From NCBI GenBank assembly GCA_022821495.1, contig JAJEDN010000043.1, positions 2,524-66,523 on the forward strand: 64,000 bases of DNA, in the 5' to 3' direction. Under the pieces are notes generated by a model, which was not told where the DNA came from, ran no database searches, and worked only from the letters and a program-made list of their open reading frames with translations. Origin of the DNA: Candidatus Poribacteria bacterium (GTDB lineage Bacteria; Poribacteria; WGA-4E; WGA-3G). Below, piece after piece: positions 1 to 64,000 of the stretch. Positions within the stretch are counted from its first letter, which is position 1. Each line of letters opens with the position of its first letter. The position numbers and the translations under genes were made by a program.

Positions 1-449
1 TGAGGGAACTCACATGGGCTAAGCGATTCTCCGAATGTTCATGGTCACCCGATGGCAAACAGATCGCTTTTACTTCAGATCCCCCTAATGGAGGCAGTGA
101 AATTTTCAGCATTGATGTAAATGGAAAGAACCGCCACCAACTCACATGGTCGGACCAACCTGCAGTCATTTGGGGGCCTGTGTGGTCACCGAGTGGAACA
201 TGGATCGCCTATATCGTGGGTCAGATTCCAGCAGGCGGTGGACCGGTAGATCAAATTATGACTAACGGGGCCATCAGTGTTGTCAATACGATAAACGGTG
301 CAGGTGGGAAACCGATTGAGGCAACAAGAGGATTACCAAAACAATCGCTCCAGTGGGTGCCAAAACAGTTGCTCTCCGTATCACCGAGTGCAGAGAAGCA
401 GATAACGCTCTGGGGCAAACTTAAGCAAGCAGCAGATGCCTCCAAGTAA
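1..449 (+). CDS. PD40/TolB-like beta-propeller repeat protein, C-terminal fragment (5' end outside window)
   Basis: Frame 3 is open from the window edge. It reads ...CSWSPDGKQIAFTSD... and VWSPSGTWIAY (WSPDG-type PD40 motifs). The tail ITLWGKLK resembles the tails of the next four genes. Confidence 0.75.
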   Translation, partial: RELTWAKRFSECSWSPDGKQIAFTSDPPNGGSEIFSIDVNGKNRHQLTWSDQPAVIWGPVWSPSGTWIAYIVGQIPAGGGPVDQIMTNGAISVVNTINGAGGKPIEATRGLPKQSLQWVPKQLLSVSPSAEKQITLWGKLKQAADASK

Positions 450-520
450 CTCTCGTATTGTCAGAGAAATTTGTTCAACTCACACGTATCTCTTGTATTT
501 TAGCCTGTAAGGAGCACACA

Positions 521-1339
521 ATGAAATTTTCTATTTGGATTATTGGAGGTATCCTCCTGTGCCAGGCGTTACCTGTCTCCGCTGGAACGTTCTTAGAAAC
601 ATTTGATAACTTTAACTTAAAGAATTGGGAAGAAGTTAATGAGCGGAATGCTCCTGCTGGCGAATGGCGGGGCATCAATGGTGTGCTGCAGGCAGAAAGC
701 AAAGATGATGCGATCCGCATGCTTGTGATAAAAGATGCAGCGTGGCACGATTACGACGTAGAAATCGATGTCATGCCACTTGCCAAACATGGACGTGGAC
801 ACATTGTGCTCGCTGCACGAGTTAATCAGACGCATGCAATTGTTTTTGCGATCGGAAATATCTTCTGGAATGCCCCTGCACCTATAGCATCAGGTTTCAT
901 CTTGAACTTGAACACCGGCACCAGAGTGGGACTCCCACTGATACTTATGAAAATAGAGGATTTGTTGAACGGACGCCCGCAAGGTGAAATTGTAGATGAG
1001 CTTTTGCGAGTCGGTGTGGCTACAAATATATGTACAACAGTTTCACCGCATCCGTTTCTTGAAAGCGGAAAGTGGACCCAGTTAAAGCTGGGTGTCGTCG
1101 ATAAAATTTTTACGTTCTCGGTTAATGGAGAGGTGGTCTTATACCTCACCTGTCTCTTTGACAACTTCGCTTTCTTGGAGGAAGACCTTAATATTGGTAG
1201 TGTCGGTTTCGGTCTCGCAGGTTATACCGCTCGATTTGACAATCTCAAGATTACCGGCGAAGAAGTCCCGAATCACGGCGGTTTAGTGGTCCAACCCCAA
1301 AGCAAACTGGCAGTGACGTGGGCTCAACTGAAAAAATAG
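521..1339 (+). CDS. secreted concanavalin/DUF1080-like jelly-roll protein
   Basis: ATG 521 follows AAGGAG and opens a signal peptide (MKFSIWIIGGILLCQALPVSAG). FDNF..NWEEV...W..INGVL and a terminal ARFDNLKI resemble the DUF1080/LamG-like pattern. Tail is KLAVTWAQLKK. The longer ORF start at 458 has no RBS. Confidence 0.55.
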   Translation: MKFSIWIIGGILLCQALPVSAGTFLETFDNFNLKNWEEVNERNAPAGEWRGINGVLQAESKDDAIRMLVIKDAAWHDYDVEIDVMPLAKHGRGHIVLAARVNQTHAIVFAIGNIFWNAPAPIASGFILNLNTGTRVGLPLILMKIEDLLNGRPQGEIVDELLRVGVATNICTTVSPHPFLESGKWTQLKLGVVDKIFTFSVNGEVVLYLTCLFDNFAFLEEDLNIGSVGFGLAGYTARFDNLKITGEEVPNHGGLVVQPQSKLAVTWAQLKK

Positions 1340-1383
1340 GTTAAGTAACCACAAAGCGACCAGCCAGAGAAAGAGGGTTTCTG

Positions 1384-2274
1384 ATGTTTATTAACCATAA
1401 GTTCCTATTAAGTGTAGCGTTATTGTTCAGTTTAGTTGTACCTGTTTTTTCTTTCGAGCCTTCCGGAGGTGTTTTATCGTTGGATGGTGAAGATGACTAT
1501 GCAATACTCCCTTTTGCGGAACATGGGCATATTTTCCCTGAAGGCACCCATGCGTTTACTGTTGAAGTATGGTTCTATCCAAAAACTGAACCCAAGGAAA
1601 TAGATAAAGACCTTATTCTCACGCAGCAAGTTTCCATCGGACTAAAGGCAAGAGATCAGTGTCGACTCGCAAAGAATCAACTTTGCAGTTACCGTCATGC
1701 ATATCTTTCAGGAGACAGAGGTCACGGACTTGCAGGGAGTGATAGTCCAATCGAGAAAGATCAATGGAACTATATAGCAATCATTTTCAAGAACAGCACA
1801 CTTTGTCATGCGACCAACAACCAAATTGGTCAAGGGTGGAGACTTCCTATTGTGGACAGGGTATCTTTGCATATCAATAGACCTGAAAGGGTTCAAGGTT
1901 TCGTCGTAGGCGGATATGGTGAGGATAAGTTTGTGGCGCCTAACGGTGGGTTGTTATTCCAAGTGAGCAGCTTTCATGGCGAAATTGATGCAATCCGGTT
2001 TTCAAATACGGCTCGGTATGACTGCGCCGCACAGGGCCACAATCCGTTTGATCCACCGCCCCGTTTTGTGAATGATAAACACACGTTGGCACTCTGGGAT
2101 TTCAATGACAAGGAAGGTGCTACACGCTTTGAAGACACGTCTGGGAATGGAAAGACGCTCATCGGCATGAACGGTGCCACTGTGGTTGGTGGTGAAGGTG
2201 TTGGTAATCTCGAAATTCGTCCCAACAACTCTTTAACGACAACATGGGGCCAAGTCAAGTCGGAATCGTTTTGA
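1384..2274 (+). CDS. secreted LamG (laminin G_3 / concanavalin-like) domain protein
   Basis: Signal peptide present. LSLDGEDDYAILP...FTVEVWFYP...FHGEIDAIRFSNTAR is a typical LamG pattern. Tail is SLTTTWGQVKSESF. Confidence 0.65.
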   Translation: MFINHKFLLSVALLFSLVVPVFSFEPSGGVLSLDGEDDYAILPFAEHGHIFPEGTHAFTVEVWFYPKTEPKEIDKDLILTQQVSIGLKARDQCRLAKNQLCSYRHAYLSGDRGHGLAGSDSPIEKDQWNYIAIIFKNSTLCHATNNQIGQGWRLPIVDRVSLHINRPERVQGFVVGGYGEDKFVAPNGGLLFQVSSFHGEIDAIRFSNTARYDCAAQGHNPFDPPPRFVNDKHTLALWDFNDKEGATRFEDTSGNGKTLIGMNGATVVGGEGVGNLEIRPNNSLTTTWGQVKSESF

Positions 2275-2314
2275 ACTTGAAATTCATGAACCAAACAAAA
2301 AGGAATACGCCAAG

Positions 2315-3334
2315 ATGAAACAAGCATTGCGTTATACAATATTATGGAGTCTATTCATCCTACTGGTTGGAAATGTCGAAGCCGATCAGATAGGGACACT
2401 CTCTTTTGCTTCCTACCCTCGGAGTCCTGACCTCTATCTCATAGATAGCACAGGCAAAAACTTCCAAAAACTCACAACCGATCACATAAATAAGGGGACA
2501 CCCACTTGGTCGCCGGACGGACGCTTTTTTGCCTATCATTCTAATGATAATGGGGGTCCGAACATCTATGTGGTGGATGTCAGAAACAAGACCTCTCGTC
2601 AATTGACAAACCACCGCGATAGGGACTTGTCACCCGCGTGGTCTCCGAATGGCAAATGGATCGCTTTTGAATCTGACCGAACTGGGGATCTACATATCTA
2701 CAGAATCGATGTAGACGGTTCAAATCTGATGCGATTGACAAACCGTGGAGACAACCAAAATCCTGCGTGGTCACCAGACAGTCAATGGATTGCCTATAAT
2801 TCCTATCAAGAAGGAAATCGTGATGCTGGGATTCGTGGAAGGCAATTTCTCTCTGTAATGACTGCCGATGGCAAAAGGTCGAGGCAACTGACAGAAGGCC
2901 TAAATATGTCTGGCTGTACGTGGTCTCCAGATGGAAAACAGATCGCTTTTGCTGCGGGGAATATAGGAAAAGACGGCCTGAATATCATCGTCATTGATGT
3001 CAATGGGCATAACCGCCGTGCCTTAACCGAAGTGGGTCCAAACGCATGGGCAGGGAGTCCATCGTGGTCGCCGGATGGCAAGTGGATCGCCTATTTTTTC
3101 AAGGTTTTGCCAGTATTGGATTTGGATCTTGGACACGGAATCCGAGCCATTGACTTTTGGAGTGGTGACAATGTTATCTGCGTGATAAGTCCTGAAGGTC
3201 AGAACGACGCGCAACAGCTTAAAGCAACAAGGGGATTGTCGTCCAGTCCTGTGTGGGTACCAGAGAGTTTCTTCCGGGTTTCGCCGCAACCAGAGTTGCT
3301 AACAACACAATGGGGAGAAATCAAGAGGGAATAG
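2315..3334 (+). CDS. secreted PD40/TolB-like beta-propeller repeat protein
   Basis: Signal peptide present. Repeated WSPDG/WSPNG motifs (WSPDGRFFAYHS, WSPNGKWIAFESDR, WSPDSQWIAY, WSPDGKQIAF, WSPDGKWIAY). Tail is LLTTQWGEIKRE. Confidence 0.8.
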   Translation: MKQALRYTILWSLFILLVGNVEADQIGTLSFASYPRSPDLYLIDSTGKNFQKLTTDHINKGTPTWSPDGRFFAYHSNDNGGPNIYVVDVRNKTSRQLTNHRDRDLSPAWSPNGKWIAFESDRTGDLHIYRIDVDGSNLMRLTNRGDNQNPAWSPDSQWIAYNSYQEGNRDAGIRGRQFLSVMTADGKRSRQLTEGLNMSGCTWSPDGKQIAFAAGNIGKDGLNIIVIDVNGHNRRALTEVGPNAWAGSPSWSPDGKWIAYFFKVLPVLDLDLGHGIRAIDFWSGDNVICVISPEGQNDAQQLKATRGLSSSPVWVPESFFRVSPQPELLTTQWGEIKRE

Positions 3335-3384
3335 ACTTTTGTATCTTGCTTTTTAAGAAGCAGAGCGCAGTGGAATACTTCAAA

Positions 3385-4419
3385 GTGAAACATGTATTGA
3401 GTTATGCAGCATTATGGGGTCTATTCATTCTACTGTTTGGAAATGTCCAAGCAGATGGGATCGGAACGCTTTCTTTCCTTTCCAAGGATACCGGGGACTT
3501 TGAGATCTATCTCATAGATACCCAAGGCAAAATTCGCCACCATCTTTCAACTGGATTGGCCGATATGAGTGCTCTCACTTGGTCACCTGATGGACGTTTT
3601 ATCACCTATGTATCCAATACGGGAGGAAATGCCGAGATTTATCTGATGAATGTAGGAAACCGGAAAACCCGTCGGTTGACCCATCATCTGAGCACAGATA
3701 CATCACCGGCTTGGTCGCCTGATGGAAAATGGATTGTCTTCACCTCCAACCGTATGGGGAACAACAACATTTACAAGATGGAGGTAACCGGCGCAAAATT
3801 GGAACGATTGACCCATCAAGGCAACAACAAAAGCCCTGTTTGGTCTCCAGACGGTCAATGGATTGCCTTCGTTTCCTCTCGGAACCAAAAAGAGGGTCTC
3901 TATATAATGACTGCCAATGGAAATAGGTTAAAGCGGTTGGCAGATGCATCTTTCAAGTGGGGCGGATGCACTTGGTCACCTAATGGAACACAGATTGCGT
4001 TTTCTGCTTGGGATCCTGAAGTCGAAGGAACAAACATTTTTATCGTTGACTCGGATGGAAAAAACATACGCCATCTAACCCGAGAAGAGCCAAGAGATAT
4101 TCGCTTTGATCCAAAAGTCCCACTCGCTTATCGACCTACGTGGTCCCCTGATGGTCGTTGCCTTGCCTATACTTTAGAATATCTGCGTGTTCCTAAACCT
4201 GAAGGTCTTCAAGAGGATAGGAAAGTCATCTTCCCTTTGGTGCCTCGCGACGGTGTTATCTGCATCACAAACGCCGTAGATGGAGGTAGCGGAAAACCGC
4301 TCCTGATAACAGAAGAGTTGTCATCCGATTTATCTCCGGCATGGGTGCCGGAGGGTTTCTTCCCGGTTTCGCCGCGACCACAGTTATTATCAACACAGTG
4401 GGGACAGCTAAAAAAATAG
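3385..4419 (+). CDS. secreted PD40/TolB-like beta-propeller repeat protein (tandem paralog of 2315..3334)
   Basis: GTG 3385 gives VKHVLSYAALWGLFILLFGNVQADGIGTLSF, colinear with the N-terminus of the upstream paralog. There are six WSPDG-type repeats and the tail LLSTQWGQLKK. The ORF-track start at 3253 would overlap the previous gene. Confidence 0.8.
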   Translation: MKHVLSYAALWGLFILLFGNVQADGIGTLSFLSKDTGDFEIYLIDTQGKIRHHLSTGLADMSALTWSPDGRFITYVSNTGGNAEIYLMNVGNRKTRRLTHHLSTDTSPAWSPDGKWIVFTSNRMGNNNIYKMEVTGAKLERLTHQGNNKSPVWSPDGQWIAFVSSRNQKEGLYIMTANGNRLKRLADASFKWGGCTWSPNGTQIAFSAWDPEVEGTNIFIVDSDGKNIRHLTREEPRDIRFDPKVPLAYRPTWSPDGRCLAYTLEYLRVPKPEGLQEDRKVIFPLVPRDGVICITNAVDGGSGKPLLITEELSSDLSPAWVPEGFFPVSPRPQLLSTQWGQLKK

Positions 4420-4509
4420 TTGTTTTTTACACTTAAAGAACACTTCTAAGCGATCCGATCCTGCATGGAATTTGCCAAAATTCTACGGGTATCGGATTTT
4501 TTTCAAGTT

Positions 4510-4543
4510 ATGCACCTTTTTGCCCTCAAAATTGTATCATTAA
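4510..4543 (+). promoter_or_regulatory. 34-nt conserved motif ATGCACCTTTTTGCCCTCAAAATTGTATCATTAA, candidate (ECF-type?) promoter, copy 1
   Basis: 32/34 identical to 9581..9614. It lies 53 nt upstream of the sigma-fusion start codon. It can be read as GCACC(T-tract)-N17-GTATC or as TGCACC-N18-TATCAT. Confidence 0.4.
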
Positions 4544-4595
4544 CAATTTGAATATAAACACAATCACATCTAAAGATGCGTCATAAGGAATTCTG

Positions 4596-7500
4596 ATGGT
4601 AGAAAACGATGTTCAACTGATTCACAGAATTTTGTCGGGTGATGAACAAGCGTTCAGCACTTTAGTCCGAAAATACCAAAAGAGCGTTCACGCGCTTGCG
4701 TGGCGGAAGATTGGGGATTTTCACATCGCTGAAGAGATTGCCCAAGATGCCTTCCTGCAGGCATACAAAAATCTTGCGACACTGAGGAATCCCAACCAAT
4801 TCGCTGGATGGTTGTATGTGATTGCAAACAATCTTTGCAAGCGATGGCACCAAAAGCAGAAACTTTCTACGCGATCGCTGGAGGGCACACCTATGACAGA
4901 GATAGAGAACTCTTCTTACAAACGTTATGAATTGGAACAACGAGAGGAGGAAGCCGCTGAACGTCGGCATGAAATCGTCAAGGCACTTCTCGAAACGCTG
5001 CCGGAAAGTGAACGCACAGTTGTGACACTCCACTACCTCGGTGAAATGACAGCACAAGAAATTAGCAAATTCTTAGGTGTTTCCGTGAATACGATCAAAA
5101 GCCGGATTCGCCGGGCACGGGAGCGTTTACAAGCGGAAGAGCACCTGATTAGCGAAACGCTGGGGAGCGTTCAGATGCCTACCAATTTCATTGAGCGTAT
5201 TATGCAGCAAGTTGCTGACATCAAACCGACACCGCCTTCGGTTGGAAAACCTGTGTTACCTTGGCTCGCTTTCGGCACCGCTGCGATTCTTATAATGCTG
5301 ATGATTGGTATCGGGTCCCAATACCTGACGCGTTTTCAGAGACCTTACAACTTGAACGCCCAATCGGAAACCACTGTTGAGATCATTGAGGCACCCGTTG
5401 TCCTTGACACACAAGCAGAACCAGATGTGCGAAACCAAGCCGGACGTTCTGACACCACGGGTAGGGACAGCGGTGCTGGTCTGCAAGTTTCGGAACCCGT
5501 TGTCCCGGTTCCCGCCACCCAGATAGAAAAGGAGCCACTCCCAACACCACAGCAGTGGAAACCAGTGAGCGTACCAGCGAGCGGTCCCGTAGGCGGCTTA
5601 CTGGTAAGTTCAAATGGCGATATCTACGCCGCTTCGCGTCTTGGTATCTATAGATTAACGCCAGACACACGCACGTGGACGCTCCTCAGCCCTACAAATT
5701 TGAAGGTCCCCGGCACAATAATACCGATGACAGAGCAAAACGGGACCCTTTATCTTCTCTCTGATGATGAAGTGCTTATTTCAACCAATAGAGGCGAGAC
5801 CTGGGAGCCGGTTGGCACCCGTCCGGAAGGTGTTGCAGTCGCATTGGCCGTAACGGATGAAGCGTTGTACCTCCTGCTGAGAGATAAAGGCGTTTTCCGA
5901 TCTGAAGATATGGGACAGCAGTGGACACCACTCGGGCTTGAAGGAACGGCCAGACAAATCGTTGCTTTGGATAGTATTGAAAATACAGTGTTTGTCGGAA
6001 CACCTGAGGGACTCTATCGTATCAATCCAAGACATAATTTGACCACGGATATATGGGAAAAATTGCCGCTAAATACCACTCAAGCAATCCACTCCTTAGC
6101 GATTGCCGAGAACACCCTCTATGTCGGAACAGGCTTCGACTTAGGCTCCTCTAAAGAGGAGGAAATACGGGCACGGGCAACCGCTGGACAACCCTCGTGG
6201 GAAGTTTTTCGGTCAACCGATTTTGGCGATTCGTGGACCAACATCACACCTACAACCGAGCCAACCTTGAGGTTGTTCCCGGGCATTAAGGTCATTACAG
6301 TTGGAAAAACGCTTTGGGCATTGGGATATACCGGGTTCCAGTGCCGATCCACTGATGGTGGGGAAACATGGACAAACCACGGATACAAAAAGTTAGATCC
6401 GCTTTCAATGATGAATTCGTTTATGCTGGGTGTATTCCCCGCAGTTGGCATGGACGAAAAGATCCTATTCAAAGCCAGTCCTTTTGGACTTATCCGTTCA
6501 ACCGATGCTGGCGAATCGTGGCATCCGTTTATGACAGGCATGGTCGGAACTCGGATATCTAACTTAGTCGCATTCAAAAACGCACTCTACGCCTATACCG
6601 GTACAAATCTCGCGAAATCCACCGACGGTGGGATGTCATGGCAAGATCTACGCTTCACCCCTGATAGATTAACACCAGAATTAGGGGCGGAATTGGCTGT
6701 CGGTTTTCTATTCCGTTCTACGCAACTGGCAATTTCTGACGATAAACTCTACTGCATCGGCACCGCAATTTCCGCAGACATAGAAGGGTCCCAGCCCCAG
6801 CAGCGTATCTTCCATTTTTCTAAAAATCGCGGCGCGCTGGTACTTATGCCAGAAGCCCCTGTCTTTGGTGAAAATCTTTCTATAGAGCCGCCAAAAACTG
6901 CATCACAAGAGAGATTGGAAAAAAATATAGCAGACGATTCACCCAACACCCCTGAGAAAGTCAGTGAATCGACAGACACAACCCGCGAGCCTACAGAATC
7001 TCCCAGTGCGTTTGCAGTCAGTAGTGATACATTCTATGTGGAATATCAGCGGCGGCTCCTGCGGTGGAGACGCGGCGAACCTGAATGGTTCGACACTGGA
7101 CTCGTAGATATTGATGCGTCTGCTAACGATGAGGGCACTGATCGTTTCATTCTTGCGGTTTCAGGTGAAACCGTCTACGTTGGCAAGAGCGATGGACGTC
7201 TGTTTCGATCGCTCAATAATGGGAACACATGGAAAGACCTAACCGCAACGCTGCCCCTTCGATTCAAACATTTCAAGGATATTGTTTTTGCGGGTTCAGC
7301 GCTTTATGTCGCCACAGACGCAGGGGTCTTAACATCGACGGACAATGAAAATTGGCGAACAATAACCGATACAGCCGGTACACACACCCTCATAGACCGA
7401 ATTGCTGTAGATGATATAACGGTTTATGGTGTTGGCGATACCGGGGGCTATGAATTGAATAACCGAGGCAGATGGAAACAAATTTTCTCAACGGTGCCAA

Positions 7501-7598
7501 ATAACGTCGTCTCTATCGCTATCAGTGGCGACAGGCTTTATATTGCCACCGAACGTAGCGGGATGTTTCATGCCTCGCTTGAAAAGGAAAACGATTGA
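4596..7598 (+). CDS. ECF sigma-70 family factor fused through one TM helix to a large Asp-box/BNR beta-propeller ectodomain
   Basis: The N-terminal ~190 aa carries sigma region 2 (FSTLVRKYQKSVHALAWRKIGDFHIAEEIAQDAFLQAY) and region 4 (RTVVTLHYLGEMTAQEISKFLGVSVNTIKSRIRRARERL). The hydrophobic helix LPWLAFGTAAILIMLMIGIGS maps to nt ~5253-5324. At least 8 S-x-D-x-G-x-x-W boxes follow (STNRGETW, SEDMGQQW, STDFGDSW, STDGGETW, STDAGESW, STDGGMSW, SLNNGNTW). Confidence 0.8.
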   Translation: MVENDVQLIHRILSGDEQAFSTLVRKYQKSVHALAWRKIGDFHIAEEIAQDAFLQAYKNLATLRNPNQFAGWLYVIANNLCKRWHQKQKLSTRSLEGTPMTEIENSSYKRYELEQREEEAAERRHEIVKALLETLPESERTVVTLHYLGEMTAQEISKFLGVSVNTIKSRIRRARERLQAEEHLISETLGSVQMPTNFIERIMQQVADIKPTPPSVGKPVLPWLAFGTAAILIMLMIGIGSQYLTRFQRPYNLNAQSETTVEIIEAPVVLDTQAEPDVRNQAGRSDTTGRDSGAGLQVSEPVVPVPATQIEKEPLPTPQQWKPVSVPASGPVGGLLVSSNGDIYAASRLGIYRLTPDTRTWTLLSPTNLKVPGTIIPMTEQNGTLYLLSDDEVLISTNRGETWEPVGTRPEGVAVALAVTDEALYLLLRDKGVFRSEDMGQQWTPLGLEGTARQIVALDSIENTVFVGTPEGLYRINPRHNLTTDIWEKLPLNTTQAIHSLAIAENTLYVGTGFDLGSSKEEEIRARATAGQPSWEVFRSTDFGDSWTNITPTTEPTLRLFPGIKVITVGKTLWALGYTGFQCRSTDGGETWTNHGYKKLDPLSMMNSFMLGVFPAVGMDEKILFKASPFGLIRSTDAGESWHPFMTGMVGTRISNLVAFKNALYAYTGTNLAKSTDGGMSWQDLRFTPDRLTPELGAELAVGFLFRSTQLAISDDKLYCIGTAISADIEGSQPQQRIFHFSKNRGALVLMPEAPVFGENLSIEPPKTASQERLEKNIADDSPNTPEKVSESTDTTREPTESPSAFAVSSDTFYVEYQRRLLRWRRGEPEWFDTGLVDIDASANDEGTDRFILAVSGETVYVGKSDGRLFRSLNNGNTWKDLTATLPLRFKHFKDIVFAGSALYVATDAGVLTSTDNENWRTITDTAGTHTLIDRIAVDDITVYGVGDTGGYELNNRGRWKQIFSTVPNNVVSIAISGDRLYIATERSGMFHASLEKEND

Positions 7599-7656
7599 TG
7601 CTGACAGCGGCACTCATAAAAAGCCTGTAAAACCCGAAAATATAAGGAGAAAAAGC

Positions 7657-8592
7657 ATGGGATACTTTCGATCAGGATATCAGGGTCTGTGCAATCTATT
7701 GACGTTTTGTGTCCTTCTCGGATTTGTAGTCGTTTGCGGCTGTTCGGAATCCGAAAATCGCAACGCGTTAGCCCCACCAGAAACAACAACGCACCCAATC
7801 TCTGAAGAAGTGGTGACCGAGGTGCTGGCGGCTGTAGAAAAAAATAGGCTCGCCGCAGAAATAGAATTCGCACCGCAATTGGAGGCAGTGCCAATGGCAC
7901 CGATGCAAAGACCCCCTACAATTGCTGAGGTTATGGCACAGTTGCGCATGGAATTTCCAGGCAATGTTTTAGACGACGATTTCACAAGGATTCGAGAAAT
8001 CATCGAGTCGGAAACCTATTTAGACTTCTTGAAACGTACCTATCCGCAGGAAAATCAGTTTCAGAATTTCGATGAGTTTTGGGCGTTAGCGTCCGTGGAC
8101 ACAGAAGGGTACATGGAGTTTTTGAGCAAATATTTTAAGTCACCCCTCCCTGAACCCACTGCGGAAGATGTTGATGTACTTCATTATATGGCTTTGTTTG
8201 AGCGCAATCTAAACGTCCGCACGTATCACGACGAGGCAGTCCAAGTGAATGAAGTTATGATAGAGATGATGATGAATGAGCCCGTGCACAGTTGGTTAGA
8301 GCAACGCTTCGTTGATGCTGATGCCGTAAATATTCTGCTTTTAATAAAACTTTTGGTCTATCATAGCATTCTCGTCGATGAACACCAAGAGGAAGATCGG
8401 GAAAAGATTCATGCCCTTTTTGTTGAACATGGTACGCAAAAAGGCTTTTTACGGGTCGCGCTCCAGGAACCGGTATGCCTCGGATATGTCCTCAAAGATT
8501 TTACAGACGTTCAAGTATTCCGAAAATGGGTTGATGGCGAATTCCGTGAAGTCGCCTGGTGGAAGCAACCCCAAGACAACGAAAAAAAGTGA
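7657..8592 (+). CDS. hypothetical lipoprotein (paralog A)
   Basis: ATG 7657 follows AAGGAGA. Lipobox-like LGFVVVCGC. Shares long blocks with 8683..9480 (PPT..E....QL..E.PGN.LD..F...R......T.LDFL.R..P.E.Q.Q..D.FW.LA; ...GY.LKDFTD..V.R.W..GEF). Confidence 0.6.
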   Translation: MGYFRSGYQGLCNLLTFCVLLGFVVVCGCSESENRNALAPPETTTHPISEEVVTEVLAAVEKNRLAAEIEFAPQLEAVPMAPMQRPPTIAEVMAQLRMEFPGNVLDDDFTRIREIIESETYLDFLKRTYPQENQFQNFDEFWALASVDTEGYMEFLSKYFKSPLPEPTAEDVDVLHYMALFERNLNVRTYHDEAVQVNEVMIEMMMNEPVHSWLEQRFVDADAVNILLLIKLLVYHSILVDEHQEEDREKIHALFVEHGTQKGFLRVALQEPVCLGYVLKDFTDVQVFRKWVDGEFREVAWWKQPQDNEKK

Positions 8593-8682
8593 CACGGTCG
8601 CCTGCAGTCCTATGATATTGCGGGCAGCGTGTTACGGGTAGTGTCTTCTGATACATCCTAACCTTCGGAGGATATAACGAAT

Positions 8683-9480
8683 ATGCGATGCTTTGAATGT
8701 CAGAATCTTTTCAACCGGTTCGGAGTCTGTCTCTTTTTAGGAATCTCACTATTTTTCGCGTGTCAATCCAGTCCCGACCCAAGTGTTCTTGAACCTGAAA
8801 GGGAGAACATTGACATAGAGGACGGTATTGAGCCAATCGCGCGACCGCCAACGCCCGAGGAGACGTTTGAACAACTCAAACGTGAAAACCCTGGTAATAT
8901 TTTAGATAAGAACTTCAAAACGCTCCGACGGCTTGTCACATCCAAGACCTGTTTAGACTTCCTCAGACGTAACCATCCGTTAGAAGATCAATATCAGACT
9001 TATGATAAATTCTGGGAACTCGCAGCCTCTCATTCATCGCGATACATGCCATTTTTGAAGCAGACGCTTGAGAAACCTGACGAAGAAGATGCCGCGAATA
9101 CACATCTTCTCGCAGTACACTACAGACATGTTTTGATCCGTGGATACCATGGCAAAGATCCTGATACTTTTCAGGACGAATTGAAGAAGTTGATAGACGG
9201 TCCCGGAATGGATATAGCCTTTAAGCATTTTGTACATGCTGAGCGGAATGTTGTGAATGGGCTGGATCTCATTTTTTTTCTTGTGGAACTCACCCTTTAC
9301 GTTGGAAAAACTGAGCGGGCGGATGCTGTGCTCGCTGGTGAACTCTTTGATAAACATGGCGAGCATGACGCGCTTATTTGGCTCGCGCTCAAGGATCCCG
9401 TACTAATCGGATATATTCTCAAGGATTTTACAGATACTGACGTGCTACGGAGATGGATGGCAGGAGAGTTTCATCAATAA
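8683..9480 (+). CDS. hypothetical secreted/lipoprotein (paralog B)
   Basis: Signal sequence ending FFAC. Clear paralogy to 7657..8592. No family recognised. Confidence 0.6.
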   Translation: MRCFECQNLFNRFGVCLFLGISLFFACQSSPDPSVLEPERENIDIEDGIEPIARPPTPEETFEQLKRENPGNILDKNFKTLRRLVTSKTCLDFLRRNHPLEDQYQTYDKFWELAASHSSRYMPFLKQTLEKPDEEDAANTHLLAVHYRHVLIRGYHGKDPDTFQDELKKLIDGPGMDIAFKHFVHAERNVVNGLDLIFFLVELTLYVGKTERADAVLAGELFDKHGEHDALIWLALKDPVLIGYILKDFTDTDVLRRWMAGEFHQ

Positions 9481-9481
9481 A

Positions 9482-9529
9482 ATGTTTCGCGCAACGCTTG
9501 AAAAAGAAAATAGTTGATGTTAACAGAAA
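9482..9529 (+). other. relic resembling the last 12 codons plus stop of the sigma-BNR gene
   Basis: 9482..9529 aligns at ~36/48 nt with 7563..7610. It encodes MFRATLEKENS* versus MFHASLEKEND* at the true gene end. Confidence 0.45.
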
Positions 9530-9580
9530 ATTTCTCATTTCGTCGCCCCTGGTTCAGTTTTTACAATTTTTTTTATCGCT

Positions 9581-9614
9581 ATGCACCTTTTTGACCTCCA
9601 AATTGTATCATTAA
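9581..9614 (+). promoter_or_regulatory. 34-nt conserved motif, copy 2 (ATGCACCTTTTTGACCTCCAAATTGTATCATTAA)
   Basis: 32/34 identical to 4510..4543. It lies 61 nt upstream of ATG 9675. Confidence 0.4.
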
Positions 9615-9674
9615 AGGGTAAATAAAGATTTGGGAAATCCCAAATTAATAGTTTTACATCCAAAGGAGTATAGC

Positions 9675-11303
9675 ATGAAAAAAATAACCCTTTTGATTTT
9701 AACCCTACTCTCCATTTTCGCTGTTAACTTACCCGCTACTTTTGCTCAAACCTACTTTCACACCCGGACACTCGCCGGACATAAAATTTCTGTCCAAGCA
9801 GTCGCATTCAAGGACGACAGCACGCTCATTAGTGTCGGGGGTGATAGCACACTTTACGCTTGGAATCTTGACACCGGTGCCCAACGTTGGCATGTCGAAG
9901 TGGGTCTCTTCTTAATCTCTGATATTGCCATCTCATCGCACGACTCGCGCTTCGTCGTTTATGCTGGAGGACTATTTTTCCGCCCTTATATTGGGATGTC
10001 TTATACAGATGACGGAGACATAAGAGGTTACCTCACAGGACATACAAACAGTGTCAATACGCTGTCCTTTAAGCCAGGGAGTTCCACCCTTGCCAGTGGG
10101 AGCGACGACGACACAATCCGTATCTGGGATTTAACATGGGATGCATGGAAGAACAAGCCAGTCCAGACGCTGCGCGGACATAGGAATAACGTTGAATCAG
10201 TTGCGTGGAGTCCTGATGGAACGCTGCTCGCAAGTGGAAGTAGAGACCGAACCGTCCGCTTGTGGAACCCAAACAACGCTGCCAATACGGCTATACTTCG
10301 CGGACATACGAATACTGTAAACTCAGTTGCGTGGAGTCCTGATGGAACGCTGCTCGCGAGTGCAAGCCGCGATGACACAATTCGGATTTGGGACCCAACG
10401 AACACGGATACCGCGCTGCACGTCTTGGAAGGGCATACCGGTAACGTCAATACGTTGGCATTCCATCCGACTGAGCCACTCCTTGCCAGTGGCAGTAGTG
10501 ACGATACGATCCGCTTGTGGAACCTCACCACCGGGGAACACCAAGCCACCCTTACGGGGCATACAGGTAGCGTTAACACAATAGCCTGGAACTCTGATGG
10601 GATACTTCTCGTAAGTGGCAGTAGTGACGACACAATCCGCTTGTGGGAGCCACTCACAGCGGTTGATATAACAGGGGACGGTAGTGTTACATATCTTGAC
10701 ATTATTGAGGTGGCAGAGAACTACGGAAAAACTGTTGCAGACGGTGCAAACCCACGCGCAGATGTCAACAAAGATGGCATCGTTGACATTGAGGACCTTA
10801 TTGTTATTGCTAAGGCAGTAGATGCCCAAGCACCAATAGATTCCCAAGCGGCACCTATGCTCGCGCAGCTGCCTCGCTCCTCTTCCTTCATCGTAGAAGA
10901 GGTACAGCAATGGATTCAAGACGCACGAGACATCGGCGCGGATGCACAGACAATTGCTGTCTTGGAACAATTCTTGACAGTATTGACACAGCAGACACAA
11001 CCTGCTCCAGAGAAAACAGCACTCTTGGCGAACTATCCCAATCCATTCAATCCGGAGACGTGGATACCCTATCAGTTAGCGAAACCAACGGAAGTCACTA
11101 TCTTCATTCATGCCATAGATGGTGCTTTGGTCCGGACGCTGCCATTAGGCGAAATGCCTGCAGGTGTCTATCAGAGTAGGTCCGATGCTGCCTATTGGGA
11201 TGGTAAGAATGCTCACGGAGAGCAAGTCGCAAGTGGTGTCTATTTCTATACGCTCAAAGCAGGGCAGTTTAATGCGACGCGAAAAATGTTAATACGGAAG
11301 TGA
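9675..11303 (+). CDS. secreted WD40-repeat protein with dockerin-like EF-hand pair and NYPNPFNPETW-type (T9SS/FlgD-Ig-like) C-terminal domain
   Basis: ATG 9675 follows AAAGGAG, then a signal peptide. About 7 WD40 units (GHTNSVNTLSF...LASGSDDDTIRIWDL, etc.). DITGDGSVTYLD and DVNKDGIVDIEDL are dockerin-like loops. The C-terminus reads LLANYPNPFNPETWIPYQL...GVYFYTLKAG. Confidence 0.85.
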   Translation: MKKITLLILTLLSIFAVNLPATFAQTYFHTRTLAGHKISVQAVAFKDDSTLISVGGDSTLYAWNLDTGAQRWHVEVGLFLISDIAISSHDSRFVVYAGGLFFRPYIGMSYTDDGDIRGYLTGHTNSVNTLSFKPGSSTLASGSDDDTIRIWDLTWDAWKNKPVQTLRGHRNNVESVAWSPDGTLLASGSRDRTVRLWNPNNAANTAILRGHTNTVNSVAWSPDGTLLASASRDDTIRIWDPTNTDTALHVLEGHTGNVNTLAFHPTEPLLASGSSDDTIRLWNLTTGEHQATLTGHTGSVNTIAWNSDGILLVSGSSDDTIRLWEPLTAVDITGDGSVTYLDIIEVAENYGKTVADGANPRADVNKDGIVDIEDLIVIAKAVDAQAPIDSQAAPMLAQLPRSSSFIVEEVQQWIQDARDIGADAQTIAVLEQFLTVLTQQTQPAPEKTALLANYPNPFNPETWIPYQLAKPTEVTIFIHAIDGALVRTLPLGEMPAGVYQSRSDAAYWDGKNAHGEQVASGVYFYTLKAGQFNATRKMLIRK

Positions 11304-11358
11304 AAACTTATTTTTTTCCTTCGCTATGAACCAAATTTCTGTTTTTGGAGGAATCAAA

Positions 11359-13272
11359 GTGAAATATGTTCTTGTTTTTGTAAGCATGGCCATCGCGATG
11401 CTCTGTCAACTCGGCTGCTCTCTTGATGAAGCGCAAACACAATCTGAGAATCCTATAACCAACGATGCAACATCCGTTCTTAACGCCCCACGCTTTGTCG
11501 GAAATGTTGTCTTGGAAAATATGTATGCGGATGAAACTGGGAAACTGGCAAACAAAACACCACTGGAAATCATTACCGTGCTTGAAGGCACTGGCAAAGT
11601 CAGTCTTCAGGCTCGCTTTCGGTCAGTTAAAGACGGACCTTATGGATCACCCGTCTACGAATGTGAACTGATTGATGAATCAGCAGAGATTGCCCGGGGA
11701 ATGTCAGGCAGTCCAGTAGGCCCCCCGGGCCGTGTAATGGGTGCTCTCGCTTTCGGATACTGGTATAGTAAACCGCCGCACCGGTTCTTGGTCACACCCA
11801 TTGATTATATGGAGACAGCCATACACCATCCAACGTTTGGTGAATTTTTGAATGGAGAGGCGGCACCCGCTGCCCCCGCACTGGCGATGAATGCTACGTA
11901 CGCGCCAGTTAAAACACCTGTGATAATGACAGGGATCCAGCCCCACAGAATTCAAGAACTTTCTTCACATCTCTCTGACTCAAAATTCGATTTTGTTGAA
12001 TTGGTCGGTGATATCGGCGGCGCGCCTGCAGCACCGCCTGCAGATGCCACAACAAAACTCTTTGCGGGGGATATGATTGGTGCTGCCGTCGCTACCGGAG
12101 ATGTTACGAGCCTCATTGGCTATGGAACAGTGACACAGGTTTATGATGATAAATTTGTAGCCTTCGGTCACCCATTCTTTGCAGATGGGCAGTCTGCACT
12201 ACCGGTATATAGAGCTGTAACCCATGGAATCAGGTCCAACTTGACAGCATCAACTAAATCTGTCTCAGCGTACGGAAATCCGATCGGGACAATAACTAAA
12301 GACCTACATCCTGGAATTGTAGGGGAGCTCGGTCCGGGCCCCGCAATGATTCCAGTAAAGGTCTCTTACCGTCCCGTTAATAATAACACACCTATAGAGA
12401 AACATCATGTTGTCGCTTACGGCCAAGAGTGGGCACTTTCGTACGTTGCCGCAGTAACAATGGACGCAATTCGGATGGAGCGGAACGTCGCAACAGTTGA
12501 AGGAACTGTAACGCTTCACTTTCAAGAAACCGAGACTGTGTATACAGAAAAGTTTCGGACAGCCTCTTCAAACCCGTTTTTCGATGTGTTCATAAAGACG
12601 GGGTCAATTATTGACGCGTTCACTAATACACTTACAAACAACGCGGGCAAAGCAACCTTGAAAGCTGTTTCGATTTCTATCGTGGACAAACCGCAAATTG
12701 CCACAGCCGAAATTGACGAAATTATTGTGCCTGCTGAAGTGATGCCCGGAGAAAGTCTCACGGTTTCGGTGGTGCTACTTCCACACTGGAGCACTGCTGG
12801 TGCTGAGAGGATAATTCAAAGGGAAGTTATACTTGACATCCCTGATGGCTTCCCGATGGGTGAAGCAAATCTCACAGTTTCCGCCGCCGATGAATCGACT
12901 GACGACACAGAATTCACACAACTCTTCGGCAATATTTTCGATGAACTCTTAGGCGAGGAAGAAGAAGAAGATGAAAAACCGTTGCCAAGAAACCTCGACG
13001 AACTCATCCGTCAGAAGGAAGAGGATCAAATGGATGCAGGGTTAATTACAATAACGCTGACACCATCAGCTTTTGGTGGTGGATTCGCATTACCGGAAGA
13101 TTTACCGCTGCCAGAAGGCTTCCCACTCCCAGATGATTCGGAGGAACAGCCTATAGAAATTGAACTCATTATTGAAGGCTTTATCGTAACCGGGTCTAAA
13201 GAGGCACAAATTGTGATTAAAGTGGGAAACATGGAAGCCGGTGTACTGCGAATAGAGGGCGCACAACAATAA
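11359..13272 (+). CDS. SpoIVB/peptidase-S55-like domain lipoprotein
   Basis: GTG 11359 lies 7 nt after GGAGG (ATG 11326 is an alternative). Lipobox is LCQLGC. ARGMSGSPVGPPGRVMGALAFGY...TPIDYME matches the GMSGSP(I/V)...GA serine motif of S55 peptidases, and FVAFGHPFF is a possible His motif. There is an acidic linker EEEEEDE. No His precedes the Ser motif, so the call is tentative. Confidence 0.5.
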   Translation: MKYVLVFVSMAIAMLCQLGCSLDEAQTQSENPITNDATSVLNAPRFVGNVVLENMYADETGKLANKTPLEIITVLEGTGKVSLQARFRSVKDGPYGSPVYECELIDESAEIARGMSGSPVGPPGRVMGALAFGYWYSKPPHRFLVTPIDYMETAIHHPTFGEFLNGEAAPAAPALAMNATYAPVKTPVIMTGIQPHRIQELSSHLSDSKFDFVELVGDIGGAPAAPPADATTKLFAGDMIGAAVATGDVTSLIGYGTVTQVYDDKFVAFGHPFFADGQSALPVYRAVTHGIRSNLTASTKSVSAYGNPIGTITKDLHPGIVGELGPGPAMIPVKVSYRPVNNNTPIEKHHVVAYGQEWALSYVAAVTMDAIRMERNVATVEGTVTLHFQETETVYTEKFRTASSNPFFDVFIKTGSIIDAFTNTLTNNAGKATLKAVSISIVDKPQIATAEIDEIIVPAEVMPGESLTVSVVLLPHWSTAGAERIIQREVILDIPDGFPMGEANLTVSAADESTDDTEFTQLFGNIFDELLGEEEEEDEKPLPRNLDELIRQKEEDQMDAGLITITLTPSAFGGGFALPEDLPLPEGFPLPDDSEEQPIEIELIIEGFIVTGSKEAQIVIKVGNMEAGVLRIEGAQQ

Positions 13273-13287
13273 TTTCAGAACGCTATT

Positions 13288-13317
13288 GTATGGACAGGTA
13301 TTCATACCTGTCCATAC
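13288..13317. terminator. perfect 13-bp stem / 4-nt loop hairpin between convergent genes
   Basis: GTATGGACAGGTA-TTCA-TACCTGTCCATAC lies 16 nt after the stop at 13272 and 68 nt after the stop of the minus-strand gene. Confidence 0.6.
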
Positions 13318-13384
13318 GGCATTATAAGTAAAGCGTCTTTTGCGCTCGTGTGCTTCGCCAAGGTGTTTTGTCCGCGTTGTAGTG

Positions 13385-14833
13385 TTATGGCAGCAATTTC
13401 CGCAACGTCTGAATCAGTGTGCTCTCCGAAAACCATTTCCCTGCTACGCGCCACACACTGCTCGAAAACGTCGGATACACATGGATCATCCCGCTCAACT
13501 TCCGCAACGGTATTCCGGACTGCATCGCCAGCACATATTCATGCACGACCTCACCCGCATTCGTCCCGACGAGATGGACCCCCAATATCTTTCCCGTCCA
13601 CCGAGTCGCAATAACTTTACTGAACCCGTGCGTCTCGCCTTCCGCAACGGCTCTGTCAACATCGTTTTGGTCGAGTGTGAACACGTCAACGTCCCCATGT
13701 TTCTCGCGTGCTTCCGCCTCGGTGAGACCACACCGTGCAACCTCCGGGTCACAGAAGGTCGTCCACGGCACAACGGCATAGTTGATTGTGTTGGAAAGCG
13801 GGAAAAAGATATTCCGAAGGAGCAGCTGCGCTTGGAAAGCGGCGACGTGTGTGAATAGGTAGTGCCCGATCACATCGCCTGCGGCGTAGATGTTTTTGAC
13901 GCTCGTCTGAAGTCTCTTGTTGACTTCAATCCCGCGGCTGCCGACCTGCACGCCGATTTTGTCGAGTCCTAACCCTTCCACATTCGGTGCGCGTCCGGCG
14001 GCAATCAGGATTTTGTCAAAGGTCTGTTCTACTGTTCCGTTTTCGCTACCATTGAAAGCGAAGTGCTGTCGTTTAAACTGGACGTTTATACCATCTTCGC
14101 TTTCGGAAACTTGCGCGATACCCGTATTGAGTCGGATCGCAATGCCCTCCCCTCGCAGGTAACGCAGCATCTGCTCGGAGACATCGGTATCCTCTTTTGT
14201 GAGGATACGTCCGCTCCGTTGTGCGATCATCACATCGGCACCGAGACGATGAAACGCCTGTCCGAGTTCAACACCGATCGGACCCGCACCGACAACAAGC
14301 AATCGTTCTGGGAATTCTTCTAACTCCCAAACAGTTTCACTGTCGAGATAGTCGCAAGATTCTAACCCGGGTATAGGCGGCGCGACGGGACGCGAACCGG
14401 TACTTATCACAAACTTTTTGCTTTTGAGCGTGCGCGTCTCTCCGTTTTCGGTATCTTCTACAACGAAAGTACCGCTTGATTCAAAATGCCCATCTCCGAA
14501 GATGACATCGACACCCATCTCACGGAACCGCTCCGGGTTGTCGTGCTCTTCTTCTATGACGTGTTGTGTTCCTCGGACATACGCCATCACGCGCTGCCAA
14601 TCAGGTGTGGTTTCTGGGACAGTAATGCCGTATTTCTCTGCGTGCTGGATGGAATTCGCCACCTTCGCCGCTTTCAATAAGGCTTTGGAAGGCACGCATC
14701 CTGTCCAGAGGCAGTCGCCACCGATGCGATGCTTCTCCACAAGTGCGGTTTTTTTCCCTAATCTCGCCCCCGCCACAGCGAGCACGAGTCCAGCACTGCC
14801 GCCGCCGATAATTGTCAAATCGTACACAGCCAC
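13385..14833 (-). CDS. class I pyridine nucleotide-disulfide oxidoreductase (dihydrolipoyl dehydrogenase / mercuric reductase family)
   Basis: Contains IIGGGSAG (FAD), the redox-active GGDCLWTGCVPSK motif, a second Rossmann VVGAGPIGVE and a dimerisation-domain HVYPT. GTG 14833 follows GGAGGTGG (GTG 14854 is an alternative). Confidence 0.8.
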   Translation of the reverse strand: MAVYDLTIIGGGSAGLVLAVAGARLGKKTALVEKHRIGGDCLWTGCVPSKALLKAAKVANSIQHAEKYGITVPETTPDWQRVMAYVRGTQHVIEEEHDNPERFREMGVDVIFGDGHFESSGTFVVEDTENGETRTLKSKKFVISTGSRPVAPPIPGLESCDYLDSETVWELEEFPERLLVVGAGPIGVELGQAFHRLGADVMIAQRSGRILTKEDTDVSEQMLRYLRGEGIAIRLNTGIAQVSESEDGINVQFKRQHFAFNGSENGTVEQTFDKILIAAGRAPNVEGLGLDKIGVQVGSRGIEVNKRLQTSVKNIYAAGDVIGHYLFTHVAAFQAQLLLRNIFFPLSNTINYAVVPWTTFCDPEVARCGLTEAEAREKHGDVDVFTLDQNDVDRAVAEGETHGFSKVIATRWTGKILGVHLVGTNAGEVVHEYVLAMQSGIPLRKLSGMIHVYPTFSSSVWRVAGKWFSESTLIQTLRKLLP

Positions 14834-14857
14834 GATTCCACCTCCCTGTCGCACCGC

Positions 14858-16405
14858 CTACCGTTGTTGACGCAGGACCTCACCGGGTAATTGTCCCGTC
14901 ACGGTGCCATCTTCAACAACTGAAACGCCGTTAACGAACACCCAGTTTACACCGACAGGGGATTGGACTGGATCGAACCATGTGGATTTATCCGCAACCG
15001 TATCAGGATCAAAAACAACGATGTCCGCGGCGAGTCCTTCACGGATTCTACCGCGATCGGAGAGTCGGAAACGTTCGGCAGGGAAACCGCTCATTTTGTA
15101 TATCGCTTCTTTCAGCGAGACGAGTTGACGTTCCCGCACAAACTTGCCGAGATACTGCACGAAACATCCGTAACTCCGAGGATGCGGGTGCGGGATATTG
15201 TAGACCCCATCGCTCGCAATCATCATACGCGGGTGGCTTGCCGTCTGGTTCAAGATACGTTCATTTTCTTCGGGTGGTGTTGCCCACGGCATCACAAAGG
15301 TCTCAATCGCGGCTTCTTCGCAGATAAGATCGAAGGCGAATTCCTCGTTAGATTTACCTTCACTTTTCGCGGCTTCAGCGAGCGTCATACCGATGAACCT
15401 ACCCGAACGGTTGTAACCCACAATCTGGCTACCGTCGCGTAATTCACCGCGTAGGTGTGCGATCGATTTTTCTCGGACTTCTGGATTCTCGAGATGTGCT
15501 AACATATCGTCGGGGGCACCGGTCTGATACTCCATCGGGAGCATCATGGCGAGATGCGTCATGCCTGCAGGGTAGAGGTAGGATTCAAAAGTCAAATCGA
15601 TCTGTTCTTTCTCAACCTGCTCAAGTATATCAGCGACTTCATCGTCTACCCGTTCATGCGAGATATGCACAGGGATCCCGGCGCGTTTTGCAAGCTCAAT
15701 CGTCTCCTCCCACGCCTGTTTTCTGCCGAGGATACGGTATCGGATATGTGCTGCGTAGATGGCATCGTAACTTGCCGCGATTTTTGAAAGATGCACCAGT
15801 TCGTGCAAATCGGCATTCGCGGATGGCTGATAATCCAATCCTAAACAGAGACAGCACGCCCCCACCTCTAACCATTCACGGGTTGTACGTTCCATCACCT
15901 TCAATTCATCGGGAGTTGCTGGACGCGGATCCCACCCCATTACACCGAGCCGGACAGCGCAGTGCGGCACTTGCGGATAGAGGTTCGCAGGGATTCGCCC
16001 ATGGAACATATCGAGATATGCCTCTGGTGTCTGCCAGTTGAGCGGCAGTTCGGCATCGCCGTAGGCAAACTGCGTGTAATGCCACAGTTCCCTCGCCTGT
16101 TCCCGTGGTAACGGTGCCCATCCGAAGCCGTCTGGTGCGGCTAAGTGTGTTGTTACGCCTTGACTGACAGCAGCGAATTGGTCGCGCCCACCGAGCAGCG
16201 AGATCTCTGAATGTACATGTACATCGACGAAACCGGGGCAGACGACCCGACCATTTGCAGAAATTCGGTGCGGTGTTTCTGCGTCTCCGAGGTCGCCAAT
16301 CGCTATGATCCGGTCATCCTGAATGCCGATGTCTGCAACAAACGGTTCACGTTCCCCTGTTCCATCAACGATACTTCCGCCTACGATAATTGTGTCAAAT
16401 CTCAT
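14858..16405 (-). CDS. N-acyl-D-amino-acid deacylase (D-aminoacylase) family amidohydrolase
   Basis: FDTIIVGGSIVDGTG...PGFVDVHVHSE metal-binding start, MIASDG, and the C-terminal ADIVVFDP pattern of D-aminoacylases. Confidence 0.75.
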   Translation of the reverse strand: MRFDTIIVGGSIVDGTGEREPFVADIGIQDDRIIAIGDLGDAETPHRISANGRVVCPGFVDVHVHSEISLLGGRDQFAAVSQGVTTHLAAPDGFGWAPLPREQARELWHYTQFAYGDAELPLNWQTPEAYLDMFHGRIPANLYPQVPHCAVRLGVMGWDPRPATPDELKVMERTTREWLEVGACCLCLGLDYQPSANADLHELVHLSKIAASYDAIYAAHIRYRILGRKQAWEETIELAKRAGIPVHISHERVDDEVADILEQVEKEQIDLTFESYLYPAGMTHLAMMLPMEYQTGAPDDMLAHLENPEVREKSIAHLRGELRDGSQIVGYNRSGRFIGMTLAEAAKSEGKSNEEFAFDLICEEAAIETFVMPWATPPEENERILNQTASHPRMMIASDGVYNIPHPHPRSYGCFVQYLGKFVRERQLVSLKEAIYKMSGFPAERFRLSDRGRIREGLAADIVVFDPDTVADKSTWFDPVQSPVGVNWVFVNGVSVVEDGTVTGQLPGEVLRQQR

Positions 16406-16501
16406 AAACCGCTCCTATTATAATACTCATCAGAGCACTCTTTTTGGTCAGAATTTGATGACTCCATTATACCAAAAGTGTCCTCTTTATACAAAAAATT
16501 C

Positions 16502-16531
16502 TTGAATTATTTAGCAAACTCACGTTATAAT
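16502..16531 (+). promoter_or_regulatory. sigma70-like promoter TTGAAT-N18-TATAAT
   Basis: Hexamers read directly from the sequence, ~80 nt upstream of ATG 16613. Confidence 0.4.
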
Positions 16532-16612
16532 TAATACATGATATACACCGCATGATAGATATTGGGGCTGAACCCCTCAACCCTATTTTTCTATAGAAAA
16601 GGAGAAGCACGG

Positions 16613-17359
16613 ATGAGCATCTATCAAAAGGGGCTCAAAATCCCTTACGCCCCCACAGAAGAAAAACGCCTTTACCCTGACACCGACGGAGAACCGATGG
16701 CAGCGAGTGACCTTCATAGACAACAACTGATGTGGACATTACAAACCCTTGAAACACATTTCACTGCACACCCAGAGGTCTATATCTCCGGCGATATTCT
16801 GATGTATTATGAGAAGGGTGAACCGCGTCGGGTCGTCTCCCCCGATGTTCTCGTGGTTTTTGGTATAGGTCGAGGCCCCCGGAGGACGTATAAGGTCTGG
16901 GAAGAGGGCAAAACGCCGGATTTTGTGATGGAGTTTTCGAGCGAAAGCACCTACGAAAATGACCTAACTCACAAGTTGGCTCTCTACGCTGAGTTGGAGA
17001 TTGAAAATTACGTCTTGTACGATGCGGAGAGGCTATATCTGCCGTCACCATTGATGGGGTTTCAGTTAGTGAATGGGGAATACGTAGAGATTACGTTAGA
17101 TGTAGATGGAGGGTTATATTCTTCGGTGCTGGGGTTAGCGTTTCATATCCGTGATGAAGGTTTAGGGATTTATGACCCCGTTGTGAGCGAGTGGCTTCAA
17201 ACACCGGCAGAGGCAGCAGAGACTCGCGCAGCACAGGAAGCCAGCGCACGACAGAAGGCAGAGACTCGCGCAGCACAGGAAGCCAGCGCACGACAGAAGG
17301 CGGAAGCCGAAGTCATCGAACTCCAAGAACAACTTGCTCAGTTACAAGCACGCCACTGA
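16613..17359 (+). CDS. Uma2 family (DUF820, restriction-endonuclease-like) nuclease
   Basis: ATG 16613 follows AAAGGAG. YPDTDGEPMA...PDVLVVFG...PDFVMEFSSEST...D...K...Y...E..NYVLYD matches the Uma2 PD-(D/E)xK pattern. The C-terminus is a coiled-coil tail. Confidence 0.8.
   Translation: MSIYQKGLKIPYAPTEEKRLYPDTDGEPMAASDLHRQQLMWTLQTLETHFTAHPEVYISGDILMYYEKGEPRRVVSPDVLVVFGIGRGPRRTYKVWEEGKTPDFVMEFSSESTYENDLTHKLALYAELEIENYVLYDAERLYLPSPLMGFQLVNGEYVEITLDVDGGLYSSVLGLAFHIRDEGLGIYDPVVSEWLQTPAEAAETRAAQEASARQKAETRAAQEASARQKAEAEVIELQEQLAQLQARH
17219..17302 (+). repeat. 2 x 42-bp in-frame tandem repeat (ETRAAQEASARQKA x2)
   Basis: 17219..17260 and 17261..17302 differ only at the last base. Confidence 0.9.
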
Positions 17360-17429
17360 TATCCATTATCGTTAGGACTCACACAAAATTGAGTTGAACA
17401 CGTCCCTTACCCGCAACAGGAGGAAAATC

Positions 17430-17924
17430 ATGCATCAAACCCACACCTTCATCAAGACACCGTCGACAGGTCTATATTCCACATTAGGGATAGTTTTACT
17501 GTCATTAGCCATGGCGTTAAGCGGTTGTGGTGAAGATCCTTCTGGGGGAAGCGGGTTCACGGATGTAGGACGCGGTGAACCTATTATAGTTGATTCCGCC
17601 TTAGCAATCAGTGTCTTTGATGACAGACCAGATGGTATTACGAACACTTTCTCCGTCGGGACCAACGAACAGGTATACTTATGGATCTTATGGGCAAACA
17701 TCACAGAAGAACATACAGCTGAAGTCTCATGGTACTCACCGGAGGAGGATATTGAGGACCCACCGTTTTGGAGCGAGAAACAGACCTTCACATCGACAAC
17801 CGGCGATAAAATTACGTGGTTTTATATCGATCTACCCAAACCAGCGATTACTGGTGAATGGTTCGTTGAAGTCTACCTTGATGGGGATCTCTTTGAACGG
17901 AGCCATATTTTCTGGGTAGAATAA
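17430..17924 (+). CDS. hypothetical lipoprotein
   Basis: ATG 17430 follows AGGAGGA. Lipobox is LSGC. No family recognised. Confidence 0.5.
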   Translation: MHQTHTFIKTPSTGLYSTLGIVLLSLAMALSGCGEDPSGGSGFTDVGRGEPIIVDSALAISVFDDRPDGITNTFSVGTNEQVYLWILWANITEEHTAEVSWYSPEEDIEDPPFWSEKQTFTSTTGDKITWFYIDLPKPAITGEWFVEVYLDGDLFERSHIFWVE

Positions 17925-17956
17925 TAAGGGTGAACAACCAGCAATGGAGAAAAATC

Positions 17957-19042
17957 ATGGATAGACTCAGAATCGCACATATCGGTACAGGTAGACGCGG
18001 TGCGGGGACCTACCTTCCCCTTATCTCAAAATTGACCGATGATCTTGAGTTAGTCGCTGTTTGCGATCCACGCGAAGACAGCGTTAGCGAACAAGGTGAA
18101 AAATACAGCGTCCCCGCTTACACAGACACTGCGCAGATGCTGGATACAATAAAACCTGATATCTGCGCAATTGTGATTACACCCAGCAACAATCACATCC
18201 CCGGTTTGCTCTGTTCTGAACGCGGTATCAGTTATTGTACAGAAACACCGATTGATACCGACCTCGGATGGGCGGACAGGATGATCGCCTCCGCACAAGA
18301 GAACGGCATAAAACTTGAGGTCAACGAAAACTATTATCGTGTGCCTACAGAACGGATCAAACGGGAGATGATTCTCGCCGGGGTCTTCGGCAAAGTCAAT
18401 GTCGCTTACAATGACTTTCGAGGTCACGGCTATCACGGGATTGGGCTTATCCGTAGCTACGTCGGTTTTGATAACGAACCTGTGCAAGTTTACGGTTTCC
18501 GAAAAGGGTATAGCGTCCAAGAACATGTCTGGCGGCAAGGGCAACCCAAGCGCGATACTGAGGATTGGCAACATGCGGTGATTGAATTTGAAGACGGTGC
18601 TGTCGGAATTTTCAATTTCAGTAGTCTCTCCTACGGTTCACCCTTGCGCGGCTTTAACGGTTCAAAATTCTATGCGGAGCGCGGGATGTGTTTCCGAAAC
18701 GATGCTGTCATCTTGAACGACACCGCCGATGCACAACGCGAGATTACCATCTCACGCAGAACCGATAGCGTTGATGGTTACGAAACCTTAGCTGCCCTCG
18801 TTGCGGATACTGACCCTGAAGTGATTTGGGAAAACCCGTTGCGAAATTATCCGCTCAGCGATGGTGAAATCACTGTTGCTTCGGAACTGATGAGTCTTGT
18901 TAATGCCGTTCGCAATGATACGGAACCTGAATATGGTGCTTATAACGGTCGCAAAGATCGCGAGATTGATGTCGCAATGGCACGTTCATGGTCAAACAAC
19001 GGGGCACCTGTTACCATTCCCTTTGAATACGAAAAACGTTAA
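17957..19042 (+). CDS. Gfo/Idh/MocA family oxidoreductase
   Basis: MDRLRIAHIGTGRRG N-terminal Rossmann, with the EKP-like TETP motif region. Confidence 0.75.
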   Translation: MDRLRIAHIGTGRRGAGTYLPLISKLTDDLELVAVCDPREDSVSEQGEKYSVPAYTDTAQMLDTIKPDICAIVITPSNNHIPGLLCSERGISYCTETPIDTDLGWADRMIASAQENGIKLEVNENYYRVPTERIKREMILAGVFGKVNVAYNDFRGHGYHGIGLIRSYVGFDNEPVQVYGFRKGYSVQEHVWRQGQPKRDTEDWQHAVIEFEDGAVGIFNFSSLSYGSPLRGFNGSKFYAERGMCFRNDAVILNDTADAQREITISRRTDSVDGYETLAALVADTDPEVIWENPLRNYPLSDGEITVASELMSLVNAVRNDTEPEYGAYNGRKDREIDVAMARSWSNNGAPVTIPFEYEKR

Positions 19043-19161
19043 ACAACATATTCTCTACGACGCGGTACATTACATTTTGCTTGCCGTTTGCGCTGAGATT
19101 CTGTATACTTTAAAAATAAAAAGCAAAGTGAAAAAGGCAGAAAATGTAAGAGGAATTTTTT

Positions 19162-20061
19162 ATGTTAAAAAAAAGTAGGTCGGTTTTCGTTCTTTTATTG
19201 ATCTTCGGTTTCAGTGCGACATTGATGGGAAACGAGTGGGCAAATTACTATTTCCCGGATGCAGTCGGTAGTTACTGGACTTATGAAGACCAAGACGGTG
19301 AAGAATTAACGCGCTACGCCATAGCACCCGAAGAAATTGATGGCGAAACCTATCGTGCTTTTAGTTACGACCCAGTCTTGGAGGATTGGGCAGACTATCA
19401 GTATTATGTTCATCCGTATTTCTACCAAGTCAGCGACGACTGGGTGGCGTTCTTTATCGGTGAAGATATAGAAAATGCGACACGGGCAATCACAGAGCAG
19501 CAGTGGAACGAAGTTGTTACACTAATGAAGCAACAAATGAATAACCAGATGCCACCAGGCGTAACCATTGACCTTGATGTGACATACGAACTCGATGTCG
19601 AAGCCCAAGACTATTTCTACTTTCTACCAACGCCTGCTACCTTCAATGAGGAATGGGAGGCACTGCGTGTTAATACGAAAGTAGACCTGCAGATCAGTAT
19701 CACAAGCAATTTGGAAAGTTTTCCGCCAACAAGCCAAGCTATCACAATGTTCCTGACCCTCGTTGAGACTGGAAACGTCACTGGCACGGAGACCCTCGAA
19801 ACGGCTGCTGGCACGTTTGAAGATTGTCTAAAGATTGAGTATACAGTAGATGCCACAATAGAAACGAACCCAGAAATACCTGAAGCCAAAAGTATGTTCG
19901 CGGATGCATACAGTGGATCAGTGACAACCCTCTGGCTCGCTCCTAATGTCGGTATCGTTCAAATGCTACAGGAATCCGAAAATACCGATACCGTAAAAAC
20001 CCTTGAATTAACGAATTATGAAATCAAGTCTACCGAGTCAGGAAGCACCGAAAGTCCGTAA
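19162..20061 (+). CDS. hypothetical secreted protein (paralog 1)
   Basis: Signal peptide present. [31 protein letters not shown] is shared with 20130..21056. A possible TTGCCG-N17-TATACT promoter sits at 19081..19109. Confidence 0.55.
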   Translation: MLKKSRSVFVLLLIFGFSATLMGNEWANYYFPDAVGSYWTYEDQDGEELTRYAIAPEEIDGETYRAFSYDPVLEDWADYQYYVHPYFYQVSDDWVAFFIGEDIENATRAITEQQWNEVVTLMKQQMNNQMPPGVTIDLDVTYELDVEAQDYFYFLPTPATFNEEWEALRVNTKVDLQISITSNLESFPPTSQAITMFLTLVETGNVTGTETLETAAGTFEDCLKIEYTVDATIETNPEIPEAKSMFADAYSGSVTTLWLAPNVGIVQMLQESENTDTVKTLELTNYEIKSTESGSTESP

Positions 20062-20129
20062 CTCCGCTTTTTGAATAGTCCGTTTCGGGAATCGCTGCGT
20101 TTTACCGTGCGTAGCAAAAGGAACCTCTC

Positions 20130-21056
20130 ATGTTGAAAAAAATTAGATCGGTTTTCGTTCTTTTATTTGTTTTTAGCTTCAGTGCTGTGTCTATGGGAAA
20201 CGAATGGGCGAATTACTATTTCCCAGATACAACCGGCAGCTACTGGACCTATGAAGACCAAGATGGTAACGAATTAACGCGCTACGCCATAGCACCAGAA
20301 AGCGTTGATGGTGATACTTATCGCGCCTTCAGTTATGACCCTGCTTTGGAAGACTGGGCGGACTTTGAACATTACGTCCTTCCGTATTATTATCAGGTCA
20401 ATAACGACTGGGTGCAATTCTTTGTCGGTGCTGAAATTGAGAATGCAATTAAGGCTTCCACAGCTCGGGATTTGGAAGATGTTCTACCATTGATGCGTGA
20501 ACAAATGATGCAAGATTTACCTCAGGAATTAAATACCTCGCTTGATTTGACTTACGATATTGAGGTGGGATCGCAAGATTTTTTCTATCTCCTACCGACA
20601 CCCGCCACATACAATGAAGAATGGACAGCACTTGAGCTAAATGTCGAACTGACCCTGACAATAAATTTCGAGGGGATCCCTGAAGAATTAACCGGCGGCG
20701 CAGCACCGACCATCAAAACCCACGGTACTATCGTAGAGACTGGAGTCGTCACTGGTACCGAAACCGTCGAAACATCCGCTGGCACGTTTGAAGATTGCTT
20801 GGTAATTGAATACCAGACAGATGAAATGACCCAGATAACAATATCTGTGCCCGGACTCGGACAACCCGAACCTGAAGAGAAAAAAGGGACGACTGTGACA
20901 ACACTCTGGTTGGCACCCAATGTCGGGATCGTCAAATTCAAGCACGAGCACCCAGATGCTGACGAGGCAAAAGAAGAACTCGGATTATCGCCGGATGGAG
21001 AGCGAACGCTTGAATTAACCAGTTATGAAATCAAAGGCTCGCCTTCGGAGGAGTAA
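20130..21056 (+). CDS. hypothetical secreted protein (paralog 2)
   Basis: Colinear with 19162..20061 over the whole length. Its stop overlaps the hemB start (TAATG). Confidence 0.55.
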
Positions 21057-22033
21057 TGCGTATTTTCCCTACCTATCGTCCGAGGCGACTTCGCGGAAAT
21101 CAAAACCTACGGCGATTGGTTCGCGAGACAGCACTCTCTATCGACGATCTCATCTACCCGATGTTCGTCGTTCACGGGGATAATACCGTGACCGAAATTT
21201 CTGCGATGCCGGGATGTTATCAGTACTCGGTTGATACCCTCATCACCGCCGCGAAAGAACTCGCTACGCTCGGAATCCCTGGGACAATCCTCTTCGGTAT
21301 TCCAGCATCGAAAGACCCACTCGGTACCGAGGCGTACGCCGATGACGGTATTATTCAACAGGCAGTCCGCGCAATTAAAGACACCGTGCCAGATCTGCTT
21401 GTAATGACTGATGTTTGTCTCTGTGAATACACCGACCACGGGCATTGTGGGGTTATTGAAAATGGAGAGGTCCAAAACGATCCAACGCTGGAATTGCTCG
21501 CCAAAGAGAGTCTTTCGCACGCCCGCGCCGGTGCGGATGTCATCGCCCCGTCAGATATGATGGACGGTCGTGTGGGTGTGATTCGCGAAGCATTGGACGA
21601 AAACGGGTACGAGAATATACCGATTATGGCATATTCTGCGAAATATGCCTCCGCGTTTTACGGACCCTTTCGCGAAGCGGCAGAATCCGCGCCTCAGTTC
21701 GGGGACCGCCGATCCTATCAGATGGATCCCCCGAATGCAGAGGAGGCATTACAGGAAGTCGCACTCGATATTCAAGAGGGGGCGGACATTCTCATGGTGA
21801 AACCCGCGCTTTCCTATCTGGATGTAATCCATCGCGTCAAGACGGAATTTCAGGTACCTGTTGCCGCCTATAACGTCAGCGGTGAATATGCTATGGTGAA
21901 AGCAGCAGCGCAGAACGGTTGGATCGATGAGCAGCGGGTCGCATTGGAACTTTTAACCAGTATCAAGCGGGCGGGCGCGGATATGATTTTAACCTATTTC
22001 GCGAAGTCCGTTGTTGAATGGCTCAACGATTAG
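21056..22033 (+). CDS. hemB: porphobilinogen synthase (delta-aminolevulinate dehydratase), Zn-type
   Basis: RPRRLR start, the Cys triad [14 protein letters not shown], and the active-site Lys regions (MVKPA, SGEYAM). Confidence 0.9.
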
Positions 22034-22057
22034 GAATTGTATCAGAAACCCGTTTTT

Positions 22058-22086
22058 TTGACCAACAACTCGACTCCGAATATAAT
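22058..22086 (+). promoter_or_regulatory. sigma70-like promoter TTGACC-N17-TATAAT for hemL
   Basis: Hexamers read directly from the sequence. The -35 element and spacer are part of a 15-bp inverted repeat (22058..22072 / 22098..22112). Confidence 0.5.
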
Positions 22087-22165
22087 AGAGTAAGGCACGA
22101 GTTGTTGGTCAAAACAGAAAAAACGGAGCGGAAACCTAATATTTAAAAGAATTGGAGGAAATGGT

Positions 22166-23452
22166 TTGGAGAGCAGTAAATCTTTAGCTGCATGGCAAAA
22201 ATCACAGCAGTTTATTCCCGGCGGGGTTAACAGCCCTGTCCGAAATTTCAGTAAAGTCGGTGGACACCCACGTTTCATCGCACGTGGCGAAGGCGCGAAA
22301 ATATACGACATTGATGGAAACGAGTATATTGATTATGTTGCGTCTTGGGGTCCCTTAGTCTTGGGACACGCACATCCAAGCGTTGTCGAGGCTATCAATG
22401 CAGCAGCGTTGAATGGCACGAGTTTTGGTGCACCGACACCATTAGAAGCAGAACTCGCTGAAACCATCGTTAACGCAGTGCCTTCGATTGAACAGGTACG
22501 CCTTGTTAACTCAGGAACCGAGGCAACAATGAGTGCGATCCGTGTCGCGCGCGGGTACACGGGTCGCGATAAAATCCTCAAAATCGATGGATGCTATCAC
22601 GGTCATGTGGACTACCTGTTAGCGAAAGCAGGGTCCGGTGTAGCAACATTTGGTCTCTCTGATAGCGGCGGTGTCCCAGAGGATTTCGCACGCAATACAC
22701 TCACAGTCCCCTTTAACAACCCCGACGCTGTACGTGAAACAGTAGAAGCCAACCCAAACGAAATCGCCTGTCTCATTCTCGAACCCATTATGGGTAATAT
22801 GGGCATCATCCCACCCCGTGATGGATACCTCAATCAGCTCCGGGAAATTACTGAAGAACATGGGATCGTGCTTATCTTCGATGAAGTCATTACCGGTTTC
22901 CGAGTGGCGTATGGCGGCGCGCAGTCTTTTTATAACGTCACACCCGATATGACCTGTTTAGGGAAGATTATCGGTGGCGGATTGCCTGTTGGTGCGTACG
23001 GCGGAAAACAGGAGATCATGCGGTGTGTCGCGCCAGAAGGCGATGTCTATCAAGCAGGAACGCTATCCGGCAATCCGTTGGCAGTTACTGCTGGTATAAC
23101 AACGCTCAAAAAACTATCTGAACCTGGGACTTACGAACAACTCGAAAACCGTGCGGCTCTCCTCGCAGAAGGTCTCGCCACAGCAACCGAAAAACACGGA
23201 ATTGACGCTTGGCACAGTCGCGCCGGTTCAATGTTGATGCTCTACTTTACACCTGAAAGCGTCACGGATGCTGATGGTGCGCGCACAGCAGATACGGAAC
23301 GTTTTCGGCAATATTTTTGGGGGCTCCTCGCGCAAGGTGTCTATGTCGCTCCGTCTCAATTTGAGGCAGGGTTCGTCTCCTTAGTCCACTCCGAAGACGA
23401 TATTAGCAAAACCATTCAAGCCGCAACACAGGTATTAGCGAATCTCTCTTAG
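22166..23452 (+). CDS. hemL: glutamate-1-semialdehyde 2,1-aminomutase
   Basis: TTG start lies 7 nt after [21 protein letters not shown], and the FDEVITGFR...GKIIGGG PLP-lysine region. Confidence 0.9.
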
Positions 23453-23599
23453 TAGTTATAAGTTATCAGTTCGGTTTTTCTGCGAAAAACCTTTCAGTTA
23501 TAGGTTAAAGCGTCCCATTGTGGCAGGGACAACAAAAGGAATTACCACAAGAGATTAACTTATAAACTTATAACTTATAACTCTGACAACCATTATATT

Positions 23600-24583
23600 A
23601 TGTCCAACTTTAATCAAATCGTTGAATTAATCGCTGATGACCTCAGTGCCGTTGAGGTAAAACTCACCGAGCAGACTGCCAGCGAGTATAGTTTCGTTGA
23701 TATGGCTGTCCAACATGTCGTGGAGGGTGGGGGCAAACGGCTCCGCCCTATTCTCGTTGTGCTTTCTGCGAAGGTCTGTGGATATAAGGGTAGCGATGCA
23801 CACACGCTTGCTGCTGTTGTGGAACTCATCCATGTTGCCTCACTCGTTCACGACGATGTGCTTGATGAAGCCGCTATCCGTCGCGGACGCGAGACGTTAC
23901 AGACGAAATGGGGCAATAAGGTCGCAGTCCTCGTCGGGGATTACCTCCATGCGCGCGTCCTATCCATGCTTGTCTCTCGCCGTTCTGATGACCCAGCAAT
24001 GGCGATCCTCGCAGATACCACACAAGCGATGTGCGAAGGTGAAGTTATACACGCATACAAAAGCGGCGATTTTGACATCTCCGAAGCCGAATACCTCAAA
24101 ATTATCAGTTTCAAAACCGGTAAATTAATCGCGGCATCCTGTACCCTCGGCGCTCATCTCGGAAACCCAACAGATACAAAACAGATTGAAGCACTCACAG
24201 TCTACGGACAACAAATTGGAACCGCTTTCCAAATTGTAGATGACGTGCTCGATTTCACAGAGGATCCAGATAAGTTAGGAAAAAACACATTCGGCGACCT
24301 TCGTGAAGGGAAACTCACTTTCCCCATCATCTATGCTCGAAGCGTCTGCAATGACGATGAGAAACGGACACTTGAAAAGATGCTGAACCCTGACACCGAT
24401 GAAACCGAGGCTATCACTTTCGTAGAAACTCTGTTCCAACGATATAGCGTCGAACCCCACTGTTTGGAGGTTGCCCAAGGCTACGCTAACCGTGCTAAAG
24501 CCGCGTTAGCAAGTCTACCTGAAACACCTGCCCGCGTCGCGCTGGAACAACTCGCAGACTACGTCGTCTCGCGCGAGTCATAA
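23600..24583 (+). CDS. long-chain trans-polyprenyl diphosphate synthase (IspB/HepT-like)
   Basis: First and second Asp-rich motifs LVHDDVLDE and QIVDDVLDF, with GKRLRP. Confidence 0.85.
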   Translation: MSNFNQIVELIADDLSAVEVKLTEQTASEYSFVDMAVQHVVEGGGKRLRPILVVLSAKVCGYKGSDAHTLAAVVELIHVASLVHDDVLDEAAIRRGRETLQTKWGNKVAVLVGDYLHARVLSMLVSRRSDDPAMAILADTTQAMCEGEVIHAYKSGDFDISEAEYLKIISFKTGKLIAASCTLGAHLGNPTDTKQIEALTVYGQQIGTAFQIVDDVLDFTEDPDKLGKNTFGDLREGKLTFPIIYARSVCNDDEKRTLEKMLNPDTDETEAITFVETLFQRYSVEPHCLEVAQGYANRAKAALASLPETPARVALEQLADYVVSRES

Positions 24584-24691
24584 GGAATAATTTTCAGTAC
24601 TCAGTTGTTAGTTTTCGGTTAAAGATAAGGTTTGATTAACCAGAACCCCTCTTAACTGATGGCTGATGGCTGACAACTGACAGCCATTAAA

Positions 24692-25864
24692 ATGTTTTAT
24701 CCCGCGTACGTAAACCTTCAAGACCGAAAGTGCCTCGTTGTCGGTGGTGGTACTGTTGCAGAACGGAAAGTCGTCGCTATGCTCATTAGTGGTGGTGATG
24801 TGACTGTGATTAGTCCGGATGCAACAGAATTAGTGGCATTTCTTGCACATATCGGCACCATCCGTTGGCACAAACGCCAGTTAAAGGCAGACGATACACG
24901 CGGCTATTTTCTCGTCTGTGCTGCTACGGATTTCAGGGATATTAACACTGCTGTTTTCACAGAAGCGCACGAGAAAAACAAAATCCGTTTAGTCAATGTC
25001 GTTGATGTTATCCCACAATGCACCTTTGCTGCCGCATCCGTTGTAACAAATGGCGAACTGATGCTCAGCATCTCAACAAGTGGTAAAAGCCCCGCGACGA
25101 GTCGCCGCATCCGTGAACATTTTGAGAAAACATTGAACGCCACTTCATTGTATACACTCGGATACGAAGATGGCGAACCGGTGCCAATTGCCAGTGAAGG
25201 CGAAGGACAGGGGCTGCCCTATCCTATCTATCTGCTATTGGAAAATCGCTCATGCCTTGTTGTGTATGAACAAAAGACAAAAGAAATTGAACGTCGTATT
25301 TCTCTATTAAACCGATGTGGTGCTTCTGTTGTCTGTATGATGCCTGACGAAGTGAAGCCAAAGCATCTTGAGAATGCTTTCCTTGTTATTGTTGATAAAG
25401 TTTCTCGGGTAGACATGCCTTGTGGAGATAAAGCCGCGTTTATTCGGGAATATCTTGATGAACCGGCGGCTGGCACTTACTTCACGCCTGATCTCATAAT
25501 AGACGATAATTTCATAATTAGTGTGTCCGCTCGAAACAGTACAACGGTTCACAAAGCGAAACGGCTGCACGCAAAACTCGCAGACCAGTTTAAAAACAAC
25601 GGCTACGGTGCATTTATTGAATTCCTTGGGGCGCGCCGGCCTGAAATTCTTGAAGCGCTTCCAACTTCTAAAAAACGCGCCGATTTTTTTGATGCCCTTA
25701 TTGATTACATTGAAATGGATAGTCCACAACCGGAGACCTGTTGCCTCGCGCTTGAAAAACCCGAATGTTCCGCTGAATGCCTTTTCAATTGGGTTCGACA
25801 CGGCAAGTTGGAACGTGCCGATACCTTTACAACAAACCTGTTGGAGTCGCAGAGCAGGAACTGA
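24692..25864 (+). CDS. SirC/CysG-N-like precorrin-2 dehydrogenase/sirohydrochlorin ferrochelatase with degenerate internal duplication
   Basis: YPAYVNLQDRKCLVVGGGTVAERKV...NVVD...SISTSGKSPATSRRIR is the canonical SirC module. A second copy without the GGG motif starts at aa ~177 (YPIYLLLENRSCLVVYEQKTKEIERRI). Confidence 0.65.
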   Translation: MFYPAYVNLQDRKCLVVGGGTVAERKVVAMLISGGDVTVISPDATELVAFLAHIGTIRWHKRQLKADDTRGYFLVCAATDFRDINTAVFTEAHEKNKIRLVNVVDVIPQCTFAAASVVTNGELMLSISTSGKSPATSRRIREHFEKTLNATSLYTLGYEDGEPVPIASEGEGQGLPYPIYLLLENRSCLVVYEQKTKEIERRISLLNRCGASVVCMMPDEVKPKHLENAFLVIVDKVSRVDMPCGDKAAFIREYLDEPAAGTYFTPDLIIDDNFIISVSARNSTTVHKAKRLHAKLADQFKNNGYGAFIEFLGARRPEILEALPTSKKRADFFDALIDYIEMDSPQPETCCLALEKPECSAECLFNWVRHGKLERADTFTTNLLESQSRN

Positions 25865-26003
25865 ATGTGTGTCCACTGGACGCCATGTTGGTGAGATTAT
25901 CAAAACTCCCAACAATATCCACAATAACTTCATCTAATCGGAAACCGGTTTGGTTCTCACTGCGAAGCAGGGCAAACCGAGCAAAACTACCATATTTAAA
26001 AAC

Positions 26004-26846
26004 ATGATAAATTTTTTGTTTCTTGTTACCCTTCTAATATACTTAGCCGCAAGCATTTTTCAGACCCTTTCGCTCGCAATCAGCAGCCGATCTGAAGCGG
26101 TGGTGATTCGCCCAACGATTGAGCGAATCGCTTTTTGGGGAACAGGCATCGGTTTTGCTTTCCTAAGCCTCTTTATTACACTGTGGTGGCTAACACAAGG
26201 GCATTTTCCGATGACGCACTGGACGGACTCCACCGCCTTCTTTGCGTGGGCAATCACACTGATCTACCTCATCATTGTACGTTTGACGCATCTCCGCGCG
26301 CTCGGCAGTTTTGTGATGCCAGTGGCGTTCATTGCGATACTCATCTCATATAGTTTCGCCACGCACACCGCTGCACTTCCAAAACCGTTGCAAAACTATT
26401 GGCTTCTGGCACACACGACGCTCATTTTTCTCGCCTATGCGGCCTTTATTGCAGCGTTTGGGTTCGGACTCATGTATCTGATGACAGAGCGGAAGATTCG
26501 CAGAAAGACGGACGCACTTCTTGACAATCTTCTGCCTTCCCTGGGGACTTCCGATGGTCTGGGGTACCGTTGCACAATCCTCGGCGTGATTCTGCTCACA
26601 ATGGGAGTTATTGTTGGAAGCCTCTGGACTCAGTATATCCGAGATGTCCCGTGGCGGTGGCTTGATGCAAAAGTAATCTCCACACTCGTGACTTGGTTTA
26701 TCTATGTCGCCCAGATCGGTCTCCGCCAATTTTGGGGTTGGCACGGACGCAGAGCAGCCTACACTGCAATCATCGGTTTTGTCGCTGTCCTCTGTACTTA
26801 CGTCGGCGTGGACCTCTTTTTAGACAGCATGCATACATACCGCTAA
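26004..26846 (+). CDS. cytochrome c assembly CcsA-family / HemX-like membrane protein
   Basis: About 8 hydrophobic helices and a W-rich segment (LWTQYIRDVPWRWLDAKV, WGWHGRR). Its position next to hemA matches hemX-type genes. Confidence 0.6.
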   Translation: MINFLFLVTLLIYLAASIFQTLSLAISSRSEAVVIRPTIERIAFWGTGIGFAFLSLFITLWWLTQGHFPMTHWTDSTAFFAWAITLIYLIIVRLTHLRALGSFVMPVAFIAILISYSFATHTAALPKPLQNYWLLAHTTLIFLAYAAFIAAFGFGLMYLMTERKIRRKTDALLDNLLPSLGTSDGLGYRCTILGVILLTMGVIVGSLWTQYIRDVPWRWLDAKVISTLVTWFIYVAQIGLRQFWGWHGRRAAYTAIIGFVAVLCTYVGVDLFLDSMHTYR

Positions 26847-26907
26847 TTCCCAAAGATTATGGAACGAAAGAAAGATGGAGGTTGTTTCCAAATCTTGATC
26901 TCTAAAT

Positions 26908-26936
26908 TTGACACAACCCTTGATATATGATATAAT
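26908..26936 (+). promoter_or_regulatory. perfect consensus sigma70 promoter TTGACA-N17-TATAAT upstream of hemA
   Basis: Read directly from the sequence, 52 nt upstream of ATG 26988. Confidence 0.6.
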
Positions 26937-26987
26937 TTACGAAGTGTATAAATAACATTTCACCTTTTAGATCTTTTGGTTAAAGGA

Positions 26988-28289
26988 ATGAACCAAATCG
27001 TCTCCATCGGAACCAGCCATCATGTCGCCCCTATTGAATTCAGGGAGAAATTGGCGTTTTCCGAAGCACAAATTGTAGAATCCCTTCAGCACTTTCGCGA
27101 ATCTGATCAAGTGCAAGAGGCAGTGATTCTCTCTACCTGTAACCGGGTGGAGGTCTATGCGGTCGCGAATGCAGTACGGAACGCTGAGGCCGCCGCCAAA
27201 ATTCTGGCTGAATTCCTGTCCCACTATCACCAGATCAGCGCAGAATCACTGAAGAAATGGACGTATCTTCATCATAATTTGGAGACAATCCGGCATCTCT
27301 TCAGAGTAACCACAAGTCTGGATTCTATGGTCGTCGGTGAATCCCAAATATTGGGTCAAGTCAAAGCCGCTTACGACGCATCGCGGGAAGCGAGCGGTGT
27401 GGGAACAATTCTCAATCGTCTTTTTACCAAGGCTTTCAGCGTTGGTAAACGCATCCGCTCCGAAACAACGATCGCTGCGGGTGCCGTTTCAATTAGCTAC
27501 GCCGCCGTTGAACTCGCCAAAAAGATTTTCAACACACTTGAAGGTAAAACTGTTGCGATTGTTGGGGCAGGCGAGATGAGTGAACTCACTGCAAAACATC
27601 TCGTCGCAAATGGTGTCTCTAACGTAATTGTCGCAAACCGCACTTATGAACGTGCCGTCAAAATCGCCGAAAAGTTCAACGGAACACCTGTCGCTTATGA
27701 TAGCGATCTCGGATTCCTCATTGATGCCGATATCGTTATTAGTTCTACTGATGCCCCCGATTACCTCATCAAACGACGCCCCCTCGCAGATATCATGCGG
27801 AAACGGAAACACCGATATATGTTTCTCATTGACATCGCTGTACCGCGGGACATTGAACCAGACGTAAGTAAGATAGATCACGCCTTTCTCTACAATATTG
27901 ATGATCTCGAAGCCGTAGTCGCTTCCAACCTCAAGGATCGACAACAAGAAGCAACGCGCGCAGAACAGATTGTCACCGAAGAAGCGAAGCGGTTCTACGA
28001 CCAATTGCAAATCTTTCAGGTTAACCCTACTATTAAGGCACTTCACCAGCAGTTTCGAGAGATCGCTGATACCGAGTTGCAAGCGTGCGTCTACAAAACA
28101 ACACTCTCCGATCAGCAAGAGGCAGCCATAGCCTCTATGACGCAAGCAATCGTCAAAAAACTACTCCACCATCCCATGCAGAATCTTCGCTGTGCCGTCA
28201 ACGATGGCGATGCCGACCACGGACAATACGTCCAAGCCTTACAGGAATTGTTCGCTTTAGATGTTACCGATGATAATTCAGATATGTAG
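26988..28289 (+). CDS. hemA: glutamyl-tRNA reductase
   Basis: MNQIVSIGTSHHVAPIEFREKLAF, STCNRVEVY (catalytic Cys), and GAGEM NADPH-binding. Confidence 0.9.
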   Translation: MNQIVSIGTSHHVAPIEFREKLAFSEAQIVESLQHFRESDQVQEAVILSTCNRVEVYAVANAVRNAEAAAKILAEFLSHYHQISAESLKKWTYLHHNLETIRHLFRVTTSLDSMVVGESQILGQVKAAYDASREASGVGTILNRLFTKAFSVGKRIRSETTIAAGAVSISYAAVELAKKIFNTLEGKTVAIVGAGEMSELTAKHLVANGVSNVIVANRTYERAVKIAEKFNGTPVAYDSDLGFLIDADIVISSTDAPDYLIKRRPLADIMRKRKHRYMFLIDIAVPRDIEPDVSKIDHAFLYNIDDLEAVVASNLKDRQQEATRAEQIVTEEAKRFYDQLQIFQVNPTIKALHQQFREIADTELQACVYKTTLSDQQEAAIASMTQAIVKKLLHHPMQNLRCAVNDGDADHGQYVQALQELFALDVTDDNSDM

Positions 28290-28409
28290 GGTAAAATTTC
28301 ATCAAAAGCAATACAATTTCACGCAAACCCTGTTTTTGACAGGGAGCCTGTCCGTTACTGGGAAAGCGGAAAAACGGAGTAGAACCGCGATATCTAAAAA
28401 GGAATTTTG

Positions 28410-29336
28410 ATGCAGAATTCGCTCACAATCGGCACTCGTGGCAGTCAACTTGCGCTTTGGCAAGCACAATTCGTTAAAGATCAATTGGAACGCCTTTTTC
28501 CGAATCTTGAAATTCACGTCAAGATTATCAAAACTATCGGTGACACTATTCCTGAACGTTCATTGGCGGGTTTAGGTAAAGGCGTTTTTACCAGAGAAAT
28601 CGAAAATGCGCTCTTAGCAGGCGACATCGATCTTGCGGTTCATAGTTTGAAAGATCTCCCGACGGAATTGCCCGAAGGACTTTGTATTACCGCTACTCCG
28701 ACGCGAGAAGATCCGCGCGATGTACTTATTACCGCCTCGGAGCTGCCCTTAAATGAATTGCTGCATGGCGCGAAAATTGGGACTACAAGTCCACGTCGAA
28801 AATCACAACTCCTCCACATACGTTCAGATCTTCAAGTCGTCGATGTTCGAGGCAACGTAGATACACGCTTACGCAAACTTCAAGAAACCGACCTTGACGG
28901 GATTGTTCTTGCCGCAGCCGGCATCAAACGGCTCGGAAAATCGGAGGTTATTACACAGTTTTTTGATGTAGAACGGATGGTGCCCGCGGTTGGACAAGGC
29001 GCGCTCGCGATTGAAACACGGGAAGCAGATGATAGGGTCGAGAAACTGGTCGCTCCGTTGAACGATCAAGAAACAGCAGTAGAAACCACTGCTGAAAGAG
29101 CGGTCTTGGAAAACCTCGGCGGCGGATGCCAAGTGCCGATCGGCGCTTATGCCAAACATATTGAAGGTGAACTCTCCCTCATCAGCGTAGTTTGTCACCC
29201 AGAGGGTGCCTTACGCATTGTGGAAAGTGCAAAAGGTGAGCCAACTGCTGCCCAGCACTTAGGCGAAACTGTTGCCGAAAAACTCCGAGAGAGTGGGGCA
29301 ACTGGACTGTTGATGGCACAAAGGAACTTGCAATGA
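28410..29336 (+). CDS. hemC: hydroxymethylbilane synthase (porphobilinogen deaminase)
   Basis: IGTRGSQLALWQA, KTIGD, HSLKDLP, and the GGCQVPIG cofactor Cys. Confidence 0.9.
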   Translation: MQNSLTIGTRGSQLALWQAQFVKDQLERLFPNLEIHVKIIKTIGDTIPERSLAGLGKGVFTREIENALLAGDIDLAVHSLKDLPTELPEGLCITATPTREDPRDVLITASELPLNELLHGAKIGTTSPRRKSQLLHIRSDLQVVDVRGNVDTRLRKLQETDLDGIVLAAAGIKRLGKSEVITQFFDVERMVPAVGQGALAIETREADDRVEKLVAPLNDQETAVETTAERAVLENLGGGCQVPIGAYAKHIEGELSLISVVCHPEGALRIVESAKGEPTAAQHLGETVAEKLRESGATGLLMAQRNLQ

Positions 29337-30865
29337 ACCCGCCTCCGAATAAACCAGACACAGGTATCGTTTACATTGTAGGCGCAGGTCCCGGCGATAA
29401 AAAACTCATCACGCTCAAAGGTATAGAATGCCTTCAGCAAGCTGATGTCGTTATCTATGACCTGTTGCTGAATGACGCGTTATTGAAACATTGCCCTCCG
29501 CACACCGAAAAAATCCAAGCACCCGATCCGAGAATCCGAGCAACTCGACAGGATGAACTTAATCGGTTATTGGTTGAGCATGCGAAAGCCGGTAAAGTCG
29601 TTGTCCGCCTCAAAGGCGGAGATCCCTATATCTTCGGACGTGGTGGTGAAGAAGCCGTCGCGCTCACCGAAGCAGGCATTCCGTTTGAGATTGTTCCCGG
29701 AATCACTTCTGCGATTGCTGCGTCTGCTTATGCTGGCATCCCAGTTACACATCGCGACTACGCCTCATCCGTCGCTTTTGTTACGGGACATTCCGCTGCA
29801 TTGCGACCCGATTCAAACATCAATTGGGCACAACTCGCCACAGCAGTAGACACACTCGTCGTCTACATGGGAGTTGCACACCTTCGCCAGATTGTGGAAC
29901 GCTTGACAACACATGGGCGAAACCCGCAAACACCCGTCAGTTTAGTCCGCGTCGGCACAACACCACAGCAACACGTCATCCAAGGCACCCTTGACACGAT
30001 TGTTGAGAAGGTAGAGGCAGCCGAACTCAAAAGCCCCGCGCTCATCATTGTCGGAGAAGTAAATCGACTCCGTGAACGGCTCCGATGGTTCGACACCAAA
30101 CCACTTTTTGGAAAACGTATCCTTGTCACACGTGCCCGCGCCCAGACAAGTGAATTCGCCGAACTCTTGGAGGCAAACGGTGCGGAGGTCATTCAATTCC
30201 CTACGATAGAGATTCACCCGCTTCGGATTGACCACGCGTATATTCACGCCATAAGCGAATACGATTGGGTTATCTTTACGAGCGTCAATGCTATTGAGAT
30301 TTTCTATGAATACTTAGAAAAAAATGGGAAGGATGTCCGAGCTTTCGGGGCAAGTAAAATCTGTGCAGTCGGGCCAAAGACAGTTGATGCCCTCAACCGC
30401 ATCGGTATTCAGCCCGACTTTGTGCCAACGCATTCCCGTGGAAGTGCTATTGCTGCTGATATAGAGGACGTAATCGGGAAGACAATCCTTCTACCGCGGG
30501 CAAAAATCGCTACTGCCGATCTCCCGGACGGTTTGCGCGAAAGAGGCGCGCACGTTGATGATGTTCCGATCTACGACACCGTCAAAGTGGCAAGCGGTAG
30601 TGATAAAGGGCGAGATGAAATTGAAGCGGATCTTTTAAACGGCAGGATTGATCTCGTCACATTCACCAGCTCTTCGACAGTCACCAATTTCTTAGAGATG
30701 TTCCCTGCACATACACCTGATGTTTTGTTGGCAGATGTGCAGGTTGCGGTCATCGGTCCGACAACAGAGAAAACAGCAGTGGCGCGTGGACTACGCGTTG
30801 ACGTGGTTGCGAAAACAGCCTCAGTTGAGAGCCTTGCAGCAGCGATTCTCACGTTCACTTTGTAA
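29333..30865 (+). CDS. cobA-hemD: fused uroporphyrinogen-III C-methyltransferase / uroporphyrinogen-III synthase
   Basis: N-terminal VYIVGAGPGD...VVRLKGGDPYIFGRGGEE (SUMT). The C-terminal ~250 aa (ILVTRA...FTS) is HemD-like. The ATGA start overlaps the hemC stop. Confidence 0.85.
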   Translation: MNPPPNKPDTGIVYIVGAGPGDKKLITLKGIECLQQADVVIYDLLLNDALLKHCPPHTEKIQAPDPRIRATRQDELNRLLVEHAKAGKVVVRLKGGDPYIFGRGGEEAVALTEAGIPFEIVPGITSAIAASAYAGIPVTHRDYASSVAFVTGHSAALRPDSNINWAQLATAVDTLVVYMGVAHLRQIVERLTTHGRNPQTPVSLVRVGTTPQQHVIQGTLDTIVEKVEAAELKSPALIIVGEVNRLRERLRWFDTKPLFGKRILVTRARAQTSEFAELLEANGAEVIQFPTIEIHPLRIDHAYIHAISEYDWVIFTSVNAIEIFYEYLEKNGKDVRAFGASKICAVGPKTVDALNRIGIQPDFVPTHSRGSAIAADIEDVIGKTILLPRAKIATADLPDGLRERGAHVDDVPIYDTVKVASGSDKGRDEIEADLLNGRIDLVTFTSSSTVTNFLEMFPAHTPDVLLADVQVAVIGPTTEKTAVARGLRVDVVAKTASVESLAAAILTFTL

Positions 30866-30879
30866 CCCCGAAATCCTAT

Positions 30880-32382
30880 CTATCCAAAAATCGGGAAAAT
30901 ATAAGGCACAAGCACTTTTTGCCAGACAGTAACCGTCCCGAAAATCGAATAGAAACCGGCACACAACACTAACCCAATCTGCTTCCACATAGGGGGCTGT
31001 ATCTCTGGTGGTAAGAATTTTCTGTTGACATAAAGTGTATGTAACGCTGTAATCACCAATAGATACCCACCGATCGTCGCCGATACCAGAATCATAAAGA
31101 ACGGCTTGGCGAGATACATCGCGATAACACCCCACAGAATATACACACCGAGAATCGGATAGTAGATCCACTTTGCGTTATTCTCACCGAGGTTTCGTGC
31201 GCGTTTCAACCCTGTCCATATAATATCCGTATAGGTGCGAGGCACACCATCCACACCGCCGAGTTGGGTCGAGAAGAGCACCCAGAAACCACACAGCAGT
31301 GTGAGATACCACATCACCCTACCGCCTTTTGCTGCAAGCCCTTCCGCTTGGAATCCTGCTGCTGACCACTGGTCCATTTCCTGTCCAGCAGGTACAAACG
31401 CCAATGTCAGCATCGCGGGCAGCGCAATACCGACGAAACATCCAAGCATCCAGATACCGTATTGCTCGAAACGGACATATTTCCACCATTCTTTAAACCG
31501 TTTGAGGTTCTCCGGTGAGATACGAAATACTTTACCCCAGTGCGAAAGCGTCACATTTTGCCCACCAATCATTGATGGAATCGCACCGACAAGGCTACTC
31601 ATGCCCCACCCTTTATCGCGCACATAATTAGTGATTGTGACATTGCCCAAACCGCCGCTTCCCGCATAAGCCGCAAAGGCTCCAAGCAACAACCAATCGA
31701 CCTGTTGTCCACCCTGTCCTTGAGACTGAAGTGCCTCGAAACCGAGGAACCCCTTGATAGTCGTCCACCACACACTTGGTGGCACCATAAACAGATCAAT
31801 GACAACAAGGTAACTGATAATCCAGATGACCATGAAGAGTTGGACTTTCTCAAGGGCGTTATAAATCTTTCCGCCGAACAACACAATTCCGAGGCAAGCG
31901 AAAAAGATGAGATACGCAAAGATTCTCACTGTCCCGCCATCTGCCTCTTGCGGCATATAACCGAGCCACGCTGCGGCGAGTGCAGTCGCAGCAGTCATCG
32001 CCCAACCGGGCCAAATCCCGAAAAAGTTAATCCCCGAATAGAAAGATGCCCAAAAAGGGGCACCAGGCTTGCAGCGCATGTAGCCACTCAACATCGGTTC
32101 GCCGGTGTAAAGTGTATAACGGATCGCTTCTGTATTGAGAATCGCCTGAAGCAGGATAGCGATCGTTGCTACCCAGAGCAACGTCCCGCCGTATTGGGCA
32201 GTAATTGCGGGACCGAGGAGCCACTCCCCACTGCCGATTGAGCCGCCCAATGCAATAATGCCAGGACCTAAGATGCTTCGGAACGCTTTCCCAAATTGAT
32301 ATTTCGGTGGTTCAGGGAGGTCGGTTACATCCCAATCGGGAAGCGCACCACCGGCTACACGTTCGTTATTAGTATCTGCCAT
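30880..32382 (-). CDS. Nramp-like polytopic membrane transporter
   Basis: About 11-12 TM helices. The N-terminal LGPGIIALGGSIGSGEWLLGP...GGTLLW resembles the Nramp family signature. Confidence 0.45.
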   Translation of the reverse strand: MADTNNERVAGGALPDWDVTDLPEPPKYQFGKAFRSILGPGIIALGGSIGSGEWLLGPAITAQYGGTLLWVATIAILLQAILNTEAIRYTLYTGEPMLSGYMRCKPGAPFWASFYSGINFFGIWPGWAMTAATALAAAWLGYMPQEADGGTVRIFAYLIFFACLGIVLFGGKIYNALEKVQLFMVIWIISYLVVIDLFMVPPSVWWTTIKGFLGFEALQSQGQGGQQVDWLLLGAFAAYAGSGGLGNVTITNYVRDKGWGMSSLVGAIPSMIGGQNVTLSHWGKVFRISPENLKRFKEWWKYVRFEQYGIWMLGCFVGIALPAMLTLAFVPAGQEMDQWSAAGFQAEGLAAKGGRVMWYLTLLCGFWVLFSTQLGGVDGVPRTYTDIIWTGLKRARNLGENNAKWIYYPILGVYILWGVIAMYLAKPFFMILVSATIGGYLLVITALHTLYVNRKFLPPEIQPPMWKQIGLVLCAGFYSIFGTVTVWQKVLVPYIFPIFG

Positions 32383-32402
32383 ATTTACCCCTTATTTCTT
32401 TT

Positions 32403-33437
32403 CTACTCTTGCCATTCCCAACAAATAGGGACATCCAGTTTCTCAGCAATACCTGCGAGTCCTCGTAAGTGATCTACATGGATCGGAATGCCGTTTCTAA
32501 GGTAATTGTCATAGTTGTTCCATTCAATTTCACCGGGAAGATAGGCTTTCTCTACGCCTTCTGCTGTTTTCGAGGCGTGAATTTTGTCGATACCTTGCTG
32601 AATTTCAGCCACATACCCCTCGTAATCGGTGAAACTTGCAATGTTCAGTGCGAAGAAGAAATGTTCAGATGGATCGTCGGATTTGTTGCACGCCAGCAGA
32701 CCACCGCTCAGCGGCCCCGCGAGAATCCCCATGATGAGTGCCAAGCCGTAACCACGGGGTCCCGCTGCGGGTGCTAAGAACCGCCCTTTACCCGGATCGT
32801 TGGTCGGTTGTCCGGTGTCGTCAATGAGCCATCCTTCTGGTATCGGTTTACCGTACATCCGAAGCGTGCCGATTTTCCCCCACGCAGAAACACCACACGC
32901 CATATCCAGAACAATCGGATGTCCATCCCCAGTGGGTAAGGCGTAACTCATCGCATTGTTAGCAACCACAGCCTCCGCACCGCCGGGTGCAACAATAGAG
33001 GCACCGCCAGTGTTCGTTGTCGAGAACCCAATCATCTCGTTTGATGCCGCCATAATCGAGTAGCACGCTGCTGCACCGAAATGCCCCGCATTACGAACGC
33101 CTGCTGCTGAAATACCGGTTGTCTTCGCTTTCTCTATCGCCGTCTCCATTGCGAGTGTGCTTGCCAAATGTCCGATACCGTTGTCTCCGTCAACGACAAC
33201 GAAACTTGGTCCCTCTGTCGCAATGTGGAGTTCGGGTTTTGGATTCATCTTACCGTCAAGAACAAGGTTGAGATAACCCGGTAAGGCACGTGTGCCGTGT
33301 GAATGCACACCGCGGAGATCAGTCTGCACCTGAAGTGTCGCCATCCGTTCAGCGTCTTCCAAGCGCAGCCCTGCCTTTTCACAGAGTGTCCGAGCGAAAT
33401 CGTGTAACCGCTCTGAATCTACCACAATTTCCTGCAT
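32403..33437 (-). CDS. Ldh_2 family (malate/L-lactate/sulfolactate) dehydrogenase
   Basis: ATG 33437 follows GGAGAG. GVHSHGTRALPGY, GIGHLA, and NAGHFGAAACY. Confidence 0.75.
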   Translation of the reverse strand: MQEIVVDSERLHDFARTLCEKAGLRLEDAERMATLQVQTDLRGVHSHGTRALPGYLNLVLDGKMNPKPELHIATEGPSFVVVDGDNGIGHLASTLAMETAIEKAKTTGISAAGVRNAGHFGAAACYSIMAASNEMIGFSTTNTGGASIVAPGGAEAVVANNAMSYALPTGDGHPIVLDMACGVSAWGKIGTLRMYGKPIPEGWLIDDTGQPTNDPGKGRFLAPAAGPRGYGLALIMGILAGPLSGGLLACNKSDDPSEHFFFALNIASFTDYEGYVAEIQQGIDKIHASKTAEGVEKAYLPGEIEWNNYDNYLRNGIPIHVDHLRGLAGIAEKLDVPICWEWQE

Positions 33438-33605
33438 ACCATTCTCTCCAAACATGAATTCACTGCGTATTGTAGCAGACGTAGGTTTCCATATCAAGTA
33501 CAATCCAGATTTTTCAATTGATCTCAACATTTCTTTGGACAAACGCATTGGATTAAGGCTAAAATTTAGTTAAGAAATTAAGAAAAGAAGATGGAGGAAA
33601 TACAT

Positions 33606-34148
33606 ATGCGTCAACACAACACTTTCCACACGAACAGAAAAACACATTTCCTGCCTTTTATTTTTATGTTCACCTGTCTGATGCTCTCTTCGTGCGCGGA
33701 TAATCCGTTGCAACCTGTCAGTGACGAAGAGACACAACGGATAAAAGCGGAATTGGATGATCGTTCATTCCGCCAATTTGATCCTGCTAAAGATGCCGAT
33801 AAGAGAAAAGGCGTTATCCTTGACTTCTTTAACGGTGTCAGTCTCTGGGCACAGTATGCTGAAGGTCCGTATGCGCTTAACGAGTGGGAAATATTATCGG
33901 ACGATTATCATATTGAAAAGGCAGGCTCGGAATACAGGCTTTATTTTCAGGCACCACGTTCCCGACAAATACTCCCAACCGAGTGCGACAATTGCATCGA
34001 AACCACGGGCATCTCCATTTCGATCCAGAACCTTTTCGATAGCAAAAAGATAAGGTTCAAACTGAATATCGGTGATAGTGATTACCCACCGCCGTTCCCT
34101 ATCTTTGAATCGTGGACAAAGTTTAATGAAGATGAGTATTTTGAGTAG
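33606..34148 (+). CDS. hypothetical lipoprotein
   Basis: ATG 33606 follows GGAGG. Lipobox is LSSC. Confidence 0.45.
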   Translation: MRQHNTFHTNRKTHFLPFIFMFTCLMLSSCADNPLQPVSDEETQRIKAELDDRSFRQFDPAKDADKRKGVILDFFNGVSLWAQYAEGPYALNEWEILSDDYHIEKAGSEYRLYFQAPRSRQILPTECDNCIETTGISISIQNLFDSKKIRFKLNIGDSDYPPPFPIFESWTKFNEDEYFE

Positions 34149-34247
34149 TGACATTTAGTTCTATCGAGGTGCAGTGGCAAAGTGGCATGAAACAACTGAT
34201 TAAATCCGTGCAGGTAAATCAGGTGCTATCTCTTGAGGAAGGGAAAA

Positions 34248-34646
34248 ATGAATAACGTGGAAAATGCGATTGAACGTCATTATTGGAGAGCAGTCACTTT
34301 TCTCGTGATCCTGATTTTAGCGGGCGCAGGCTTCTGGGGGGTGCGGCGGTTCGCGCCCGCAGTGTTCCTCGGCAAACCGGACCTGATCGCTGTACCGAAC
34401 GACGAAAACCCTAAAAGTCGAACAGCGAAACAGGCAGTCGCAAATAAACCTGAACTTCTTAATATCAACACCGCTTCCGCGGAGGAACTCCAAACGCTTC
34501 CGAACATCGGTGAATCAACAGCACAGCGGATTATCAATTACCGAACACAACACGGCAACTTCGCCAACGTAGATGCCCTCCAGAATGTCAGAGGCATCGG
34601 GGCAAAGACGCTGGAAAAACTAAAGCCCTTCGTTGATGCCAAGTGA
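34248..34646 (+). CDS. comEA: ComEA-family helix-hairpin-helix DNA-binding protein
   Basis: N-terminal TM helix, then LNINTASAEELQTLPNIGESTAQRIINYR...GIGAKTLEKL. Confidence 0.75.
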   Translation: MNNVENAIERHYWRAVTFLVILILAGAGFWGVRRFAPAVFLGKPDLIAVPNDENPKSRTAKQAVANKPELLNINTASAEELQTLPNIGESTAQRIINYRTQHGNFANVDALQNVRGIGAKTLEKLKPFVDAK

Positions 34647-35210
34647 ATGAATATCTATCCTATCCGCCTCTGTAAAAATGTGTTTAACGGGTACATCCCA
34701 TAATTGCGGTAATGTATCTTCTACGACTTGTATCTGATACGCCAATCCGATCGGGATAGCGTGTGGGCACTCCGTAAGGAATCTGTCGTAGAAACCTTTA
34801 CCGTATCCGAGGCGATATCCTTTACAATCGAAGGCGATGCCGGGGACGATGATGAGTTGAAGTTGAGTAAGGGGGAAAATTGGGCATGTCGTTTTGGGTT
34901 CTAACATACCGTAACGGTGGCGGGTCAATTCGGTTTTCGATTCTTGAATCCGCCGCGGTATAAGTCGATTCCGGCGTGTATCGACGACCGGGGCGCAGAC
35001 ATATTTTCCGGCATGGAGTAACTCTTCAAGAAGCACCTGTGTTTCAACCTCGCTCCGCATACTCAGGTAGAGCATCACAGCATCGAAACCCTCGTTTTGT
35101 ATCCAACGCACGACGGCATCAGCAATCTCTTGGCTGAATGTAGCACGGACTTCTGGTGTGAGTCCGTCTCGCTGGCGGAGCACTTCAGCGCGGAGGCGTT
35201 CCCGTTCCAT
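34620..35210 (-). CDS. 5-formyltetrahydrofolate cyclo-ligase
   Basis: LIIVPGIAFDCKGYRLGYGKGFYDRFL. Its 3' end overlaps comEA by 27 nt. Confidence 0.8.
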   Translation of the reverse strand: MERERLRAEVLRQRDGLTPEVRATFSQEIADAVVRWIQNEGFDAVMLYLSMRSEVETQVLLEELLHAGKYVCAPVVDTRRNRLIPRRIQESKTELTRHRYGMLEPKTTCPIFPLTQLQLIIVPGIAFDCKGYRLGYGKGFYDRFLTECPHAIPIGLAYQIQVVEDTLPQLWDVPVKHIFTEADRIDIHSLGINEGL

Positions 35211-35245
35211 TACCGTATTCCTTTATAGACGCGCCGGTCTGTTTC

Positions 35246-35533
35246 CTATTTCTGATATCTAACTTTTCCAGCGACTTCTACGGTATCAACAATCGCCATG
35301 ATGACAGCATCGACCGGTTTGTTCCCTGTAACATGCGTCTGTCGAGCAGAACTCCCTGTTGCGACGAGGACGATCTCGCCGATACCCGCACCGACCGCAT
35401 CCACAGCAACTGTATATTTTCGGTCGACTTCTCCATTCAGATCCACATCTTGGACAACCATCAACTTACTTCCAATGAGTTTTTCATCTTTCTGCGTCGC
35501 GACGACTGTCCCTGTAACTTTTCCAAGGATCAT
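35246..35533 (-). CDS. EutN/CcmL-family bacterial microcompartment vertex (pentamer) protein
   Basis: MILGKVTGTVVATQKDEKLIGSKLMVVQ...AVDAVGAGIGEIVLVATGSSAR...VDAVIMAIVD is colinear with the EutN/CcmL pattern. Confidence 0.8.
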   Translation of the reverse strand: MILGKVTGTVVATQKDEKLIGSKLMVVQDVDLNGEVDRKYTVAVDAVGAGIGEIVLVATGSSARQTHVTGNKPVDAVIMAIVDTVEVAGKVRYQK

Positions 35534-35636
35534 TTAATTAAGAACCTTTCATTTGGAATGAGATTTCTGTTCCTTGCCTCTTTTCCTGCACCGCTGATTT
35601 TGAAACGATTCGCTTTGTCCCGTTTGTATATGTAAA

Positions 35637-35665
35637 ATTATACACGAAACTTGTTGAAATTTCAA
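35637..35665 (-). promoter_or_regulatory. sigma70-like promoter TTGAAA-N17-TATAAT (minus strand)
   Basis: Reverse complement of 35637..35665, ~100 nt upstream of the EutN start codon. Confidence 0.55.
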
Positions 35666-35790
35666 GCGACAATCTATAAAGTGCATCCGAAAATGTGTAT
35701 AAACAGCGTTACCACACAATACTGTGAACGAATTTGTGCAATCCGTAATTCAGATAACAGACAACTGCTAACTGAATGCCTCAACCCAAA

Positions 35791-35819
35791 TTGACAAGCA
35801 ATCGATAATGTGCTAAACT
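35791..35819 (+). promoter_or_regulatory. sigma70-like promoter TTGACA-N17-TAAACT
   Basis: Read directly from the sequence. It overlaps the ORF-track start at 35810, which argues for the downstream TTG 35867 start. Confidence 0.5.
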
Positions 35820-35866
35820 ATTCATCACTTGTAGTTGTTGCGATTTCTGATACAACGGAGGAGCAC

Positions 35867-36985
35867 TTGAACCGCGATCATGCAGAAGTCATTATTATCG
35901 GCGGGGGAATTATCGGATGTGCAATCGCTTACAATCTTACCAAACGCGGCGTGAAACCGCTGCTGATTGACACAGCACCTACCGTCGGCACAGAAGCCTC
36001 TTGGGCTGGGGCGGGGATTCTGACCTCACACGCCTCAACCCATGAACCGTATCCAACACTCTGTCGCGCGAGCCTTGCTCTTTATCCAACGTTAGCAGAA
36101 GAACTGCGGGCAGAGACTCAGATAGATATTGAATTCATCCAGTCCGGTACGCTGTCCGTGTTTTTCAACGAAGCTGAAGCTGCAGGGTTAATCGGACTCG
36201 CAGACCGACGCGTAAAACGCGGTTTTTCAGCGGAAGTCTTGACAGCTGAACAAGCGTGGCAGTTAGAACCTGCTCTCTCAAAATCTATTGCTGGGGCAGT
36301 GTTGTTTCCTGAGGACGCACAGGTGCGCAACCCGAAAATGGTGACCGCGCTGGCGAAGGGTGCTGCGAAACTCGGGGCAAAATTCCGATTAGGCAACCCT
36401 GTTACGAACTTCATCCGAGATAGTGCATCTGAGGACGCGCGCGTCACAGGTGCCGTCGTGAACGGCGAAACCTTGTACGCCGACACCTTCGTGATTGCCG
36501 CTGGGTGCTGGGCGGGTGCATTGACTGCCCAACTTGATGTGCCAATACAGATTGAACCTGCGAAAGGACAGATCGTGCTCGTTGAAGCGATGCCGCCGCC
36601 TTTTCAGCACATTGTTGATGGATTGGGTATCTACGTTGTACCGAGAGCGGACGGCAAAATTCTGCTCGGGGCAACTGTGGAATACGTCGGCTATGATAAA
36701 ACCGCTACCATAGATGGCGCGAAGCAGATGATTGACGCGGGCATAGCCATCGCACCCCAACTTGCGCACAGTACTTTTGTCCAAACGTGGGCAGGTTTAC
36801 GTCCTTACGCCAAAAAGGGGCCCCTGCTCGGTTATCTGCCCGGGTATGATAACGTCGTCTTGGCATCTGGACACTTCAAAAACGGCATTCTTCTCGCGCC
36901 AATCACAGGGCAGCTTGTTGCTGAACTGATTACGAGTGGGCAGCCTGCGTTGCCATTAGAACCGTTTCAGCCCCGAGTGATGTAA
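35867..36985 (+). CDS. FAD-dependent glycine/D-amino-acid oxidase family protein (ThiO-like)
   Basis: TTG 35867 follows GGAGGAG. VIIIGGGIIGCAIAY, and GHFKNGILLAPITG near the C-terminus. Confidence 0.65.
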   Translation: MNRDHAEVIIIGGGIIGCAIAYNLTKRGVKPLLIDTAPTVGTEASWAGAGILTSHASTHEPYPTLCRASLALYPTLAEELRAETQIDIEFIQSGTLSVFFNEAEAAGLIGLADRRVKRGFSAEVLTAEQAWQLEPALSKSIAGAVLFPEDAQVRNPKMVTALAKGAAKLGAKFRLGNPVTNFIRDSASEDARVTGAVVNGETLYADTFVIAAGCWAGALTAQLDVPIQIEPAKGQIVLVEAMPPPFQHIVDGLGIYVVPRADGKILLGATVEYVGYDKTATIDGAKQMIDAGIAIAPQLAHSTFVQTWAGLRPYAKKGPLLGYLPGYDNVVLASGHFKNGILLAPITGQLVAELITSGQPALPLEPFQPRVM

Positions 36986-37436
36986 GGAAAATCACAGTTA
37001 AAACATCAAAATAGATTTTTTTTAATTTTAAATGAATTGTTTCAAAATGTATGGGTTTAACGCTTAAGAGTTTTTTTACAACCCGAAAAGGGCACCCAAT
37101 ATTGCCCTTATCTGATGACTAACCTAATAGGAGGGTTACAGTAATGTATCGAAGTGTTTTGTGTTTAACAACGACACCGTCCCACACTTGGGCGGATGGT
37201 AAGAGTGTATGGAATAGCGGTAGTAGAGGGAATAATAGGGATTGCGCTTTAGGAGAGCGCACCTCAAGAAAGGCACGGGCATCTAAAACAGCCGACGTGC
37301 ACCGTTGTTGGACTACGACTCGATTATGGAGAAGGCACAGACCAAGGAGCGAACAAGCAGGCGTCTTTCTATACCCCGGAATGGAAGGAGGGTTACGCGC
37401 CTTCGCTTGAAACGCTCCTCGTTTGAGGAGACAAGC

Positions 37437-38027
37437 ATGATACACACTGACGAGCAGTTGATGCTCTCTGTGAAGGATGGAAACAGAGACGCATTCCGAG
37501 TTTTGACCGAACGACATTATACAAACACTTTAAACTTTATCTATCGGTTTGTCAAAAATCGAACGCTTGCGGAAGACCTCTGTCAGGAAACGTTCTTACG
37601 GTTATGGCGATGCGTCCCGTCGTACCGCCCTATTGCTAAATTCAGAACATTTCTTTATCACATCGCCAAGAATGTCTGTTTGAAACAGTTAGCGAAAGAA
37701 CAGAGGAACCCTCAGGTTGAATCATTGGATACACATTATGGAGACAATGATGAATACTCTCCACCAATTGCTGTTGCTATAGCGGATACACGTTATTCCC
37801 CGGAGGGACTGATCATTGCCAAAGAGACTTATGAAGCGATTCAGACTGCAATCGCTAAGTTATCGAAGGAACATCAAGTCGTGTTCCGATTGACAGAAGT
37901 TCAGGGTATGTCGTATCAGGAGGTCGCGACCCTCCTTGAATGCCCGATTGGAACGGTTGCCTCGCGAAAAAACGCCGCGATTCAACAACTCCGGAAATTT
38001 TTAGCACCCTATAGAGCAAACTTATAA
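37437..38027 (+). CDS. ECF-type sigma-70 family RNA polymerase sigma factor
   Basis: ATG 37437 follows GAGGAG. Region 2 (FRVLTERHYTNTLNFIYRFV...AEDLCQETFLRLW) and region 4 (VFRLTEVQGMSYQEVATLLECPIGTVASR). Confidence 0.8.
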   Translation: MIHTDEQLMLSVKDGNRDAFRVLTERHYTNTLNFIYRFVKNRTLAEDLCQETFLRLWRCVPSYRPIAKFRTFLYHIAKNVCLKQLAKEQRNPQVESLDTHYGDNDEYSPPIAVAIADTRYSPEGLIIAKETYEAIQTAIAKLSKEHQVVFRLTEVQGMSYQEVATLLECPIGTVASRKNAAIQQLRKFLAPYRANL

Positions 38028-38065
38028 TATTGAAGTCTTTAGACTTCGGATAGCCAAGCCGTTTT

Positions 38066-38103
38066 GCACTCTGGCGCGTAACTCCGCGTCAGAGTGCTTT
38101 TTT
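38066..38103 (+). terminator. rho-independent terminator
   Basis: GCACTCTGGCGCG-TAACTC-CGCGTCAGAGTGC followed by TTTTTT. Confidence 0.7.
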
Positions 38104-38120
38104 AGGAGACAAAGACTTTC

Positions 38121-38542
38121 ATGAAACCACATATCACCATTATTACACTTGGCGTTGAAGACCTACAACGTGCTATTGATTTTTACCAGAACGGATTAGG
38201 TTTGCCTCAAAAAGATGAATCAGAGAGTATCGCATTTTTTGACATGAGTGGAACGCTACTCGCTCTCTATCCGAGAGAAAAACTGGCTGAAGATATTACT
38301 ATTCCACCCCAAGGTAACGGTTTCCCGGGTTTTACACTTGCCCATAATGTCAATTCTCCAGAGGAAGTAGATCGTACGCTCGCAGAAGCAGTTGCAGCAG
38401 GAGCTGAACTTGTTAAACCGGGACAAGATGCGTTCTGGGGGGTTATTCAGGCTATTTCAAGGATCCTGACGGTTTTTATTGCGAAGTTGCGCATAACCCA
38501 TTCCTACAATTCAGTAGACAAACCGAAGTGTTTGATGTATAA
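38121..38542 (+). pseudogene. VOC (glyoxalase/bleomycin-resistance) family gene interrupted by a frameshift in a G6 run
   Basis: The frame-0 product turns to nonsense after FWG at the G-run 38437..38442. The other frame, from 38444, reads YSGYFKDPDGFYCEVAHNPFLQF... to TAA 38540..38542, which is the canonical VOC C-terminus. Confidence 0.6.
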
Positions 38543-38613
38543 TGCAACTTAGATTAAGGAAATGATTCGCCTTTTTCTTTTCAGATTTTAAGCGAACGGA
38601 AGGAATTGAGGCA

Positions 38614-39333
38614 ATGCAGACCTCACACACCAATGTCAAAGCACTCACTTTCGATGTCTTCGGCACAGTGGTAGATTGGTACAGTTCAATTGTCATCGAA
38701 GGCGAAAAATTTGGAAACACGCATAGCATTGATATTGATTGGGCGCAATTCGCCTTGAAATGGCGTGCCGGATATGGACCTGCGATGGATAAAGTCCGGC
38801 GAGGTGAGTTGCCGTGGCAGAATATTGATGCACTGCATCGGCTTATTTTAGATAATCTTCTTGCCGAATTTAAAATCGTCGGCTTAAGTGAAACTCATAA
38901 AGATCATCTGAATCGGGTTTGGCATCGACTTAAACCGTGGCCCGACGCTGTCAATGGTTTAGCACGGCTCCGTAAACGGTATATCGTCGCAACACTCTCT
39001 AATGGCAACATTGCTTTGTTGACGAACATGGCGAAATTTGCGGGGCTGCCCTGGGATTGCATCCTGTCTGCAGAATTAACACAGCATTACAAACCGGATC
39101 CCGAAGTATATCAGACTGCTGCCGCCCTGCTCGGTTTATCTCCGAATGAAGTTATGATGGTCGCCGCGCACCCGGGCGATCTTCGTGCCTCACAGGCTGT
39201 CGGTTTCCAGACAGCATTGGTGCCGCGTCCTCTGGAATATGGACCTGACAACGTCCGAGAAGTAACTGCACACGCTTCCGACCTTGTCGCCGGTGATTTT
39301 AATGAATTGGCGGATCTGTTGGGTGTAAAATAA
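38614..39333 (+). CDS. haloacid dehalogenase type II (HAD superfamily)
   Basis: LTFDVFGTVVDW (nucleophile Asp), TLSNGN, and the K..P...Y and AAHPGDL motifs. Confidence 0.75.
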   Translation: MQTSHTNVKALTFDVFGTVVDWYSSIVIEGEKFGNTHSIDIDWAQFALKWRAGYGPAMDKVRRGELPWQNIDALHRLILDNLLAEFKIVGLSETHKDHLNRVWHRLKPWPDAVNGLARLRKRYIVATLSNGNIALLTNMAKFAGLPWDCILSAELTQHYKPDPEVYQTAAALLGLSPNEVMMVAAHPGDLRASQAVGFQTALVPRPLEYGPDNVREVTAHASDLVAGDFNELADLLGVK

Positions 39334-39378
39334 AAAAAGACGTTTGAATCACAAAAAACAGGAGTTATAGAATACGTT

Positions 39379-40398
39379 ATGGATAAAATCCGAATCGCTT
39401 TTATCGGTTGTGGACCTATGTCTACTCAATTGCAACAGTGCATCCCGATGGTGCCAGAATTTGAATTTGTTGCCACTTGCGATCTCGTTGAAGAGAAAGC
39501 AGCATCGAACGCTCGAAGGTTTGGCGCGCTTCGTCATTACACCGATTACAACGAGATGTTCAAAAATGAAAACCTCTACGCAGTGGCTATCGTGGGCAGA
39601 CCGGAGGATAAACTGCATCGTGACATCGGTATCGAGTGTCTCAAACAAGGTTATCACATCTACACCGAAAAACCGCCCGCGACCACTGCTGAAGGCGCGA
39701 AGATGTTGGTCGATGCATCGGTTGAGACTGGCAAAACGGGCATGGTCGGCACCATGTGGCGACATGCTCCGGCACATCAGATCGCTAAGCAGTTGATGGA
39801 CGAAGAGACGTTCGGTGAAGCTTGTCAATATCATACCCGATACCTCGCACCGGGACCGCGACTGCAGGAAGCAGGATCGCCTTTTGCGTGGCCCTTCATG
39901 CTCGATCAGGTGATTCATCCGACCGATTGTATGCGTTTCTTTATGGGGCAAGTCAGCGAAGTCTACGCGACAGGCGCAGTTGACGCAGCATCCAGTAGCG
40001 TCTCAATCTCTGTGAATCTGCGTTACGAGAACGGGGGCATGGGTACAATGACGCTCGGCACGGGTCCGGTTTTAGAAGCACTGGTTTTCGTCAAAGGCAC
40101 CGGTAATCAAGCGATTCAAGTGTTGGAAACACGCCAATTGCGCCTTTATCGTAATCCGACATGGCTCGGCTTCGGTGGCGGCTATGCGGATACACCGACT
40201 GAAGAGTGGGATCTCAACACTGCATACCACGGTATTGGCAGACCGGGTTACCTCGAAGAGATGCAGCATTGGGCACAGTCCTTAAAAGCAGGGACACAGC
40301 CACACGCCAGCCTCGAAGACGCCTACCAGAACATGCGTGTTTTAGAAGCAATTAGCCGTAGCGTTGAGACAAGAGAAGTCGTTCAAATTCCTGTGTAA
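39379..40398 (+). CDS. Gfo/Idh/MocA family oxidoreductase
   Basis: MDKIRIAFIGCGPMS Rossmann start and the YTEKPPA motif. Confidence 0.75.
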   Translation: MDKIRIAFIGCGPMSTQLQQCIPMVPEFEFVATCDLVEEKAASNARRFGALRHYTDYNEMFKNENLYAVAIVGRPEDKLHRDIGIECLKQGYHIYTEKPPATTAEGAKMLVDASVETGKTGMVGTMWRHAPAHQIAKQLMDEETFGEACQYHTRYLAPGPRLQEAGSPFAWPFMLDQVIHPTDCMRFFMGQVSEVYATGAVDAASSSVSISVNLRYENGGMGTMTLGTGPVLEALVFVKGTGNQAIQVLETRQLRLYRNPTWLGFGGGYADTPTEEWDLNTAYHGIGRPGYLEEMQHWAQSLKAGTQPHASLEDAYQNMRVLEAISRSVETREVVQIPV

Positions 40399-40431
40399 CC
40401 TGTAGAATAGATAAAAATATAAGAAACCACA

Positions 40432-41325
40432 ATGGACTGGTCACCGCGTGTAAAACCTATCAAAATCCGCCGACTTTACCGATACACTCGACTCGGCATC
40501 TATGACGATTTATTGTTACACGATGTCGGTTGGGAACTTTATGCGCGCTGTATGGATATTGCTACAGTTGCCGATGTTTATCGAGAAGGACGGGTGCCGT
40601 GTCCAAAGTGTAGCACGAAGATAACGCGACGGATTGACCCACTCTTTAGTACCGGTGAAGGCGGGACGCACGAGCATTGGTTTCGCTGTACACACTGCGA
40701 CGAACGGTTGCTCTGGCAAGATTGTCGTCAAGCCCTTCGTAACACGCCGCGATGCTTTGAATGTCGTGAGGTTTTGCAAAAAGCAGACGCATTAGCGTGT
40801 ACCTGTGGTAAAACTTGGTCTCAGGAATCCTATAATCAGTCTGTGAGAACCCGTGTCCGCCTACCCTGTCCACACTGTCTTAACCCCGTTCGTAGACCTG
40901 CGGTCCCTAAAATTCGGGCTACCAGAGGTCGAAAATCTAAGCCTGAATTGCAATGCCCCAAGTGCCAAGCGGTGGCACTCCACCAGCACGGCAATATCGA
41001 GTGTACAGTCTGCGGTTACAAACGTCGCTGGCGAGATTACCGCAAGCATCTAAAAAAGAAGGATGAAAAACTCGAATGTCCGGATTGCGGATATACTTTC
41101 AGATGGCAGGCGTGGCGTAAAAGTGTCCGTTCATTGAGAACTGGCAATCCGAGACCGGCGCGCGACTTCATTAAAAAATGGCTCAGGTGCTACACGCCGC
41201 AACAGCGTATGATACAGATTGATATGCTGCTTCAAACTTTACACGGCAGAGGCCCCTTAGCACCACTGTTTATTGATAGTGGTGAACACAATATCCGCCA
41301 GATGCTTGACGATCTGGCATCATGA
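40432..41325 (+). CDS. hypothetical multi-zinc-ribbon protein
   Basis: Seven CxxC pairs (CPKC, CTHC, CFEC, CPHC, CPKC, CTVC, CPDC) plus one CxC pair (CTC), with a basic composition. No family recognised. Confidence 0.5.
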   Translation: MDWSPRVKPIKIRRLYRYTRLGIYDDLLLHDVGWELYARCMDIATVADVYREGRVPCPKCSTKITRRIDPLFSTGEGGTHEHWFRCTHCDERLLWQDCRQALRNTPRCFECREVLQKADALACTCGKTWSQESYNQSVRTRVRLPCPHCLNPVRRPAVPKIRATRGRKSKPELQCPKCQAVALHQHGNIECTVCGYKRRWRDYRKHLKKKDEKLECPDCGYTFRWQAWRKSVRSLRTGNPRPARDFIKKWLRCYTPQQRMIQIDMLLQTLHGRGPLAPLFIDSGEHNIRQMLDDLAS

Positions 41326-41377
41326 TTTGAACGAGCTCTAATTGCTAACCGAAAATTGACGATTCAGGAGGAAGACT

Positions 41378-42136
41378 ATGAAAACTCTGTTTTTTATAAC
41401 CTTCGCTATCGGTTTGGTAATACCTAACACACTTTGGGCGAAAAACTTGGCACTCGAATTGGATGGCAAAACGGCTATTGAAGTCCCAAACAGTGACAGC
41501 TTGAACCCCAAAACTGCTATAACGATAGAAGCGTGGATGAACATGAGCAAGCCTGTTGGCGAATGCCTTGCAAAGGATTGGGGTGGCCAACGGGATTACA
41601 TCTTTCCAGAGATCGTCCAAAATGGAAACGGATTACGGTTTGTCCTCTGGCCCGGCACAAAAATCCTTGATGTCCCCGGATTGAAGCCGAACGAATGGCA
41701 GCATGTCGCTGGCGTCTGGGACGGTAAAGAGATGCGGACATATATTGATGGCGAAGAAAAGGGTGCCGCACCCTTTGAAGCTAAGGAATTAGCAGCGACT
41801 GCCGCTTCGCTGTATATCGGTGTCGGTGATAGCCAAAATTGGTTCTGTACGGGTGCCATTGATGAAGTCCGTATTTGGGAAGTCGCTCGAACCGAAGATG
41901 AACTCAATGAATTCATGATGAAAGTGCTCAACGGTGATGAGAAGGGCTTGAACGCACATTATACTTTTGATGCCGGTGATGCCAACGACAATACCAAAAA
42001 CGGAAACGATGGCAAGGGTGGGTTCGGAAAACCGAATTATATTGATGTAACCAATGACCTGGATCTCGAACCACTTGCTGTTGATCCGGGAGATAAGTTG
42101 ACCACAACGTGGGCGTGGGTGAAGCGGACCCGATAA
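41378..42136 (+). CDS. secreted LamG domain protein
   Basis: AGGAGG RBS and signal peptide. LELDGKTAIEVPNSDSLNP...ITIEAWM...GAIDEVRIWEVAR. Tail is KLTTTWAWVKRTR. Confidence 0.7.
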   Translation: MKTLFFITFAIGLVIPNTLWAKNLALELDGKTAIEVPNSDSLNPKTAITIEAWMNMSKPVGECLAKDWGGQRDYIFPEIVQNGNGLRFVLWPGTKILDVPGLKPNEWQHVAGVWDGKEMRTYIDGEEKGAAPFEAKELAATAASLYIGVGDSQNWFCTGAIDEVRIWEVARTEDELNEFMMKVLNGDEKGLNAHYTFDAGDANDNTKNGNDGKGGFGKPNYIDVTNDLDLEPLAVDPGDKLTTTWAWVKRTR

Positions 42137-42143
42137 CCAGTTT

Positions 42144-42286
42144 CGGAATATATTGCGAGTCCCCTGATAAGGGGCGGTGAATGCCCATAAGGCATTCATA
42201 CCGTTGATTCTGATTCTTTAGGGGATTTCTTGTCCGAATATATTATTGCAAGTCCCCCTGATAAGGGGGGTTTAGGGGGTTTCTTG
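42144..42286. repeat. cluster of short direct repeats, each carrying a CCCC(C)TGATAAGGGG(G) hairpin, plus a 21-nt palindrome
   Basis: CGGAATATATTGCGAGTCCCCTGATAAGGGG (42144..42174) versus CCGAATATATTATTGCAAGTCCCCCTGATAAGGGGG (42234..42270). TTTAGGGGATTTCTTG (42217..42232) versus TTTAGGGGGTTTCTTG (42271..42286). Palindrome TGAATGCCCATAAGGCATTCA at 42178..42198. Confidence 0.6.
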
Positions 42287-42287
42287 A

Positions 42288-43109
42288 TTGCATCAACTTT
42301 CAGATGAGATTCTTTCGTTCTATAGACAGACGCAAGAGTCGAAAAGACTGACAAAGGATGTTCGCGGACAGATAGAATTTATACGGACCCAAGAGATCAT
42401 CACACGCTATCTACCCGAACCGCCAGCAGTGGTTTTGGACATCGGTGGTGGTTCAGGTCCCTACGCCTGTTGGTTGGCAAATGCGGGTTATGAAGCCCAC
42501 CTCGTGGATCCTGTGGATTTACATATTCAACAGGCGAAAGCAGCCTCGGATCAACAACCAGAACATCCGATCGCCAGTATATCACTCGGCGACGCGCGGG
42601 CACTCCGTTTTTCGTCAGCCTCTGCGGACGCTGTTCTGCTATTGGGACCGCTCTATCATCTCATTGATAAAAGTGAACGATTGCTTGCACTCAGTGAGGC
42701 ATATCGTGTATTACGAAACGGTGGTGTTATGGTTGCCGCCGGTATCTCACGCTTTGCGTCTATGTTCAACAGTTTTTTTGAGGGGCGATTTACGGATCCT
42801 GTTCATAGAGACATCGTTCAAAACGACCTTGAAACGGGTTACCATCGCAACCTGACCAAAGACCATAAGTTCTTCACAGATGCCTATCTTCACCGTCCTG
42901 AAGAACTTCGCTCTGAGTTAGTCGAAGCAGGTTTTCAGCATCAGGCGACGCTTGCTGTGCAAGGTCCAGTCTGGCTCTTTGAGTCGGTTAAAAATTATTG
43001 GTCAGATCCTGACCAGCGTGCCACTGCTTTGGATCTCATTCGGAAGGTTGAAGCAGAACCTTCGATACTCGGCGTGAGTGCGCATATCCTTGCGATAGGG
43101 ACCAAATAA
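42288..43109 (+). CDS. class I SAM-dependent methyltransferase
   Basis: VLDIGGGSGPYACWLANAGYEAHLVDP motif I. The start codon (TTG 42288) is uncertain. Confidence 0.7.
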   Translation: MHQLSDEILSFYRQTQESKRLTKDVRGQIEFIRTQEIITRYLPEPPAVVLDIGGGSGPYACWLANAGYEAHLVDPVDLHIQQAKAASDQQPEHPIASISLGDARALRFSSASADAVLLLGPLYHLIDKSERLLALSEAYRVLRNGGVMVAAGISRFASMFNSFFEGRFTDPVHRDIVQNDLETGYHRNLTKDHKFFTDAYLHRPEELRSELVEAGFQHQATLAVQGPVWLFESVKNYWSDPDQRATALDLIRKVEAEPSILGVSAHILAIGTK

Positions 43110-43121
43110 AGGGGACTGATA

Positions 43122-43946
43122 ATGCCTGAAGGTCAAGTGGTTCAAAAGACGGAAACCCTCGCCACAGTAGAATCACTGCAGGCGGATTTTAAAGCACTCG
43201 GTATTGAAAAGGGGATGGTCTTACTCGTCCATTCGTCCTTGAGCGCGATGGGATGGGTCTGCGGTGGTGCCGTTGCTGTCATCATTGCGCTGCAGGAGGT
43301 CTTGGGAGAAACTGGCACCTTGGTGATGCCGACCCACTCAACCGATCTCAGCGATCCGAGCCAATGGCAGAACCCACCTGTGCCTGAATCCTGGTGGCAG
43401 ACAATACGCGAGACGATGCCTGCCTATGAGCCTGACTTAACGCCTACCCGTTCGATGGGGAAAATTGCCGAAACCTTCCGAAAACAGAACGATGTTCTCC
43501 GTAGTGCTCATCCACTGCACTCATTTTGTGCAAAGGGACCTCAAGCATCATATATCATAGATAACCATTCTTTGGCTTATGGTATGGGCGAGAATTCGCC
43601 GCTCGCCAGAATCTACGATTTACACGGTTCTGTCCTGCTCCTCGGTGTTGGGCATTCAAGTAATACTTCCATACATCTCGCAGAATACCGATCAGATTTT
43701 CCGAGCAAACGCGTCGTCCAAGAAGGTGCCCCGATCTCACAAGCGGATTCAAGGTCATGGACCACCTTTGAAAATATTGACGTAAACGATTCAGATTTTG
43801 ATCGCCTCGGCGAAGATTTTCTGCGTTCTGATGCGGGCAAGGTAGTTCAGCGTGGTAAGGTCGGTATAGCGGATTGTCAACGCATGCTACAGCCCGCTGT
43901 TGTTGACTTCGCTGTTGATTGGTTTGAGGAAAATAGGGAGAAATAA
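43122..43946 (+). CDS. AAC(3)-family aminoglycoside N3-acetyltransferase-like protein
   Basis: LLVHSSLSAMGWVCGGAVAVIIALQEVLGETGTLVMPTHS and ...LLLGVGHSSNTSIHLAE match the Antibiotic_NAT pattern. Confidence 0.7.
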   Translation: MPEGQVVQKTETLATVESLQADFKALGIEKGMVLLVHSSLSAMGWVCGGAVAVIIALQEVLGETGTLVMPTHSTDLSDPSQWQNPPVPESWWQTIRETMPAYEPDLTPTRSMGKIAETFRKQNDVLRSAHPLHSFCAKGPQASYIIDNHSLAYGMGENSPLARIYDLHGSVLLLGVGHSSNTSIHLAEYRSDFPSKRVVQEGAPISQADSRSWTTFENIDVNDSDFDRLGEDFLRSDAGKVVQRGKVGIADCQRMLQPAVVDFAVDWFEENREK

Positions 43947-43998
43947 ATTGGAGCGCATAGGTTTAAGGGACCGCTAATCGCCAATAGTTGTTAAAAAA

Positions 43999-44028
43999 TT
44001 GAATTTTTCATTTCGTATGTGTTATATT
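43999..44028 (+). promoter_or_regulatory. sigma70-like promoter TTGAAT-N18-TATATT
   Basis: Read directly from the sequence, ~45 nt upstream of ATG 44075. Confidence 0.45.
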
Positions 44029-44074
44029 ATAAATATTCAAAGTTGCGACCCAAATAAGACGAAAAAGGCGATCT

Positions 44075-44494
44075 ATGGAAGAAAAACGGGGATCCTTATT
44101 TACTGTCCGAGACGCGGAAAGTGCAATCGTTACCTATACAGTATTAGGACTTCTTTACATTATTGGGATATGTCTCCACGAACTTATCACCGGATGGAAC
44201 GGTCTGCTGGAGATGTTAAGAAAGTTAGACACAATGTCCCCGGTGTTTAATCGAACAGCAATTGCGTTCATCGTCTTTAAAGAAGGAGCAGATATCATGT
44301 TAAGACGTTTTAACGAGTGGCGTGCTGAACATGCACAAAGCCTTGAAAAAGCTAAAGAGCAAGGTATTGAACAGGGGCGGACAGAAGCGTACCAAGCCAT
44401 TGCCGCTTGGAATAAACGCAGACTCGCAGCCGAGGCGAAAGGCATCCCTTTTAATGAACCGCCCCCGTCACAGAACGGAGACCAGCACGGATAA
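44075..44494 (+). CDS. hypothetical protein (one predicted TM helix, helical C-terminus)
   Basis: ORF with an upstream promoter-like element. No family recognised. Confidence 0.4.
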   Translation: MEEKRGSLFTVRDAESAIVTYTVLGLLYIIGICLHELITGWNGLLEMLRKLDTMSPVFNRTAIAFIVFKEGADIMLRRFNEWRAEHAQSLEKAKEQGIEQGRTEAYQAIAAWNKRRLAAEAKGIPFNEPPPSQNGDQHG

Positions 44495-44512
44495 ATACAA
44501 GGAGAAAGTCAG

Positions 44513-45556
44513 ATGCAGGCATTAAAAGAACTCCGCGTATCCAACGATGCGATGAATGATCCGGAAGAATTGCGTCACCGGATCTCAGAAGAGGGGTATC
44601 TCTTCTTCAAGAAGCTGCAAGATCCCGACAAACTCTGGGCATTGCGGCGAGAGATGCTAACAACAATGCAGGAAGGCGGTTGGCTCGTCGCGGGTACCGA
44701 CCCAATCGACGGCATCGCCGATATTTCAACGCAGTGTACCGAAGGCGATTCTGAATACACGGATGTATACCACGAAGTCTATAAATTACAAGCGTTCCAC
44801 CGTTCCGGACACTGGTCCGAAGTCGTTGACATGGTGGAGAAGATTATCGGTAGAGAGGTACTGCCACATCCACAGAAGATTGCGCGCCTCTGGTTCCCTA
44901 AGTACACCGCACATACTACACCGATACACCAAGATTTCGTTCATTTCCAAGGGAATTTTCAGACCTATACCTGTTGGGCACCTGTCGGAGATTGCCCAAT
45001 AGAATTGGGCGGCTTAGCAGTCCTGCCCGGTTCGCATAAAGTCAATACGGTCATGGAGCACCATTTCTCGCTCGGTGCGGGCAGTCTCTGCGTGAATGAG
45101 GATGAGTTGTCCGGTGAATGGCATTCCACGAACTATGAAGTTGGCGATACGCTCATTTTCCCGGCTTTGACGATTCACAAAGCACTGCCGAATTTGACCG
45201 AGGATCGGCTGCGTGTCTCGCTCGACAACCGCTATCAGGCTGTTGATGACCCGATCGCTGAGCACATGCTGGAACCGCACCTGAATATCTTCAACTCTCT
45301 TCAGTGGGAAGATGTCTACCGCAATTGGGAATCTGACGAGCTGAAGTATTACTGGAAAAACCACGACCTAACGGTGTTGCCAAGAGATTTCAGTTACGGG
45401 AACAAAGGATTTGAGGAGGCGTTGGCGTTAGCGAAAGACGGAGATGAACGCGCCATCATACACTTGAACCGGGCGATCAAACGAGACGCGACCACCGAAT
45501 TGGCACAGCGAGCCGCAGCAGTTTTGCAAGAAATCGGTGCCGGGGCTACGCAATAA
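44513..45556 (+). CDS. phytanoyl-CoA dioxygenase (PhyH) family Fe(II)/2-oxoglutarate oxygenase
   Basis: AAGGAGA RBS. TPIHQDFVHF (H-x-D), LAVLPGSHK, and a distal TIHKALPN. Confidence 0.8.
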   Translation: MQALKELRVSNDAMNDPEELRHRISEEGYLFFKKLQDPDKLWALRREMLTTMQEGGWLVAGTDPIDGIADISTQCTEGDSEYTDVYHEVYKLQAFHRSGHWSEVVDMVEKIIGREVLPHPQKIARLWFPKYTAHTTPIHQDFVHFQGNFQTYTCWAPVGDCPIELGGLAVLPGSHKVNTVMEHHFSLGAGSLCVNEDELSGEWHSTNYEVGDTLIFPALTIHKALPNLTEDRLRVSLDNRYQAVDDPIAEHMLEPHLNIFNSLQWEDVYRNWESDELKYYWKNHDLTVLPRDFSYGNKGFEEALALAKDGDERAIIHLNRAIKRDATTELAQRAAAVLQEIGAGATQ

Positions 45557-46239
45557 TGGATTTCCACTACAAAGATATCGTGCCGTGGGGTCGGTCGTTC
45601 GACGAATACTTGGATATGTTCAACCTCTCTGAGGACGACTTGGCACGGGACATTGTCGGTGTAGGCGACGGTCCCGCGTCGTTCAATACTCGGATGCACC
45701 AGCGCGGCACGCCGATCGTCTCCGTAGACCCGATTTATCGATATTCAGAATCAGAATTGCGTCAGCGAATTCAGGACACTTATGCGGATGTCATCGCGCA
45801 AGCCCGTCAAAATAAGGATAAATTCGTCTGGAAAAGATTCTCGTCTGTTGATGAATTAGCAGCAGTCAGGATGCAGGCAATGGACGAATTCTGCCGAGAT
45901 TTCGAGAAGGGCAAGCAACAAGGACGTTACATAGACGCATCGCTCCCAGATTTACCCTTCCCCGATCAGCACTTTGACCTCGTGCTCTCTGCACATTTCC
46001 TCTTCTTTTACTCAGCAAACAGAGACTTCGCGTTTCATCTCAACGCTGTCCGAGAACTCCTCCGTATCGGATCTGAGGTGCGGATTTTTCCCATCGTTGA
46101 TGTCAACAGCAACCCCTCCGCCTTCTTATCACCTGCTATAGATGTACTTAAAAAAGACGGAATTACTTGCTCGGTTGAACGCGTCCCGTATCATTTCCAA
46201 AAAACAGGGAATGAAATGTTAGTAGCAATGAATGCCTAA
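45556..46239 (+). CDS. probable SAM-dependent methyltransferase
   Basis: IVGVGDGPASFN (motif I-like) and FDLVLSAHFLFFY. The start overlaps the upstream stop (TAATG). Confidence 0.5.
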   Translation: MDFHYKDIVPWGRSFDEYLDMFNLSEDDLARDIVGVGDGPASFNTRMHQRGTPIVSVDPIYRYSESELRQRIQDTYADVIAQARQNKDKFVWKRFSSVDELAAVRMQAMDEFCRDFEKGKQQGRYIDASLPDLPFPDQHFDLVLSAHFLFFYSANRDFAFHLNAVRELLRIGSEVRIFPIVDVNSNPSAFLSPAIDVLKKDGITCSVERVPYHFQKTGNEMLVAMNA

Positions 46240-46272
46240 TAACAATAGGAAACTATCTATAAAGGGCAACCG

Positions 46273-47067
46273 ATGAAAATTAAAGCAGTGCTATTTACGA
46301 TGACGTTTGGAATAGTAGTTGTACTCGTTGGCTGTGGTCCTAAAATAGATCCCCCAGATAATTCAAGTGGGACTGCTACTGTTAAGGTCGGCAGAACGGA
46401 GAACGGTTTGCTGTATGAATTTGGTGTGGTGGCAGTGCGGTACGACGAAACAACGCAACAAGAAACTGATCTTACGGATGGGGTTCCCTCGGCTGCCGTG
46501 AACGATTTTTTTCTTACAAGAGGGTATACACCAAAAGTTAAAGGGCTTATTATAGATTATGAAGTCATCTCTTTCAGCAGCGACGTTGATCCTTACCCGA
46601 TGTTGGAACAGATAAGAAATATCCCAGGGGTCGTGGAGATAGATTTACACGTCTTTCATAAAACTTCTGAATTGTTGTTCGCATCTTCTTTAGATTACAG
46701 TGAAGAGGAACAGCACAGCGATGTACTATCGGTCGGTCAGGCAATAGTTGAAGTCGGCAGGATGAAAGACGGCGCGTTATATGAACTCGGCGTGGTCCTG
46801 ATACAGTATGATGAGATGCGTGCAACAGAGGCTACCACTACAAAGGCTGTGAATAATTTTCTTGTGCGTAAAGGGTATGCACCGAAAACTATAAACTCAT
46901 TTTCCGGTTTTGTGGTTATAGATGTCGGAAAGAGTATTGATACCGCACCAATGCTAAGAGGTATTGAAGCGATCCCTGGCGTTATCAGTGCGAGACTCAA
47001 CCTGTTACACACCACCCTTGCAGTCATACGCGGCGAGATAGATGTTCCCGGCATGTCATTGTTTTGA
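46273..47067 (+). CDS. hypothetical lipoprotein with two internal ~115-aa repeats
   Basis: Lipobox is LVGC. TATVKVGRTENGLLYEFGVVAVRYDE...IPGVVEIDLHVFHKT versus GQAIVEVGRMKDGALYELGVVLIQYDE...IPGVISARLNLLHTT. Confidence 0.5.
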   Translation: MKIKAVLFTMTFGIVVVLVGCGPKIDPPDNSSGTATVKVGRTENGLLYEFGVVAVRYDETTQQETDLTDGVPSAAVNDFFLTRGYTPKVKGLIIDYEVISFSSDVDPYPMLEQIRNIPGVVEIDLHVFHKTSELLFASSLDYSEEEQHSDVLSVGQAIVEVGRMKDGALYELGVVLIQYDEMRATEATTTKAVNNFLVRKGYAPKTINSFSGFVVIDVGKSIDTAPMLRGIEAIPGVISARLNLLHTTLAVIRGEIDVPGMSLF

Positions 47068-47091
47068 TGCTTATGGTATCGGAATCACAGA

Positions 47092-48012
47092 TTACCATTT
47101 GTGTGTTGGTGTTTGGGAGAGGTTTTTGACGAATTCGTATGTCCAATCTACAGTCCGATAACCGCAGTTGCTGTAAAAGAGAAATGCGCGGTGGTTATCC
47201 CAGGCGGTACTAATCGCTGCATGCCGGTAGCCGACTTTGTGCATCTCTTGAAGTTCATATTGGAGTAGGTAGCGTCCTAAACCTTGCCCCTGAAATTCAT
47301 CTTCAATTCCGAGCCAAGTTGTGTGAAGCCAATTTTGTGCATCAGGATGACTTGAAAACTCACCACCAGAGACAGACCAACACTCGCCAACCTCTTTATC
47401 ATCTTGAAACGCCTTTACGGTGCAGTTCGGGAATTGTCCGCGTCCCTGTTTCCAATCTACAGATAGCGTCACAGGTAAACTTGCAGGTATTGGTGTAACG
47501 GTGTAGTTTTCCCAATCCAAAAAGACTTCGCCTGCAGAACGATGGTACCCATTATATCCGAGCAGTGCTTGCACTTGATCGAGCGCGTCCGATAGATAGG
47601 CGTGTCCAAAATGATAGAAACGGTATCGATAGTCTTGTGAAAAGGCAAAGATTTTGGAGATATTATGTGTTTTCAAATAGGCTTCCGCCTTTTCAAGCAC
47701 AGCTTGTCCAATGCGCCGTGCCCCACGTTCATAACCGAAGAACCGAATAACGCCAACGTCCTCTACCTTTTCCTCTTGACCGATACCGACATGAATAAAT
47801 GCCTGTACTGTCCCTTCTGTTATCGCGACGAAGGCAGTTTCGGAATCGATTCCCCCCTCCTTTTCATCGGCTTTACCGGTAGTAACACCATGTATCGCAA
47901 CGGCAAATTCTTCCTCCGACACTGGGTAGCAGTGCGGAACGTCGGCGGTTAGATGGTTATAGAATCGTGTCACCGGCACTTGCATATCAGACGTATATTC
48001 AATTATTTCCAT
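47092..48012 (-). CDS. GNAT family N-acetyltransferase (two-domain)
   Basis: AGGAGG RBS. QGQGLGRYLL...AFLFYSNCGY and RGARRIGQAVLEKA acetyl-CoA-binding motifs. Confidence 0.7.
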   Translation of the reverse strand: MEIIEYTSDMQVPVTRFYNHLTADVPHCYPVSEEEFAVAIHGVTTGKADEKEGGIDSETAFVAITEGTVQAFIHVGIGQEEKVEDVGVIRFFGYERGARRIGQAVLEKAEAYLKTHNISKIFAFSQDYRYRFYHFGHAYLSDALDQVQALLGYNGYHRSAGEVFLDWENYTVTPIPASLPVTLSVDWKQGRGQFPNCTVKAFQDDKEVGECWSVSGGEFSSHPDAQNWLHTTWLGIEDEFQGQGLGRYLLQYELQEMHKVGYRHAAISTAWDNHRAFLFYSNCGYRTVDWTYEFVKNLSQTPTHKW

Positions 48013-48096
48013 CTGTTCCTCCTAATTTTTCTTTGTAGTAGCGCAATTCTGCGGCGGCCTTGAAGAAACACTTTCTTCGCTGCGGAAGCAAAAAGT

Positions 48097-48125
48097 ATGA
48101 AAATGCTTTGCATTTTCATTTTTTG
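48097..48125. terminator. 10-bp stem hairpin ATGAAAATGC-TTT-GCATTTTCAT flanked by T/A runs (bidirectional terminator-like)
   Basis: Followed by TTTTTT on the plus strand and by ACTTTTT on the minus strand. It lies downstream of the minus-strand metalloprotease gene. Confidence 0.45.
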
Positions 48126-48388
48126 TCCTGCTGGACGGATTTTAGCGTTTGCCAAAACCCCAAATGCGATCTGTATTACTGCGCTTCTGTCCTTTGTAAC
48201 GGGCGATGAATCGCCCTACTACAAACTTAAAGACTTATCTTCAATGCCTTGCGTCCATTCTATTTATGATCCACTCTCGATTACTTACACAACAGAAAAT
48301 TGGCGGGGTTGCTGGGGAAACACCCAAGCAAACACCCGCCAGCAGATGTATGGATTTTAGGGAAGTCCTAACGAAAATATAAGATTAT

Positions 48389-51013
48389 TCAACGTTTCTG
48401 AACTTGGAAACTGGCATCTAACGCCTTCGCAACCCGGACTTGCGATTCTTCGAGGTGTGCCAAACTATAATCGTCGAGTCTCCCTTGCGCATTCTGAAGC
48501 ACGCGCTGTATTTCAACATTGATCTGTCCGAGATGATGACGTGCCAGCGATCTTGCGTCCTCAGGCGTGCCACCGTCTGCCTCTAACACCAGTTTGATAA
48601 GCTGCTTCAGGTGTTCACGTTGCAAGGCACGACGGAAACTGGAGATGAAAGCATCCGTGTTCGACCACTGCTTTTCTCCGACATTCCGATCCAGTTCTGT
48701 CCAAACCGCATCTGTAATGCCTGAAAAAAGTTCTGGCAATGTGAACGCATCTTCACCCTTCGGAAACTTCAACTCTGTGTCCTGAACACGTGAGAGGACG
48801 TTCGGGTAGAGCAAGCGTCCCAAGATGCGGGTCTGGTTATTTAGAATCACATTATGTACCGGGTAATCCAAACGTGTAGAACTCCCGCTACTTGAACCCC
48901 AGTCGCTCCAGCGTGTAACAGCAAGGCTGTTAAGCAGGTCTGATGGGAAATCAAAGGCTTTATCCGAAAGTGCATGTTCTTTGAGGAATTCAAGGGCTTC
49001 ACGCTGTTTCGCTGCAGGAACAGGCACGAATGGTAAACGCCCGTTTTCATCACCACGATGATCGCGGTGGTGGTACTGTCCACCGATATAACGGCTCGCG
49101 AGATACATTGAGTAACCGTATTCACCGAGCAGCGACCCAAAGGCACGCCTGACCCGCTGATACCCCATCCCCTCCTTTGTAACCTTGTCAGCAACCTTGT
49201 CCCAGAGTTCGACGACAATCTCGCGTCGCTGTTTGGCAAAATCGAGCGGATCCGAACCGAGATCCCACCGATTGACCAACGGATCTAAATCCCTGTACTG
49301 ATATGCGGATGCATCACCATCTGTGCCGTACGTCAGTCCTGGCGTTGCGACACGGGACGCGATTGCCCCTAACGCCTTTAATTCACCTTCAGGGTTGCCC
49401 GCATCAATCGATTTATAGGCATACTCAACCACCCAATAGTCCCAGGGTCCAATGGTCGTTGTATAGTAATCTCCCTGTTTTTTGCCTTCAGGTGCGATGT
49501 TTACAGCGTCGTATTCCATCACAGAACCGAGGAGTGCTTCGTCGCTTTTCTTATTCAGATCATCCAGCGAATGTATTGTACTCGCTTTAAAGTTATGCCG
49601 CAGTCCTAACGTATGTCCGACTTCGTGCATCGTCAGTGATTTAAGTGCCTGACCGATAAATTCTTCCGGTAATTCACCGTCTTCGCCGACCACGCCACGT
49701 GCTTGTAGGACGCTCGCCATGAACCCCATCTGGCGTGCCAACCCGGATGCCATCTGACAATGGAACCGTGAATCGTGATCCATCGGGTGATCGCGTTCAT
49801 GATCGAGTTCATCAAAGTAGGTTGTATATTCTCGCTGCCACGATCTGATGAAACTGTCACTGATAAGAATATCCGCGTCCAATATCTGACCTGTTAACGG
49901 ATTCACGCGGGACGGACCAATAGCGAAGCCTGCGTCAACGACCCATCGGATCGTATTATACCGTGCGTCCTCTGGGTCCCAATCCTCGTAATCTTGTTGA
50001 ATCCGCGCCTCAATCGCGTCGACAAAACCTGCCTTTTCAAACGCCTTGTTCCATTCCAGGATCCCTTGGCGAATGTAAGGACGGAAACGATGTGGCACTG
50101 TTTTTTCGATGTAGAAGATAATCGGGTCCATCGGCGGTGAAAGCTTCGCCTTCTTGTCCGCTTTTTCCAAATGCCACCGGTTGACGTAGCGGACATACGG
50201 CGCATCGCTGGTTTGGAGCGAATAATCTTTGACCGTTGTCATGAAATGCCCCATACGGTCGTCAGCCAACCGAGGACGATAGTTGTTAGATGGAAGTTTT
50301 GCGAGACTGTAGTGCAGCGTCAACTGGATGCCACGGCTGTCAGGAACTGTTTCTCTGCTACCACTCGCTGTATACACTGCTTGAACCCGCAGCTCAACGT
50401 TCTTCGGGAAACCTTTGATTGCTCCCCAAGTACTACGCGTTTTGTCAAATCGAGCACCGCCGCCGATCCTACCTGCCATCGGTGGTAGATCAGACATAAA
50501 GACAGGTGAAACATTCACCAAGAGGCTCCGCCGTTGCGGATGTATACTCTCAATCTTAAGAGAAAATAGGACAGAGTCGCTATAACTGTAATCAACCGCC
50601 TGCGCGGTCGGTGTCCCTTTATCAGCACGGAAACGCACATTTTTTCGCACGAGATGCACACGATCACCAACGCGCTGCCAGACAAGCAGCCACTCATCCA
50701 ACGTCATGCCTGAAATGAGGAACCCTCTTCCGAGACCGCGTGAAAGACTCATCATGCATAGGAAGGGCTGGTCTAATTGTGAGGGTTGAATTTCGCAATA
50801 GAGGTTTTCTTTTTTCTCGTATAGCCTAAAGAAACCTTGATAACTTTTACTGTCTTCAGTGACTTTAGAAAAATCTTCAAACTCTTTTTTCTTTTTCGCT
50901 GGTGCTTCTTGTGCCTCGGGTTTTGCGGGCTGTGCTGCTTCCTGCGCAGCTACCGAGAAGCAATAACCGCTTATTAAAATTAAACAGATCCAAAAAGTCA
51001 ATAAGTATCGCAC
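48389..51013 (-). CDS. secreted zinc-dependent metalloprotease (DUF4953/DUF5117-type)
   Basis: GTG start follows GGGAGG, then a signal peptide. The zincin motif is LTMHEVGHTLGLRHNF. Total length is 874 aa. Confidence 0.8.
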   Translation of the reverse strand: MRYLLTFWICLILISGYCFSVAAQEAAQPAKPEAQEAPAKKKKEFEDFSKVTEDSKSYQGFFRLYEKKENLYCEIQPSQLDQPFLCMMSLSRGLGRGFLISGMTLDEWLLVWQRVGDRVHLVRKNVRFRADKGTPTAQAVDYSYSDSVLFSLKIESIHPQRRSLLVNVSPVFMSDLPPMAGRIGGGARFDKTRSTWGAIKGFPKNVELRVQAVYTASGSRETVPDSRGIQLTLHYSLAKLPSNNYRPRLADDRMGHFMTTVKDYSLQTSDAPYVRYVNRWHLEKADKKAKLSPPMDPIIFYIEKTVPHRFRPYIRQGILEWNKAFEKAGFVDAIEARIQQDYEDWDPEDARYNTIRWVVDAGFAIGPSRVNPLTGQILDADILISDSFIRSWQREYTTYFDELDHERDHPMDHDSRFHCQMASGLARQMGFMASVLQARGVVGEDGELPEEFIGQALKSLTMHEVGHTLGLRHNFKASTIHSLDDLNKKSDEALLGSVMEYDAVNIAPEGKKQGDYYTTTIGPWDYWVVEYAYKSIDAGNPEGELKALGAIASRVATPGLTYGTDGDASAYQYRDLDPLVNRWDLGSDPLDFAKQRREIVVELWDKVADKVTKEGMGYQRVRRAFGSLLGEYGYSMYLASRYIGGQYHHRDHRGDENGRLPFVPVPAAKQREALEFLKEHALSDKAFDFPSDLLNSLAVTRWSDWGSSSGSSTRLDYPVHNVILNNQTRILGRLLYPNVLSRVQDTELKFPKGEDAFTLPELFSGITDAVWTELDRNVGEKQWSNTDAFISSFRRALQREHLKQLIKLVLEADGGTPEDARSLARHHLGQINVEIQRVLQNAQGRLDDYSLAHLEESQVRVAKALDASFQVQKR

Positions 51014-51268
51014 TGTATTTCCTCCCTTAGTGTAGTTTCCAAAACTTGCTGTTAAAAGTAGGCGATCAATGTGACATCCCTCGCCGCGAACCGCTGTGTT
51101 TTGAGTTATATATATTGTTCTAACCTAAACAAGTATATCATTTTTCTCTCTTCCCTGCTACATGAGTTTCTCACCTATCGGTCCCGTTTGCAGGATTCTC
51201 ACTGCGAAGTACTCCGGATTACGGCACTCACTGACATCTGATAACTGGCAACTGAATGCTTCTGCAGC

Positions 51269-52024
51269 TTAATGATAGTGAATCCGACGACTGCCATCAA
51301 ACGAAATGCGAGGCCAATCGCGCTCCCAATTTTCGGAGTGATACGGGATATAGTGGCACGCCAACGCATGCCTACGGGTGCCGGGTTTCAAAATTTTCGC
51401 GCCGCCGTGAATCAACTTCCCATCAAAGAGGATGACATCTCCTTGATTCACCATAACTTGAATTATATCCGTGCCATTTTCGCGAACGAGTTGTTTAACA
51501 GCTGGAAAATATCGATTGTGCTGTTGCAGCTCGTATGTCTCTCCCGGTAGCAGGGTCATAGGCACATCACTTTTCGTAATTAACCGCCGCCTGCTTGAAC
51601 CGGGTTGCACGACGAGCGGTCCGTTGTTCTCATCTACCTTGACCATCGCAATCCATGCCGACATACAGTCAGGTAAGTAGTATTGATCTTGGTGAAATGG
51701 ATGCTCCGACCCTTCATAAAAATGCATCGTCTGGACACCCTCCGGTTCGTCTCCAAAACAGTCCGCAAGGGGTTTATGTAAGCGAGAATCGATAAGTAAA
51801 TCCAATACGCGCGGGTCGTAGAGGTGCTGATTAAAGGTCCGAGATCCGTACTTATCCTGCTGAAAAAACCCGTCAAGCTGCTTACGTCCTGCATGGAGGT
51901 CTTCAAGGTGTTCAACGAAGCTGCGGCATTCATCCGCTGCAAAGACGCTTTCAAGGATGAGATACCCGTTCTCTTGATAGAATTTCTTTTCTGAAGGTGT
52001 TAATCCTGTCTGTTCAGATGTCAT
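51269..52024 (-). CDS. phytanoyl-CoA dioxygenase (PhyH) family oxygenase
   Basis: HPFHQDQYYLP (H-x-D), VVQPGS, and LIHGG. Confidence 0.8.
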   Translation of the reverse strand: MTSEQTGLTPSEKKFYQENGYLILESVFAADECRSFVEHLEDLHAGRKQLDGFFQQDKYGSRTFNQHLYDPRVLDLLIDSRLHKPLADCFGDEPEGVQTMHFYEGSEHPFHQDQYYLPDCMSAWIAMVKVDENNGPLVVQPGSSRRRLITKSDVPMTLLPGETYELQQHNRYFPAVKQLVRENGTDIIQVMVNQGDVILFDGKLIHGGAKILKPGTRRHALACHYIPYHSENWERDWPRISFDGSRRIHYH

Positions 52025-52255
52025 CTTTTCCCTTCTAAACTTCCTTTTTCAATTAGGTAGCAGCTTGGGTTTTGTTAGCATAATACCATATTGCGTGGAA
52101 TTTGTCAAAAAAGCCAGCGTGGATTGTATTAATTTTGCGTTGATGATTTTGATTGTATATGCTATGGTATTAACACATTTTTCAAGGAGGTAAGTCCATT
52201 CTCTTCGCGGCGAAATCCTGTTTTATCAGGTATCCGGGGTTTGGGCAAAATATAT

Positions 52256-53272
52256 ATGAAAGTAGCAGCAATGTTTGGTGATCAAAAAGGGGGCGTCGTT
52301 GAGAAACCGGATCCGCAGGCGGGTGGAGATGTCGTTGTCGTCAAAATTCACGCTGTCCCGATGTGTACAGAGTATAAAGGGTTCATACATGGAGGCACCG
52401 GTGATAGTTTCGGTCACGAAGCCGCTGGCGAAGTCGTTGAAGTTGCACAACCGGGACGCGTCAAGGTAGGGGACCGCGTAGTGGTGCAACCACAGAACGC
52501 TTGTGGTAAATGCCAGATGTGTGCCATCGGTGAGCATATTCACTGTACCAGCGGACGGAACATTCGTGAACTCATCGAAACGGATCCCGCTTCATCAACT
52601 TATGCGCAGTATATGCACAAAATGGAAGATCTGTTATCGCCGATTCCAGAAGGTGTCAGTTATGAACACGCGGGGATGGCATGCTGTGGATTGGGACCGA
52701 CGTTCGGCGCAATGGAGCAGATGCAAGTCAATTCATTGGATACAGTCATGGTTACCGGGTTAGGTCCCGTCGGGTTAGGTGGCATTATCAACGCACACTA
52801 TCGTGGTGCGCGTGTCATCGGTGTAGAGAGCCATCCATATCGTGCTGAACTTGCCAAGAAGTTAGGCGCAGATCTTGTCTTGAACCCAAACGATGAGGAT
52901 ATCCTTGATCAGATCAGAGATTTTACGGACGGAATCGGTGTTGACAAAGCGGTGGACTGCTCTGGCGCATCTGCGGCGCATCGGTTAATGGTTGATGCCG
53001 CCCGGAGAAAAGGGCAGGTTACCTTCGTTGGCGAAGGTGGAGAATTTCCGCTTGCTGCGAGTCGAGACATGATTCGGAAAGGCTTAGTCTTACGCGGAAA
53101 TTGGCACTACAACCTCGGTGTTTATCCAAAATTAATGCAAATGATCCAAGATTCATCCGAACAGATAGACACGTTTATCACGCATACTTTCCCGATGCGT
53201 GATGTCCAGAAAGCATGGGAACTTCAGGCGACCGGAGAATGCGGTAAAGTCGTGCTGCATCCGTGGGAGTAA
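52256..53272 (+). CDS. zinc-binding medium-chain alcohol/polyol dehydrogenase
   Basis: MCTEYKG, GHEAAGEVVEV, the structural-Zn cysteines CGKCQMC...C, and the GLGPVGLG Rossmann. Confidence 0.8.
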   Translation: MKVAAMFGDQKGGVVEKPDPQAGGDVVVVKIHAVPMCTEYKGFIHGGTGDSFGHEAAGEVVEVAQPGRVKVGDRVVVQPQNACGKCQMCAIGEHIHCTSGRNIRELIETDPASSTYAQYMHKMEDLLSPIPEGVSYEHAGMACCGLGPTFGAMEQMQVNSLDTVMVTGLGPVGLGGIINAHYRGARVIGVESHPYRAELAKKLGADLVLNPNDEDILDQIRDFTDGIGVDKAVDCSGASAAHRLMVDAARRKGQVTFVGEGGEFPLAASRDMIRKGLVLRGNWHYNLGVYPKLMQMIQDSSEQIDTFITHTFPMRDVQKAWELQATGECGKVVLHPWE

Positions 53273-53452
53273 TCTTCTCTTAGACGGTTTCGTTTTGAAG
53301 ACGGCAAAGTTCCAGGACAAAGGAATCTTCGCCTAATTCTCCTATATCCTAAGAGATCGCTTCCCCTTGGGAAACATCGCATTTCAATTTGATGCCATCC
53401 GATAAACCGAGGGGAAGTAGATTCTCAACCCATGCAATCTCCACTATCTCAA

Positions 53453-53564
53453 TTATAGTAAATCCCATAATTATTTGCACACACGGTCGGATCGTAGGGG
53501 AAACCGGGTTACCCAGCCCCTACGACGGGACGAACTGTAAACTTATTTTCGGATTTTACTATAA
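53453..53564. repeat. 112-bp MITE/REP-like palindromic element
   Basis: Terminal inverted repeats TTATAGTAAATCC (53453..53465) and GGATTTTACTATAA (53551..53564). The central hairpin is TCGTAGGGG-N16-CCCCTACGA (53492..53525). Confidence 0.5.
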
Positions 53565-53592
53565 ACCGTTGATTTAGAGCACTATTCAAATC

Positions 53593-54165
53593 TCACTTTA
53601 GATAAATTCGCTCATATTCTGATCGTGTGATTTCATAATCCAATATCTCTCCATCGTCCACTTCTCGTGTGATCGTTAATCCGAGCGATTGCCACAACGC
53701 TCTTGAACGGATATTGTCCACAGGAACATCCACTGGACAGAACCTGTCAATTTCCAGCTTCTCAAACGCGTGTGCCATCAAGCATCGCACGACCTCTTTT
53801 CCATAACCTTTACCCCACAGGGTTTTGTCCCAAATCCCGATAGGTAAGCGCATTATCTTTTCGCCCTCAATTTTTGCCCGGTCCAAGTTCATCCACTGCA
53901 AACAGACTTCGCCAATTGTGCGTCCACTTGCTTTTTCCACGATTGCAAACAGAAATCCGCTATCCCTCATGAATTTACCGGCCTTTTTGAGATATTCCTT
54001 TGTTATCGGTTTATCAGGTGGGGATTCCTCAATCGCACTTAGAAATTCAGGATCTCTGTAGAACGGAATAGCAATATCAAAGTCGGCATCTTTGAAGGGT
54101 CGAAGCTTCAGACGTTCAGTCTCCAAGTGAATATTGTGGCATGCAAAGTTATTTGTTTGTATCAT
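53593..54165 (-). CDS. GNAT family N-acetyltransferase (RimJ/RimL-like)
   Basis: LETERLKLRPF start and WGKGYGKEVV acetyl-CoA-binding motif. Confidence 0.8.
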   Translation of the reverse strand: MIQTNNFACHNIHLETERLKLRPFKDADFDIAIPFYRDPEFLSAIEESPPDKPITKEYLKKAGKFMRDSGFLFAIVEKASGRTIGEVCLQWMNLDRAKIEGEKIMRLPIGIWDKTLWGKGYGKEVVRCLMAHAFEKLEIDRFCPVDVPVDNIRSRALWQSLGLTITREVDDGEILDYEITRSEYERIYLK

Positions 54166-54400
54166 ATTATGAGTTCCCTTTGAATTTTGGAAGTGTGCTT
54201 TTGACCCCCGCAGTTATAGATAAATTGAGTGCAAGTACCGAGACAGCATGCGCGGTTGAAATGTCTACTACGGGTGTCCTTAACGCGCCTCAAATCCAAT
54301 ATGCCGCCATATCAATCTAAGAAAGGCGTAAAACCCAATCTCATAATACGACATAAGTGGGGTGTTCGGTTTCATTTGGTATTTCTTTAATCTATAAATA

Positions 54401-56554
54401 CTATAGACTAAATAGATAGGTAAATTTGCTCAAGACTGTCCAGTCGTGCGCGTGGAAACCGTCCGATGTATCCCACGCTTGATCGTATACGAGGTAAAAA
54501 TCGCTTCCGGGACGGTAGATGTAATTGAGCAAGAAATTCGCGCTTGCCCGTTCCGCACTATCGTTCCATTGTGTGTATAATTTAGTAAAGAAACGGGTAT
54601 TTAGTGCATAACTAATACGTGCGCCAACAACGTTTGTTGTGAACAGATCCGTTTCGGGCAAATTAATCCAGTTGCGTTGATAACGGGTTTCGATCGCGAG
54701 TTGATACGTCATCCGCCACTGACTATCAATGCTGACCCCCACGCGGTTGCCGTGAAAATAGTCTCCATAATCCAGGCGGCCGAATACAGCAAACGGACGA
54801 CTACTCTCGGTGAACCCTCTTAGCGAAACCTGATTCATCTCATAATCACCAGCAGGAATCTCCACATCACCGATACTAAAGGATTCATCAACGCGGTCAA
54901 AAAATCGTCGGAAATCAAGATTAAGCCCGTCGTCTGAATACCGAATCACATCCGCGTCGATCCCGATGTCCCAACCGATGCGTGTGTTATCGTGATTGAG
55001 TAGGTAACCACCGGAGAAGCCTGCGCCGACATCCCGTATACCGTACCGACTGATTTGGACTTCGTAGTTGGTATTCAACATGAGCGACCGGATGTCCCTT
55101 CGATGCATGAACCCCATTTCGCTCGTAAATTGGGGACCGATGTCAAGATAAGAAGCATTAACGCGGAAATGCTTGTTTCGCCAATCATTTGAGAGGTACC
55201 ATGCCATATCGCGTTCTTCTGGATCTGGCGACCAACTCCCAGCCGTCATAGCACGCATCCGCCACTGATCGTGTGGTCTGAGAAACAGGTCTATCCCTCC
55301 ATTGCGATGGTAATCGCTACCGAAATCGCTTTGTCGGTTAGTGAGAATGAAGCCGACGGTTGAATCGCTAAGAATATCACGTTGCATTCTTAGCACAGAG
55401 AAGTTCGTCATAGGAATTTCCCCTGAAGCATCGGTTGTCATGTTGAGCGCACCTATACTGTAAGCACCGACCTTTCCCGTTAGTTTACCGCCACCGAGCA
55501 GCCGGACCTCCTTTTCATCTTCAATCCCAATGCTGCGACTATAGAAAATCGACAACGGCGGTGGACCGAAACCTCCGATCCCTGCGCCAAAGGCAAATAG
55601 TCCGCTACCCTCAAGGAAGAAATCGCGCCGCTCAGGAAAATAAAGACTAAATCGTGTGAGGTTAACCTCTTCCTGGTCCGCTTCTACTTGTGCGAAATCG
55701 GTATTCAGCGTCAAATCTAAAGTCAGGTTAGAGGTTACACCGTATTTCATGTCCAATCCGAGGTCGCGTTCAGTGGTACGCTGCCAGTCTCCATCTTCGA
55801 GATTCCTTGCCAAACCACCGAGGAGATACGGTTTAACATCAAAATAGGATGGCGACACAATACCTTGTAGCCCTGTGAGTTTACCTTGATATATCGGATG
55901 ATATGTCCCGGGCCAACTCTGACTCCGAGGCACCTGAATCCACTGCGTCGTTTGATTAAGCCTTGCAATGTTGCGTCCAAAATTCACACCCCATACCATC
56001 GAATCTTTTTTCTTAAACCGGAGTTGATTAAACGGAATCGCAATTTCGACTGTCCACCCTTTTTCGTGTTGTCGTCCCGCAGCTTCCCAGATACAGTCCC
56101 AACTTCCGTTGAGGTTTTCGCCGCCATCAGTGACAGCAGTGTCTGACAGCGCGCCGAGGGCATTCGTCCGAAAGAAGAAACACTGCCGCTTATCGCCATA
56201 AGTGTCAAGCATAATGTAAACATTATCATTTTGCCAGAGTTGCCCGTCGCGCCGCATTTCGTTGGCAACAACCCTATCAGGTTCGGAATCGTAGCACTCA
56301 AATCCGATGTAAAGTTTTTCTGTGTCATACAACATACGAACTTCTGTGCGCTCGGTAGCTGGTTGACCTTCATTAGGGAATTGTTGGGTAAAGTCGTCAA
56401 TCATTTGGGTCTGAGACCAGGCTTCTTCGTTGAGGTGCCCATCAATTTCGATCGCCTCATGCGTCAACAGCGGTTTGATTTCTTTGTTGGCTTCAACATT
56501 CAAGGTCACTGCAGCGATCACCGCGAATATCAGAAGAACGATTCTGTGGTGCAT
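54401..56554 (-). CDS. CBM9-like / DUF5916-type secreted (probably outer-membrane) protein
   Basis: ATG 56554 follows AAGGAGA, then a signal peptide. IDGHLNEEAWSQ...DDFTQQFPNEGQPATERTEVRMLYD...LYIGFECYD is the CBM9-like N-terminus. The rest is a long, beta-rich, aromatic-rich region. Confidence 0.65.
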   Translation of the reverse strand: MHHRIVLLIFAVIAAVTLNVEANKEIKPLLTHEAIEIDGHLNEEAWSQTQMIDDFTQQFPNEGQPATERTEVRMLYDTEKLYIGFECYDSEPDRVVANEMRRDGQLWQNDNVYIMLDTYGDKRQCFFFRTNALGALSDTAVTDGGENLNGSWDCIWEAAGRQHEKGWTVEIAIPFNQLRFKKKDSMVWGVNFGRNIARLNQTTQWIQVPRSQSWPGTYHPIYQGKLTGLQGIVSPSYFDVKPYLLGGLARNLEDGDWQRTTERDLGLDMKYGVTSNLTLDLTLNTDFAQVEADQEEVNLTRFSLYFPERRDFFLEGSGLFAFGAGIGGFGPPPLSIFYSRSIGIEDEKEVRLLGGGKLTGKVGAYSIGALNMTTDASGEIPMTNFSVLRMQRDILSDSTVGFILTNRQSDFGSDYHRNGGIDLFLRPHDQWRMRAMTAGSWSPDPEERDMAWYLSNDWRNKHFRVNASYLDIGPQFTSEMGFMHRRDIRSLMLNTNYEVQISRYGIRDVGAGFSGGYLLNHDNTRIGWDIGIDADVIRYSDDGLNLDFRRFFDRVDESFSIGDVEIPAGDYEMNQVSLRGFTESSRPFAVFGRLDYGDYFHGNRVGVSIDSQWRMTYQLAIETRYQRNWINLPETDLFTTNVVGARISYALNTRFFTKLYTQWNDSAERASANFLLNYIYRPGSDFYLVYDQAWDTSDGFHAHDWTVLSKFTYLFSL

Positions 56555-57014
56555 CTTTTCTCCTTTTTTAGATTTTCCTGCCTGCAAACGTCATATTTTA
56601 TTATCCTTTAAAAAAGAAAGACCCTCACCGAAATCTCATTTTGTGGTGTTCAGTGATGGGCGTTATATTGTGTAATTCGGAAAGTGTTTTATGCTTCACT
56701 TACTCGCCACCACTGCGCGACATGAAATACCAATCAGCACGACACCAAGACCGATGAACGTGCAGCGGCAATTTTTATGCGTCAGTGTGATAGACGATAA
56801 ATAAAACATCCGAGAGTCCTATTTAGAATTCATATATGTTAAGTATTGTAACATATTTTAGGCGTAAATGTCAAATTTTTTATATTCCTATTGACACTAA
56901 AACCTTTAACCTTCGGGTTTCTGAAAAATTCATATTTCTTTAAAAAAAGTAAAGTGGTTCACAACGAAAGATGAAAATGAATAGTTGTATCTCAGTTTTA
57001 CAACTTCGGAAAAC

Positions 57015-57043
57015 TTGACGAGACAGCGGATGTGGGTTATAAT
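57015..57043 (+). promoter_or_regulatory. sigma70-like promoter TTGACG-N17-TATAAT
   Basis: Read directly from the sequence. It would give a ~235-nt leader before ATG 57283. Confidence 0.5.
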
Positions 57044-57282
57044 AGGTCGCAAGACGCGTGTTGAAACCGAAACGTAAAAATAAAGAGGATATTTTCATGT
57101 ACTCCGCATGAGCCGCCTCAAAGGGTATATTGCTCCCTTTCTCAAACTACACAACTTGGTCTTGTGATAAAAATTCAAACGGGACAAGTAGACCCGCAAA
57201 CTGCAAGCCTTCTAATATTATACCCAGAGTAGGACATATCTATAGCAGCGTCCTTTCCTTTATTCCTTAAGGTATCCATTGC

Positions 57283-58836
57283 ATGAAAACCTACAGAATA
57301 TCTTTACTCAGTTTGCTAACTTTAGGGGTTCTGTTTTCATGCGCGCGAACACCCCAAGAGATTTTTGAAGGTCCTGTGGTCGGCCCAATGCCTGAAGGCA
57401 AAAACCGTTTTACTGTTGTCCGTGTAGAGGGCAGACATGGGGCTGCGAGCGGCTTTTTCGTGGAACCTGACAAAGTCGCAACCAACATTCACGTCGTCGC
57501 ACGCCCCGGACCCGTTTTCATAAAATCGCCTGATAAGCAGAAAGTCTGGAGTGTTGAGGGTGTAATGGCATTTGATGTTAAAAACGATCTCGTTGTTTTA
57601 AAGGTTATAGGTGAAGGCATACCGTTTCTACTTGCCAACAGCGATGCTGTTAGCGTAGGCGACGTAATAGTTGCCACAGGCTACCCCGGTGGGAAGTACA
57701 GAGGCACACAAGGAATCGTCAATCGTGTGCGCACTAACGACAGGTGGATCCAGATGAAAATCAGTCTTTCTGGTGGCAGCAGTGGTAGTCCAGTTCGGAA
57801 CAGTAAAGGACAAGTCATCGGAATCGTTTCTGCCGTAGAAAATCCTTACAGCTACGCCATTCCCTCAAACGCGCTAAGGACTTTGATTGATCGCTCAAGG
57901 CTTGCAGAGCCTTTGACGCAGTGGCGTAAACGAAAACATATCCGTGCCTATATCTATTCCGTTCAAGGACAACATAAATACAATGCGAATCGCTATGACG
58001 AAGCTGTTGCTGATTTTGATAAAGCCATCAAACTAAATCATCAGAAGGTGGGTGCTTACTACAATCGCGGGCTCGCAAAATTCACGCTTGGGGATCTTGA
58101 ATTCGCTCAAGGAAATCTGGAGAAGGCTCGGCAATTATATGAAGCTGGAATTGAGGACAGCACGCAAGCCATCAAACTTAACCCTGAAGATGCTTATGCC
58201 TACCACAATCGCGCGGGGGGCAAATTCCGCCTCGGTCAGTTTGAAGCGAATCAGGGGAATATAGTGAAAGGGCAAGCATACTATCAAGGTGCGATTCACG
58301 ATTGGACGCAAGTTATTGCGCTGGATTCAGAACTTGCTGATCCATATAACAATCGCGGTATAGCGAAGGCGACCCTTGGTGAATCAAAAATAAAGCAGGG
58401 AGCCATAACGGATGCACAAACACTATATGTAGAGGCGATCCAAGACTGTACGCAAGCGATACGGCTAAATCCAGGGTATGCTGAACCATACATCAATCGT
58501 GGATATGCACGGTTCCGACTCGGTAAGACGAAAGTGGATCACGGGGACATAGCGAGTGCGAGGGAATTATATGCAGCCGCCATTCAAGACTTCACCGAAG
58601 CGATACGATTCGCCCCAGAAAGTGCTTATGCTTACGGCAATCGAGGTGTTGCCAAGGCTGCGCTTGGTGATGCTGAAGGCGCGATAAAGGACTTTGATAC
58701 GGCGCTTCAAATTAACCCAGAATACGCTGAAATCTACTACGATCGCGGACGTGCGAAAGAGACACTTGGGCAACACGACGCAGCGCAGGCAGATTTTGAG
58801 AAGGCTAAGGAACTGGATCCAGATGTCGGACAGTAA
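57283..58836 (+). CDS. lipoprotein: trypsin-like (S1/DegP-type) serine protease domain + TPR-like repeats
   Basis: Lipobox is LFSC. The triad context is intact (ATNIHVV, KNDLVVLKV, SGGSSGSPV). The C-terminal half is YNNRG-type TPR repeats. Confidence 0.75.
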   Translation: MKTYRISLLSLLTLGVLFSCARTPQEIFEGPVVGPMPEGKNRFTVVRVEGRHGAASGFFVEPDKVATNIHVVARPGPVFIKSPDKQKVWSVEGVMAFDVKNDLVVLKVIGEGIPFLLANSDAVSVGDVIVATGYPGGKYRGTQGIVNRVRTNDRWIQMKISLSGGSSGSPVRNSKGQVIGIVSAVENPYSYAIPSNALRTLIDRSRLAEPLTQWRKRKHIRAYIYSVQGQHKYNANRYDEAVADFDKAIKLNHQKVGAYYNRGLAKFTLGDLEFAQGNLEKARQLYEAGIEDSTQAIKLNPEDAYAYHNRAGGKFRLGQFEANQGNIVKGQAYYQGAIHDWTQVIALDSELADPYNNRGIAKATLGESKIKQGAITDAQTLYVEAIQDCTQAIRLNPGYAEPYINRGYARFRLGKTKVDHGDIASARELYAAAIQDFTEAIRFAPESAYAYGNRGVAKAALGDAEGAIKDFDTALQINPEYAEIYYDRGRAKETLGQHDAAQADFEKAKELDPDVGQ

Positions 58837-58867
58837 CGCTGAATAATAAAATTAGAGGTATCCATTC

Positions 58868-61800
58868 ATGAAACGAAACATCAAATCTTTATTGGTTTTA
58901 CTAACATTAGGTCTTTTTATCTCTTGTGCGCGGGCACCGCAGCTGATTTCTGAGAAACCCATCGCGCCAACTGTCGACTTAACGTCAGAAAAAGTAAAAG
59001 ATGCCATCGTCCTGATTGAGAGCGAGAACACATCTGGTACAGGGTTCTTCGTCGCACCAGACAAGATCGCAACGAGCATTCATGTCGTCGCACCCACGGG
59101 TCCCATTTCTATAAAATCTCTTGACGAGGAGAAAAGTTGGACAATAGAAGGTGTTGTTGCGTATGATACCGAAAACAAACTCGTCATCCTAAAACTCACG
59201 AGTGAAGGCACACCACTGCCTTTAGGAAATAGCAATACGCTTGAAATTGGTGAGTCTATCTCTATTCTGGACTACCCCGATGGAGAATACAAGGTCACGG
59301 ACACCAGTATACAAAGCATCCGAAAGAATAATAAATGGCTTAGGATAAAAACAACGACTTCTAAAGAGACCAACGGCAGTCCAGTGCTTAACAATAAGGG
59401 TCGAGTCATTGGGGTTATCGTGCCGTATGGTGTCGGCTCTTACAGTTACGCGATGCCTTCAAGCGCGCTTGAGGCATTGCTTGACAGGTCCATGCCAGTA
59501 GAACCTTTAGCAGCGTGGCAAAAGCGAGAACAAATCCGCACTGAGGCACATTACAGTTTAGGTGTAGAAAAATTCAGTGTTAAAGATTATGCGGGCGCGA
59601 TCGTTGACTTTGATAAAGCCATCGAACTCAATCCTAAGTATGTCCGCGCCTGCTACGAGCGCGGAAGAGCACAGACTCGCCTCGGTAACTATGCTAACGG
59701 GATTGCTTCCTTGACGCAGGTTATCAAAATGGCTCCAGAGGACGCTGATGCTTACCATGGTCGTGGAACTATAGAGGCTATACTCGGTAACTATGCCGAT
59801 GCGATTCTCGACCTTGATAAAGCCATTGAACTTGATGCTGTGCATCCGATTGCTTATAGTAATCGCGGTGCTGTGAAGCGCAAGCTTGGCAAATCTGAGG
59901 CTGCCCATGGCAACGCTAAGGAAGCACAGCGTTTATATGAAGAAGCAATAGCCGATTGTGATAAAGCCCTCCAAATTGATCCAGAGTATGCCAATGCCTA
60001 CAACAATCGAGGCGGTGCCAAGTTGGCTCTCGATGATTTTGAAGGCGCAATACCTGATTTCGGTAGAGCCATTGAGATTGATCCAGAGAATGCGGATGTT
60101 TATAACAATCGGGGATGGGCAAAATTCAAGTTCGGCGAATCCGAGAATATACGCGGGAATGCTAAAGAAGCGCAGCGTTTGTATGAAGCAGCGATTGAAG
60201 ACTATACACGGACCATCGAGATTGATTCAGAGCATACGCATGCCTATAATAATCGAGGACTTGTAAGGTCCAAACTTGGCGAATCCGAGGACGACCGTGG
60301 GAATGTAGAGAAGGCACAGGGGCTATATAAGGAAGCAATTAAAGATCATACGCGAGCCATTGATATTAATCCAAAAGATGCTGATGCCTATAGTAATAGG
60401 GGGCGTGTAAGGTTCAAGCTTGGCGAATCCGAAGTCACACGCGCCAATGCTAAGGAAGCGCAGAATTTGTATAAATCAGTGATAGCCGATTGTGGTAAAG
60501 CCATTGAGATTGATCCGGAGAATACTGATGCTTACAACAATCGGGGATCTGCGCAGTTTCGTCTTGGAACATTCGCCTTTGACCGTGGAGATGTACGGAA
60601 AGCACAAGAGCTATATAAGGGGGCAATTGAAGATTGTACGCGAGCCATTGATATTAATCCAGAGAATGCCGATACCTACCACAAACGGGGAATTGTGAAG
60701 TGTAAACTTGGAGATATTAAATCCGAGATGGGGAACGCGGAAATAATACAGCAGTTGTATCACGAGGGTATCACTGATTTTGATAGATACACTCGTCTGA
60801 AGTATCCTGAGAATGTTAATGAGCCTGTAGCAAATATGGCATCCGAAAAGGTTATAAATTCCGTAGTCCGTGTATTGAGTTGGGATGATAAATTTTCCGT
60901 TAGTAGCGGTTTTTTTGTAGAGAAAGACAAGATCGCAACGAACATCCACAGCGTTGCCAAAACTGGTCCCGCTTATGTAACACTCAGGAATGAAGAAGCA
61001 ATCTGGAAGGTTGAGGAAGTCACCGCGTTTGATGTAGAAAATGATCTTGTCATCCTAAAAATTGCAGGTGAAGGTATCCCGCTACCCCTTGGGGACAGTA
61101 ACGTACTCCAAAGCGGTGAACTTGTTGTTGCTGTGGGGTACCCCGGCGGGGGATATAAAGTCACGACAGGCGTTATAGATAGCATCCGGAACGGTGGTAA
61201 ATCGATCTGGATGAAAGTTGTAATTTCGGGTGGAAATAGTGGGGGTCCTGCGTTAAACAGTAAGGGACAAGTCATAGGTATTAATACTGCTGTAGGTGAA
61301 CATTATGCCTATGCTATGCCTTCAAATGCGCTCAAAGCATTGATTGCTCAGCCGGGATCAACCGAACCATTGGGAAAGTGGCGTAAACGAGACCATATTC
61401 GTGCCCACGCTTACTGCATTCAGGGACAACAGAAATACCAATCCGATCGCTATCCTGAAGCATTATCTCACTTTGATATATCCATACAACTCAATCCTGC
61501 ATTCATTAGTGCCTACAAAGGGCGCGGAAGTATTAACGCCAACCTTGGTAATCACGAAAAGGCTGTAGCCGATTATAATACAGTCATTCGACTTAACCCA
61601 GACGATGCTGCAGCCTATCACAATCGAGGATATGCTCATTTCCAACTTGGTAAATCCAAATCTTCCCGCGGGAAGGCAGAGGAAGCACGAAAGTTATATC
61701 AGGCAGCTGTTGAAGACTGGACACAAGCCATTAAGTTAGTACCGGAGTATACCGATGTTTATAATGATCGCGGTGTTGCAAGACTTATGCTCGGTGACTA

Positions 61801-61963
61801 TGAAAAAGCAATAATTGACTTTGATAAAGTTATTCAGATTAACCCTAAAAGTGCTAAATCCTACTACAATCGCGGGCGTGCAAAAGAGGCACTTGGGCAG
61901 AAGGAAGCCGCACAGATGGATTTTCAAAAGGCTAAGGAACTGGATCCAGATGTCAGACAGTAA
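58868..61963 (+). CDS. lipoprotein: degenerate protease domain + TPR-like repeats + intact trypsin-like protease domain + TPR repeats
   Basis: Lipobox is FISC. Domain 1 reads ATSIHVV, ENKLVILKL (D to K) and SKETNGSPV (S to N). Domain 2 reads ATNIHSV, ENDLVILKI and SGGNSGGPA. More than 12 TPR-like units are present. Confidence 0.75.
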   Translation: MKRNIKSLLVLLTLGLFISCARAPQLISEKPIAPTVDLTSEKVKDAIVLIESENTSGTGFFVAPDKIATSIHVVAPTGPISIKSLDEEKSWTIEGVVAYDTENKLVILKLTSEGTPLPLGNSNTLEIGESISILDYPDGEYKVTDTSIQSIRKNNKWLRIKTTTSKETNGSPVLNNKGRVIGVIVPYGVGSYSYAMPSSALEALLDRSMPVEPLAAWQKREQIRTEAHYSLGVEKFSVKDYAGAIVDFDKAIELNPKYVRACYERGRAQTRLGNYANGIASLTQVIKMAPEDADAYHGRGTIEAILGNYADAILDLDKAIELDAVHPIAYSNRGAVKRKLGKSEAAHGNAKEAQRLYEEAIADCDKALQIDPEYANAYNNRGGAKLALDDFEGAIPDFGRAIEIDPENADVYNNRGWAKFKFGESENIRGNAKEAQRLYEAAIEDYTRTIEIDSEHTHAYNNRGLVRSKLGESEDDRGNVEKAQGLYKEAIKDHTRAIDINPKDADAYSNRGRVRFKLGESEVTRANAKEAQNLYKSVIADCGKAIEIDPENTDAYNNRGSAQFRLGTFAFDRGDVRKAQELYKGAIEDCTRAIDINPENADTYHKRGIVKCKLGDIKSEMGNAEIIQQLYHEGITDFDRYTRLKYPENVNEPVANMASEKVINSVVRVLSWDDKFSVSSGFFVEKDKIATNIHSVAKTGPAYVTLRNEEAIWKVEEVTAFDVENDLVILKIAGEGIPLPLGDSNVLQSGELVVAVGYPGGGYKVTTGVIDSIRNGGKSIWMKVVISGGNSGGPALNSKGQVIGINTAVGEHYAYAMPSNALKALIAQPGSTEPLGKWRKRDHIRAHAYCIQGQQKYQSDRYPEALSHFDISIQLNPAFISAYKGRGSINANLGNHEKAVADYNTVIRLNPDDAAAYHNRGYAHFQLGKSKSSRGKAEEARKLYQAAVEDWTQAIKLVPEYTDVYNDRGVARLMLGDYEKAIIDFDKVIQINPKSAKSYYNRGRAKEALGQKEAAQMDFQKAKELDPDVRQ
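60101..60820 (+). repeat. five in-frame 144-bp tandem repeats (48-residue TPR-like units)
   Basis: The Tyr codon of the Y-N/S/H-N/K-R-G motif recurs at 60101, 60245, 60389, 60533 and 60677. One more 144-nt unit lies at 59855..59998, separated from the array by a canonical 102-nt TPR. Confidence 0.85.
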
Positions 61964-61988
61964 CTCTGGAGAATAAAATTAGAGGTAT

Positions 61989-63101
61989 CTATTGAGGATT
62001 ATCTGCCTCAAATACACGCTGTGCCGCAGCGGATAGTTTTCCTTGGGCCGCGGCCTGTTCCACCCAATGGGTCGGAATGCCATTTGTCCATTTGGATGGA
62101 TCTGCTTCTGAGTCGGGCGTTCGATACGCCATAAGCAGTCCCCATCGGGTCGGCATCCCTGGCTTCCGATAGCCAACATAATGTGGCATGTGATGGACAA
62201 ACGAAACCATGCTTCCGGGCGGTAGTGAGAGGTGTACGATTTCCAACGGCTGCCCTGTGAAAGCGTGAATTTTGCCTTTCAGCCAGCCCGCCTTCATGGC
62301 AGCGTCATCATCGGGTCGTTCCGTGCTCCATTTGTACGGAATCCGATAGAGATGTGCACCGGGGATAATCGCAAGTTCGCCGCCATCCTCGATAGTTGCC
62401 CCTTCTGGATAGCACAAGGTCCGAATACACTGCTGTTGTAGAAAATCAGTGGTAAGCGCGTGTCCAGTCCCAATCGGGTCATCAACTTCGTATTGTCCCT
62501 CCCGATATTGGTGTGCATGCCACCGGCGCCCTTTTGAACCCGGTGCCCGGTTGAGCATGAAGCAGTGATCGAGTATAAATCGGTCTCCGAAAAGTTTCCT
62601 GAAGAGTGCCATCATCTGTGGATGAGCAGATGTCACGTCCATTATAAAGTCGTCGTATCCTGCAGGAAAGTATTCCGGCATGACACCTTGTGACTTGAAC
62701 CCATGTGTGACCAACGCGTTGCCCGGTCCGAACAGCCCCTGAGTATGCATATATTGACGCAACTCAGCGGTTCTGAGGAAACTGGGCATTTGCTCTGAAC
62801 CACCACAGCACGCCGCCAAAAACGCCGGCGCAATTTGTTCTGGCAAAGGCTGCGGAAACCCCCGCGCCTCAAAGTCGATAGCATTCCACTCCGTATCCAT
62901 GAGGATCGCATCGTTCATCTGTTGTAACTTCTGTAAGCTGGCTGTCCACTGCTGACGGGCAGCATCCGTTAGTATCCCTTCCCATACCCAATATCCATCG
63001 TGCTCAAACGCAGTCCGGTCAAACGCTTCAAGTACTTCCAGTTTCAACAGGTTGTCCACACGATTTTCCGGGGAATCTCTGTGTGTCGATAACGTATCCA
63101 T
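61989..63101 (-). CDS. PhyH-like cupin oxygenase homolog with H-x-H in place of H-x-D
   Basis: AAGGAG RBS. GSKGRRWHAHQY, ELAIIPGAH and SFVHHMPH are colinear with the PhyH motifs of the other two PhyH genes in the window. Confidence 0.45.
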   Translation of the reverse strand: MDTLSTHRDSPENRVDNLLKLEVLEAFDRTAFEHDGYWVWEGILTDAARQQWTASLQKLQQMNDAILMDTEWNAIDFEARGFPQPLPEQIAPAFLAACCGGSEQMPSFLRTAELRQYMHTQGLFGPGNALVTHGFKSQGVMPEYFPAGYDDFIMDVTSAHPQMMALFRKLFGDRFILDHCFMLNRAPGSKGRRWHAHQYREGQYEVDDPIGTGHALTTDFLQQQCIRTLCYPEGATIEDGGELAIIPGAHLYRIPYKWSTERPDDDAAMKAGWLKGKIHAFTGQPLEIVHLSLPPGSMVSFVHHMPHYVGYRKPGMPTRWGLLMAYRTPDSEADPSKWTNGIPTHWVEQAAAQGKLSAAAQRVFEADNPQ

Positions 63102-63158
63102 TCACTTCTCCTTTGGCGAGGAAATTCAAGCTGTTTAATTATAACACAAGTGTCATTA

Positions 63159-64000
63159 TTAGGCGTTTACCCCTACTCGGAACGCGTATAGTTTTGCACG
63201 ATTCAACACAAATCGGAGTCGCAGTGGCTGCGTAGCGTTCGCTAACGTCGTCGATTTCCATTGCACCGAGTGTCGGACATTATCTCCTGTCAACGGCATA
63301 CAATCATCAATCGAAAATCCTTGTTGAACCTGTCCATCAGCGGTTAGCACTTCAACGCCGATTTGACCTTCACTCGCATCTGCGTTAATTTCAAATCCTC
63401 CGTCCGGAAGCTGCAAGGGGACAGTTTCAACGATACCTTTTTCCGCTTCCGCATCAAGCGAGACGAAGCCGTCCAATCGCCACTTCGCAAGCCCAATCTC
63501 CTTGTGTCTATCCTTCATTTGGGCACCGTGGGTGTGGACGGTTCCCGTATAGTACCAACGAATCTCATCGTCAGTGATAATCGGTTCTATAGCGGTTCCC
63601 ATAATCATACCGGTGTCGAATGTGCCACTTTCACCGCGTGGAATAATCGGCGTTCGGTCAGCGTCGGGATACTCCCAATTGAATCCATCTCGGCTACTAA
63701 CGAATTGGGCATCAATCGGGCCATCAATCGGAATCTCATGTTCCGCTGCGCCCGGTCCCGTCACATACAACACGCCAGGAATACCGATATAGATGTTATG
63801 ATAGCGGAAACCCGACATGTTGTGGATTTCAGCACGATCCGCGCCATATCTTTGCACGCCAACTGCATCGTCTGCATCCGTTGCGCCGAACATTGGTTCG
63901 AGCGGTTTCCAGGGGCCTTCAAGGCTTGGGCTTTCGGTGTATGCAATCATACGTCTTGCGTCTTTATCGTCCCCACGTATCAGGGCATAAGCTCGGAACA
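63159..64000 (-). CDS. five-bladed beta-propeller glycoside-hydrolase-like protein (GH43/GH32-like), N-terminus outside window
   Basis: The frame stays open upstream of the listed ATG 63950 to the window edge. SPSLEGPWKP, SSRDGFNWEY and TFDTGMIMG... resemble GH-J/F clan propellers, and the C-terminus looks like a beta-sandwich. Confidence 0.4.
   Translation of the reverse strand, partial: FRAYALIRGDDKDARRMIAYTESPSLEGPWKPLEPMFGATDADDAVGVQRYGADRAEIHNMSGFRYHNIYIGIPGVLYVTGPGAAEHEIPIDGPIDAQFVSSRDGFNWEYPDADRTPIIPRGESGTFDTGMIMGTAIEPIITDDEIRWYYTGTVHTHGAQMKDRHKEIGLAKWRLDGFVSLDAEAEKGIVETVPLQLPDGGFEINADASEGQIGVEVLTADGQVQQGFSIDDCMPLTGDNVRHSVQWKSTTLANATQPLRLRFVLNRAKLYAFRVGVNA

Follow-up and report, generated by a model that had tools for sequence, protein, structure and literature searches.

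A conserved C-terminal tail of signal-peptide proteins across the phylum Poribacteria as a possible protein-sorting or docking tag

We analyzed a 64,000-nucleotide stretch of DNA (hereafter the window) from Candidatus Poribacteria bacterium (GCA_022821495.1 JAJEDN010000043.1:2524-66523), in which six ORFs on the + strand end in the same short motif. Five of them are consecutive genes at the left edge of the window. The first (3-449) is a PD40 beta-propeller gene whose 5' end is cut by the window edge; its tail with stop lies at 375-449 (...LSVSPSAEKQITLWGKLKQAADASK) and matches the PD40-subfamily variant VSPSAEKQxTLWGxLKQ seen in homologs. It is followed by a signal-peptide protein with a 3-keto-disaccharide hydrolase/DUF1080 jelly roll (521-1339; PF06439, 3keto-disac_hyd, 35.6 bits; tail with stop at 1283-1339, ...LVVQPQSKLAVTWAQLKK) and by a signal-peptide LamG-like protein (1384-2274; tail with stop at 2209-2274, ...LEIRPNNSLTTTWGQVKSESF), for which the Laminin_G_3 score of 26.5 bits is just under the 27.6 cut-off and of which ortholog fragments P0081 and P0085 keep the same tail. 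The next two genes both code for signal-peptide PD40 beta-propeller proteins, one at 2315-3334 (tail with stop at 3275-3334, ...FFRVSPQPELLTTQWGEIKRE) and the other at 3385-4419, probably starting at GTG 3385 (tail with stop at 4363-4419, ...FFPVSPRPQLLSTQWGQLKK). The sixth, distant gene (41378-42136) encodes a signal-peptide LamG protein (Laminin_G_3, 95.4 bits) with the tail and stop at 42074-42136 (...LAVDPGDKLTTTWAWVKRTR). Thus, five of the six proteins have visible signal peptides, whereas the sixth has lost its N-terminus at the window edge.

The motif W[GA]x[ILVM]K lies 7, 1, 4, 2, 1 and 3 residues before the stop in these six ORFs, respectively. Among 141 ORFs of at least 100 aa in the window, 6 have it in the last 15 residues, while residue shuffles give a mean of 0.03 and a maximum of 1 in 2000. 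The only other occurrence in the window is 680 residues from a C-terminus. Synonymous codons differ freely among the six copies (Leu CTC/CTG/TTA/CTA/TTG; Thr ACG/ACA/ACC; Gly GGC/GGA; Lys AAG/AAA), and the conservation is therefore at the protein level and does not represent a DNA repeat. The observation made in the preliminary description is thus confirmed, although it has to be corrected in two respects. The carriers were said to represent three unrelated folds, but DUF1080 and LamG are both ConA-like jelly rolls, so that the window itself shows only two folds (the wider survey, described below, does show many). In addition, the conserved unit is longer than the nine-residue motif originally given, comprising about 17 residues plus a short polar or basic end.

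To find out how widespread the tail is, we scanned 185,579 species genomes with a DNA pattern for KLTTTWGxhK. The pattern hit at least 118 loci, of which 110 are labelled Poribacteria, 6 are unclassified or probably mis-binned and 2 are chance hits with no ORF end. In these loci, 185 ORFs carry the tail, and with the tail masked they fall into 25 BLAST clusters. Pfam searches with representatives identified Laminin_G_3, PD40, 3keto-disac_hyd, F5/8 type C (discoidin), CBM9, Kelch, BNR/Sortilin, He_PIG + LTD giants of up to about 2,200 aa, an M12-like metalloprotease + ankyrin and SnoaL-like domains, whereas about 10 clusters have no Pfam match. An exhaustive HMM search found 865 representatives of 50%-identity clusters at E<=1e-3, and 147 of the 148 newly retrieved top-listed hits end in GKLTTTWGxLK at the extreme C-terminus. 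However, since the profile was contaminated by an upstream domain of the giant proteins, the figure of 865 is not a clean count of tails. It should also be noted that the DNA pattern biases the sample toward the consensus.

The consensus of the tail is [LF]-[AP]-V-[ED]-P-x-[GD]-K-L-T-T-T-W-G-x-[LI]-K. In the 118-locus sample the final K is always followed by 1-10 residues, typically 1-5 polar or basic ones and most commonly 2-4, the last of which is most often R. The position of the tail is strict: the core T-x-W-[GA]-x-[ILVM]-K occurs 165 times in 254,084 residues of gene-like ORFs from the 118 loci, and every occurrence is within 10 residues of the stop, with none being internal. Counting from the tryptophan, W is 100%, K(+4) 98%, G/A 98% and K(-5) 90% conserved. 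V at position -10 is 90% conserved even though it was not part of the search pattern. The tail is far better conserved than the domains it follows. LamG homologs of only 27-36% identity all keep V-D-P-x-x-K-L-T-T-T-W-G-x-[IL]-K, and 115 of the 120 best PD40 homologs keep their own variant. Together with the synonymous codon variation, this shows strong purifying selection. The possibility that the tail occurs only in a few recent paralogs is ruled out, as it is phylum-wide and sits on at least 25 unrelated sequence clusters.

AlphaFold models do not support the tail being an integral strand of each fold. In the model of the LamG protein at 41378-42136, the core has pLDDT above 90, whereas the tail (residues 234-252) has pLDDT 39-51; in the model of the PD40 protein at 2315-3334, the propeller is confident, while residues 321-339 have pLDDT 34-38 and are coil. 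In neither case is the tail packed against the core. Of course, low pLDDT indicates the absence of a confident prediction and is not proof of disorder. The tail also follows an all-alpha ankyrin protein, and it is usually preceded by a Pro-containing linker. Its hydrophobic moment fits a strand (0.53 at 160 degrees versus 0.30±0.15 when shuffled), whereas at 100 degrees, the helical angle, it equals the value for shuffled sequences (0.297 versus 0.297), and the mean hydrophobicity is about 0.

Carriers of the tail appear to be predominantly exported. By a crude signal-peptide test, 148 of 160 carriers pass compared to 138 of 441 neighbours (Fisher p = 1.6e-44), although this test is a hydropathy heuristic that also accepts membrane proteins. 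The proposal of the preliminary description that we are dealing with a compact sorting, anchoring or recognition tag is supported, even though the sorting or anchoring function itself is inferred and remains unshown. Analysis of gene neighbourhoods revealed no partner, receptor or processing enzyme. The recurrent neighbours (FG-GAP/ASPIC, TPR, WD40-dockerin-CTD, Gfo/Idh/MocA and PhyH) all belong to families that look abundant in these genomes, with PhyH expansion documented by Kamke et al. 2014 (PMC3909097), and there were no control loci against which enrichment could be assessed.

We next asked whether the tail might correspond to an already described C-terminal signal. Neither the whole proteins nor the consensus 20-mer produced a Pfam or NCBIfam match to a described C-terminal signal, and we found no paper on the tail. 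One of the closest known systems is the T9SS type A C-terminal sorting domain (TIGR04183/PF18962, Por_Secre_tail), and the same window encodes one. The WD40 + dockerin-like protein at 9630-11303 (+) ends in such a domain (NYPNPFNPETW...MLIRK; 10980-11300), which scores 29.9 bits against TIGR04183 (cut-off 23) and also matches FlgD_ig and Por_Secre_tail. The distinction drawn in the preliminary description between the tail and this NYPNPFNPETW domain is therefore correct, and the genome also uses a second, known kind of C-terminal signal. Like the tail, the T9SS domain is found at the extreme C-terminus of Sec-exported, fold-diverse proteins, has no transmembrane helix and ends in hydrophobic and basic residues. 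However, it is a folded Ig-like sandwich of about 70-100 aa, whereas the tail is about 20 aa, is predicted to be unstructured and shows no HMM similarity to it, as none of the six carriers nor the consensus 20-mers gave a hit at E<=0.1-1. Interestingly, Kamke et al. 2014 (PMC3909097) report T9SS-type C-terminal domains but no T9SS structural genes in poribacterial single-cell genomes, so that an unidentified route recognizing C-terminal signals is already implied in this phylum.

The PEP-CTERM/exosortase (TIGR02595), LPXTG/sortase (TIGR01167) and GlyGly-CTERM/rhombosortase tags resemble the tail in being short, lineage-restricted C-terminal signatures on many unrelated signal-peptide proteins and in being followed by basic residues. 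In those tags, however, the signature is followed by a hydrophobic transmembrane helix and an Arg/Lys cluster, and they are processed by a membrane enzyme. The tail has no P-E-P motif; unlike L-P-x-T-G, its K-L-T-T-T-W-G has no Pro, and T and G are not adjacent; and with only 1-10 residues after the motif there is no helix-length hydrophobic segment. None of these families gave an NCBIfam hit. An outer-membrane-protein beta-signal, which has an aromatic residue (Phe/Trp) at the end of a terminal barrel strand, does not fit either, because the last residue is R, Q, K, N or D in most tails and F or Y in only 21 of 183, and the carriers are soluble domains rather than barrels. In peptidoglycan attachment of the Lpp type the reactive Lys is the C-terminal residue, whereas only 21 of 183 tails end in K. 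Dockerins are duplicated Ca-binding folds of about 70 aa; the tail is too short, and no dockerin was detected by Pfam on carriers. Donor-strand or beta-augmentation tags (the type V pilin C-terminal strand, the chaperone-usher donor strand and SpyTag-like split strands) are similar in that a short strand-forming terminal peptide is disordered alone and becomes ordered in a partner's sheet. Yet those strands belong to one pilin fold and polymerize like subunits, whereas the tail is found on many unrelated folds and no acceptor is known.

Based on these results, we tentatively favor the view that the tail is a self-contained C-terminal recognition tag of about 20 residues that is found in Poribacteria and almost nowhere else. 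According to this scenario, carriers are made with an N-terminal Sec signal peptide and, as inferred from sequence, exported to the periplasm, with the predicted unstructured tail remaining free on the folded protein. A cognate envelope component might then bind the tail close to the free C-terminus, most likely as an extended strand or hairpin (beta-augmentation), and direct the protein to the cell surface, the outer membrane or the medium. Both the binding and the sorting steps are inferred. Since the tag has no transmembrane segment and is too short to fold, it would work differently from the exosortase, sortase and rhombosortase tags and from the roughly 80-aa T9SS domain. At the same time, every well-characterized short C-terminal sorting tag on Sec substrates has a membrane-spanning helix, which the tail lacks, so that there is no direct precedent for the proposed mechanism. 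It is possible, although we consider it less likely than not, that the tail defines a new class of bacterial sorting signal, namely a helix-less linear C-terminal peptide on Sec substrates, read by a still unknown envelope pathway confined to Poribacteria. That pathway might even be the same unidentified route that handles the T9SS-type C-terminal domains.

Other explanations seem less likely but deserve consideration. The tail might not direct transport at all but instead serve as a kind of mini-dockerin, non-covalently plugging small lectin-like or propeller modules onto a scaffold on the cell surface or outside the cell and giving rise to glycan-binding assemblies resembling a cellulosome. 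Indeed, most carriers are small single-domain binding modules (LamG, CBM9, discoidin, DUF1080, propellers), often in tandem arrays. Potential scaffolds are also found nearby: WD40-dockerin-CTD genes lie near carriers in this window and in 4 other loci, FG-GAP/ASPIC genes abut carriers of 5 different clusters and TPR genes abut LamG carriers. WD40 and TPR domains appear capable of binding short C-terminal peptides (WRPW by TLE and PTS1 by Pex5, respectively), albeit in eukaryotic, cytosolic systems. Nevertheless, given the apparent abundance of these families, adjacency may be due to chance, and the presence of the tail on giant multi-domain proteins and a protease fits a general sorting signal better than module docking. 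Somewhat less likely still is a covalent anchoring or processing site, at which a periplasmic or outer-membrane transpeptidase or peptidase would cleave near W-G or use one of the two nearly invariant lysines to link the protein to peptidoglycan, LPS or another protein, an outcome analogous to that of sortase, PorU or the L,D-transpeptidase reaction on Lpp. The near-invariance of W, G/A and both lysines is typical of enzyme recognition sites, the motif always lies close to the C-terminus and the short, variable segment after it could be a leaving group. On the other hand, no candidate enzyme is linked in the neighbourhoods, there is no membrane tether to hold the substrate near a membrane enzyme and the conserved Lys is not the terminal residue, unlike in Lpp.

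We consider the remaining possibilities to be very unlikely. A short amphipathic helix tethering exported proteins to a membrane surface, as the PBP5 C-terminal helix does, would be consistent with the i, i+4, i+7 spacing of L(-4), W(0) and L(+3), flanked by lysines, and with the low-confidence helix that AlphaFold drew for residues 237-251 of the LamG tail. However, the helical hydrophobic moment and mean hydrophobicity argue against it, as do T-T-T and G, which are poor helix formers, and the predicted coil of the PD40 tail; moreover, lipid-binding helices rarely show 90-100% residue identity across families. A degradation or maturation signal recognized by a periplasmic C-terminal processing protease (Prc/CtpA-like or the S55-like protease at 11326-13272) would account for the obligatory position near the C-terminus, and a secreted protein with a weak Peptidase_S55 motif does lie 7 kb downstream of the five-gene array. 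Yet that hit is below threshold (19.8 bits against 25) and the family was not among the recurrent neighbours at other loci, tail-specific proteases prefer non-polar C-termini whereas these tails end polar or basic, and it is hard to see why hundreds of families would keep a degron. Least likely of all, the tail might not be a tag but the last structural strand of each domain or a nascent-peptide element acting in the ribosome tunnel at termination. In the giant proteins it does directly follow the last strand of a conserved domain, and the motif, being 2-10 codons from the stop, would sit in the exit tunnel at termination. These readings are already largely refuted by the two AlphaFold models, by the presence of the tail after many different folds, by the preceding Pro-containing linker and by the association with signal peptides, which a ribosomal effect would not explain.

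Lineage-specific C-terminal tags such as LPXTG, PEP-CTERM and the T9SS domain have each led to the discovery of a dedicated sorting machine and are routinely used to predict surface proteomes. The tail described here appears to mark a large part of the secreted, glycan-binding and propeller proteome of Poribacteria, a dominant and uncultivated phylum of sponge symbionts, and its design, with neither a transmembrane helix nor a folded domain, is not seen in these named tags. Should it turn out to be only a docking peptide, it would still point to a new modular surface architecture. In either case, it provides a simple classifier for the exported or surface proteome of these bacteria, a diagnostic tryptic peptide family (LTTTWGx[IL]K) for metaproteomics and, in the form of the 20-mer, a bait for an unknown envelope component. 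It is also a sharp taxonomic marker, which flagged at least one probably mis-binned contig.

Six + strand ORFs in the window, at 3-449 (its 5' end cut by the window edge), 521-1339, 1384-2274, 2315-3334, 3385-4419 (likely starting at GTG) and 41378-42136, indeed end exactly as the preliminary description indicated. In these ORFs W-[GA]-x-[ILV]-K sits 7, 1, 4, 2, 1 and 3 residues before the stop, respectively. Of the 141 ORFs of at least 100 aa found in six frames, 6 carry the motif in their last 15 residues, whereas residue shuffling gives a mean of 0.03 and never more than 1 in 2000 trials. The only other match in the window is located 680 residues from a C-terminus. A DNA-level repeat can be rejected, since the six copies use different synonymous codons for Leu, Thr, Gly and Lys; what is conserved is therefore the peptide and not a DNA element. 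Pfam confirms PD40 three times, 3keto-disac_hyd (DUF1080) and Laminin_G_3, the latter once clearly and once just under the cut-off. Five of the six proteins show a classical signal peptide, while the sixth lacks its N-terminus. The preliminary description assigned the carriers to three unrelated folds. However, DUF1080 and LamG are both ConA-like jelly rolls, so that the window itself shows two folds.

To find out how widely the tail is distributed, we first examined homologs of its carriers. Homologs of the LamG protein are labelled Candidatus Poribacteria where a name exists, and so are the named homologs of the PD40 protein, at up to 86% identity. LamG homologs sharing only 27-36% identity with the query still end in V-D-P-x-x-K-L-T-T-T-W-G-x-[IL]-K. 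In their alignment W245 is one of only 11 invariant columns, and V235, K240, L241, T244 and K249 are at least 90% conserved. Of the 120 best PD40 homologs, 115 keep a family-specific variant, F-x-V-S-P-[SQ]-x-[EQ]-[KL]-[QL]-x-T-[LQ]-W-G-x-L-K, and the other five are truncated, frameshifted, or have F in place of L. We then back-translated K-L-T-T-T-W-G-x-h-K into a DNA pattern and scanned one genome for each of 185,579 species. Of the 118 loci recovered, 110 are titled Poribacteria. Another 6 are annotated as 'uncultured bacterium' or come from a sponge MAG labelled Pseudomonadota, and all six carry genuine tail-ending ORFs. The remaining 2 (Synechococcus, Clostridia) have no ORF end at the match and are chance hits; based on the information content of the pattern, we estimate about 9 chance matches for the whole collection. 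In the contig labelled Pseudomonadota (JAPPIL010000222.1; 21.5 kb, low coverage) two adjacent genes end in the canonical KLTTTWGxIK tail. This is probably a mis-binned poribacterial contig, and thus the tag could serve as a binning check.

In the 118 loci of up to 8 kb each, 185 ORFs end in the tail, many of them in tandem arrays. With the last 30 residues masked, these ORFs fall into 25 BLAST clusters. Pfam searches with representatives identified Laminin_G_3 (the largest cluster, 92 members), 3keto-disac_hyd, F5/8 type C, CBM9, Kelch, BNR/Sortilin, a 1,682-aa He_PIG + LTD protein, an M12-like metalloprotease with ankyrin repeats and a SnoaL-like protein, with PD40 assigned from the window genes and their homologs, whereas about ten clusters have no Pfam match. 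Independence of fold therefore holds in a much stronger form than could be seen in the preliminary description. It is also worth noting that the tag varies by carrier family within one genome. On a contig with Ala/Gly/Arg-rich proteins (CAYYPK010000012.1, 'uncultured bacterium'), five PD40-like proteins end in a divergent tail, …[MV]WGWLKQL/ATGR…, while Kelch proteins on the same contig keep the canonical KLTTTWGAMK[RQ]R.

The scale of the phenomenon was more difficult to assess. A second tail-only profile search in the 5.8-billion-protein database returned only 17 short gene fragments, because candidate selection favoured short proteins, and was useful only as input for the next profile. An exhaustive HMM search of 1.84 billion cluster representatives then found 865 proteins at E<=1e-3. 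Of the 148 newly retrieved top-listed hits, 147 end in …R-L-K-G-x-V-x-A-A-G-K-L-T-T-T-W-G-x-L-K at the very C-terminus of proteins up to 2,242 aa. However, the profile had picked up about 45 upstream columns from giant-protein fragments, so that the top hits are dominated by one C-terminal domain plus tail, and the figure of 865 is an indication of scale rather than a clean tail count. Giant He_PIG/LTD proteins (locus L059 of the species scan, 2593-7638, - strand, and proteins P0207-P0354 of our collection) share a conserved C-terminal domain of about 110 aa (…W.TESE.NNAGFN..RS…VVYYYQI[EQ]DVSLDG…RL[KR]G) with no Pfam or NCBIfam match. The tail follows this domain immediately, and at least 147 clusters at 50% identity have this arrangement.

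Next, we aligned 183 non-identical tails on the Trp, numbered here as position 0 (W 100%). Upstream of it we found L 48% at -12, A 53% or P 16% at -11, V 90% at -10, E 46% or D 20% at -9, P 57% or A 24% at -8, G 34% or D 17% at -6, K 90% at -5, L 89% at -4, T 78% or A 14% at -3, T 90% at -2 and T 90% at -1. Downstream are G 91% or A 7% at +1, L 57%, I 28% or V 9% at +3, and K 98% at +4. K(+4) is followed by 1-10 residues (mode 3), rich in R, S, Q, T and N, with R being the most frequent last residue. V(-10) and P(-8) were not part of the search pattern and so provide independent evidence that the unit is about 17 residues long. The core T-x-W-[GA]-x-[ILVM]-K occurs 165 times in 254,084 residues of gene-like ORFs, always within 10 residues of the stop and never internally. 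The segment has no hydrophobic stretch, its mean Eisenberg hydrophobicity being about 0. Its helical hydrophobic moment equals that of shuffled versions, whereas the moment at 160 degrees is higher than shuffled (0.53 vs 0.30±0.15; 6% of shuffles reach it), which mildly favours a strand over an amphipathic helix.

To address whether the tail might be a part of the preceding fold, we ran AlphaFold2 with family alignments. For the LamG protein the core has pLDDT of 87-98 up to about residue 230, but the tail (residues 234-252) has pLDDT of 39-51 and is not packed on the domain. Similarly, the PD40 protein is predicted as a confident propeller, with residues 321-339 having pLDDT of 34-38 and modelled as coil. 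Together with the presence of the tail after an all-alpha ankyrin region, these models argue against an integral strand. We also asked whether the carriers are secreted, using a crude test that requires a Lys or Arg in the first 12 residues and an 11-residue window with mean Kyte-Doolittle hydropathy of at least 2.0 near the N-terminus. The test is passed by 148 of 160 complete carriers compared to 138 of 441 neighbouring ORFs (odds ratio 27, p = 1.6e-44). Since the test also accepts membrane proteins, the contrast is, if anything, understated.

Neither the whole carriers nor the consensus 20-mers hit any Pfam or NCBIfam model at E<=0.1-1, and full-text literature searches found no description of the tail. 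C-terminal sorting tags as such are a known kind of feature. However, the tail lacks the transmembrane helix of PEP-CTERM, LPXTG and GlyGly-CTERM tags, the terminal aromatic residue of the outer-membrane-protein beta-signal and the terminal Lys of Lpp. A known C-terminal signal is nonetheless present in the same window. The protein encoded at 9630-11303 (+) consists of a WD40 propeller, a dockerin-like segment and a T9SS type A C-terminal domain (NYPNPFNPETW…) that passes TIGR04183 (29.9 bits, cut-off 23). The tail and the first strand of the poribacterial T9SS domain (…NPETWIPYQL) share only T-W, and in a different register, a similarity that we judged too weak to count. Interestingly, Kamke et al. 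2014 (PMC3909097) note that Poribacteria encode TIGR04183 domains but no Por/T9SS structural genes, and that the secretion route 'remains to be revealed'.

We also searched for a partner of the tail by clustering 613 non-carrier ORFs from the 118 loci. This recovered only families that look abundant in these genomes (Gfo/Idh/MocA, PhyH, TPR, FG-GAP/ASPIC, WD40-CTD, and the PBP1C + alpha-2-macroglobulin pair), and no unique candidate emerged, although there were no control loci to test enrichment. FG-GAP/ASPIC genes do directly abut carriers of five different clusters, and WD40-dockerin-CTD genes occur near carriers in this window and four other loci. In addition, what we read from the sequences as a PBP1C-like transglycosylase and a large alpha-2-macroglobulin-like gene form a conserved pair in loci L003, L028, L034, L085, L094, L098 and L115 of the scan, directly next to an array of LamG, cluster-5 (one of the 25 BLAST clusters) and DUF1080 tail carriers. 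The FG-GAP/ASPIC and WD40-dockerin-CTD associations should be regarded as leads and not as evidence.

Taken together, the obligatory position near the C-terminus, independence of fold, near-invariant residues, association with signal-peptide proteins, almost complete restriction to one phylum and predicted disorder are the signature of a recognition tag read by a protein partner after Sec export. We tentatively favour a sorting or anchoring signal bound as an extended strand or hairpin near the free C-terminus, although this function is inferred and the partner was not found. Two close alternatives appear less likely: a non-covalent docking tag for surface scaffolds and, slightly less likely still, a covalent processing or attachment site using the conserved W-G or Lys. 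A membrane-interface helix, a protease signal, a structural strand and a ribosomal effect are minor possibilities, all four of which are disfavoured by our data; in particular, the helical hydrophobic moment, being no better than shuffled, speaks against an amphipathic-helix membrane anchor. There is a real chance that the tag marks a categorically new pathway. The tag is strikingly conserved, abundant and apparently unannotated in a major uncultivated phylum.

Directly downstream of the five-gene tail array lies a 1000-aa protein (4596-7598, +) that fuses an ECF sigma factor (regions 2 and 4) to a transmembrane segment and a large BNR/Sortilin-type propeller region; it may be a one-component sigma/anti-sigma sensor for the cluster. 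Two adjacent paralogs (7657-8592 and 8683-9480, +) have no Pfam match and hydrophobic N-termini, and share a C-terminal motif, …[VI]LKDFTD..V[FL]R[KR]W[VM][DA]GEF. A 648-aa signal-peptide protein (11326-13272, +) with a GMSGSP motif and a sub-threshold Peptidase_S55 (SpoIVB) hit (19.8 bits against 25) is a possible secreted serine protease. An ORF at 16562-17359 (+) contains in its C-terminal part a direct tandem duplication, ETRAAQEASARQKAE / TRAAQEASARQKAE. Two large adjacent ORFs of 522 and 1036 aa (57271-58836 and 58856-61963, +) have nearly identical C-termini, GRAKE[TA]LGQ..AAQ.DF.KAKELDPDV.Q, suggesting a recent duplication of what are probably repeat-type proteins. Finally, tandem paralogs with signal peptides (19162-20061 and 20130-21056, +) share a different C-terminal ending, …TLELT[NS]YEIK followed by an acidic/Ser tail, which has a loosely similar shape to the tag (L…T…aromatic…I-K) but was seen only in these two genes.

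Follow-up and report, generated by a model that had tools for sequence, protein, structure and literature searches.

In a spore former, SpoIVB acts on the SpoIVFA/BofA/SpoIVFB complex and triggers the processing of pro-sigma-K. The Bacillus subtilis protein belongs to MEROPS family S55 of clan PA, and its 2025 crystal structure (9lnf) places the classically assigned Asp363 24 Å from His236 (PMC12502668). Regulated proteolysis also activates fusions of ECF sigma and anti-sigma factors, such as IutY of Pseudomonas putida, the ECF52 protein SCO4117 and ECF48/53 (PMC8999054). For the IutY/ECF52 type, activation has been proposed to proceed through site-1 and then site-2 cleavage (PMC8999054). Furthermore, ECF57-type sigma factors carry beta-propeller (WD40-like) C-terminal extensions (PMC8999054, PMC7826278).

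Here we describe a locus in a 64 kb stretch of DNA (the window) from Candidatus Poribacteria. An earlier note had proposed that a co-directional block in this window forms an envelope-signalling unit. We found the block composed as claimed, with a sigma-TM-BNR gene, two paralogous lipoprotein genes, a WD40 gene and then an S55-like ORF (Table 1).

Table 1. Coordinates of the features discussed, as positions in the window.
Feature	Position	Strand	Basis or remark
Promoter-like motif, copy 1 (TGCACC, 16 nt, TGTATC)	4511..4538	+	Ends 58 bp before sigma start codon
ECF sigma-TM-BNR fusion, 1000 aa	4596..7598	+	Pfam, NCBIfam, hydropathy
lipoA lipoprotein	7657..8592	+	Signal peptide and Cys; likely start ATG 7657
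lipoB lipoprotein	8683..9480	+	Paralogue of lipoA
Promoter-like motif, copy 2	9582..9609	+	Heads WD40 and S55-like transcription unit
Secreted WD40 beta-propeller protein	9675..11303	+	Pfam WD40 4e-71; ATG 9675 gives clean signal peptide
S55-like protein: signal peptide and lipobox-like LGC	11359..11418	+	Hydropathy; Cys is C31 in ATG numbering
S55-like protein: first beta-barrel, equivalent to the C-terminal (Ser378) barrel of SpoIVB	11491..11832	+	Profile, hhalign and AF2 evidence
S55-like protein: inter-barrel linker or small alpha/beta insert	11833..12057	+	Variable length; not PDZ-like
S55-like protein: second beta-barrel, equivalent to the N-terminal (His236) barrel of SpoIVB	12058..12339	+	hhalign with PDZ removed
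S55-like protein: C-terminal region	12340..13272	+	No Pfam family; profile matches of distant homologues reach about position 520

In the fusion protein, sigma regions 2 and 4 lie within residues 1-182 (Pfam Sigma70_r2 and r4_2 at 23-178; NCBIfam sigma70-ECF, 94.9 bits). They are followed by a single TM helix at about 218-244 (hydropathy), a Pro/Thr/Glu-rich linker of ~90 residues just outside the membrane and, beyond residue 340, BNR/Sortilin-type propeller repeats (Pfam BNR, Sortilin-Vps10 and DUF6242). Like the IutY/ECF52 fusions, the protein unites its sigma domain with a TM helix and an extracytoplasmic sensor domain in a single chain. However, what follows the helix in the poribacterial protein is a BNR/Sortilin-type propeller in which no anti-sigma or zinc-finger domain could be recognised, and an S55-like protein takes the place of Prc as the candidate protease. 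By architecture the fusion can also be likened to ECF57, where an ECF sigma with a long C-terminal beta-propeller has expanded in one lineage, although in the poribacterial proteins the repeats are of the BNR/Sortilin type and follow a TM helix. Only ~35 residues separate region 4 from the TM helix, a spacer too short to hold a class I anti-sigma domain, and the sigma factor therefore requires a release or conformational signal.

All partners in the cluster bear a signal peptide or a TM segment, placing them outside the cytoplasm. The ORF list begins lipoA at GTG 7525, overlapping the sigma gene, and the WD40 gene at TTG 9630. lipoA and lipoB are 33% identical (E 5e-50); the former had no Pfam or NCBIfam match and the latter no meaningful PDB match. 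The WD40 protein also contains a dockerin-like segment and a T9SS-type/FlgD-Ig-like C-terminal domain (TIGR04183, 25.7 bits, cutoff 23).

The S55-like ORF is listed with an ATG start (11326-13272, plus strand, 648 aa), and GTG 11359 is the start position of most homologues; residues are numbered from this GTG unless stated otherwise. The peptides quoted earlier for the ORF, ARGMSGSPVGPPGRVMGALAFGY, TPIDYME and FVAFGHPFF, were all present in the translation. As also stated earlier, no His precedes GMSGSP, the first His being residue 141. The AFGHP His does lie downstream of the Ser, but at a distance of 155 residues (S116 to H271) instead of the ~170 aa given before. The description as a lipoprotein fits a hydrophobic N-terminal signal that ends in LGC followed by S, with the Cys invariant in 27 relatives, and the protein is probably lipid-anchored outside the cytoplasm.

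The kinship with SpoIVB and S55 that the earlier note had read from the Ser motif was recovered at the level of the family. Alone, the window protein scored 19.8 bits against PF05580 (E 8.7e-4), below the gathering cutoff of 25, with a match confined to 33 residues about the Ser (159-191 of the 210 profile positions), and it reached 12.6 bits against TIGR02860 (spore_IV_B, cutoff 305). By contrast, PF05580 matched 54 of 57 diverse members of its family, a set sharing 20-25% identity overall (best E 6.5e-14), and the family profile matched SpoIVB. The family comprises roughly 2,000-3,600 clusters at 50% identity and is spread over several diderm lineages. Within it, the window protein is a divergent member from Poribacteria, with 20-25% identity to the NCBI entries named 'SpoIVB peptidase S55 domain-containing protein' (for example MDI3279762.1, from a Bacillota MAG), which form its group and share the permuted architecture described below. 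It thus belongs by homology to a large, uncharacterised SpoIVB/S55 branch of clan PA. In non-sporulating or diderm bacteria, the S55 domain-containing names at NCBI are annotation labels only, and the members are uncharacterised.

The catalytic layout had been expected to differ from that of SpoIVB, and it does: a circular permutation of the two barrels puts the Ser barrel ahead of the His barrel, with a conserved Asp after the His. For the first barrel, a search with the family profile (hmmsearch) matched SpoIVB residues 307-396 with 62.7 bits, and hhalign aligned the Ser barrel to SpoIVB with a probability of 98.6% (E 1.3e-15). In distant members, the N-terminal ~100-135 residues matched PF05580 positions 112-210, the C-terminal half of the model, with 38-45 bits, above the Pfam cutoff. 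The AF2 model of this barrel shows six strands and a terminal helix at pLDDT above 90, and the GMSGSP nucleophile Ser116 (codon 11704-11706) lies within it.

For the second barrel, the PDZ domain (123-211) was spliced out of SpoIVB before the hhalign comparison, as it separates the first strand of the His barrel from the remainder. The alignment then covered 102 columns with a score of 29.4 (P 1.4e-4) and placed His on His236, whereas column shuffles gave a mean of 12.5 (sd 2.3, maximum 22.1) and none of 150 reached 29.4. Without the splice the match was weak (P 0.02), and HMMER with the His-region profile did not recover SpoIVB in the PDB. Among the His fragments, no Pfam family recurred except PF05580 (9/51). 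This barrel contains GD (Asp248), AFGHP (His271, codon 12169-12171), Lys300 and Asp315 (codon 12301-12303). Ser came before His in all 57 members, 140-180 residues apart, the reverse of the His-then-Ser order of SpoIVB and other clan PA peptidases.

The slice between the barrels, insert and short flanks together, spans 72-117 residues across the family. When it was aligned with the PDZ region of SpoIVB by hhalign, only a flanking strand matched, and residues 167-178 of the insert have low pLDDT. By Pfam, PDZ families were present in all genuine SpoIVB proteins checked and in neither the window protein nor the 57 family members. Thus this S55 branch is circularly permuted and PDZ-less, with Ser, His and Asp conserved. 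The AF2 model of the window protein (pLDDT 84.6) has two six-stranded barrels. With this model, Foldseek returned trypsin-like proteases at probabilities of 0.8-0.9 and E of at least 0.2, with about half of each protease aligned, and gave no match at E 1e-3 or better. Beyond the barrels, at a total length of ~640 aa, the protein has C-terminal domains that SpoIVB lacks: in the model, residues 328-512 form beta-sandwich and helix domains, and after an acidic linker rich in Pro and Glu the chain ends in a small, conserved beta domain.

It is unusual for a chymotrypsin-fold protease to be circularly permuted in nature, and sequential aligners easily miss such a change. We found no description of the S55 barrel permutation in the literature searched. 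Because the two barrels are swapped, current models annotate only half of the catalytic domain, and the comparison above establishes how a very large, uncharacterised protease family with thousands of clusters is built.

Ser (GMSGSP), His (G-H) and Lys300 were invariant in the 57 diverse sequences, and Asp248 and Asp315 were each kept in at least 90% of them. Every poribacterial copy examined retains the Ser, the His, Lys300 and the candidate Asp. GMSGSP aligns with S378 of SpoIVB and G-H with H236; the upstream G/R-D, the conserved Lys (K264 in SpoIVB) and G-I-x-G motifs also align. The near-invariant Asp315, 44 residues past His271, stands where SpoIVB has Asn290. This is the canonical triad position, and the family Asp bears on the question raised by the distance between Asp363 and His236. 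We predict that catalysis relies on Ser116, His271 and Asp315 (S127, H282 and D326 in ATG numbering). The poor PF05580 score of the window protein, together with an unusual GPPGR after the Ser motif where YIDGK is typical of the family, would suit a pseudo-protease that has lost its activity and works as a module for binding or scaffolding. We regard this as very improbable, as such conservation of Ser, His, Lys and Asp among sequences sharing 20-25% identity is not expected without catalysis. The protein is likely to be a catalytically active envelope protease.

The likeness to the SpoIVB pathway itself is loose. The proteases are related and extracytoplasmic with a homologous core, and to this extent the comparison made in the earlier note stood. 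However, the permuted family lacks the PDZ domain, the host is a sponge symbiont that does not form spores, and the neighbours examined showed no SpoIVFA, SpoIVFB or pro-sigma-K context.

Next, we considered the linkage of the S55-like gene to the sigma factor across genomes. Of 18 orthologous S55-like loci, 17 have a sigma-BNR gene upstream in the same orientation, a linkage that is partly inherited synteny and equals only a few independent observations. An absence of linkage in other genomes, which the earlier note had listed as grounds for refutation, was not found among these orthologues. Five of the 17 keep the gene pair although their outer synteny has disappeared and their internal order differs. 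In a subgroup at 75-78% identity, the pair of sigma and S55-like genes persists although the flanking Pyr_redox, amidohydrolase and PD40 genes are gone and the order is rearranged. Two more distant S55-like copies (L075 and L082) adjoin sigma-BNR genes in other gene orders. The linkage is real, and it is specific to one lineage. The sigma-TM-BNR fusions have expanded into a large family, with dozens of such sensors in the lineage, and an S55-like gene lies within 8 kb of about 1 of 60 other paralogues sampled. The commonest poribacterial S55-like paralogue has a sigma fusion as neighbour in 0/56 loci. These counts do not bear out the idea of a general sigma-release unit.

It might be argued that the adjacency is inherited synteny without functional coupling, with a general envelope housekeeping protease standing beside one sigma-BNR gene. 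The fusion genes are very numerous and often lie in tandem arrays, which raises the chance of adjacency; the orthologous loci are not independent, and distant S55-like family members have varied neighbours. The retention of the pair in the rearranged 75-78% subgroup argues against this, as does the repetition of the promoter-like motif ahead of the protease unit. Moreover, genomes with the sigma-linked copy hold a separate S55-like paralogue in a housekeeping-like FolD/SDR context. We consider an uncoupled arrangement improbable.

The motif, TGCACCTTTTTG.CCTC.AAATTGTATC, is the shared upstream element that the earlier note had reported, and we found it at both places. It is 28 bp long, resembles a promoter of the ECF type and has only two copies in the 64 kb, where shuffles gave an expectation of 0. 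It is kept upstream of orthologous sigma genes, and its second copy in relatives heads either lipoA-lipoB-S55L or WD40-S55L. Among sigma paralogues, it is found upstream only of those with a sigma-domain identity of at least about 69%. This pattern suggests that the motif is the promoter recognized by the adjacent sigma-TM-BNR factor, with copy 1 as a candidate autoregulated ECF promoter. As the motif stands in front of both the sigma gene and the protease unit, the S55-like gene is most likely under the control of the sigma factor.

We weighed two directions for the functional link. In the first, which builds on the sigma release put forward earlier, the S55-like lipoprotein would be a dedicated site-1 protease that cuts the juxtamembrane linker of the sigma-TM-BNR protein on ligand binding, after which a site-2 protease could liberate the sigma domain, by analogy with Prc/RseP on IutY and DegS/RseP on RseA. 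The linkage that survives rearrangement and the two additional pairs in distant paralogues are compatible with such a role. The protease and the ~90-residue linker face one compartment, the short spacer before the TM helix leaves the sigma without a class I anti-sigma domain, and there is precedent for sigma/anti-sigma fusions activated by proteolysis (PMC8999054). However, the rarity of S55-like neighbours among the paralogues indicates that the sigma-BNR class generally needs no adjacent protease. The most widespread poribacterial S55-like paralogue is not sigma-linked, and family members in other phyla occupy general envelope contexts. In addition, the protease gene follows a copy of the motif that precedes the sigma gene itself, which marks the protease as a target, and an activator induced by its own sigma would create an unchecked positive loop. 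Known site-1 proteases such as DegS, PrsW and Prc are not usually encoded beside their sigma factors. On balance we think a site-1 role unlikely. If true, S55 proteases would have a signalling role in sigma activation outside sporulation as well, and this in a lineage that has dozens of such sensors.

In the opposite direction, which we favour and judge probable, the S55-like protein is an extracytoplasmic lipoprotein serine peptidase of the permuted S55 branch that is co-regulated as a member of the sigma factor's regulon. A poribacterial S55-like paralogue would have been recruited into a cluster with one ECF-sigma/TM/BNR fusion and a lipoprotein pair, and the sigma factor would drive it from motif copy 2. 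The protease would then have its substrates in the envelope or outside the cell, and components of the signalling cluster may be among them. The conserved sigma, lipoprotein and protease genes, with their common promoter motif, provide a concrete candidate set for the wiring of one expanded sigma-TM-propeller sensor in uncultivated sponge symbionts.

The composition of the cluster varies among the orthologous loci. A lipoA homologue adjoins the S55-like gene in 15/18, that is, in every locus where one was detected, and is absent from L003, L010 and L018. The WD40 gene, which had been counted as a scaffold of the unit, occurs in only about 6/18 and lies downstream in one of them; it is accessory and not a conserved member of the cluster. 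Some sigma fusion paralogues carry WD40-like repeats in place of BNR/Sortilin repeats.

The genes around the S55-like ORF are listed in the table below. The source phylum is Candidatus Poribacteria, which also accounts for the nearest protein matches and for every one of the 80 related genome loci. The S55-like protein, whose residues we number from the GTG start at 11359, has an N-terminal signal peptide ending at an invariant Cys, and its gene starts 55 bp after the WD40 stop codon. The peptides quoted in the earlier note were found in this ORF. As stated there, no His lies N-terminal to GMSGSP; the AFGHP His does lie C-terminal to the Ser, but at a distance of 155 residues rather than about 170 aa. 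The lipoproteins lipoA and lipoB are paralogues (33% identical, E 5e-50); their family had no match in Pfam or NCBIfam, and lipoB had none in the PDB. The WD40 protein carries a signal peptide and a dockerin-like segment, and its C-terminal domain exceeded the NCBIfam cutoff for a T9SS type A sorting domain (25.7 versus 23 bits) while also resembling a FlgD Ig-like domain. Such a sorting domain is unexpected outside organisms with a Bacteroidota-type T9SS.

Genes in and next to the block that encodes the S55-like protease (window coordinates)
Feature	Position	Strand
PD40 (TolB-like propeller) paralogues, three in tandem, just 5' of the sigma gene	3-428, 2315-3334, 3385-4419	
Sigma-BNR: ECF sigma, one TM helix (residues 218-244), ~90-residue Pro/Thr/Glu-rich linker, BNR/Sortilin-type propeller repeats	4596-7598	+
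lipoA, lipoprotein, no known domain	7657-8592	+
lipoB, lipoprotein, no known domain	8683-9480	+
Secreted WD40 protein	9675-11303	+
S55-like ORF	11359-13272	+

The proposed likeness to peptidase family S55 fell short of the Pfam threshold for the single protein (score 19.8 bits, cutoff 25, 33 residues aligned) but stood at the family level, where 54 of 57 sampled members, 20-25% identical to the S55-like protein, matched PF05580. One of the 57 bears the NCBI name 'SpoIVB peptidase S55 domain-containing protein', and the S55 affiliation of the family is already known through automated annotation. The size of the branch appears to be new. At E ≤ 1e-3, an exhaustive profile search returned 3,608 representatives of sequence clusters, the low-scoring end of which may contain canonical SpoIVB proteins; at E ≤ 1e-10 the number was 2,278. 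Most matches were 540-680 aa long, with an aligned region that starts at the Ser motif and runs to about position 520. The positions shared without change by all 57 members amount essentially to the GMSGSP motif, G-A, G-H, a single Lys and a small number of Gly and Thr, and Asp248 and Asp315 were each kept in at least 90% of them.

The earlier note had remarked that the catalytic arrangement differs from that of SpoIVB, and this was borne out: the Ser half precedes the His half in all 57 members, with the His 140-180 residues after the Ser. Judged from sequence comparison, the arrangement is a circular permutation, in which the two halves map onto SpoIVB in swapped order. In split scans of distant members, the N-terminal stretch of ~100-135 residues scored 38-45 bits against positions 112-210 of the S55 model (210 positions in all), and one His fragment aligned to positions 15-80. 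Against SpoIVB, whose reference sequence we checked against the deposited chain 9lnf, the family profile matched residues 307-396 at 62.7 bits, and hhalign related the Ser barrel with a probability of 98.6% (E 1.3e-15). No second domain was matched by hmmsearch with the family profile, and a His-region profile (A3) did not retrieve SpoIVB from the PDB sequences. Unspliced hhalign placed the His region in the correct register on SpoIVB 208-322, but with a P of only 0.02.

The PDZ domain of SpoIVB is inserted into the protease core, as described in the crystal paper (PMC12502668), and the relationship of the His barrel became clear only once this domain was removed. When residues 123-211 (PDZ) were cut from a 98-sequence SpoIVB alignment, the His region gave a 102-column alignment with a score of 29.4 (P 1.4e-4), compared with a mean of 12.5 (s.d. 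2.3, maximum 22.1) in 150 column shuffles. The piece that had been missing is the family strand L-x-P-G-x-A-I-G-V-x-L, which aligns to SpoIVB 107-118, N-terminal to the PDZ domain. An origin by duplication and truncation from a PDZ-N-C ancestor predicts a PDZ remnant between the barrels; the inter-barrel insert had no detectable similarity to PDZ and was rejected as such a remnant.

In the resulting alignment, S116, H271, D248 and K300 of the S55-like protein correspond to S378, H236, D213 and K264 of SpoIVB, respectively. D315 corresponds to N290, so that the permuted family has a near-invariant Asp (codon 12301-12303 in the window) where SpoIVB has an Asn. His271 and Asp315 are 44 residues apart, and the spacing of His57 and Asp102 in chymotrypsin is 45 residues. 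We infer a catalytic triad of Ser116, His271 and Asp315. In the 2025 crystal structure of SpoIVB, the classically assigned Asp363 sits 24 Å from His236 (PMC12502668). The comparison suggests that the canonical Asp may have been lost in SpoIVB and kept in the permuted branch. We found no description of a permuted S55 domain in the literature searched, and the architecture of this branch, permuted, devoid of a PDZ domain and with an Asp in the canonical triad position, appears to be new.

An initial AF2 model, built on a shallow alignment of 27 sequences (60-90% identity), had a pLDDT of 45, below 50 across the protease region, and was discarded. The model from a deeper alignment (pLDDT 84.6, pTM 0.81) contained two six-stranded barrels, the first, plus a helix, at residues 68-153 and the second at 239-324, joined by a poorly ordered linker or insert and followed by further beta/alpha domains. 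Foldseek gave no significant match for the whole chain. It did return many trypsin-like proteases aligned over about half their length (probability 0.8-0.9), as expected of a sequential aligner on a permuted fold.

Linkage of the protease to the sigma-BNR gene was surveyed in 80 poribacterial loci. Among 18 distinct loci with orthologues (about 75-91% identical) and enough flank, 17 keep a co-directional sigma-BNR gene upstream, the sole exception being L004/L016 (79% identity). This overturned a reading from four contigs that linkage is lost beyond close relatives. In five of the 17 (L014, L015, L017, L018 and L068) the outer synteny is gone, and the order is sigma-BNR, S55-like and, where detected, lipoprotein. 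The main paralogue of the protease (50-66% identical, in a FIST-FolD-SDR context) was linked to sigma-BNR in none of 56 loci, and copies 44-49% identical were linked in 2 of 10 (L075 and L082, with other gene orders). The main paralogue is also present in genomes with the sigma-linked copy. In the reciprocal test, only one (L100) of about 60 sampled sigma-BNR paralogues had an S55-like gene within 8 kb. A lipoA/B-like gene was detected in 15 of the 18 orthologous loci (none in L003, L010 or L018) and was adjacent in all 15; this lipoprotein family is a candidate modulator. Only about 6 of the 18 loci carry the WD40 gene, which speaks against its proposed place in a self-contained signalling unit.

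Several further arrangements were seen at these loci. The lipoA/B-like gene lies between sigma and protease or just 3' (for example L014:10127-10888), and at L090 one (11419-12177) comes after a sigma-BNR gene that has no protease in its vicinity. A PD40 gene is upstream in most orthologous loci at least 80% identical and absent from the 75-78% subgroup. One poribacterial genome (L001) has two tandem S55-like paralogues, 10001-12058 and 12328-14295, the second called as 655 aa and without a Pfam match.

The sigma gene and the protease-containing unit do share an upstream motif, as had been proposed. The window has two copies (0 expected by chance) of this 28-bp element, TGCACC(C/T)TTT...AAATTGTATC, one 58 bp 5' of the sigma start and one 5' of the WD40-protease pair. 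Relatives have one copy before the sigma gene and a second before lipoA-lipoB-protease or WD40-protease, and paralogous sigma genes have the element only if their sigma domain is ~69% identical or more. This placement and the tracking of sigma-domain identity fit a putative cognate, autoregulated ECF promoter with the layout TGCACC, 16 nt, TGTATC. Scanning the block for terminators and sigma-70 promoters gave no useful information. The cluster of sigma, lipoprotein and protease genes, conserved and with a common motif, appears to be new. At L082 (6386-11864), a motif-like element (TGCACCTTTTTCACCTCAAAAATACGTC) lies directly 5' of a distant S55-like copy that is followed by a sigma-BNR gene, the reverse of the gene order in the window.

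Outside Poribacteria, the permuted family was found in envelope gene contexts. Two diderm Bacillota MAGs share the order flgH-flgI-flgJ, NAGPA, S55-like, TamB, ECF sigma, BamA, which hints at a role of the family in outer-membrane biogenesis. In these loci (L087:688-15926 and L088:98-16013), the S55-like gene is flanked by the flagellar L/P-ring genes and the NAGPA-domain gene to one side, and on the other the ECF sigma gene occurs with its neighbour. Another locus, L086, has the order cysS, S55-like, propeller protein, TPR protein.

These contexts bear on the idea that the S55-like protein is a site-1 protease that frees the adjacent tethered sigma. In the sigma fusion, the juxtamembrane linker is exposed and there is no space for an anti-sigma domain, and IutY and ECF52 are precedents for the activation of such fusions by proteolysis. 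We nevertheless consider this role unlikely, because sigma-BNR paralogues lack reciprocal linkage to an S55-like gene, the protease sits behind the sigma's own promoter-like motif, and the family occurs in general envelope contexts in other phyla. The best-supported reading is an envelope peptidase recruited into the sigma-TM-BNR cluster and regulon. The protein is predicted from its sequence to be an active, lipid-anchored serine peptidase of the permuted, PDZ-less S55 branch. In one poribacterial lineage it would have been drawn into the gene cluster of a single sigma-TM-BNR sensor, of whose regulon it is probably a member, and it would act on extracytoplasmic substrates.

Sigma-TM-propeller fusions form a hugely expanded family in Poribacteria, with frequent tandem arrays, of which we found no description in the papers searched. 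The arrays are often head-to-tail; at L119 (1250-18000), five sigma N-domains lie ~3.3 kb apart within 19 kb. Members of the expanded family were also seen at L123, L142, L099 and L125, and contig Ga0209543_1000003 has at least 5 loci. In some paralogues the shared sigma domain and ~300 N-terminal residues lead into WD40-like instead of BNR-like sequence, suggesting that the extracytoplasmic propeller may be exchanged on a common sigma-TM chassis. WD40-like paralogues were found at L143:5773-7743 and at L145, L150, L152, L153 and L159 (directly 3' of a sigma match at 8001).
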